Positions 1 to 20,000 of a stretch of 20,000 nucleotides of DNA are shown one piece after another. The position numbers and the translations under genes are program-made. The notes beneath the pieces were generated by a model. It had not been told where the DNA came from and did not search any database. It saw nothing but the letters and a program-made list of their open reading frames with translations. The number at the start of each line of letters is the position of its first letter. Position 1 is the first letter of the stretch. Origin of the DNA: Catajapyx aquilonaris (taxonomy: Eukaryota); NCBI GenBank assembly GCA_000934665.2, contig KZ538493.1:46558-66557 (forward strand), written 5' to 3'.

Positions 1-67
1 ATGGGTCAAGTGTCAAGTAGGGGAAGGGTCCGCTGAAGGAGATAATCCTGTGTTGAACACCATTTCA

Positions 68-1509
68 TCAGCCAGACAAAGCTGTGCCAGTAGCTTTGGT
101 CACAGGTTTCTGAAAATGCCTAATTACATTGTAGGCCTCAGAAGATAGCTGCTTGGTCAGGAGCGAGTTCCGCACAACCTTCAGCTTCCTCTTTAAATTT
201 CTGCTTGACTGGTCAATGGCAACCACACACTTTCGCCACAACATGACGTCATTCAGTGCATTGAACTCCGAATATATAATTTCTCCAATCTTGTTCATAC
301 CTAAATCGGGAAACCGTCCTTTTCCGCATATTCCAGAGCAATTGCAGTGGTATCGAACACTGTCCTTGTACATCACTAGAGTCAGGAGAACTGCCGTTCT
401 CACAGGATTGTTGGAGGCTTCCTCCATAAGTCGCTTGATGATCGATTGAGGGTCTGATTTCATTTGGATGAACAGTCCATGAAGAGAAAATGTGTGATGG
501 AAAAAGTGGGTAAGTGGCACTTGCTGTACAATAATGGAACATTGGGACGAGCGTTTGGGGGAAGGTGAAGTCAAAAGATATGCTTCATCTGTTCCTGTCC
601 AATGTCTCTCTTCGGCTACAATCCCACACTGATCCTACGGCTCCTCCTCCTCCTGCTTCACTACATCTAATGCGACTCCATTGGATTGACTTGCATCGAT
701 TAATTCACGTGTGCAGCCAGCTCTTTCCAATCCCTTGTCCTCGGATGATGAAAGCAAAGTAGAAATTAATTTGTGCTGCGAAAAAAAGGAACATTAAATA
801 TACAGTGGCTGAATCTCAAACGGTTGAAAATTTTAATTCTATCAATGTCTCAGCTGAAGGTGCTCAAAATGATCATGCTACAGAAGGAGTGTATTGTAGT
901 AAAATAAGGATCAGTTGAAATGCTACCAAGTACCTCTCGCTCTTGAACTGTCTTCCTCTTTTTCTTCCGTGACATATGCACCTGAGATGTTGATGATCCT
1001 TGAGGTGCATGAGCCTCTTCAATGATCTTCGTTTGAAGATGGCTGGAATTCTCAGGGCCACCATTTTCATCTGATGATCCCTGGGTTGCGTGCACCTCTT
1101 CTGTGATGGACTCTGTCTTAAGTGGGTTGGCATTATTTTTAGCTTCACTTCGATCCGAGTCTTCTGCTGAACGAGCCAAGTCGAACAACACCAATCTTAA
1201 GAGTGTGGAAATGATCTGTCCAAAAAATTGAAGTTAGGCTACGTAACTCTAAAACATTTCAACACCCTGAGAATCCTGTCATTAGACTGCGCCCGTCAAG
1301 TACGATACTTACCAACCCTCTATAATTGATGAGGGGCATCCATCTCACCACCTTCACTTCTCCGCACCGTTTCTTTCCCTCCAGCTGGAGATATAATCCT
1401 CAATTCTTCCAACTCTCCTCTCGATGCCATCCACCTTCCTCTCTATTCTGGCCGACTGTTCCAGGCTCATTTCCAGAAAAGAAAGCATCCTATCCCACTG
1501 TACTTTCAT
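68..1509 (-). pseudogene. Disrupted coiled-coil + BEN-like domain gene (gene E)
   Basis: First exon from ATG 1509 (or 1488) reads MKVQWDRMLSFLEMSLEQSARIERKVDGIERRVGRIEDYI and aligns with the first exon of the ZF paralogs, but it meets TGA at 1354-1356 before the GTAAGT donor at 1312. A middle exon (~1215-933) is a low-complexity linker. The last exon (~740-68) has an in-frame TAG at 635-637, then RTAVLLTLVMY..RYHCNCSGICGKGRFPD..KIGEII..F..WRKCVVAIDQSSRNLKRK (~185-406), which matches the BEN pattern (G..GK..LD/ I..I..F / W..C..AID..R). Confidence 0.62.
991..1125. repeat. 81-bp-period internal duplication in gene E linker exon
   Basis: TGATGATCC at 991 and 1072; encoded peptides LKTESITEEVHATQGSS and LQTKIIEEAHAPQGSS lie 27 aa apart. 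Confidence 0.75.
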
Positions 1510-1932
1510 TCCAGTGCAAGGCAACGCAACCAACAAATCTAGAGGAAGCTGGACAGCAAATTCCCAGCGACTGCTGAGGGAAAAACGGAGCCACAAACGC
1601 CCGTTATTCCAACGCCATCTTTAGATTGGTGAGTTCCGATTCGCATCATTCATATAAACAAGCGTGGGCACTGTTCTAAAAATTAATAAAATCACAACAT
1701 TGTATTTTTAACCAATTACATGAACAACGTACAAAAGCTGTGAAATATTTGTGACAACCTCATTTGATCTGTTACATGAAAAAGTGCAGTACTGTACCTT
1801 GATGTATTCTCACAGTCATGTATGGATCATTAAATTAAATTAAAAGGCTTAACACACCAAGTGGGCCACTTTCTGTAGCACTGACCACTGTCCAATGTAT
1901 TCAGAACCACTGCCGAATCTTGACATATCTTT

Positions 1933-2991
1933 TTAGCTGATGCACTTTGCATGAGACGCTGACACTCCTGCGGTTGATGACTGTGTAAAGAGGAGGTTTG
2001 AGCATTTGATTGTAATTGGGTCTAAATGAGTAATAGCGTATGAAACTCACTGGAGGAGATACATGAGGTCCAAAGAGTGTAGGTCGGGCGTGAGGCCACA
2101 GCTTTTTCTTTAACGTCGAGCTGCAATGGCTTTCTTCAAAATGGAGCGAGCAAAATCGAGCATGCTTCTTTCCAATGCGCACTTGCTGAAGCGAATCACC
2201 GCAGTTGGCAGCACGGAGCCACTCACGGCATCTGTAATGTTGCAATACCACGTATATGGATTATGTAGTTGCACATAAAACTGGGTGTACTTAATTTGGT
2301 ACATTAGAAGAACTATTCGCTACGTTTTCATTGTAATCACTGAGACTATGCGAGAGAGGAAAGCAGTGAGTGTATGTAAAATAAAACATGTTCCTAAGAC
2401 ACTGTTTACCACTAAACTCACTTTTTTAGTGATAGTACATTAAAAATGATTAGATATAAAAATTAGACATGATGTGCCTACACATTATAACACATGCAGT
2501 GAATTGAGAACATCGCTTGCCAATAATAATTTTTCAGACTATGATGTGATGCAAATTTTAGGATTTCCTGGAGCATAACTACCTGAAACAATTATAAAAA
2601 GCGATAATAAAAATTAATATACCGGTACTTCATTGTGATTACATGCGCAATACCAAGCATACGACAAATTTTTGCACAATACAAAGTGCATAAAGTTGAG
2701 ATTTTTTAACATTTTAAAGATGTAAGTAATGTTTTAAGTAACCCTAGCAGTGGGGGTTCACACCTCCTGTTTTTTTATGCGCATAACTGTTATTAGAGAG
2801 TAAATTAGATTATCGGCGTTCAATTGGAAGGAGGGAAGAGTTTATTTTTCCTTACGTTTCTGGATCATTTGGTATTGCAAAGAAAGACAATTCTGGACGT
2901 TTGTTCTTTGTGGTGTTGCATCCTGGTACCATACAGGACAATCCGTTTCTTGTGTAAGGCCTGACCAAGGTCCTGTCCACGGTGGTCCTGA
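1933..2991 (-). CDS. THAP-domain protein module, copy 2 (exons 2991-2856, 2231-2051, 1980-1933; 5' exon not identified)
   Basis: Spliced translation ..SCMVPGCNTTKNKRPELSFFAIPNDPETCREWLRAANC..FCSLHFEES..LWPHARPTLF gives the THAP signature (C-x4-C, P, W, C-x2-H-F, AVPT-like box). Splice sites are canonical with matching phases. The last exon is frameshifted relative to copy 1 and stops at TAA 1933-1935. Confidence 0.8.
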
Positions 2992-3310
2992 CTGAAAACC
3001 AGAAACAAAACCAGATGCTAAAGAATGAATTGAACACTCTCGGCTCCTAACTTCCTTGTGGAGTGCACAAGTGGAATACGTTAGGATTTATCCATTGCAT
3101 CGGTGATTATGAAAACTTATTGTATTTATTTAAAAAGAACATAAACTCGGTACATGAAAAATGGTGTGAAATAACACCACAGTGCCGCCCTAATTTGGTA
3201 TGTTTAATGAAAAAGTACAGTACTGTACCTTTATGATGTATTCTCACAGTCACATTCACAGTAGTGTATGGATCATTAATTTAATTAAATGGCTTAACAC
3301 ACCAAGTGGG

Positions 3311-4185
3311 TCACTTTTTGTTGCACTGACCACTGTCCAATGTTTTCTGAACCACTGGTGAATCCTGTGCGGCACAACTGGTGAGACGCATCTTTTTAGC
3401 TGATGGACTTTCAGGGCGAGGTGCTGACACTCCTTCGGTTGATGACTGGAAGGAGGAAGTGTTGTACATTTGATTGTAATTGGGTCTAAACGATTCAGAG
3501 TATGAAACTCACCGAAGGAGCCGCTTGAGGTCCAAAGAGTGTTGGTTGGGCATGAGGCCACAGCTTTGTCTTTAACGTCGAGGTGCACTGACTCACATCG
3601 AAGTGGAGTGAGCAAAATGTAGCACGTGGGCGCTTCTTTCCAATACATGCTTGCAGAAGTGAATCACTACAGTTTGCAGCACAGAGCCACTCGCGGCATC
3701 TGCAAGGAAATGAATGGCCGATAATGCTGCAATACATCTTGTTAGACACGATAAATCTCATGGATTAGGTAGTTACAAATAAAACTGGGTGTACGTTATA
3801 TGGTGCATTACAAGAGCATTTTCATTTCAATCACTGAGACTGAGACTGAGAGGAAAATTGTGAGTTTAAAATATAAAGACACACTGTTTACCACTAACCT
3901 GACCTCTGTGTCTTTCATTTTTCTGTTTTACATGCACAAAATTGTTCTTAAAGAGTAAACTAAATTATCTGTGAACAATTGGGAGGAGGGAAACAGTTTA
4001 TTTTTAATCCCAGATTTTCCCAATTTGCTTTGAGATATGGCATTTAAATGTAAGTATAATGATAGCTTTTTCTTACCTTTCCGGATTACCTGGTACTTGA
4101 AAGAAAGACAATTCTGGGCGTTTTTTCTTTGTAGTGTTGCATCCTGGTACCATGCAGGACTGTCCACCTACTGAGTAAGTCCTGA
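3311..4185 (-). CDS. THAP-domain protein module, copy 1 (exons 4185-4077, 3699-3513, 3445-3311; possible start exon ATG 4316)
   Basis: SCMVPGCNTTKKKRPELSFFQVPGNPERCREWLCAANC..FCSLHFDV..LWPHAQPTLF, followed by a tail with NLS-like PSAKKMRL and TGA at 3311-3313. AATAAA on the minus strand near 3125. Confidence 0.83.
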
Positions 4186-4861
4186 CTGAAAAATCGAAGA
4201 AAGAAAAAAAAGGCACTAAGAATAACTTCATTATGGAGTGCCACAAGCCGAGTTATGTTAGGATTGTGCTTGATAATAATACCTCCATTGTATTGGTGGC
4301 GATTAAAACCTGCCATCAAATTCTTCCGAGTCCTTTACATATAAAAAATACCACATCCTACAACAGCAGATGAGTGAACCTTCTGAAACTGCAACTCGAG
4401 ACTGATTAGGAAAGTTTCCCAGAGTGTGCCCGTCACAAAATATAATCTACCCACTGCTATGGGAAGAGAAGCACTGAGTTTCACTGTCCGATCTTTCCAA
4501 TGAAAACTTTCTACTATATTTAAAGGTTGGGTAAAAGAAGCAAGTTTTCATGACCAGTAACGTGAATAGCACTCAGTAGTAATCTCCTTCGCAAGCAACA
4601 TGTACGTAAATACCACCTAGCAGCAAACTCAGGAATTGGAGGGAAAAAAACATTAGACAATAATTATCTGGTTCAACATTGCAGGCCGAACAAATTTATT
4701 ACTCTACAATATATGATGACAAAAACTGATATAAAGCCGTTGCAATAATTGTACATCATGACAGGCAGGCAGGAAGAAAAGGCACACCCATCTAGATTCT
4801 ACAAATTATTTTCCGACATCTGAATTTAAAACTGCCTATCATCTCCTATTTAACAAAAAGT

Positions 4862-5721
4862 CCAGCTAGTTGACAGCCAGTACGATCAATTGCAATTGCA
4901 TATTTAACATTACAAGTAAGCGATACAGTTTACTCCCAACTGTTTTACTGTTTACTGTTTAACACCCAATGTGCGTTACATGCTGCCCCTTCTAATTCCC
5001 ATCTCTTATTGTCATCTCTTTCCAACCTTACATTGCCCAGATATTATCATGCCAGCTGGACATACCCATTCCGATTAGTGCACTTGGCACGATACATGCT
5101 AGAAAGCTACAAATTTTCAAAACCAGTTTGATATGGTGCAAAGGGAAAGTGATAATTTATGGATTACACGGAAAAGTTTCAATCCAGGTCTAGTATTAAA
5201 AGCAACAGTGAATATTCAGCATGCAGTTCTGAATGGAATATCCCTTTTCGCACTTGCTCCTAAATATCGTGGAGTTAAATCGAGGCTAAACTCTAAACAC
5301 GAGGGTTCCATCTTACCCCACATTTTCATGTCTGGCAGTAAAATGACTTTGTACAATATCATACACTATACTAGAGTAAAAACCAGAATAAGTAAAATCA
5401 ATTAATAGCTCTAAAAAGAGGCTGAAAGGGCTCATAAAATCTGCTGATTAGGATCTTTTTCCAACCCAAAATGTCTGTGATAAAAAATTTTGAGGTTAAA
5501 ATTTATTTATTTATTTTTGTTACTGTGTTGGGCTGTATGCCATTGTGGTTAATAACGAGACCTAATATGGCATAAAATTTCACAATGTTACATTTGCCAC
5601 TCATTCTAAGGTTAAAAAGCATCATCCCGTACTTAGCAAAAAAAACCAGCTAGTTTGACGCCCAGTACGATCAATGCCAATTACATATATTTAACATTAC
5701 AAGTAAGCGACAGAGTTTACT
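4862..5721. repeat. ~75-bp direct repeat pair (4862-4934 and 5646-5721)
   Basis: CCAGCTAGTT..CCAGTACGATCAAT..CAATT..ATATTTAACATTACAAGTAAGCGA..AGTTTACT occurs twice, 784 bp apart, downstream of the gene D stop codon. Confidence 0.85.
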
Positions 5722-5755
5722 TTTCTGATGTGCACATGCGCATCCATGTGATATT

Positions 5756-8700
5756 TTATGTACAACCTGTTTGTGAATCCTTCCTCACACTTTGCACACG
5801 AGTATGGCTTCGTGCATGAATTATCAGAGCCCTTTCACGACTAAATCCCTTTCTGCACACATTGCAAGTGTAAGGCCGTATGCCATAATGCACAGCTCGA
5901 GTGTGCGCAGTGAGAGTACTTTTTTGCGTGAATCTCTTCCTGCAGCGTTCACAAGCAAATGGCTTTTCTGCATTGTGTTTTAACTGGCATGCCTTGTGGC
6001 TTCGCATGTGATATTTAAGAGCCCTTCCATGAGGGAATGCACCACCACACACATCGCAATGCTGTATTCCACTATGAAGGCTTTTCAAATGTGCTGTGAG
6101 AGTACTCTTTTGGGTGAAACTTCTTGGACACAAGACGCATCTAAACGGCTTCTCCCCTGTGTGAATTAACTTATGATCCCTTAAATGCCCCTTGTTCTTG
6201 GTGCTGTATGAACACATATCACAGTAGTGCAGCTTTCTGGTACCTGGTTCTGTCTTTGGAATAAGCAGTGCGGACACACCAGCATTGTCTTCCTCACTTC
6301 CTCTTTCCTCACCTGGTTGGATCACATCTGGTGTAAGAATACCAGCTGGTTCCTTTGAACTTCCAGGTTTAGACAAAGCATATCCATGTTCCTCATTGAC
6401 CTCAGCTACAGTGACATGTGACTTAACACATGCTGTAAGTTCAGCTGCTTTAGCAAAAGTCTTCTTACACACTCCGCATTGATAAGTCATCCACGATGAA
6501 CTAGGGTCATTCTGAAATTTAAAAAATATATATTAGCCATCCAATTTTTCCAGAATTTCTCAAAGTACTACTTCAGTTACAGATGTACAAGGAAAGCGTA
6601 ACTAACTTCTTCAACTGCAATTGGGTCAGTTGCTACCGAACTGTTAAAGGAAACGCTGCCAAAGGGATCATCTGGCTCTGATTTGACAGTTCTTCTGGCA
6701 TTCCTCACATGGTCTTGTGATGTTTCAATAGTTCCATCCTCGCAGTCATCCTGCAAGATAATAATTTTTTAAATTTTTTGCATCAAAAAAGCCTGGCTTA
6801 TACCATCCGTCTAAACCGTAAGAGAGAATGACAAATGTTTTTCGGATTCGGATTCAGCGGACCTTAAGTAGGTGTCATGGTCATCTTCCAGTCTGGTTTT
6901 CCGGGTTCACTCCATAGGCCAAGGTCAAGTCTAGCTTTCAATGGGAATGGGCTTGGCAATGGGAAATGAGACTGACATAATTCTATGTCATTACTGTCCA
7001 ATTAGAATCGCATCACATCGTCAGTGTCATTTCCAGTTGCCCAATGAAAAATAAAGCTACCGGTACGTTTACATGCAAGAGATTTCATCAGCGACTGAAC
7101 GAAAGTAACAATCCTGTGGTATCATTTTATTTTCGCCCCCCAAATAATTGGTCTCATCGCTCAGCAATGTACCGTACATCACTGCAACATAGCTGATCAA
7201 ATCGCTCACATGTAAACGTGCCATAAGCTGCGTTTACATATGAGCGATTTGATGAGCTAAGTCTTTGCCGAGGCTGAGTAACCCAAGTAACCAATATTGT
7301 TTGAGGCAAAAATCGATTGTTAATTTCGGCCTCGGTGAAGATTTCGCTCACATGTAAACGAAGCTTTAAGGTGGAAATGAAGCTAGAGTCACTTAATGAG
7401 AATTTTATGAAAAAAACATAATTATGTTACGCAGTTTTACTGTTACGCAGTTAAAACTCCCCACCCCCGTGGGTGCCCCAGTGGTTATTACGTTGCATAG
7501 TCTATGGATAAACATAAAATGCAATTATGTTGCTGCAGAACCATCAAGGATGGAATTTTAATCCCACTGCTATAGTTACTGCTAACTTAGCTATTCCAGT
7601 ACCAACACTGGTACTGCTAAGTTAGAAGTAACTATAGCAGTGGGACGAAATCGACCGTAAATCGTTACCAAGCGCGCGAGAGTCGAGATGGGACCTATGG
7701 CTAGGCACTATGCAAATGGTCCGCAAGAGTGCTGCAAGAGTTTGAACTTTTGGACGGTCACAAAAATACCACGAAACATCACCAACACATATACGTCTCT
7801 CACTTACACATTTTATGTGTTAGTGAGAAGTGAGCAGCGCCAGTAGCACCTTGCGACCGGAACGCCCACTTTTGCTAGGACGCTGAAAATACGGCCCATA
7901 ATACAGGGTGATGTCACGAAATTCGCACATAATCGCCAGGTAGAGTGCCAGAGCGCCAGCCACAAATTATAATCTATCATGACCCTCATCTTCCTCACCT
8001 ACACATTTCCTTACCATTGTCACTTTTTGGTTATATACAGGGTGTATCTGAACTCAGTGCCCCGACGTATATGACTGCCTTCCTAGCCACCAGAGGATCG
8101 ATTGAAGTATAGGAGTCATTATGTCTGGCAGCCGCATTACTGAGATAATTGGCCGCAAACATGTAGTACAAAATATCCTGTCGGTTAGGCCACCCATCGA
8201 ACCCTCCCCCAGTCAGAAGGCTCTGGAAGGTCTGGGGGCGGGACTTTGTTGGTTTGTTGCCCACAGGATGGTGGTAAGGCCTCTTTGGCTATAGTTACAC
8301 CAGAAAATTTTATTTAAAGGTCAGGAGCGATTAGGCAAAAATCGTTAAAGAATGTATCTCAGTAATGAGGCTGCCCAGACATAATGACTCCTCTACATAA
8401 GTTGATCCTCTCGTGGCTAGGAAGGCAGTCATATACGTCGGGGCACTGAGTTCAGATACACCCTGTATACTGGCAGTGTGGAAGATGACTTACTGAAAGG
8501 TAAGGAAAAGAAAAATGAGGGAAAACAAAAAACAAACACGTCAGTTATGTTTCACCCCATTAGGGGGAACTGTGCCATTTTGGGAGGCCGGGGACTACAT
8601 GTAAGATTGTCATTCTTCTCAACAGTGGCACAGTTAGTTCATTTATTGAAGAATCCAACAACTGACTTAATAACTCTCGCTGAATTTGTAACACGTGGTT

Positions 8701-11150
8701 TCCCACTTCCAATATTTTCACTAAGAAAGGCCCAAATGCCTTCCTGCCCCCCATGAGCGAATACGTCTCTGAGCTTGTCTATTGTCACACCTGCTGCAGC
8801 CATCTTGGCTATAATACCCTTAGAAATGGAACCAGCAAGTGGTGCAAGACCCAGTGCAATTTGGGCATTCTTGGCCTTGTCCTGTTGACTGCGCACAAAC
8901 ACTGATAATGGCACACTATGGCTGAGCAATGCACTACCAATGTCCAATGTCTTGCAGACACCTTCTAGTGCTAGCACATCGGAAGTAGCTTCGTGGGCTC
9001 CACTCGCATCATATCCGGCAACATATTTTTCTGCCAGAGCTGACAGCTTGTAGGTGGGCTCCTTCTTCCACTTCTCCTTGTCTTCTTTGTGGAGAGACCT
9101 CATCAGTGGAAGCGTATCAGCCACACCCCATACGACACCTTCAAAACTACTGCCAAGTCCATTGCGCTTCATTGCATCCAAAAGTCTAGGTACATCAAAG
9201 GCAAAAGCATTGTGCCCCGCCAACACAACATTTTCCCCAACACTGCGCAAGAAATCAAGGAACTTCTGCAAAGCATCTTCCACAGGTAATGCCGCCACTC
9301 CTTGACCACGGTGGAAAAGTTCTCCATCCACTACTGAGAGTCCTGTGATGGCACTTGCTGTAGCTGAGATGCTATGGGATGGTTTGGCATATACACTAAA
9401 GGGTGGGGTTCCAGAACCAGCGCATTTACCTGCGACCTGAATAATTTCACAATTCCTGTGAAGCCCAGTAGTCTCGATGTCGAAATACACCAGCACTCTA
9501 TTATCAAGCTCTGGACATGCAGATCCTGAGGGCAAGGTGGAGGCATCAGGGGCCTGAAGAAAGCCAACATCTGCCAGATATGAGACTCCTTCCCTCTGCT
9601 CCATACCTCGCCGTTGTTGGCTTCGTTGCTTCTTCACGAAGAGCCGCCTTGACTTGTATCTTTCTGAATTCTTCAGAATTCTGATCCGGTACCGTAGAGC
9701 ATCTTTTCTTTTCCTAGCTTTCTCTGTCAAGATACCTGGCGACATGGACAGCTTCTTGAAAGTTTGGCTGGAATACGCAGTCTCCAAATTTTTCTGACTG
9801 ACAGCAGCTGCCACACGGCTGTTGAGGCTGGCACTGCCTCCGTAAAACTTTGCCTTGGGAGTCTTGCTGATGACGATGCTATTGAAGCTCTCATTTGCTT
9901 GGCTTGATCCCCCCGGGGCAAGTTTTGCCATCGGCACCTAAGGCGTGAATGAGCTAGTTACGAACTATTCATACTGAATTACGGAAAGTGGACACAGTCT
10001 CTCACCTGCTTCAGCTCCCGTATCACAGCACACAAGCTTCAGAGGCAAGTACGGCACACCAACGCCCCAATTTTCGTGCACACCGGCAGCGGAACCAAGC
10101 AAAATCAGTCGAGAAATACTGCTAGAAAAATCCACCGACTAGCACTAGTTTTTTTCTTCGTCAAACTCCCCCACCCTTGTGGGTACCAGTTCACGAATCG
10201 AATTATTCGAATCCACCGGGCAAAGACGTCACATACTGCTACGCGATAATTGGCCCGGACCTTTGCTGCGTTGCCACTTCTATCTGTCACACGCGTACAT
10301 ACCAACTGAACGTGTTCCAAATCCGACACAAATGAAGAGCTACAAGCACCCCTTTCGGAACTAAACTTTTTAAAATGCCATGACAAATTGGGACCTCGTA
10401 ATTATGACCGAATAAAATCGATTTCCATCCAAAAAAAATAATATTAACCATACCTCTAAATTCCATGAAAATGGCGCCTGCGCACAAAAACTTCCAGCCG
10501 GTAATAGGCCCATATTAAATTGAGTTTAAAACACAGATTAGAATGGAATGCATAGGATTGAACAGCATTTACTGCTGCATCGGTTGCGTATGTTTCCCTG
10601 ATTTTAGCCCTTCTTATTAACATTCCAATTCTAGACTCTCATTTGATTAGCAAGTCGCTTCATTTCCACCTTAAGTAATGCAGAGGAAGCAGGTCATACC
10701 AGGCACACAAATAAGCCTGCAATATTTAAATGCGAGATACGCTAACACAGTCACCTCGGTATATACACTATGCGATGATTGTGTTATGATTCCGTCGGAG
10801 CTTCCTGCTGGAACTGGCCCACTCCGCATGTACTCTTCCGGTAAGAACTCTTGAAGAAATTCTTCACCTCCAGCGCCTTTATGGAGATAATACGAGATCA
10901 GTAAGACATACTGCGACACAGTGACTAATACCCAACCTGCTGCAGGTCGTGTCCTCCTTTCCGTCAGGATGAACCCTTCTATCCTGGCCATCCTTTGGTC
11001 CATCTGAGTCATCCTTTCGTCCATTTCTACCATCCTTTGGTCCATTTCAGACATGGTCCTTTCCATCCGGTCAGTCTGGGCAAGGCTGCGCTCCAGGAGG
11101 GTCACAACGTATGCCAGGCTTGTGTTGGGGAGTGATGATAAGGCGGCCAT
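5756..11150 (-). CDS. Coiled-coil + C2H2 zinc-finger protein, gene D (exons 11150-10937, 10876-10755, 6750-6607, 6511-5756; ~411 aa)
   Basis: The ZF exon has 5 canonical C2H2 fingers with TGEKPF-like linkers plus one C2CH finger. Exon 6750-6607 (..VKSEPDD..) has a clean AG/GT. The exon number and phases (1,0,0) are the same as in genes A and B. The join across the 4-kb transposon-filled intron is inferred from phase and paralog architecture. Confidence 0.75.
7062..7364. mobile_element. Two adjacent small related MITEs (7062-7222 and 7227-7364), possibly PIF/Harbinger-type
   Basis: Ends GGTACGTTTACATG..CATGTAAACGTGCC and GCTGCGTTTACATATG..CATGTAAACGAAGC. The facing ends form a 29-bp inverted repeat with 2 mismatches (7190-7218 vs 7231-7259). 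TSDs are unclear, so the superfamily is tentative. Confidence 0.6.
7562..7645. repeat. Near-perfect 84-bp hairpin
   Basis: 30-bp arms TCCCACTGCTATAGTTACTGCTAACTTAGC / GCTAAGTTAGAAGTAACTATAGCAGTGGGA (1 mismatch), with an inner stem CAGTACCA-acac-TGGTACTG. Confidence 0.85.
8038..8465. mobile_element. Tc1/mariner-type MITE (428 bp) nested in the TTAA element
   Basis: TA|CAGGGTGTATCTGAACTCAGTGCCCCGACGTATATGACTGCCTTCCTAGCCAC ... exact reverse complement ..CACCCTG|TA. TIRs are ~110 bp and the TSD is TA. Confidence 0.92.
8639..9937 (-). CDS. DEDDh (DnaQ-like/TREX-like) 3'-5' exonuclease with PML/Plex9-like C-terminus, preceded by a transposase C-terminal remnant (terminal exon, 432 aa)
   Basis: ExoI LVYFDIETTGL, ExoII LAGHNAFAFDV and ExoIII AHEATSDV are all intact. 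The tail ISKGIIAKMAAAGV..L..GGQEGI..L..GKPRVT resembles the region following the exonuclease fold in PML-like proteins. The N-part KLAPGGSSQANESFNSIVISKTPK..RVAAAV is typical of metazoan 'Mutator-like' transposase C-termini. Acceptor CCTTAG at 9938; a 68-nt intron lies upstream (10005-9938). Confidence 0.88.
   Translation of the reverse strand: MPMAKLAPGGSSQANESFNSIVISKTPKAKFYGGSASLNSRVAAAVSQKNLETAYSSQTFKKLSMSPGILTEKARKRKDALRYRIRILKNSERYKSRRLFVKKQRSQQRRGMEQREGVSYLADVGFLQAPDASTLPSGSACPELDNRVLVYFDIETTGLHRNCEIIQVAGKCAGSGTPPFSVYAKPSHSISATASAITGLSVVDGELFHRGQGVAALPVEDALQKFLDFLRSVGENVVLAGHNAFAFDVPRLLDAMKRNGLGSSFEGVVWGVADTLPLMRSLHKEDKEKWKKEPTYKLSALAEKYVAGYDASGAHEATSDVLALEGVCKTLDIGSALLSHSVPLSVFVRSQQDKAKNAQIALGLAPLAGSISKGIIAKMAAAGVTIDKLRDVFAHGGQEGIWAFLSENIGSGKPRVTNSARVIKSVVGFFNK
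10989..11051. repeat. 3 x 21-bp tandem repeat encoding coiled-coil heptads
   Basis: CATCCTTTGGTCCATCTGAGT / CATCCTTTCGTCCATTTCTAC / CATCCTTTGGTCCATTTCAGA, encoding SEMDQRM VEMDERM TQMDQRM. Confidence 0.9.
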
Positions 11151-11247
11151 GGGTTCGACAAGCACAGGGGCGGCCACGGGGCAGTAAAAGTAGGCGAACG
11201 AGGCTCGAAATAGTCGGAAATGGAAAAACGTTCTATTTCCAAGAAAC

Positions 11248-11299
11248 AGACGCCATATTTGTTGGGGCGCATTCGGGTGGTCGCTAAGTTGAACAGTTC
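11248..11299 (-). promoter_or_regulatory. Conserved 5' motif block of gene D
   Basis: Plus-strand AGACGCCAT..GGGCGCATTCGG..GAACAGTTC, shared with 15075-15135 and 18251-18311, each ~100-190 bp upstream of the coiled-coil ATG. Confidence 0.55.
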
Positions 11300-11618
11300 G
11301 TAATTGAGCTACTGTGAGTGTGCTGCCATCTCTGAACGGAATGGCGAAACACATTACTGTAAAGCGAAATACAGTAGCATTGTTGATGGCCCACTCACTT
11401 GAGATACATTGTTGGCATGATCCCACCAAATCTAAGATGGGTTATCATCAATCCATACCCCATGCCTGATTTGCAGAAATTATATAAAACTCTTCAATGA
11501 CGGCTGGGAAATTCATATAACATGAATGCTGAGGATCTGAAAAGACATTTATTTCACACAAATCACAATCACATGTTGGAAAATTCTTTGGGTGTGCAAG
11601 TGCAACACATCAAAAATG

Positions 11619-12294
11619 CGAGGGTGGTACAAAAATGATGTACAATTTATTTATTTTTGACAAAAAATTCAGGGTCGATGCAGGTAGGCAAAATAATAGC
11701 CACACACTATCGACATAACCCTCCTGGAGCCTCTCCAGGCCCCGTAGCAACCACTTTTTGGAGGTGGTGAGCAGCCACTACCGACGCACCACTACCGGAC
11801 AGCTGCTCACAGTCACCAACTATCAACAATCTGAACAATGTCCTCAAATGGCGTCAGTGAAGGGATTTTGTCATGGATCTTGCTTTGACACCCACTGCCC
11901 AGATATGTCTGGTGAAAAGCAGAAAACGGCTCGAAAAAGCGAAGGCGTCGGCCTGACGGGGACAGGATTTGAACTCCGGACCTCCTGCTTAGCTGGCCAG
12001 TAGTATAGCCACTAGAACCACCATGCTCCCCGCCTCCAGTGACTTTCATCTGTTCGAATATATTCAAAAAGTCCCTTAGCTGATGCCATTTCGAGGACAT
12101 TGTTGAGAGTGAAGAGTTGTCTGGGAGTCGGTAGGCCTCACAACCAAAAAGTGGCACCTGGAGGGCCTGGAAAGGTTGACCAGTGCGAGTGCCAGTGCAT
12201 TCGGCTGCAGGACGATTCTATATAACATGTGTGCCTATTTGCCAACCTGCATGGGCAAAAAAACATATCGTAAATCATTTTGGTACCGCCTTCG
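11619..12294. mobile_element. Degenerate mariner-type fold-back MITE with long imperfect TIRs
   Basis: CGAGGGTGGTACAAAAATGATGTACAAT vs ATCGTAAATCATTTTGGTACCGCCTTCG|TA. Further inverted blocks: 11676-11710 vs 12222-12253, and 11834-11870 vs 12066-12102. The left flank is TG (mutated TA?). Confidence 0.72.
11955..12030 (-). other. tRNA-derived sequence (SINE head / pseudo-tRNA) in the MITE core
   Basis: Minus strand GGGAGCA-TGGTGGTTCTAGTGG (A box) ... GGAGTTCAAATCC (B box)-TGTCCCC with tRNA-like spacing; the stems are imperfect. Confidence 0.7.
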
Positions 12295-12602
12295 TACTTA
12301 AACATAACCCATATTCAGGTGTTCTGTCAAGTTCTGCTTGTCCTGGTCTTGTATTTCACTAACGTTCTCCTACATGTATGAGTTTTTTCATTGATTAGAT
12401 TACCTCACTTGAATATACCTTAGATTTTGACAGAGATCATGTGAAACTGAATAAATACGAAAACTTTTGGTTTGCAGGAGTTTTAAATTAAACAATAACT
12501 TAAGTTGCTTCCTCAGAGCAGTACCATACAACATCGGTACTGAAATGTGCTTTCTCAAACTCTGAAAAGTTGTTTTTCTTGCTGCGAATTTCTCCCAATA
12601 CC

Positions 12603-14971
12603 TCAAGATCGAGTGTGGCTTGCACTTGCTGTATGAAGGCGTCGCACATGCACATTCATGTTATGCTTCAAGGTGAAAGTACGATTGCAAAATTGACAAG
12701 AATATGGCCTTTCTCCAGTATGTTTGCGCAAATGCTTAATCATGTCAGATTTTGCAGCAAAACGTTTATGGCAGACATGGCAAGTGAATGGTTTCACACC
12801 TCCGTGAACCATTCCGTGATACTCCAGCTGCTGATAGTAGCTGAAAGCCATCCCACACACCTCACACTTGTAAGGTTTTAAACCAAGGTGAACAGCTTTC
12901 ATATGAACAGATTGATAATATTTTGTGGTGAAGCTGGCACCACATAATTTGCAATAAAATTTTGTTTGACTCTCTCCTGGATGGAAATCATCACGTGCTG
13001 AATGGGCCAACTGATGAGAAGCAAATTCTCCCTTGCCATTGGTAGCATATGAACAGACTTTGCAACAGAATAAAGCAGGTTTTGCAGCCCCTTTCTCTAC
13101 CTTTCCTTTCCTCTTGCATCTTTCTTGGGTACACTCAGTCTCAATTGCCTGGAGATGATCTGGAGATGCACTTCCTCCAGAGTATTCACCCTGTACCACA
13201 AAGATGTTTTGTTGTCCTGACTGAGACATGTCCATAACCTCCTCTTCTTGTTTAACTATCACTTCATGAGACTTGATGCATTCTTCTAGAGCAGATGGAT
13301 TGTGGAAAGTTTTGTTGCAGATGCCACATTGAAAAGGGTCCCTGGATGGCAGCTGGCTCTTTGGAAAGAAATGGATAAATATTAGTGTCAATCAGTCATG
13401 AAAATCCTGAGATGCTGTAATTAACTTGAAAACTTTATAATAAGCAAGGCCATGCCCCCCAATTCTTCTGATTTCTGCCAGCTTAATTATTGTGTCGTGG
13501 TCCTATAATAACACTTTGCGCAACCCACCAATCTCCTCCTGTCCGCACTATTTTTATTACAAGCATCATCCCAGGAATAATGTAGTTGCTCCAAGGCAGT
13601 ACACTCACATCCTGATGCCCAGGCGGATGCAATTCCACTTGTCCATTGAAGGAATCATTCACATCATTACTCCGGTAGAGGGATGGGTTTTCAGCCACGC
13701 AGCAATCAATATCGGACCTGCTTCCTTCAGTTTGTCGCGTCAGTAATTCAGTCATCTCTTGCTTCCAGTTTTCCTAAAGGAAAATAACATCATTAATTTC
13801 AATGTGAAGCAGCAAAATGCCTCTCCATTGCAACATGTACAAGTGCTTCAATCAAATGATTTAATTCAGCAATACTTCTGTAGGCTTATGGTTCACTCTC
13901 AAATACTCTTCTTTTCACTAAACAAGTTTGAACAAGTTATTTATAAATCTTGGGAAACAGATGGCTGTGTCATACCTTAACCATGGAACCGGGACGTAGG
14001 GTATTTAGGACCCCAAAGGAAGTAAAAATGCAAAATGCATCGCAATGAGTGACCTTGAAACGATAATGACCTAAAACTCCGTGTATTCCTTAAAAAAACT
14101 TAATTTCATGGATCAAATCTGGTTTCATAATTTTCACACCTACCAAAATGTACATAAGTCGTTGTTTTTGGACCCATGCTCTCGTGGGGTCCAAAAGGAG
14201 ACCCACGTCACGGTTCGGGGCATACACGAAAGAAAACTCTCCACTAGAAAATTAAACTGTTGCCATTTTCAAAAACAGTATATAACAGAAAGTGCATGTT
14301 TATTTTGAATTAGCGATCATTTTATACATTGTTCAAAGAATGATTGCATGTAGCCAACACATTGAAAAGTATTATCAAAAAATTAATAAAAATAAAAATA
14401 TGGCATGTCACGGTTAATGTCACTTTCAGGCATTTCACGATTCCAGGGTTAACACCACAAAGGCCAAACCCATGATCTGAAATGCAGCATCATACGACAC
14501 CGACATTTGCTTAATCTACCATAATAATCCTCAGAAGAATTACAGATGAAGCTTACCTCCACCTCTAAAGTGTGGTTCACTAATTCAGGCTGTCCAAAAA
14601 GTGCCCCATGCATGTCAAAAGTAGCAGAAGTTCCTTGATGAACTGGTAGATGCTGCTCTGACAGACCTTCTTCAATAGTCGTATCAGAGCTTCTTTCATG
14701 ATGCACTTCTGTAGGGGGTAAAGAGTAAACGGTATTGTATACTTTACAACAAAGACAATAGGGCTTGAATTCCCAACTCAGAGCTACACCTAACCTTCAT
14801 CATGAGTTGTCTTCCTCTTCCCTTCCTCTTCCCTCAGGATGAACCCTTCTATCCTGGCCATTCTCCTGTCCATATCCGCAATGGTCCTCTCAATCCTGCC
14901 AGTCTGGGTCAGGCTTCGTTCCAGGAGGGACACAACGTGGGGCACAACAAGGTTGGTTGTTGGGTGGCCAT
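12603..14971 (-). pseudogene. Coiled-coil + C2H2 zinc-finger gene B with 5' frameshift (exons 14971-14795, 14708-14557, 13773-13609, 13358-12603)
   Basis: Exon-for-exon paralog of gene A. Exon 1 is 177 nt vs 175 nt: an extra TG near 14944 gives TGA at 14909-14911 after 20 codons. The other exons and splice sites are intact, with one C2CH and five C2H2 fingers. An in-frame ATG at 14873 could rescue a shorter protein. Confidence 0.75.
13981..14448. mobile_element. piggyBac-like MITE in intron 2 of gene B
   Basis: TTAA|CCATGGAACCGGGA ... TCACGATTCCAGGG|TTAA (11/14 TIR match), with internal GGACCC/GGGTCC motifs. Confidence 0.68.
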
Positions 14972-15074
14972 GTCCTCCTCAGCAATATTCCAACAAGCGG
15001 TCCTTCAGCAGGGAATGGAAATGGGAGGAAAAGGAAGCGATGGCAGAAGAAGGAAAGAAAAACCAGAACTAGAC

Positions 15075-15135
15075 AGATGCCATGTTGGGCGCATTCGGAT
15101 CGACGGCACTTTACCTCCAAAGAACTGTTCAAAAT
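15075..15135 (-). promoter_or_regulatory. Conserved 5' block of gene B (putative TSS / short non-coding exon donor)
   Basis: Nearly identical to 18251-18311; minus strand TTTTGAACAGTTCTTTGGAG|GTAAAGTG..CCGAATGCGCCC..ATGGC. Confidence 0.55.
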
Positions 15136-15298
15136 GTAAATCATTTTCTGGGTTGAATATGTCACAATGCCCTTCGCAATTAAAATATAACATCTTCAAA
15201 AGTGGGCTGGATAAATCCATTAAATATGTACCTCAAAGTCAGGAAAGTCAGGAGAGTTCAAGAAAGGCCCCCCCGATACATCAAGATTGGGTGTGTAT

Positions 15299-18124
15299 TC
15301 ACGTTGTCGTATGAATACGTTGCACATGCAGAGTCATGGCATGATTCCAGGTGGATTTATGATTACAAAATGGGCAAGAACATGGCTTCTCTCCTGTATG
15401 TTTACGCAAATGCTTCTTCAAATCAGATTTTGTAGCAAGACATTTAAGGCACACGTGACAACTGAATGGTTTCTCACCCGTGTGGACCATTCTGTGACGC
15501 TTCAGATCATGAGATTTGCTGAAAGCCTTCTCACATACCTCACATTGGTAAGGTTTTAATCCAAGGTGAACAGATTTCCAATGATCTGATAAAGAGTATG
15601 TAGTGGTGAAGCTGGTACTGCACAATTTGCAGTAATATTTTGATTCACTCCCTTCTGGACGGACCTTACCATGCGCTGAATGGGTCAGCTGATGAGAAAC
15701 AAATTCTACCTTTTCATTGGTAGCATATGAACACACTTTGCAACAGAATGAAGCAGGTTTTTTGGCCCCTTTCCCTCCATTTTCTTTCCTTCTGCATCTT
15801 AATAGGGTCCTCACAGTCTCATTTGCCTGGAGACGCTTTGGAGATGCACTTCCTCCAGATGTTTCTCCTTGTACCACAAAGCTGTTTTGCTGTCCTGAGT
15901 GAGCCTGCATAACCTCCTCTTCCTGTTCAACTTTCACTTCATGGGACTTGATGCATTCTTCCAGAGCAGATGGAATGTTGAAAGTCTTGTTGCAGATTCC
16001 ACATTGAAAAGGGTCCCTGGATGGCAGCTGGCTCTTTGGATAAGAATGGATAAAAATTACTATCAACCAGTCATGATAATAATCCTAAGATGCTTCTGTA
16101 AATAACTTGCACACTTTATAATAAGGGATAAAGATTATCCATCCCTTCCAATTCTCCACGTTGGAAGAAATCCACATGATCGCTTATGTTTGAAATACAG
16201 ATTTCACCCCTTCTGATCCGTCTTTCCTGCAATTCATTAAGCTAATTATGCCATGTACATCCTTACAAACTTTTGCTTCCTTCCCTAAACCAGCAGGCAG
16301 GCAGAATAAATTGAAGCAAGCTGCACAAAATTTCCGCTGCCATTATGACACTTTTGGCAGCATGATGTGTCATAGTCCTACTGCAACAGTCTTCCCAGCC
16401 CACTAATCCCCTCCTGTCCACATTATTTCTCTTCCAAGCAGCATCCCCATAATCATGCATAATGTAGTTGTCCCGAGCCAATACACTCACATTCTCATGT
16501 CGAGATGCATGCAATTCCACTTGTCCACTGAAGGAATCACTGGCTTCATGACTCTGGTGTAGGGATGGGTTTTCAGTTACACAGTCAACAGTCACATCAA
16601 CGCTTCCGTCATATTCTCGTGTAGGTAATTCTGGCATATCCTGCTTCCAGTTTTCCTGCAAGAAAATAACTCCTTTAGTTTTAATGTAAAGCAGAAAGAT
16701 GTCCTTGCATTGTAATATGCACATATCATCCAACAGGAACACACAACAATTTTTTGTGACTATGAAACACTTTGGTACAATCAAATGTCAGCCATAAGGC
16801 ACATTCATAAAACCACTTCTTTTTTTAAAAACTTTAACTGTATAATTTTTTTAACAATGTTGCAGGAAACTGAAATGGATTTGTGAATGGACCTTGAGCC
16901 AGTCAACATCCCAAAGGCCTAACCCATGCACAGTGTGTCCAAATGCGGGATTGCTTGCACAACAATGGAAAAAGCAAATTGGCCGAGTCCTGTCAAATCT
17001 GCCCTAACGTAAGAAATTAATGTCCGAACAATAATAAGAATTTCTTTGGTAGGTTCCATTGATAAGGGTTTTATACCAGGCAGGTATACTCATGTCGAGT
17101 GTTTGCCTGCCACCGTTTTGTGCATATTCAGTCAACTTCTAATGGTCACGGAAGAAAGGTCACCGCATTTCCACATTCAGGCTCATCAGGATTTTGAGCT
17201 GCGCATAAAATACCTCTGGCTAAGTAATACTAACTCTCTTGCAGCAATTTGAATGTGACCTTGAAATGTTGGCAGCAGTGGTTCTTTTGTTGAGGATTGC
17301 ATTATGCGCATATCATAACATTCCTCTCATTTTAAAGACGAAAAAGTGGATTTCACAAAATTTCACTTCAAATCACACATTAAAAGAAAGACTAGACTCC
17401 CCAGGTATAGATTAATTCGTTTCAATGTGGTCACATTTTTCTAAAAGGAGGTCAGATTTGTCAAGGGAGCAGTTTGCTACCCTGACGAAATAGGTGCATG
17501 AATCTATCATCACAAGGTCGAATGTAATCGTTCCTTCTGTGCGTCAATGTGAAATGCGCTACTTTTGTCTTAAAAATCAGAGGAAAGTCGTGACAAATAC
17601 GCTTGGAAGTGGGAGCCATTGTCCAAGCATTCACGCATTTGGGCCACACTGTGCCATGGCCTGAAATGCATCGGCATGCCACCCTGACACTCGCCGGATA
17701 ATTATGACATCTGGAGCAGAATGCTTACCTCAACCTCTAGAGGGTCGTTCACCGCTTCCGCTTGCCCCAAGTTCCCTCCGAGATTATCCAAACCTGGGCA
17801 GGTCCCTCGATGTAGAAGCTGCTCCGATTTGCAATCTTCAACCGTAATATCATAGCCTCTCTCATGATGTAGTTCTGTAGGGAATAGACGGTATTGCATA
17901 TGTTCCCACAAACGCAATGGGCATAAATAGGGCTTGAATTCCACCCAACCTGCATCATCAGGTGTCCTCTTCCCTCCCTCCTGTTCCTTCAGGATGAACC
18001 CTTCTATCCTGGCCATCCTCCTGTCCGTCTCTGCAATGGTCCTCTCAATCCTGTCATTCTGCGCCAGGCTTCGTTCCAGGAGGGACACAATGTGGGGCAA
18101 CCAGGTTGGTTGTTGGGTGGCCAT
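15299..18124 (-). CDS. Coiled-coil + C2H2 zinc-finger protein, gene A (exons 18124-17950, 17874-17729, 16655-16491, 16033-15299; 406 aa)
   Basis: Canonical GT-AG sites, phases 1/0/0, open throughout: MATQQPTWLPHIVSLLERSLAQNDRIER.. / ELHHERG.. / ENWKQDMP.. / SQLPSRDPFQC.. with one C2CH and five C2H2 fingers and TGEKP linkers. Confidence 0.87.
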
Positions 18125-18250
18125 GTCCTCCTCAGCAGTGCCACCAACAAGCAGGGCAGTCTTGAAGAGGGGAGAATGATGAGCCAGTGTCCAGAGGAAG
18201 GGAGGAAAACGAAGCGATGAGATGAGAGAAGAAAAAGAAAGACAAGAAAA

Positions 18251-18311
18251 AGACGCCATGCTGGGCGCATTCGGTTCGACGCCACTTTACCTCCAAAGAA
18301 CTGTTCAAAAT
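18251..18311 (-). promoter_or_regulatory. Conserved 5' block of gene A
   Basis: Same block as 15075-15135; lies only ~140 bp from the stop codon of gene C, whose AATAAA is at ~18426-18431 on the minus strand. Confidence 0.55.
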
Positions 18312-18452
18312 AGATACGCCTCTTACGATCGACTATCGACCAAACGAAATGTATGTGATTCTGAATAAGTAGTTCAAACTTCTTCAATGTTGGCTGGAAA
18401 AATCAGTGAAATGCGTATCAACATTTTTATTGCAGTACAGTCCCCCAGAGGT

Positions 18453-19190
18453 TCAAGTTGTTGTATGAATACGTCGCACATGATTAGTCATGTTATGCTT
18501 CATCGTGAACTTACGATTGCAAAATTGGCAAGAATATGGCTGTTCTCCTGTATGTACACGCATATGTCTAATCAATTCATATTTTGTAGCATGACATTTA
18601 AGGCACACGTGACAACTGAATGGTGTCTCACCTGTGTGGGCCATTCTGTGACGTTTCAGATGCTGATTTTGGGCAAAAGTCCTCCCACATACCTCACATC
18701 CATAAGGTTTTAACCCAAGATGAACCGCTTTCATATGAATAGATCGAGCGTAATTACTGCTGTAGCTGGCACCACACAATTTGCAGTAAAACTTTGCTTT
18801 ACTACCTCCTGGACGGACCTTACCATGCGCTGAATGGGTCAGCTGATGAGAAACAAATTCTACCTTGTCATTGGTAGCATATGAACACACTTTGCAACAG
18901 AATGACGCAGGTTTTTTGGCCCCTTTCTCTCCCTTTCTCCTCCTCTTGCATCTCAATAGGGTCCTCTCAGTCTCATTTTCCTGGACATGCTCTGGAGATG
19001 CACTTCCTCCAGATGATTCTCCCTGCACCACAAAGCTGTTTTGTTGTCCTGAGTGAGAAACCTGCATAACCTCCTCTTCCTGTTCACCTCTCACTGTATG
19101 CGACTTGACACATTCTTCCAGAGCAGATGGAATGTTGAAAGTCTTGCTGCAGATGCCACATTGAAAAGGGTCCCTGGATGGCAGCTGGCT
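18453..19190 (-). CDS. Terminal zinc-finger exon of paralog gene C (upstream exons not in window)
   Basis: Acceptor TCCAAAG|AGCCAG as in genes A and B; one C2CH and five C2H2 fingers; TGA at 18453. Flanking intron 19190-19420 is homologous to 16034-16280. Confidence 0.87.
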   Translation of the reverse strand, partial: SQLPSRDPFQCGICSKTFNIPSALEECVKSHTVRGEQEEEVMQVSHSGQQNSFVVQGESSGGSASPEHVQENETERTLLRCKRRRKGEKGAKKPASFCCKVCSYATNDKVEFVSHQLTHSAHGKVRPGGSKAKFYCKLCGASYSSNYARSIHMKAVHLGLKPYGCEVCGRTFAQNQHLKRHRMAHTGETPFSCHVCLKCHATKYELIRHMRVHTGEQPYSCQFCNRKFTMKHNMTNHVRRIHTTT

Positions 19191-19643
19191 CTTTGGATAT
19201 AAATGGATAAAAATTAGTGTCAACCTGTCATGATAATCCTAAGATGCTTCTGTAAATAACTTTCACACTTTATAATCCCTTCCAATTCCCCAAGGTCTAA
19301 GCAATCAACATGAGCATTATGTTTTAAATGCAGTTTTTACCCCTTCAAACCCCCTATTTTCTGCAATTCATTAAATATTAAGCTCATTAATCCATGTACT
19401 ATCCGTTGCAAAAACTTTCGGTCACTTCGTCCTGACTCTTTCATTCATCCGGGGTCTTGAAGCAACACTTCACACATGCCCCCAAGGTAAGGAGGGGTGT
19501 GTTTGTGACTGTATGTCTGTGGTTATCTGCTGAGTTTTTTTTACTCCACCCTTAATCTCACATTCTCCCTCGGCGCCCGCTCGCTTGTCTTTGTAACCAG
19601 AAATTCAAGTACGACACCAAATATTATGGTTTTATTTTGCTGA

Positions 19644-19668
19644 CTAGAAAAACCCTCGCTACGCTCGC
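19644..19668 (-). mobile_element. Possible Helitron 3' terminus
   Basis: Minus strand GCGAGCGTAGCGAGGG-TTTTT-CTAG|T: a GC-rich subterminal motif followed by CTAG before T. The 5' end is not identified. Confidence 0.4.
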
Positions 19669-20000
19669 ATTTTTCTATGCGGGAGGCGTAGAAAATGTAC
19701 ACTTCCCATTAATTATACATCTATCCCTCTGCGGACTACACCTGATTTATATAAATTCCCCAGCACTATGAGGACTTCATTCACTTCAATGGTGCATGCC
19801 AACCCAGTGCTGTCTGCATTGTTTAGCATGACATGTGCTTATGCTTGTGGCCTATTATCTTTGCATTTCATTGTCATTAATAGTTGACTAATTAATAACA
19901 ATGAACGAGGACGGAATCAGGGAGCATATACTACATAAGAGGCGCAAACATTCGATTTTTTTCGTCTCTCTGTTTATGGCGTTGTCAAGGCTGGCGGCCA

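Follow-up and report, generated by a model that had tools for sequence, protein, structure and literature searches.

The window analysed here, a stretch of 20,000 nt, carries four copies of a short first coding exon, all on the minus strand, with start codons at 1509 (gene A), 11150 (gene B), 14971 (gene C) and 18124 (gene D). The copies are homologous, exhibit coding periodicity and are under selection, and in genes B and C the exon is spliced to C2H2 zinc fingers. To judge from its sequence, the encoded module is unrelated to KRAB, SCAN, BTB and ZAD. We propose that it is a lineage-restricted N-terminal coiled-coil oligomerisation exon, a reading that we hold to be about evenly poised between right and wrong and in which the oligomerisation is the part that we infer.

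Four copies of a common first exon

With copy D as the query, tblastn within the window returned the other copies with E values of 8e-21, 2e-12 and 1e-6. The next match (E 0.21) is the N-terminus of copy C in another frame, unrelated matches follow from E 2 upward, and four module copies and no more were found in the 20,000 nt. Relative to copy D, identity of the module amounts to 64% for C, 56% for B and 39% for A; the A and D modules align in blastp with 16 of 33 residues identical (E 3e-9). Thirteen columns are invariant in the four-copy alignment, and none of the aligned modules contains a cysteine. The original prediction of four loci starting with a homologous exon of about 45 residues thus holds for the start codons, the homology and the consensus, while the length proved less uniform: the exon encodes 47 residues in A, 58 in D and 71 in B, with a common core of 34 residues (48 in B). 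The only indel in B is an insertion of 42 nt, i.e. 14 codons or exactly two heptads, which keeps the register and carries Met at all of its a/d positions. Exon 1 ends in phase 1 in all four copies, and the module exons have the 5' UTR and an upstream motif in common, with the same upstream ATGGCG motif present in A.

Copy C deviates from the pattern. An ATG is present at the predicted start, 14971, and so is the module, but an insertion of 2 nt relative to D puts the two out of frame with each other. Translation from this ATG meets a stop after 20 codons, and the module frame lacks an upstream ATG. As copy C is not translatable from its ATG and the dN/dS ratio between D and C is 0.62 on nine differences, it may be decaying.

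Gene models and splicing

Genes B, C and D together with the finger exon of one more gene would make up a tandem family of four-exon C2H2 genes on the minus strand. In gene D, exon 1 (17950..18124; ATG at 18124, 58 codons plus 1 nt, donor CAG/GTTGGG) contains the module. It is followed by two predicted exons, an acidic linker of 146 nt (17729..17874; acceptor CTACAG, donor GAG/GTAAGC) homologous to exon 2 of gene C and an exon of 165 nt (16491..16655; donor AAT/GTGAGT) homologous to exon 3 of gene C, the donor of which is confirmed by a joint, and then by the C2H2 exon with the stop codon (15299..16033; Pfam zf-C2H2, 3e-16). Gene C comprises exon 1 (14795..14978; module frame open from 14978), exon 2 of 152 nt (14557..14708; start set by the joint from 14795 to 14708, end predicted at GAG/GTAAGC), exon 3 of 165 nt (13609..13773; donor set by the joint 13609/13356, acceptor predicted) and the C2H2 exon with the stop codon (12603..13358; zf-C2H2, 1e-20). 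The joint at 13356 has two differing letters, and the canonical AG places the start of this last exon at 13358. Gene B consists of exon 1 with the module and its 42-nt insertion (10937..11150; ATG at 11150, 71 codons plus 1 nt), exon 2 of 122 nt (10755..10876; donor set by a joint over a 4-kb intron with the cut at +1, acceptor predicted by phase), exon 3 of 144 nt (6607..6750; GT-AG joints 10754/6749, cut at +1, and 6607/6511) and the C2H2 exon with the stop codon (5756..6511; zf-C2H2, 5e-25, set by a joint). All of these exons are on the minus strand, and the models of D and B are intact open reading frames of 406 and 411 aa with canonical splice sites.

The C2H2 profile (PF00096) scores above its gathering threshold in four finger exons (E 5e-25, 1e-20, 3e-16 and 3e-19), with four to six stretches in each. 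The fourth of these exons belongs to a further upstream paralog, "gene 0" (18453..19238, minus strand), and has 82.8% DNA identity to the finger exon of D. The first exon of this gene would fall past the end of the window.

Splicing was followed in the contigs of run X1, the sole run listed, which contains 0.21 of the words. The kind of run is not on record, and we take it to be RNA because its contigs contain GT-AG joints. On the gene strand, GT..AG joints are present at 14795/14708, 13609/13356, 10754/6749 and 6607/6511. The spliced contigs of two genes, B and C, thereby connect the module exon or the exon next to it with the C2H2 exons, which is what the original prediction had proposed as its RNA check. 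Among module genes, the joints listed concern B and C, with none for D or A, so that the predicted continuation of three copies into C2H2 arrays is borne out by spliced contigs for B and C and by an intact gene model for D. Depth is 0 in the bins 668-1334 and 9339-10005, and we do not count gaps in cover as a finding. One non-canonical joint, 13771/14649 (TC..TA, side 28), disagrees with the model of gene C, including the predicted end of exon 2. Three joints that go back and the joint 14711/14807 (18 other letters) were not counted as extra copies; they look like transcripts of further paralogs placed here at 90% likeness.

Conservation and selection

The module exon is the best-conserved exon between distant paralogs. 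Between D and B, 34 of 54 residues are identical in the module (63%), as compared with 7/41 and 10/44 in the linker exons and 83/221 (38%) in the finger exon. In blastn, D or C against B gives a single match, a patch of 50-54 nt at the 3' end of the module with 88-89% identity. D and C lie about 3.15 kb apart and are recent duplicates; their exons are 74-82% identical at the DNA level and their introns mostly unalignable. On the core, dN/dS is 0.20 for D-B and 0.24 for C-B, estimates that rest on 34 codons. For A against the other copies dS is saturated and dN is 0.40-0.47. The module is thus coding and under purifying selection and, with an exon that is conserved above the introns and the finger exon, the duplication debris that had been named as an alternative fails as an explanation.

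Under neutral hitch-hiking, conservation of the exon would merely reflect recent tandem duplication and gene conversion, by which promoter and first exon are copied jointly, and the peptide would lack a function of its own. The sharing of 5' UTR and upstream motif along with the exon and the recent duplication of D and C are compatible with it, and local gene conversion could yield the short patch of high identity between B and C or D. It does not sit well with the dN/dS values of 0.20-0.24 obtained when B is compared with C and D, nor with copy A, in which dS is saturated yet 13 columns are invariant, a pattern that conversion would not give. Furthermore, the sole indel keeps both the reading frame and the heptad register, and in conservation the module surpasses the finger exon. 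Hitch-hiking therefore appears very unlikely to us. Under the coiled-coil reading, the module exon would represent the family-defining N-terminal domain, maintained by purifying selection.

Searches for named domains and relatives

Pfam searches at E<=10 yielded no family for the module exon of D or A, and for that of B only coiled-coil families below threshold. KRAB (PF01352) matched neither the first exons of A, B and D (E<=10) nor the longer open reading frames in which all four copies lie (E<=1); SCAN (PF02023) and BTB (PF00651) are absent from the Pfam results for every module sequence, and ZAD (PF07776) gave no Pfam match. ZAD uses four zinc-binding cysteines, and the cysteine-free module is consequently not a zinc-binding ZAD fold. 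This agrees with the original prediction that ZAD cysteines and any BTB, SCAN or KRAB pattern are lacking. With no match in Pfam, PDB or the Atlas, in which the best score of the module was 0.87 and thus below the lead threshold, its description as an unnamed domain stands as well.

The search with a profile that had been suggested for relatives of the module was run on 1,835,955,588 proteins. It gave three matches at E<=0.001, none of them a zinc-finger protein, and so revealed no relative; in a leave-one-out comparison, copies resembling B, C or D would reach E<=2e-11 in this search, which defines its power for copies of that kind. A homologue search with module D against longer proteins had 22 candidates and none at E<=0.01. 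The finger exon of D found 139 generic zinc-finger proteins at E<=1e-10, with an identity of at most 51% among the matches listed, and none of the seven examined of 120 listed homologues carries the module. In a metagenome scan, one of 122 pattern matches passed tblastn, a prokaryote-type open reading frame of 89 aa that we judge to be convergent. An origin of the module from a transposon was rejected, as the profile search returned no transposon protein.

Might the searches have overlooked that the module is a domain already named or a piece of a transposon protein? Detection of short coiled coils is difficult, gene predictions often omit the first exons of zinc-finger clusters and thereby hide relatives from protein libraries, and two published alignments, that of FiNZ (Supplemental Fig. 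3A, PMC10547256) and that of the KRAB-like domain (Fig. 5B, PMC9101882), entered our comparison through their descriptions. On the other side, negative results came from Pfam, from the Atlas and from the profile search of the PDB, and neither a zinc-finger nor a transposon protein surfaced among the 1.84 billion proteins. KRAB-like zinc-finger proteins occur widely in ray-finned fish by the account of PMC9101882, and the collection searched includes fish proteomes, in which nothing matched the module. We consider a missed domain of this kind highly improbable.

Coiled-coil character of the module

The first coding exon is predicted to form a short amphipathic helix rich in Arg and Glu, with three canonical heptads and five in B. 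The best heptad register is identical in all four copies, with Ile, Leu, Met or Val at most a/d positions. Proline is absent and one or two Gly occur near the end, so that heptad periodicity, hydrophobic a/d positions and freedom from helix breakers, by which the coiled-coil class is defined, are all found in the module. The observed heptad contrast was matched by 0 (B), 64 (A), 66 (C) and 285 (D) of 5000 shuffles; for D it is modest. What counts against a stable coiled coil is its length: in A, C and D the canonical hydrophobic core spans just three heptads, two of the N-terminal a/d positions being taken by Ser and Asn/Thr, and this is short. A complex prediction for two copies of exon 1 of D scored 0.02 against a mark of 0.32, the supplied alignment not being used, and we weigh this value neither for nor against pairing.

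The best match in the PDB profile search is the C-terminal helix-D tetramerisation coiled coil of KCNQ1 (Kv7.1; PDB 3hfc), the chain of which, RVEDKVTQMDQRMALI, has the same a/d register as the module segment RIERtiaeiDRRMaRIE. Since the match (E 0.042) covers 18 residues of a 31-residue ion-channel peptide, it most likely reflects convergence of heptad patterns and serves as a clue to the oligomeric state rather than to homology. The library matches to small prokaryotic proteins (23-45 residues, E 6e-5 to 6e-4) are taken as convergence, too. The membrane-anchored coiled-coil proteins P0123, P0124 and L001 ORF 1547-1816 share D-x-R-(V/M)-(A/N)-R-(I/V)-E-G-x-(I/V) with the module in its C-terminal half; they have 89-199 aa and no DNA-binding domain, and two of them possess an N-terminal hydrophobic segment.

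Invariant residues comprise not only the a/d core but also E17, Q22, R25, R28 and R39 at the solvent-facing positions b, c and f. The arginines and glutamates conserved on the surface (R25, R28, R36, R39, E17, E27 and E41, numbered as in D) would be just as compatible with a helix that binds a cofactor. It is therefore conceivable that the module is an effector helix that recruits a co-repressor or another cofactor, possibly by packing on a coiled coil of that cofactor, and not an oligomerisation domain. KRAB recruits TRIM28, and TRIM33 has been proposed as such a partner of FiNZ and KRAB-like domains. Invariant b, c and f residues are more than a generic coiled coil requires, and the arrangement of a small N-terminal exon, linkers and fingers in a tandem cluster next to THAP and exonuclease genes resembles the transposable element-repressing zinc-finger proteins as described for FiNZ (PMC10547256) and KRAB-like proteins (PMC11603059, PMC9101882).

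The resemblance to FiNZ has limits, and the module does not correspond to that domain as it has been described. According to Wells et al. (2023, PMC10547256), FiNZ is a short N-terminal sequence restricted to cyprinids, and the exon that carries it lies immediately upstream of the one for the fingers. Like the module it is lineage-restricted, has no similarity to known domains, occupies an exon of its own and belongs to tandem zinc-finger genes. By the same description, FiNZ has 28 aa, is glutamate-rich and resides in a two-exon gene, whereas the module has a core of 34-48 aa with heptads, is rich in both Arg and Glu (Arg at least equals Glu in D, C and B and exceeds it in D and C) and sits in a four-exon gene with two further exons before the fingers. 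For the actinopterygian KRAB-like zinc-finger proteins, compared by the description in PMC9101882, neither a KRAB similarity of the module nor a fish protein matching its profile was found. The lack of Pfam similarity to KRAB, the differences from FiNZ and the clean two-heptad insertion in B, which is easier to reconcile with a coiled coil that tolerates changes in length than with a docking surface that is fixed, speak against an effector helix, and we regard it as rather unlikely.

If the module instead oligomerises as we propose, it would most likely do so as a parallel coiled coil, dimeric or tetrameric, by which at least two DNA-binding arrays are joined. Since the paralogs hardly differ in their core and surface positions, they might pair among themselves as well, which makes hetero-pairing a conceivable extension. 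Such a role would recall ZAD and SCAN, described as N-terminal self-association domains of expanding C2H2 families (PMC7913770 and PMC3458555, as far as the available text goes). Unlike these multi-helix bundles the module is predicted to be a single helix, and it shows no Pfam match and no cysteine.

Gene A and the BEN-like open reading frame

One copy, A, had been predicted to continue into a BEN-like domain. A four-exon model can be drawn on the minus strand with GT-AG at each junction, matching phases and an open frame of 313 codons from the ATG at 1509 to the stop at 68. It comprises exon 1 with the most diverged module (1368..1509; 47 codons plus 1 nt, predicted donor ACG/GTGCGG), a candidate exon 2 with an acidic stretch and a KKKRK basic patch (934..1163; purely predicted with phase-compatible GT-AG and no joint), a candidate exon 3 (662..775; likewise a prediction) and a candidate last exon with the BEN-like open reading frame and stop (68..523). 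An in-frame TAG at 634-636 separates the two downstream open reading frames and makes a splice before 634 necessary. The frame 68-523 matched 0 Pfam families at E<=10 and did not reach the gathering score of BEN (PF10523). In phmmer against the PDB, the better of its two matches is the BEN domain of BEND3 (7v9i_A), a weak one with E 0.26, in which 77 aa (75-151) align to residues 24-102 of 114. Compared by features in the Atlas, the frame reaches 0.91 and 0.90 against clusters with 25% and 33% BEN-carrying members, and a word-indexed homologue search of 37 candidates gave no relative. A contig of run X1 is identical to the exon over 199-461. What stands of the prediction is accordingly a phase-consistent gene model, with a putative BEN assignment.

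THAP exons at 1901-4252 were rejected as upstream exons of gene A, since the THAP1 copy starts with an ATG of its own, is spliced in a contig (3513/3445) and has a stop near 3315. According to Pfam, THAP and exonuclease genes adjoin the tandem cluster.

The link to BEN may not be real. Segmental duplication could have left copy A behind as the relic of a first exon or as a short transcript of its own, with the open reading frame belonging to another gene or a pseudogene and the module confined to C2H2 genes. No joint is listed between 1368 and 68, the TAG at 634-636 forces an assumed splice, the donor ACG/GTGCGG is weak, and the BEN-like frame is without Pfam match and without relative in the word-indexed search. 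These points are countered by the phase-matched GT-AG model with its 313 open codons, by the identical contig and by exon 1 of A, which shares its phase-1 end with the other copies and has been retained as coding, given a dN of 0.40-0.47 despite saturated dS. We rate an unreal link as a serious possibility, if one that we lean against.

If the link holds, the position of the diverged copy A before the BEN-like frame suggests that duplication carried promoter and first exon to DNA-binding genes of a second class. The layout would then recall Insensitive, a BEN-solo factor of Drosophila, in which an N-terminal coiled coil (aa ~51-104, 6-7 heptads), described as predicted and cross-linked as a tetramer, multimerises a protein whose BEN domain is C-terminal (PMC6317261). 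The candidate gene A model would likewise have an N-terminal coiled coil and a C-terminal BEN-like domain. The likeness is one of layout, with the coiled coil of Insensitive not at the extreme N-terminus and both the gene A model and its BEN call putative. The full proposal, an undescribed oligomerisation domain that moved with promoter and first exon onto C2H2 and BEN-like classes and enables mixed complexes, joins a junction of A to BEN that we infer with a hypothetical hetero-oligomerisation between DNA-binding classes, and we consider it improbable as a whole. In this scheme the module would parallel ZAD or SCAN in the form of a coiled coil, its interface being promiscuous because it is near-invariant.

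Implications

Expanded zinc-finger families are defined by N-terminal domains such as KRAB, SCAN, ZAD, BTB and FiNZ. To our knowledge, each such new domain showed in what way a lineage connects its rapidly evolving DNA-binding proteins with repression or with the architecture of chromatin. An unnamed coiled-coil exon, more conserved than the fingers and maybe common to a BEN-type gene, would solve this problem in one more independent way. The 34-residue peptide would be a simple handle for self-association and partner-binding assays, and if the full proposal is true, factors with different DNA specificities could form mixed complexes.

Arrangement of genes and relatedness of the four modules

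The features of interest revealed by stop-to-stop ORFs and Pfam across the whole window reside on the minus strand throughout. C2H2 zinc-finger exons were detected at 5756-6532, 12603-13391, 15299-16084 and 18453-19238, and the nearest relatives of these finger exons in protein searches are generic ZNFs with at most 51% identity from fish, other vertebrates and invertebrates. Two small THAP genes are arranged in tandem (3184-4153 and 1901-3046, both minus strand), each with a Pfam-detected THAP domain distributed over two exons (4073-4252 with 3495-3764, and 2852-3046 with 1901-2260). As they are neighbors of the C2H2 genes and of a Pfam-negative BEN-like ORF of 188 codons (68-634, minus strand), the locus features all three side by side. 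The upstream THAP gene runs from a separate ATG near 4153 to a stop near 3315.

The original prediction placed a homologous exon of about 45 residues at the start of four loci, here termed genes A, B, C and D. The ATGs at 1509 (A), 11150 (B), 14971 (C) and 18124 (D) are indeed present on the minus strand, each followed by a homologous helix-like sequence, and the predicted consensus fits the protein alignment of the four copies. Thirteen columns of this alignment are invariant (L16, E17, S19, L20, Q22, R25, E27, R28, R36, R39, I40, E41 and I44 in D numbering). While homology was borne out, the length has to be revised: the shared core comprises 34 residues (48 in B) and is encoded in exons of 47-71 residues. 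With relaxed settings, tblastn within the window retrieved exactly four copies of the module; the D query matched C, B and A with E values of 8e-21, 2e-12 and 1e-6, respectively. The next match (E 0.21) was the N-terminus of C itself read in a different frame; unrelated matches started from E 2. Modules A and D share 16 of 33 residues (E 3e-9). Judged from these sequence comparisons, homology of the four modules is real and well above chance.

Gene C deserves separate mention because its module is present but does not start at ATG 14971, which is out of frame. Compared to D, two nucleotides are inserted between the ATG and the module in a TTGTTGTG run (14940-14971, minus strand). Reading from the ATG ends at a stop after 20 codons. 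In the module frame, a stop lies immediately upstream and no upstream ATG is available; still, this frame stays open through all four exons (418 codons). Gene C may be a very young pseudogene, the insertion being a very recent lesion; alternatively, the insertion may be polymorphic or due to misassembly. In addition, an identical contig of 470 nt from one public sequencing run, X1, spans 14999-15468 and thereby reaches from D's final exon, with its stop at 15299, to within 28 nt of the C ATG. The D 3′ UTR and the C 5′ exon may thus overlap or be read through.

Splicing of the module to zinc-finger exons

X1 contigs covering part of the region were compared with the whole window, and skipped parts between aligned blocks were recorded as joints. 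In gene C, joint 14795|14708 connects the module exon with exon 2 across an 86-nt intron and joint 13609|13356 connects exon 3 with the finger exon (two letters differ). In gene B, joint 10754|6749 (cut +1) leads from exon 2 to exon 3 across an intron of 4004 nt that contains an exonuclease ORF, and joint 6607|6511 leads from exon 3 to the finger exon. Joint 3513|3445 belongs to the upstream THAP gene. In all of these cases the skipped parts have CT..AC ends, corresponding to GT..AG on the gene strand. Since the joints coincide with splice sites read from the sequence, we infer that X1 is RNA-derived. A further joint, 13771|14649 (TC..TA, side 28), is non-canonical and conflicts with the gene C model, which places the end of exon 2 at 14557 in front of GTAAGC.

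The resulting models for genes B (11150-10937, 10876-10755, 6750-6607, 6511-5756; minus strand) and D (18124-17950, 17874-17729, 16655-16491, 16033-15299; minus strand) are intact with 411 and 406 amino acids, respectively, and the four exons of the minus-strand gene C model are homologous to those of the other models and open in the module frame. All four first exons end in phase 1. The exon 1-exon 2 junction of gene B and all junctions of gene D are predicted; among the joints listed, none belongs to gene D or A, which speaks neither for nor against their models. The proposal that three loci continue into C2H2 arrays is therefore backed by direct joints for C (exons 1-2 and 3-4) and B (exons 2-3-4) and by homology for D.

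The exonuclease ORF mentioned above comprises 432 codons (8639-9937, minus strand), lies within the 4-kb intron of gene B in the same orientation as that gene and encodes two domains, DEDDh RNase_T exonuclease (E 5e-10) and PML C-terminal (PML_C, E 8e-10). It resembles the PML-like 'Plex9' exonucleases reported from fish (PMC10123124) and may represent a nested gene, a remnant of a transposon or an alternative 3′ end of gene B. An identical X1 contig covers 8591-8914. The summed depth of X1 contigs is very high in bins 6671-7337, 8005-8671 and 12007-12673 (63, 56 and 188, respectively), which have many loose ends, and 0-14 in most other bins. The deep bins are probably expressed interspersed repeats of introns and intergenic DNA.

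Search for a known domain

Pfam did not return any match at E≤10 for the modules of D and A; for that of B, the only matches were coiled-coil families below threshold (JetA, DUF7310, TolA_bind_tri and others). When a four-copy profile was run against all PDB chains, the helix-D tetramerisation coiled coil of KCNQ1 was the best match (E 0.042, 18 residues), a lead hinting at oligomeric state and not at homology. No match of 0.9 or higher was found for the module in the ESM Atlas. Among 1,835,955,588 representative proteins, the same profile matched three at E≤0.001, one translated satellite-like repeat of 2045 amino acids and two small coiled-coil proteins carrying D-x-R-M/V-A/N-R-I/V-E-G motifs; zinc fingers are absent from all three. 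In leave-one-out runs at library size, a copy resembling D, C or B would score E 5e-19 to 2e-11 and one resembling A only E 0.03, so this search was able to detect close family members and found none. Likewise, no match to the module emerged among longer proteins in a word-indexed search. The different databases (Pfam, PDB profile, Atlas and protein library) thus agree that the module has no named-domain match, as had been proposed.

A metagenome scan yielded one prokaryote-type ORF of 89 amino acids with DNRVARIEGYILKEE (L001, 1547-1816, plus strand), a likeness that we read as convergence. Like the product of this ORF, the library proteins P0123 and P0124 are small and of prokaryote type, and two of the three have a hydrophobic segment at the N-terminus. 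Their repeats, D-x-R-(M/V)-A-R-(I/V)-E-G-(H/Y/Q)-(V/I), nearly match the module's C-terminal half, and the pattern looks like a coiled-coil motif that recurs.

Among ZNF-associated N-terminal domains, FiNZ is described as a glutamate-rich, cyprinid-specific element of 28 amino acids in a two-exon gene (PMC10547256), and a KRAB-like domain similar to KRAB is described as widespread in ray-finned fish (PMC9101882, PMC11603059). Going by these descriptions, the module fits neither. Literature searches on ZNF N-terminal domains did not retrieve any coiled-coil ZNF-associated exon like the module, which is weak evidence of absence.

Selection and heptad pattern

The paralogs D and B are distant from each other and share 34 of 54 residues in the module exon, 83 of 221 in the finger exon and 7 of 41 and 10 of 44 in the two linker exons. 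On the DNA level, the sole match of B with C or D is a stretch of 50-54 nt at the 3′ end of the module (88-89% identity). Exons of D and C are 74-82% identical, with most intron sequence unalignable. The Nei-Gojobori method applied to the 34-codon core resulted in module dN/dS values of 0.20 (D-B) and 0.24 (C-B); the value of 0.62 for D-C derives from nine differences only, and in comparisons of A with the other copies dS is saturated, with dN at 0.40-0.47. The numbers are small, yet consistent.

The best heptad register is identical in all four copies. Positions a/d are occupied by I-L-S-N-I-I-T-M-I-I in D and by V-L-S-T-M-M-M-M-M-M-M-M-I-I in B, and the observed a/d contrast was matched by 0 (B), 64 (A), 66 (C) and 285 (D) of 5000 shuffles. 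The single indel, in copy B, is 42 nt long, i.e., exactly two heptads, such that the register is kept. Length change by whole heptads only, together with conservation exceeding that of the fingers, marks the exon as a selected coiled-coil segment. Several independent lines of sequence evidence therefore point to a functional module and not to duplication debris.

The best-supported reading is that exon 1 would form a short parallel coiled coil by which the proteins oligomerise. Mixed oligomers between paralogs are plausible because these hardly differ at core positions or at the charged positions flanking them. Alternatively, the conserved surface arginines and glutamates may make the helix a docking site for a cofactor, a function that could coexist with oligomerisation.

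A possible BEN-like partner and the upstream region

The original prediction had also attached one copy of the module, here that of gene A, to a BEN-like domain. ORF 68-634, which holds the candidate last exon, is Pfam-negative even at E≤10 and has no relative in a word-indexed protein search. Its best PDB match is the BEN domain of BEND3 (7v9i_A, E 0.26), aligned over 77 residues and the greater part of a chain of 114 residues, including the motifs N-x-SG-x-C-x-K and W..C...ID...R, and its Atlas features score 0.91 and 0.90 to clusters with BEN in 25% and 33% of their members. On these grounds, the label 'BEN-like' is reasonable but unproven. A predicted model (1509-1368, 1163-934, 775-662, 523-68; minus strand) has GT-AG introns, is phase-consistent and open over 313 codons, has a KKKRK patch located after the module and before the BEN-like part, and requires that an in-frame TAG at 634-636 be removed by splicing. 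Such a layout would parallel Drosophila Insensitive, described as a protein with a C-terminal BEN domain that is multimerised by an N-terminal coiled coil (PMC6317261).

In all four upstream regions, the motif ATGGC(G) is invariant and lies about 95-135 nt from the ATG (18254-18259, 15079-15083, 11251-11256 and 1613-1618, minus strand). Genes B, C and D have CGAATGCGCCC in front of it, and the A version reads AAAGATGGCG. The motif has the appearance of a core-promoter or 5′ UTR element common to the four genes and may resemble a YY1 site. Its sharing indicates that a single unit comprising promoter, 5′ UTR and module was duplicated, and this could have been the route by which the module reached a BEN-type gene.

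The module is a selected and spliced N-terminal coiled-coil exon, apparently unnamed, that is found in a tandem ZNF family and as such would belong with the lineage-specific ZNF-associated N-terminal domains.

Follow-up and report, generated by a model that had tools for sequence, protein, structure and literature searches.

A probable KolobokD transposon derivative with an open exonuclease frame in Catajapyx aquilonaris

Is the exonuclease frame that lies between two TIRs in contig KZ538493.1 of Catajapyx aquilonaris a cargo that a transposon has acquired and spreads, or is it what is left of the transposon's own enzyme? We use 'the window' for the whole 20,000-nt stretch of DNA analysed. An earlier sequence-only reading of this window had favored the cargo. 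Its observations held up, as did the transposon and the kinship to Plex9/PML, while the cargo, the distribution of a nuclease and an upstream mini-exon did not. We consider that 7370-10670 is very probably a KolobokD DNA transposon copy that has lost internal sequence and cannot move by itself.

Limits and copy number of the element

The element measures 3,301 bp (7370-10670), between perfect 14-bp TIRs and TTAA. Its limits and the repeats inside it are given here, with the evidence in brackets.

7366..7369, unstranded: TTAA target-site duplication, left copy (sequence and inverted-pair search)
7370..7383, minus strand: 3' TIR in gene orientation, GGTGGAAATGAAGC (sequence and inverted-pair search)
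7557..7650, unstranded: nested hairpin-type MITE with 44-nt arms, 86% complementary (inverted-pair search, depth)
8034..8469, unstranded: nested Tc1/mariner-like MITE with 95-nt arms, 94% complementary (inverted-pair search, depth)
10196..10656, minus strand: 5' subterminal region, common to a high-copy MITE-like family (contig depth)
10657..10670, minus strand: 5' TIR, exact reverse complement of GGTGGAAATGAAGC (sequence and inverted-pair search)
10671..10674, unstranded: TTAA target-site duplication, right copy (sequence and inverted-pair search)

The TIRs and their TTAA form a pair that is complementary at 18/18 positions, with 28/28 bases matching in the TIRs and both TTAA copies undamaged, so the limits proposed before are correct. 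By our estimate, a perfect 18-nt inverted pair would arise by chance in 4 kb with a probability of ~1e-4. The termini are GG...CC, of the 5'-RR...YY-3' type. Within the 20-kb window there is no second copy of them, and no inner partner TIR was found for the left or the right end. Regarding the nested repeats, the Tc1/mariner-like MITE runs from TACAGGGTG to CACCCTGTA with TA on each side.

Depth was taken from the contigs of one sample and of a small second sample, matched to the window at ≥85% likeness, a threshold at which more diverged copies would be missed; summed contig depth is not a copy number. The ORF showed a depth of 28.8-34.2, compared with 24-36 in the unique flanks (~29), and lies on one contig (8444-10254) together with the transposase relic described below. 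Across the interior (8504-10173, depth 28.8-44.5), a single-copy contig alone matched at ≥85% likeness. The left end is high-copy up to ~7438, with a depth of ~14,000 at 7419 and loose ends at 7438, and the right end (10196..10656) gave summed depths of 8,000 to 45,000 with loose ends at 10196, 10237 and 10466. For the nested MITEs, the summed depth was ~14,000 in the hairpin-type one, against ~29 in unique sequence and with 44-46 contigs running off at 7650, and 35,000 to 133,000 in the Tc1/mariner-like one. Over the 315 nt from 10226 to 10540, most other copies of the right end differ at 19 or more listed sites by our count, which may reflect subfamily rather than age. An identical 324-nt piece of the locus is also present in the second sample. 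As the termini are common to a high-copy family, the TIRs are or were mobilised. Several gene-bearing copies with the same TIRs were not seen in the contigs at ≥85% likeness, the termini alone being repeated. With the ORF at single-copy depth and only the ends at high copy in these contigs (≥85% likeness), the proposed 'distributing' of a nuclease is not supported.

The open reading frame and the decayed stretch upstream

8639..9937, minus strand: 432-codon ORF without a stop, 3' half of the probable KolobokD transposase gene (ORF, Pfam, alignments)
8645..8830, minus strand: PML_C (SAM-like) C-terminal domain (Pfam PF25244)
8969..9490, minus strand: DEDDh 3'-5' exonuclease domain (Pfam RNase_T 5e-10, PDB profile matches)
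9608..9721, minus strand: basic linker, residues 73-110, 18/38 K/R by count, putative NLS (translation, alignment)
9764..9928, minus strand: end of the DDE domain, beginning KLAPGGSSQANESFN, with the third catalytic E (profile HMM, alignments)
9938..10093, minus strand: decayed transposase remnant between the HxxC..WC zinc-finger and E motifs (translation, position matrix)

The ORF, with an ATG at codon 3 (9931-9929), begins 733 bp from the right TIR (10670 minus 9937), matching the ~730 bp reported before. Its start is the third catalytic motif of a transposase, SSQANESFN. The segment that ends the DDE domain scored 79 bits (1.2e-25) with a profile HMM built from 100 relatives, and homology to relatives starts at KLAPGGSSQANESFN in every alignment. 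Pfam recognizes three domains in the ORF, namely RNase_T, PML_C (7.8e-10; 39.3 bits, where the cut-off is 27.1) and Exu_RNase_H_like. The five catalytic residues (D153, E155, D248, H315 and D320) are all kept, in agreement with the first description of the frame, and so are 15/15 of the columns conserved at ≥90% across 150 relatives. The basic linker is NLS-like and may serve as such.

Upstream of the ORF, the stretch 9938..10093 contains two in-frame stops, and its frame is shifted at least once. A relic reading 'SAAGVHENWG' begins at 10093, and the WC that follows it requires a one-base shift. Using a position matrix from 100 relatives with one frameshift allowed, this relic was the best site in 9938-10670, at 13.7 bits. 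Most of the score comes from the WC; none of 300 shuffles (best, 13.3) and none of 42 other chunks of the window reached it. The frameshifted HEN.G.WC-like relic noticed earlier is thus borne out. Its distance to KLAP is 51 codons, compared with 49 in the family consensus. In all six frames of the element, the profile HMM found no transposase remains upstream of 9928, beyond the E motif. An upstream mini-exon followed by an intron had been proposed for this stretch, and a GT...AG pair of 68 nt (10005-9938) does exist. Since its removal throws the relic out of the ORF frame, and the spacing is that expected of uninterrupted coding sequence, we read the stretch as decayed coding DNA without an intron.

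Relatives of the frame and assignment to KolobokD

A search of a representative library gave 2,361 relatives at E values up to 1e-3. In relatives, a single polypeptide starts with a Kolobok-type DDE transposase (PF20700) and continues through a basic linker to a DEDDh exonuclease and then PML_C, and a hemichordate protein of 904 aa and a thrips protein of 940 aa have all parts in one chain. PF20700, the Pfam 'Mutator-like transposase', was detected in 6/7 near-length and 2/2 longer relatives. By local HMM, the transposase part precedes the exonuclease in 119 of the 166 relative proteins, and it lies just upstream, on the same strand, in 29 of the 33 metagenome loci found with a 7-row alignment. 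The order of motifs in the relatives is D...CxxC..HxC...DDD...DxNH...HxFGxHxxCGxWC...SxQxNES. In the tree (140/150 rows kept), the ORF groups with the transposase-fused proteins P0001 and P0010; the fish proteins P0028 and P0101 fall in a clade of their own, joined by the unnamed P0062. As the relatives carry transposase and exonuclease in one chain and the ORF opens with the E motif, the exonuclease is the tail of the transposase and not a cargo.

KolobokD was described as a Kolobok lineage whose DEDDh exonuclease, of the DnaQ type, resembles Exuperantia and TREX; it was reported in molluscs, arthropods and cnidarians (Kojima and Bao, Mob DNA 2022, PMC9587614). According to the same source, Kolobok elements duplicate TTAA and have 5'-RR...YY-3' termini, while those of piggyBac are CC...GG, and Kolobok and KolobokD share a DxxH signature, a finger that separates the second D from the E, and a finger of the CCHC type following the first D. 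The duplicated TTAA and the GG...CC ends of our element agree with this definition of Kolobok, as do the motif order, DxxH and two zinc fingers of its relatives with the description of KolobokD, in which the DEDDh exonuclease is likewise encoded with the transposase. Molluscs, arthropods and cnidarians also dominate the nearest clusters of relatives here, and the relatives also include a hemichordate, outside the reported phyla. Kolobok, one of the guesses made at the outset, therefore fits the TTAA, the termini and the transposase of the relatives. The relatives have the full set of DDD/E, DxxH and fingers; this copy does not, since it is a derivative rather than an autonomous member. It has lost the DDE core, as had been recognized, and keeps the third catalytic motif, a broken finger relic and the exonuclease tail. 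The main text of PMC9587614 presents autonomous families, and no deletion derivatives or MITEs.

The assignment, a probable one, was made by comparison with the published description of termini and motifs. Pfam, as a counterpoint, names the transposase domain of the relatives 'Mutator-like' and not Kolobok. Regarding the ends of related loci, the full-length relative L028 has TTAA directly outside GGACAAGC...GCTTGTCC, and a TTAA/GG...CC pair was present in 1 of 10 longer loci, most contigs stopping too near the gene to tell. A second counterpoint is locus L014, with TTAA and CCTAGC...CTAGG-type ends, which are CC...GG-type and not RR...YY. Its pair was the only one that a strict test for TTAA plus a 14-nt TIR found in 20 related loci, on contigs that are mostly short.

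Given that Kolobok always duplicates TTAA, the duplication alone is no proof that both ends belong to one insertion. TTAA being obligatory for Kolobok and piggyBac alike, one could argue that the ends are not tied together, and that a host exonuclease gene lies between two unrelated MITE ends, or that the element is a piggyBac. We regard this as extremely improbable, since the interior contains a transposase E motif and a zinc-finger relic, and neither end has an inner partner. The piggyBac class agrees in its TTAA, but its termini are CC...GG (PMC9587614) and not GG...CC, and the relatives carry PF20700, Pfam giving no other transposase family. The explanation offered by the sequence-only reading, a family of non-autonomous elements by which a nuclease cargo is spread for defence or competition, agrees with the high-copy termini and with the intact nuclease frame. 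Yet it is very unlikely to be right, with an interior that matches only as single-copy sequence at ≥85% likeness and an exonuclease that is native to the transposase instead of acquired.

Host exonucleases and the fate of the locus

The closest solved structures to the ORF in a single-sequence search were PDB 9l8b (1.7e-26) and 9mrc (7.6e-18). With the family profile, which includes two named fish rows and the unnamed P0062 that groups with fish, all of them absent from the single-sequence search, the values were 1.4e-74 and 7.5e-59. 9MRC is zebrafish Plex9.1, as given in the available text of PMC13659232; our literature search found no paper describing 9L8B or 9L85. Together with the Pfam PML_C match, the 9mrc match upholds the kinship to Plex9/PML that had been proposed. 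The ORF shares the DEDDh fold, the catalytic residues and the PML_C domain with Plex9/PML. It differs in having a transposase motif, in sitting within TIRs and in grouping with transposase-fused proteins, outside the fish/PML clade of stand-alone host genes of jawed vertebrates, whereas each of the two fish proteins examined consists of exonuclease domains in tandem and has neither the E motif nor PML_C. The restriction of L1 by Plex9 is an assay result for fish proteins. The main text of the Plex9 paper PMC10123124 makes no mention of a transposon origin of Plex9, which had been cited as reported, and nowhere in the literature searched is Kolobok said to be connected with PML or Plex9.

TREX1 and TREX2 are also DEDDh 3'-5' exonucleases, cited in the papers named here as the functional analogue. 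They are far more distant from the ORF, with values of ~2e-6 to 7e-5 for the single sequence (against 1e-26 to 1e-18 for the Plex9-type structures) and 3e-17 to 1e-8 for the profile, and they lack both a SAM-like tail and a transposon context. Exuperantia of Drosophila (PDB 5L80) resembles the ORF in that a SAM-like domain comes after an exonuclease-like one, with a profile match of 8e-23 and the Pfam domain Exu_RNase_H_like; however, it has lost the DEDD residues according to the available text of PMC13659232, and the ORF keeps them all.

The complete KolobokD transposase is one protein with a DDE core bearing CCHC and HHCC fingers, a basic linker, the exonuclease and PML_C, and its exonuclease module may trim 3' DNA ends during transposition, as proposed in PMC9587614. 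This copy has lost everything upstream of the HxxC..WC finger and its next 52 codons are wrecked, but it has kept its frame from SSQANESFN to the natural stop. Translated from the codon-3 ATG, the product is predicted to act as a 3'-5' exonuclease that depends on metal, like Plex9 and TREX, and, as it lacks both catalytic D residues, it would probably have no transposase activity. The MITE-like family with the same termini presumably arose by larger deletions in the same element family.

The element also has a host context, which bears on whether its frame has been of use.

10755..11123, minus strand: putative N-terminal coding exon of a zinc-finger-family gene unit (comparison among three paralogous units)

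The exon and its donor are predicted from conservation among the three units. The phase-0 donor, GAG|GT, is followed after 80 nt by the element, which would sit in sense orientation within a putative intron of the zinc-finger gene. An AG acceptor predicted by eye (9939-9938) immediately precedes codon 1 of the ORF, and a fusion with the phase-0 donor would be in frame.

One account of the open frame is a young deletion derivative that died recently, its frame open for lack of time and without selection or function. This is quite possible, if somewhat short of probable. The TIRs are perfect, both TTAA copies are intact, the nearest relatives are transposase-fused proteins instead of a host-gene clade, and of 112 columns conserved in the family the ORF agrees at 95 (rank 20 of 131), as one would expect of a newly made copy of an active element. 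At 2% divergence the frame would still have a 3-15% chance of staying open. But the 52 codons directly upstream have two stops, one frameshift or more and no profile similarity left, while the following 432 are free of stops and frameshifts, and two MITEs have since inserted in the 3' part. If the differences in the right end (19 or more in 315 nt) are a measure of age (4-6%), the chance falls to ~3e-3 to 2e-5. We lean slightly towards some constraint on the ORF. That selection retains, or once retained, the truncated ORF as a Plex9-like exonuclease, either standing alone or fused to host sequence and possibly joined by splicing to the zinc-finger exon through transposase capture, is a tentative and rather unlikely reading. 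It is favored by the sharp boundary of conservation at the first codons, the 15/15 near-invariant residues, a depth no different from the flanks, as a homozygous single locus would give, with the identical piece in the second sample, and the strand, donor and acceptor just described. In the capture model, moreover, the acceptor is just upstream of the transposase ORF in 8/9 cases (10.1101/2020.05.07.082677, available text). The layout resembles those fusion genes, with a DNA transposon on the sense strand of a zinc-finger gene intron and an acceptor right before the transposase-derived ORF; the difference is that the resemblance here is one of genomic layout. Against capture, agreement in phase by itself would come about by chance in one case out of three, the acceptor was called by eye, the ORF clusters with active-looking transposases, and the protein would have no DNA-binding N-terminus of the transposase. 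Were it correct, selection would have held the ORF after the loss of the core, with reading from its own ATG or splicing from the zinc-finger donor. It is similarly doubtful that the locus is a KolobokD exonuclease/SAM-like module in the course of becoming a host gene, by a route that possibly gave rise to vertebrate Plex9, the PML-I tail and fly Exuperantia.

As a transposon remnant, the element is ordinary and adds another deletion derivative to a lineage that was named in 2022. Its layout, with a pristine single-copy ORF, a wrecked stretch upstream, sense orientation in a putative host intron and a predicted in-frame acceptor, is the starting configuration of transposase capture. According to our results, a transposase that is widespread in animals has, as its native C-terminus, an exonuclease of the Plex9/PML type with a PML_C tail. 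The available text of the papers searched does not state such an origin for the PML-I tail, Plex9 or Exuperantia, and this C-terminus offers a concrete, testable one for the first two and perhaps for Exuperantia.

Boundaries and anatomy of the element

Sequence reading and a repeat search located a perfect 18-nt inverted pair: positions 7366-7383 read TTAA + GGTGGAAATGAAGC, and positions 10657-10674 read as the reverse complement of GGTGGAAATGAAGC followed by TTAA. This pair sets the ends of the transposon copy (the element) at 7370-10670, giving 3,301 bp, and confirms the terminal inverted repeats (TIRs) and TTAA duplication previously proposed from sequence alone. The open frame inside it (the ORF) and its Pfam matches are as follows:

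8639-9937, minus strand: open frame of 432 codons, with ATG as codon 3
ORF residues 150-323: RNase_T (Pfam, 5e-10)
ORF residues 370-431: PML_C (Pfam, 7.8e-10)
On the ORF: Exu_RNase_H_like (Pfam, 1.6e-4; 22.8 bits, under the cut-off of 27)

All DEDDh residues are kept (D153, E155, D248, H315 and D320), as are 15 out of 15 columns with at least 90% conservation among 150 relatives. The sequence-only reading was hence right about the intact frame and the full D-E-D-H-D set. A canonical AATAAA poly(A) signal overlaps the last two codons of the ORF, which ends with AAT AAA TGA (8639-8650).

The ORF as part of a KolobokD-like transposase

An exhaustive search over 1.84 billion representative proteins gave 2,361 relatives of the ORF at E <=1e-3 and 185 at E <=1e-30, the closest being 41% identical. 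Seven of 8,000 scored candidates were of near-ORF length, and in six of these the exonuclease is preceded on its N-terminal side by PF20700 (Pfam 'Mutator-like transposase'); PF20700 is also found in two of two longer relatives, one of them a 904-aa Ptychodera flava protein. A local HMM matched the transposase part in 119 of 166 related proteins, and tblastn placed it immediately upstream of the exonuclease part in 29 out of 33 related metagenome loci. The exonuclease is therefore native to the transposase, and its earlier description as a cargo does not hold. In all alignments, window homology starts at KLAPGGSSQANESFN (79 bits against a profile from 100 relatives), which we take to be the SxQxNES-type final catalytic motif of the DDE domain, as in MuDR/Kolobok-type transposases. 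In the relatives this motif sits after the DxNH and HxFGxHxxCGxWC motifs, a position that agrees with the assumed identity. Since homology starts at the last catalytic motif and the relatives are fused to a transposase, the ORF corresponds to the C-terminal 48% of a transposase, running from the last catalytic motif through a basic linker and the exonuclease to a SAM-like tail.

At least ten of the best 150 relatives (P0002, P0031, P0041, P0082, P0087, P0089, P0109, P0122, P0131 and P0136) start within ~30 residues of the KLAP/E-motif boundary of the window ORF. This shared start may reflect an exon boundary that is conserved, a truncation point that recurs, or an ORF-calling artefact.

Kolobok transposons are defined by TTAA duplications and 5'-RR...YY-3' termini, and the KolobokD lineage is described as encoding a DEDDh exonuclease resembling Exuperantia, TREX and ERI1, with a DxxH signature and two zinc fingers, one of CCHC type following the first D and the other lying between the second D and E (Kojima and Bao, PMC9587614). 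Set against this published description, the GG...CC ends in the window and the order of motifs among the relatives agree with KolobokD; the element is a copy, shortened by deletion, from a known transposon lineage. A full-length relative (locus L028, 433-6056, ~5.6 kb) has TTAA-GGACAAGC at one end and GCTTGTCC-TTAA at the other. Its transposase (1882-2664) and exonuclease (3838-4926) parts are ~1.1 kb apart, a gap that may be intronic or due to an insertion. Locus L014, having TTAA with CCTAGC-type ends, counts against a uniform picture. There, a related transposase/linker gene fragment (1029-2971) lies between TTAA + CCTAGCTTTCAAAA and TTTTGAGACCTAGG + TTAA (12 of 14 matched); its left end is duplicated and its ends are of the CC...GG type, versus GG...CC in the window element. 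A TTAA/GG...CC-type pair was present in only one of the ten longer loci examined, although their contigs mostly end too near the gene to tell.

Copy number and the open state of the ORF

Depth was obtained from contigs of three runs of one sample and one small run of another, placed at >=85% likeness; summed contig depth does not equal copy number. Unique flanks had a depth of 24-36. The stretch 8504-10173, containing the ORF and the relic (a decayed HxxC..WC zinc-finger remnant just upstream of it), had 28.8-44.5, and one 1.8-kb contig alone (8444-10254) spans it with zero differences. The second sample gave an identical 324-nt piece (8591-8914). Depth reached up to 8,000-45,000 at 10174-10674 and ~14,000 at 7419 in the left end, and loose contig ends at 7438, 10196, 10237 and 10466 are departure points of other copies. 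Hence, the termini belong to a high-copy MITE-like family, while the ORF-bearing form is single at >=85% likeness. With the ORF-bearing form single at this likeness, the idea that the element distributes the exonuclease is not sustained.

A direct repeat of a AAACTCCCCACCC-like stretch (7454-7467 and 10163-10176, reaching ~30 nt by eye) flanks the unique interior near departure points of other family copies, and may be a microhomology for MITE-forming deletions. The repeat search also found two MITEs nested in the 3' part of the element: a 94-bp hairpin (7557-7650, depth 14,000-22,000) and a Tc1/mariner-like MITE (8034-8469) with 95-nt arms, 94% complementary, and ends of TA followed by TACAGGGTG. 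The summed depth of the latter, 35,000-133,000 versus ~29 for unique DNA, makes it a member of an extremely abundant family. Adjoining the left TTAA is a cluster of short inverted-repeat elements (7187-7366, arms around TCGCTCACATGTAAACG, depth 14,000-22,000).

The ORF may be open owing to the youth of this copy, as the perfect TIRs would suggest, or it may be kept open by constraint. Its nearest neighbours in a midpoint-rooted tree are transposase-fused proteins, and it agrees with the family at 95 of 112 conserved columns, which places it 20th of 131 (in a set picked by ORF similarity, which flatters it), both in line with youth. Constraint is favored by the 52 codons directly upstream, which contain two stops and at least one frameshift, gave no match to the transposase profile HMM and retain just a broken HxxC..WC motif. 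This relic scores 13.7 bits, a value reached by none of 300 shuffles or 42 other window chunks, and lies at the expected distance from the ORF (51 codons, 49 in the consensus).

The two MITEs inserted since in the 3' part argue in the same direction, as does the right end, which differs from the family majority at 19 or more sites in 315 nt (own count, among the sites listed). Should this difference reflect age, a frame would stay open with a probability of ~3e-3 to 2e-5, compared to 3-15% at 2% divergence (indel ratios assumed in both cases); it may instead reflect subfamily structure.

Host gene context and the Plex9/PML exonucleases

On its minus strand the window contains zinc-finger-family units in tandem, forming a C2H2 paralogue array (5756-6490, 12603-13391, 15299-16066 and 18453-19223, with 10731-11123, 14533-14983 and 17705-18259). 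A MARIEGFI-type heptad-like stretch is found in the putative N-terminal exon of each unit, and the protein database yielded no close relative (best, 38% identical). Comparison of three units showed that this exon ends with a conserved putative GAG/GT donor. In the third unit the donor is at 10755/10754 and in phase 0, and the element follows 80 nt later in the same orientation. The two bases immediately before ORF codon 1 are AG (9939-9938), and a splice from this donor is predicted to be in frame, an agreement with a 1 in 3 probability by chance. As a genomic layout, this resembles the starting layout described for the transposase-capture model (10.1101/2020.05.07.082677).

By sequence, the nearest solved structures are entries titled 'exodeoxyribonuclease III': 9l8b (1.7e-26), 9l85 and 9mrd/9mrc (about 1e-18 to 1e-19). 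9MRC is described as zebrafish Plex9.1, and the EXO/SAM arrangement as common to PML-I and Exu (PMC13659232). TREX1/2 are more distant (about 2e-6 to 7e-5, single-sequence search), and a family profile, which takes in two named fish rows, increases the gap: 1.4e-74 and 7.5e-59 for 9l8b and 9mrc, against 8e-23 for Exu and 3e-17 for TREX2. Homology of the ORF exonuclease to Plex9/PML is strong, and nearer than to TREX1/2.

The fish proteins P0028 and P0101 form their own clade and, unlike the window ORF, carry exonuclease domains in tandem and lack both the E motif and PML_C. Like P0048, P0076 and P0092 from Anabrus simplex, they have no transposase part and two to four tandem exonuclease domains (one example, of 1,333 aa, has four matched stretches), which suggests that the module was duplicated repeatedly once free of the transposon.

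Plex9, the fish PML-like exon 9 exonucleases, had been said to be reported as transposon-derived. The main text of the Plex9 paper (PMC10123124) makes no mention of transposons, transposase, Kolobok or domestication, and a search of the literature on Plex9/PML and transposons or Kolobok found no related paper; the claim is not borne out by these sources. What makes the element of interest is whether the ORF is under constraint, along with a connection between KolobokD and PML/Plex9 that these sources leave unstated.

What the first reader, a model, noticed from the sequence alone, without database searches (positions are those of the whole stretch)
8639..11150. In-phase splice route to a coiled-coil-exonuclease fusion (PML-like exon capture)
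Seen: the element lies in the same orientation as host gene D, with its end 84 bp into intron 2. Host exon 2 ends in phase 0 (GAG|GTGACT, 10755) and the nuclease exon begins in phase 0 (CCTTAG|GTGCCG, 9937). Joining them gives an open 112+432 = 544-aa protein, as an alternative to the ZF isoform. Known: vertebrate PML-I couples a coiled-coil (RBCC) N-terminus to a captured exonuclease-fold exon. Inference: possible convergent domestication in progress, which could recruit a nuclease to ZF/BEN partners through the shared coil. Phase match has a 1-in-3 chance probability, so this is a hypothesis.
Basis: inference. Interest (0 to 1): 0.82.

Follow-up and report, generated by a model that had tools for sequence, protein, structure and literature searches.

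The report
Truncated KolobokD transposon in a zinc-finger intron
A cut-down DNA transposon that still encodes an intact PML/Plex9-type exonuclease sits inside an intron of a zinc-finger gene, where it could on paper be spliced onto the host protein, but no RNA evidence shows that this happens.

Summary
The sequence facts are correct. Host exons 1 and 2 give 112 codons ending in phase 0 at 10755. The 432-codon frame 9937-8639 follows CCTTAG, and the join is open for 544 aa.

The "nuclease exon" is the 3' part of a KolobokD-type transposon gene. Its relatives carry a Mutator-like/Kolobok transposase, then a DEDDh exonuclease, then a PML_C domain. It lies in a 3.3-kb element with perfect 18-nt inverted ends, TTAA on both sides and GG..CC termini. 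The transposase core is missing.

The phase-0 AG is the frame's own upstream TAG stop. It also looks like the element's own acceptor. An ATG-free 226-nt leader, a near-consensus donor (CAG|GTGAGA) and a 68-nt mini-intron precede it, the first ATG follows at 9931, and AATAAA sits at the stop.

This layout matches the known first step of "transposase capture". No junction-spanning RNA was seen, and the element's own donor competes for the acceptor. The exonuclease is a true homologue of fish Plex9 and of the PML C-terminal domain, so a fusion would be parallel capture, not convergence.

Verdict: a real, ordinary transposon relic, with the fusion still an untested hypothesis.

The parts
7366..10674 (-). 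Whole transposon copy including both TTAA duplications (3309 nt). A non-autonomous, internally deleted KolobokD-type element.
   Evidence: Perfect 18-nt inverted ends, the only two matches in the window with up to 3 mismatches (0 of 200 shuffles give 2). TTAA on both sides and GG..CC termini.
10657..10674 (-). Left (5') end: TTAA (10671-10674) plus the 14-nt terminal inverted repeat GGTGGAAATGAAGC.
7366..7383 (+). Right (3') end: TTAA (7366-7369) plus the terminal inverted repeat.
10006..10231 (-). ATG-free leader, the putative 5'UTR exon of the element's own transcript. It ends at the donor CAG|GTGAGA (last exon base 10006).
   Evidence: 226 nt without ATG; only 0.56% of 5000 shuffles are ATG-free. 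The donor matches the consensus at 8/9, the best in the locus. Its role is inferred, not shown by RNA.
9938..10005 (-). Putative 68-nt mini-intron of the element. It ends in the acceptor CCTTAG, whose TAG is also the in-frame stop bounding the frame.
   Evidence: The size is like host introns 1 and 3 (60 and 95 nt).
8639..9937 (-). 432-codon frame. First ATG at 9931-9929 (residue 3), stop at 8641-8639. It encodes a conserved NESFN block, a basic linker, a DEDDh exonuclease and a PML_C/SAM-like domain.
8969..9490 (-). DEDDh 3'-5' exonuclease domain (residues 150-323). D153, E155, D248, H315 and D320 are present.
   Evidence: Pfam RNase_T E 5e-10. The window sequence keeps all 19 nearly invariant family columns. 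Fold closest to Plex9.1, TM 0.85-0.89 normalised to the target.
8645..8830 (-). PML_C (SAM-like) C-terminal domain, residues 370-431.
   Evidence: Pfam PF25244 E 7.8e-10, 39.3 bits against a cutoff of 27.1. Helical at pLDDT >95.
8642..8647 (-). AATAAA polyadenylation signal directly before the stop codon.
8034..8469 (.). Nested high-copy MITE with 95-nt inverted ends (94% complementary), in the element's 3' non-coding part.
   Evidence: Word depth is in the tens of thousands in the DNA runs.
10937..11150 (-). Host gene D exon 1 (ATG at 11150). It encodes a Met/Arg-rich helical-looking repeat shared with three paralogues in the window.
10755..10876 (-). Host exon 2. Ends in phase 0 at the donor GAG|GTGACT (7/9 consensus).
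6607..6750 (-). Host exon 3, the normal partner of exon 2.
   Evidence: Run X5 record 27 lies exactly on 6607-6749 with flanks that leave the genome.
5756..6511 (-). Host exon 4 coding part (C2H2 zinc fingers).

Best explanation
Positions 7366-10674 are one non-autonomous copy of a KolobokD-type cut-and-paste transposon. It inserted at a TTAA in intron 2 of a C2H2 zinc-finger gene, in the sense orientation. An internal deletion or equivalent rearrangement removed the transposase core. What remains is the element's leader, a 68-nt leader intron with its acceptor, an ATG (9931), and the in-frame 3' part of the gene: the last conserved transposase block (NESFN), a basic linker, an apparently active DEDDh exonuclease and a PML_C/SAM-like domain, followed by AATAAA.

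If the frame is expressed, the default route is the element's own transcript (leader ...10006|9937, translation from M3, about 430 aa).

Splicing of host exon 2 (10755) to 9937 is possible and in frame. It is the textbook first step of host-transposase fusion. Here it remains unshown and is probably minor, because a stronger donor lies only 68 nt upstream of the acceptor.

Shown: the anatomy, the homology, the intact catalytic residues and the open fusion frame. Inferred: the roles of the leader and mini-intron, the deletion history, and every statement about expression.
For: Element boundaries:
- Perfect 18-nt inverted ends, the only two matches in 20 kb.
- TTAA on both sides and GG..CC termini. 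This matches the Kolobok definition (TTAA duplication, 5'-RR..YY-3') in PMC9587614 (passages read).

Family:
- 2361 library proteins match the frame at E<=1e-3.
- 29 of the 31 relatives of 700 aa or more carry PF20700 (Mutator-like transposase) N-terminal of the exonuclease, and 18 of 31 also carry PML_C at E<=1e-5.
- PMC9587614 describes KolobokD as the Kolobok lineage with a DEDDh exonuclease resembling Exuperantia and TREX, found in molluscs, arthropods and cnidarians. The nearest Atlas clusters are mostly molluscan.

Truncation:
- 108 of 154 relatives stop aligning at 9919-9937, and 86 of those have more than 100 residues left unaligned upstream.
- The family profile aligns positions 208-635 only.
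- The in-frame upstream translation scores -5.1 bits, below shuffled controls.
- No transposase remnant was found anywhere in the window.

Intact module:
- D153, E155, D248, H315, D320 and all 19 nearly invariant family columns are kept.
- The model has mean pLDDT 91.
- Top fold matches are Plex9.1 (9mrd/9mrc), then Exuperantia EXO+SAM, then TREX1/2.

The element's own expression signals:
- A 226-nt ATG-free leader (0.56% of shuffles), a donor at 8/9 consensus, a 68-nt intron sized like host introns (60 and 95 nt), an acceptor at 12/17 pyrimidines, the first ATG right after it, and AATAAA at the stop.

DNA and RNA records:
- In three DNA runs of one sample, one contig (8444-10254/6, 0 differences) covers the frame at word depth 29-33. 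That is similar to the contigs over host sequence (23-37), while the flanks collect thousands. A 344-nt contig bridges the left end (10650-10993).
- Run X5 holds a 324-nt contig over 8591-8914, the last 91 codons plus 48 nt.
Against: - No full-length copy of this family was available, because the window's genome is not held. The deletion and the ancestral status of the leader, mini-intron and ATG are therefore inferred.
- The transposase of the relatives is named 'Mutator-like' by Pfam. Its assignment to Kolobok rests on the TTAA/RR..YY ends of this copy and on the published description, not on a direct comparison with KolobokD reference sequences.
- The right flank (7055-7365) is itself a cluster of high-copy inverted repeats, and the paralogues share no intron sequence, so the empty site could not be reconstructed.
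- The frame is intact, keeps every conserved residue and shows no second assembled copy in that sample. This fits a domesticated or fusion-recruited gene as well as it fits a young relic.
- The tool warns that word depth is not a copy number.
- The X5 contig over the frame's 3' end shows it is present in a run that holds spliced host cDNA. That is compatible with the fusion as well as with a transcript of the element's own.
Confidence: 0.72

Rival explanations
1. Nascent host-transposon fusion. Host exon 2 is alternatively spliced to 9937 and the mRNA ends at the element's AATAAA. The product is a 544-aa protein carrying the family's shared N-terminal helical region in front of an active EXO-SAM module, as an alternative to the zinc-finger isoform.
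For: - The frame is open across the join.
- The element is in the sense orientation in an intron, with a well-formed acceptor directly upstream of its frame and a poly(A) signal at the stop.
- This is the layout reported for young host-transposase fusions. In 8 of 9 traced cases the site used was an acceptor immediately upstream of the transposase frame, supplied by the transposon (preprint 10.1101/2020.05.07.082677, passages read).
- The stop would lie in the last exon, so no nonsense-mediated decay is expected (inference).
- The first 145 residues of the frame form separate helices plus a low-confidence linker, so an N-terminal addition need not disturb the exonuclease fold.
- The library holds one predicted protein, P0141, that joins EXO + PML_C to BTB and C2H2 domains.
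- Run X5 holds spliced host cDNA and also the 3' end of the frame.
Against: - No record spanning 10755|9937 was seen.
- The host donor (7/9) must beat a better donor (8/9) that lies 68 nt from the acceptor. In a genome with 60-95-nt introns that pair is likely to be removed as a unit (inference).
- The phase match is a 1-in-3 coincidence and the AG phase is automatic.
- Searches for a protein carrying the host N-terminus found nothing at all, so no annotated isoform exists to consult.
- P0141 may be a gene-model chimera.
Confidence: 0.15
2. A stand-alone domesticated gene nested in the intron. The truncated EXO-SAM protein (M3-K432) is made from the element's own promoter and kept by selection for a host function such as nucleic-acid degradation or transposon control, as reported for fish Plex9.
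For: - The 432-codon frame is intact and keeps all catalytic and nearly invariant residues.
- The 5'UTR-like leader is ATG-free and the first ATG lies at the truncation point.
- No second assembled copy appears in the DNA runs of one sample.
- Several relatives also start just upstream of the same NESFN block (7 of the 77 in which the motif could be placed). The Atlas holds molluscan clusters of 253-336 aa with only the EXO and PML_C domains.
- Plex9 proteins are active exonucleases that restrict LINE-1 (PMC10123124, abstract and passages).
Against: - The perfect 18/18 inverted ends and intact TTAA duplications point to a recent and still mobilisable insertion.
- No orthologue or selection test was available.
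- The closest library protein is only 41% identical.
- Short relatives may simply be fragments or truncated gene models.
Confidence: 0.12
3. The two inverted ends belong to two separate MITE copies that happen to flank unrelated unique DNA, so the nuclease frame is not part of one mobile element.
For: The end segments (10256-10674 and 7356-7723) collect very high word depth, while 8444-10254 does not.
Against: - Only two copies of the terminal repeat exist in the window, in inverted orientation, and neither end segment has an inner partner.
- High-copy ends around a low-copy interior are what a family of deletion derivatives predicts.
- The coding content (a Kolobok-associated exonuclease) matches the Kolobok-type ends.
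Confidence: 0.05

Closest known systems
KolobokD transposons (Kolobok superfamily lineage encoding a DEDDh/DnaQ exonuclease; Mob DNA 2022, PMC9587614, passages read)
   Same: TTAA duplication and RR..YY termini. A DEDDh exonuclease resembling Exuperantia and TREX that, in relatives, follows a DDD/E transposase. Found in molluscs, arthropods and cnidarians.
   Different: This copy lacks the transposase core and cannot move by itself. The paper does not mention the PML_C/SAM-like tail or any relation to PML or Plex9 ('PML' and 'Plex9' each occur 0 times).
Host-transposase fusion genes born by alternative splicing (KRABINER, SETMAR, PGBD3-CSB; preprint 10.1101/2020.05.07.082677, abstract and passages read)
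   Same: A DNA transposon in an intron of a zinc-finger gene, in sense orientation, with a transposon-supplied acceptor directly upstream of its frame, a poly(A) signal of its own and an in-frame join.
   Different: Those cases have RNA support for the junction and evidence of selection; this one has neither. The part that would be captured here is an accessory exonuclease, not a transposase DNA-binding or catalytic domain.
PML-I exon 9 domain (CDE/PXL) and fish Plex9 exonucleases (PMC10123124; PMC13659232, passages read)
   Same: The same EXO plus SAM-like module. Pfam PML_C is passed, and Plex9.1 is the best solved match by sequence (E 1e-18 to 1e-26 for the frame, 1e-57 to 1e-73 for the family profile) and by fold. 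The DEDDh residues are intact, as reported for the Plex9 and gar PML enzymes.
   Different: There is no RING, B-box or TRIM-type coiled coil upstream. The module sits in a transposon, not at a PML locus. Human PML-I has lost the catalytic residues, whereas this frame keeps them.
Drosophila Exuperantia EXO-SAM (PDB 5L80)
   Same: The same two-domain arrangement. It is the third-best fold match, and its 319-column alignment is the longest among the matches listed.
   Different: Exuperantia is a pseudo-nuclease that binds RNA. This frame keeps the DEDDh residues.

Membership tests
Kolobok superfamily transposon | 4-bp TTAA target-site duplication | tested here: met
   TTAA at 10671-10674 and 7366-7369, directly outside the inverted ends. 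Because TTAA is a palindrome it also extends the inverted repeat, and the empty site could not be reconstructed.
Kolobok superfamily transposon | Termini 5'-RR ... YY-3' with terminal inverted repeats | tested here: met
   GGTGGAAATGAAGC ... GCTTCATTTCCACC, 14 nt plus TTAA, 18/18 complementary. The rule is taken from PMC9587614.
Kolobok superfamily transposon (autonomous) | Encodes a DDD/E transposase | tested here: not met
   No transposase core was found in the window by tblastn with 154 relatives, by family profile or in the in-frame upstream translation. Only the block downstream of Pfam's transposase domain remains. This copy is therefore a non-autonomous derivative.
KolobokD lineage | DEDDh (DnaQ) exonuclease encoded downstream of the transposase | tested here: met
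   The exonuclease is present with D153, E155, D248, H315 and D320. 29 of the 31 relatives of 700 aa or more have transposase followed by exonuclease. No direct comparison with KolobokD reference sequences was made.
PML_C / Plex9 / Exuperantia EXO-SAM module | DEDDh-fold domain followed by a SAM-like C-terminal domain; passes Pfam PF25244 | tested here: met
   PML_C 39.3 bits against a cutoff of 27.1, RNase_T 40.6 against 24. Plex9.1 TM 0.85-0.89 and Exuperantia EXO+SAM aligned over 319 columns.
PML (TRIM19) orthologue | RING, B-box and coiled-coil (RBCC) N-terminus in the same gene | tested here: not met
   The host exon 1-2 frame and a paralogue's N-terminal frame have 0 Pfam families. The host C-terminus is C2H2 fingers.
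Host-transposase fusion gene | Transposon in an intron, sense orientation, acceptor immediately upstream of its frame, in-frame join | tested here: met
Host-transposase fusion gene | RNA evidence for the host-transposon exon junction | tested here: inconclusive
   One run of unrecorded kind (X5) holds spliced host cDNA and a contig over the frame's 3' end, but no listed record spans 10755|9937.
Host-transposase fusion gene | Purifying selection on the captured part across species | not testable with these tools
   No genome is held for this window, and the closest library protein is 41% identical.

The most novel reading that the evidence does not exclude
The locus may be a living snapshot of the route by which vertebrate PML-I acquired exon 9. 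A KolobokD EXO-SAM module, still catalytically intact and carrying the transposon's own acceptor and poly(A) signal, sits in phase behind the self-associating N-terminal exons of a multi-copy transcription-factor family. On this reading a low-level fusion mRNA (10755|9937) is made. Its corollary is that PML exon 9 and the fish Plex9 genes are themselves descendants of a KolobokD capture. That link was absent from the literature searched here ('Kolobok' with 'promyelocytic' gave 0 papers; 'KolobokD' gave 1 paper, which does not mention PML; the PML/Plex9 paper contains no 'Kolobok', 'transposase' or 'DNA transposon').
Probability: 0.15. Interest if true: 0.75.

Novelty: new member of a known kind. 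Interest (0 to 1): 0.42.

Why it matters
The locus itself is an ordinary event, a deletion derivative of a DNA transposon in an intron. Two things make it worth keeping.

First, it has every sequence prerequisite of the documented birth route of host-transposase fusion genes, and here the module on offer is an apparently active nuclease, not a DNA-binding domain. One RT-PCR would say whether the first step has been taken.

Second, the transposon's nuclease is a close relative of the PML C-terminal domain and of the Plex9 exonucleases. The family profile matches Plex9.1 structures at E 1e-57 to 1e-73, against 1e-21 for Exuperantia and 1e-12 to 1e-16 for TREX. This makes a testable proposal for where PML-I's unusual last exon came from: capture of a KolobokD accessory domain. 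None of the papers I could search makes that connection.

Tried and rejected
- **RNA runs.** No RNA holder was listed for window 5700-11200. In X5 no contig lies on 9012-10483, so no junction contig for 10755|9937 or 10006|9937 could be seen. This is a gap in cover, not evidence. The 61-nt upstream flank of X5 record 27 is compatible with exon 2 by depth arithmetic, but the piece was not listed.
- **Insertion polymorphism.** No listed contig joins 10675 to 7365. The listed joint 7215->10960 has only 20 letters on one side and lies in repeats, so I disregard it. Nine joints were not shown.
- **Self-association of the host N-terminal exon.** It counts neither for nor against binding.
- **Whole-genome search.** No genome is held for this window.
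- **Proteins carrying the host N-terminus (longer forms).** 89 candidates, none significant, so no annotated isoforms could be consulted.
- **Earlier notes of this scan.** None by place or by sequence. A word look-up failed on a formatting rule and was not repeated.
- **Empty-site reconstruction from paralogues.** Only exon 1 is alike at DNA level.
- **Decayed transposase coding upstream of 9937.** Three of 154 BLAST alignments run on through two stops, but the family profile gives -5.1 bits there, below shuffled controls. Rejected.
- **A nested MITE at 10196-10466**, suggested by loose ends. No inverted ends were found. Left open.
- **A conserved intron at the truncation point.** The short relatives start at differing residues. 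No support.
Full report
**Observation**

The region was read on the minus strand and the gene model was rebuilt from coordinates.
- Gene D has exon 1 at 11150-10937 (ATG at 11150), exon 2 at 10876-10755, exon 3 at 6750-6607 and exon 4 from 6511.
- Exons 1 and 2 total 336 nt, so exon 2 ends in phase 0 at GAG|GTGACT.
- The join 10755->6750 continues into an open C2H2 zinc-finger protein.
- The frame 9937-8639 has 432 codons. Joined behind exon 2 it gives an open 544-aa product.
- The element's TTAA begins 80 nt into intron 2 and the element proper 84 nt in.

Every stated fact is therefore correct. One qualification applies. The 'acceptor in phase 0' is the in-frame stop TAG (9940-9938) that bounds the frame, so its phase is automatic. 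Only the host donor's phase is a 1-in-3 coincidence. In addition, 18 of the 48 AG| sites between 9937 and the exonuclease domain are in phase.

**What the frame is**

Pfam finds RNase_T (residues 150-323, E 5e-10) and PML_C (370-431, E 7.8e-10, 39.3 bits against a cutoff of 27.1), with a sub-threshold match to the Exuperantia RNase H-like domain.

A search of 1.84 billion representatives gives 2361 relatives at E<=1e-3, the best 41% identical. Of the 31 listed relatives of 700 aa or more:
- 29 carry PF20700 (Mutator-like transposase) N-terminal of the exonuclease.
- 18 also carry PML_C at E<=1e-5.

In an alignment of 97 sequences, the window sequence keeps all 19 nearly invariant columns, including the DEDDh residues D153, E155, D248, H315 and D320. 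The AlphaFold model has mean pLDDT 91. Its best solved matches are zebrafish Plex9.1 (9mrd/9mrc, TM 0.85-0.89 normalised to the target, 29-30% identity), then Exuperantia EXO+SAM (5l80), then TREX1/2.

By sequence, the frame matches the Plex9-type entries at E 1.7e-26 to 7.6e-18. The family profile matches them at 9e-73 to 8e-57, against 1e-21 for Exuperantia and 1e-12 to 1e-16 for TREX. The identification of 9MRC as Plex9.1 comes from PMC13659232 and from the entry title.

**What the element is**

The frame lies between perfect 18-nt inverted ends, TTAAGGTGGAAATGAAGC at 7366-7383 and 10657-10674. These are the only two matches in the window with up to 3 mismatches, and 0 of 200 shuffles give two. 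That means TTAA on both sides and GG..CC termini.

Passages of PMC9587614 state that Kolobok elements make TTAA duplications and have 5'-RR..YY-3' termini. They also state that the KolobokD lineage encodes a DEDDh exonuclease similar to Exuperantia, TREX and ERI1, and occurs in molluscs, arthropods and cnidarians. The nearest Atlas clusters to the EXO-SAM part are mostly molluscan. I therefore file the element as a KolobokD-type copy.

The transposase-level assignment rests on the ends and on the published description. It was not checked against reference KolobokD sequences.

**The copy is truncated**

- Of 154 relatives, 108 stop aligning at 9919-9937, and 86 of those have more than 100 residues left over upstream.
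- The family profile aligns positions 208-635 only.
- Three BLAST alignments run on upstream through two stops, but the profile scores that translation at -5.1 bits, below shuffled controls.
- No transposase remnant exists elsewhere in the window.

The frame keeps only the conserved NESFN block that lies downstream of Pfam's transposase domain. From recall, not tested here, this block holds the last catalytic E in this group of superfamilies. A basic linker follows (18 K/R in 42 residues), then the EXO and SAM-like domains.

**The element's own expression signals**

- Upstream of 9937 there is a 226-nt stretch without ATG. Only 0.56% of 5000 shuffles are ATG-free.
- That stretch ends in CAG|GTGAGA, which matches the donor consensus at 8/9, the best in the locus. 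Host donors score 6, 7 and 6 of 9.
- The 68 nt from that donor to the acceptor match the size of host introns 1 and 3 (60 and 95 nt).
- The acceptor has 12/17 pyrimidines, against 8-12/17 for the host acceptors.
- The first ATG after it is codon 3 of the frame (9931).
- AATAAA sits directly before the stop.

The simplest reading is that the acceptor is the transposon's own leader-intron acceptor and that an internal deletion fused the start region to the 3' part of the gene. This is inference, because no full-length family copy could be examined.

**Sequencing runs**

Five runs hold parts of 5700-11200, and none is on record as RNA.

In three DNA runs of one sample:
- One contig of 1811-1813 nt covers 8444-10254/6 with no differences, at word depth 29-33. 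This is like the contigs over host sequence (23-37).
- The end segments and the nested MITE collect depths of thousands to tens of thousands.
- A 344-nt contig bridges the left end (10650-10993).
- The tool warns that depth is not a copy number.

Run X5 (kind not recorded) holds a 243-nt contig that lies exactly on exon 3 (6607-6749), with 61 and 39 letters leaving the genome. The bin depths fit the 39 letters lying on the first 39 nt of exon 4 (52 nt x 3.6 / 184 = 1.02, as listed). X5 therefore contains spliced cDNA of gene D. X5 also holds a 324-nt contig on 8591-8914, the last 91 codons of the frame plus 48 nt, with no differences. So the 3' end of the frame is present in a run that carries host cDNA. 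Nothing shows what it is joined to.

**Assessment of the fusion**

The layout is the one described for the birth of host-transposase fusion genes: insertion into a host intron, then alternative splicing to an acceptor supplied by the transposon immediately upstream of its frame (8 of 9 traced cases; preprint 10.1101/2020.05.07.082677).

Against it:
- No junction evidence exists.
- The acceptor has a closer and stronger partner donor, 68 nt away.
- The in-phase match is a modest coincidence.

I put the chance that a fusion transcript is made at detectable level at about 0.15, and the chance that it is functional lower still. A stand-alone domesticated gene (about 0.12) fits the intact frame and the absence of a second assembled copy. 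It is hard to square with perfect ends and intact duplications.

**Relation to PML**

A fusion here would be a parallel capture of the same module. The host N-terminus has no RING or B-box, so this is not a PML relative as a gene.

None of the texts I could search links Kolobok to PML:
- 'Kolobok' with 'promyelocytic': 0 papers.
- 'KolobokD': 1 paper, with no mention of PML or Plex9.
- PMC10123124 has no 'Kolobok', 'transposase' or 'DNA transposon'.
- PMC13659232 has no word starting 'transpos'.

The supplements of these papers were not looked at. The direction of descent (transposon to host, or host to transposon) was not tested.

**Verdict**

The fusion remains an untested hypothesis of a known mechanistic kind. 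The most useful by-product is the close kinship of KolobokD exonucleases with Plex9 and PML exon 9.

Noticed in passing
window 8639-9937 and relatives P0001-P0154: The exonuclease plus PML_C module of transposase-linked (KolobokD-type) proteins is much closer to the fish Plex9.1 structures (family profile E 1e-57 to 1e-73) than to Exuperantia (1e-21) or TREX (1e-12 to 1e-16). 18 of 31 long relatives pass PML_C at E<=1e-5. This suggests PML exon 9 and Plex9 share a specific origin with this transposon domain. I found no paper making the link.
   Followed up: partly
protein P0141 (library representative, 627 aa): A predicted protein joining EXO + PML_C (residues 31-296) to a BTB domain (330-424) and C2H2 fingers (572-595). 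It is either a real exonuclease/zinc-finger fusion elsewhere or a gene model that merged a nested element with its host.
   Followed up: no
window 8034-8469: A MITE with 95-nt inverted ends (94% complementary), apparently flanked by TA, nested in the element's 3' non-coding part. It has the highest word depth in the region, in the tens of thousands.
   Followed up: no
window 7055-7366: A cluster of overlapping inverted repeats built on a CGTTTACATGTGAGCGA core (pairs I3-I6). It abuts the element's right TTAA and has high word depth. One arm ends exactly at 7366, so two TTAA-using elements may share this target site.
   Followed up: no
window 7557-7650: A near-perfect palindrome with 44-nt arms (86% complementary) and a 6-nt spacer, inside the element. 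High word depth.
   Followed up: no
window 7450-7477 and 10160-10187: A 28-nt direct repeat (75% identity) containing the small palindrome CCCAC..GTGGG, once near each end of the element. It could be a subterminal binding site or chance.
   Followed up: no
window 1375-1509, 10938-11150, 14793-14963, 17948-18124 (minus strand): Four paralogous N-terminal exons share an invariant L-E-x-S-L-x-Q..R-x-E-R...R..R-I-E..I pattern. Gene D carries a 14-residue insertion of MDxRM-type repeats. None has a Pfam family.
   Followed up: partly
window 5797-6134: The DNA runs hold a second contig with 9 differences over 173 nt across part of exon 4, at roughly equal depth to the matching contig. This is either an allele or a very recent duplicate of the zinc-finger exon.
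   Followed up: no
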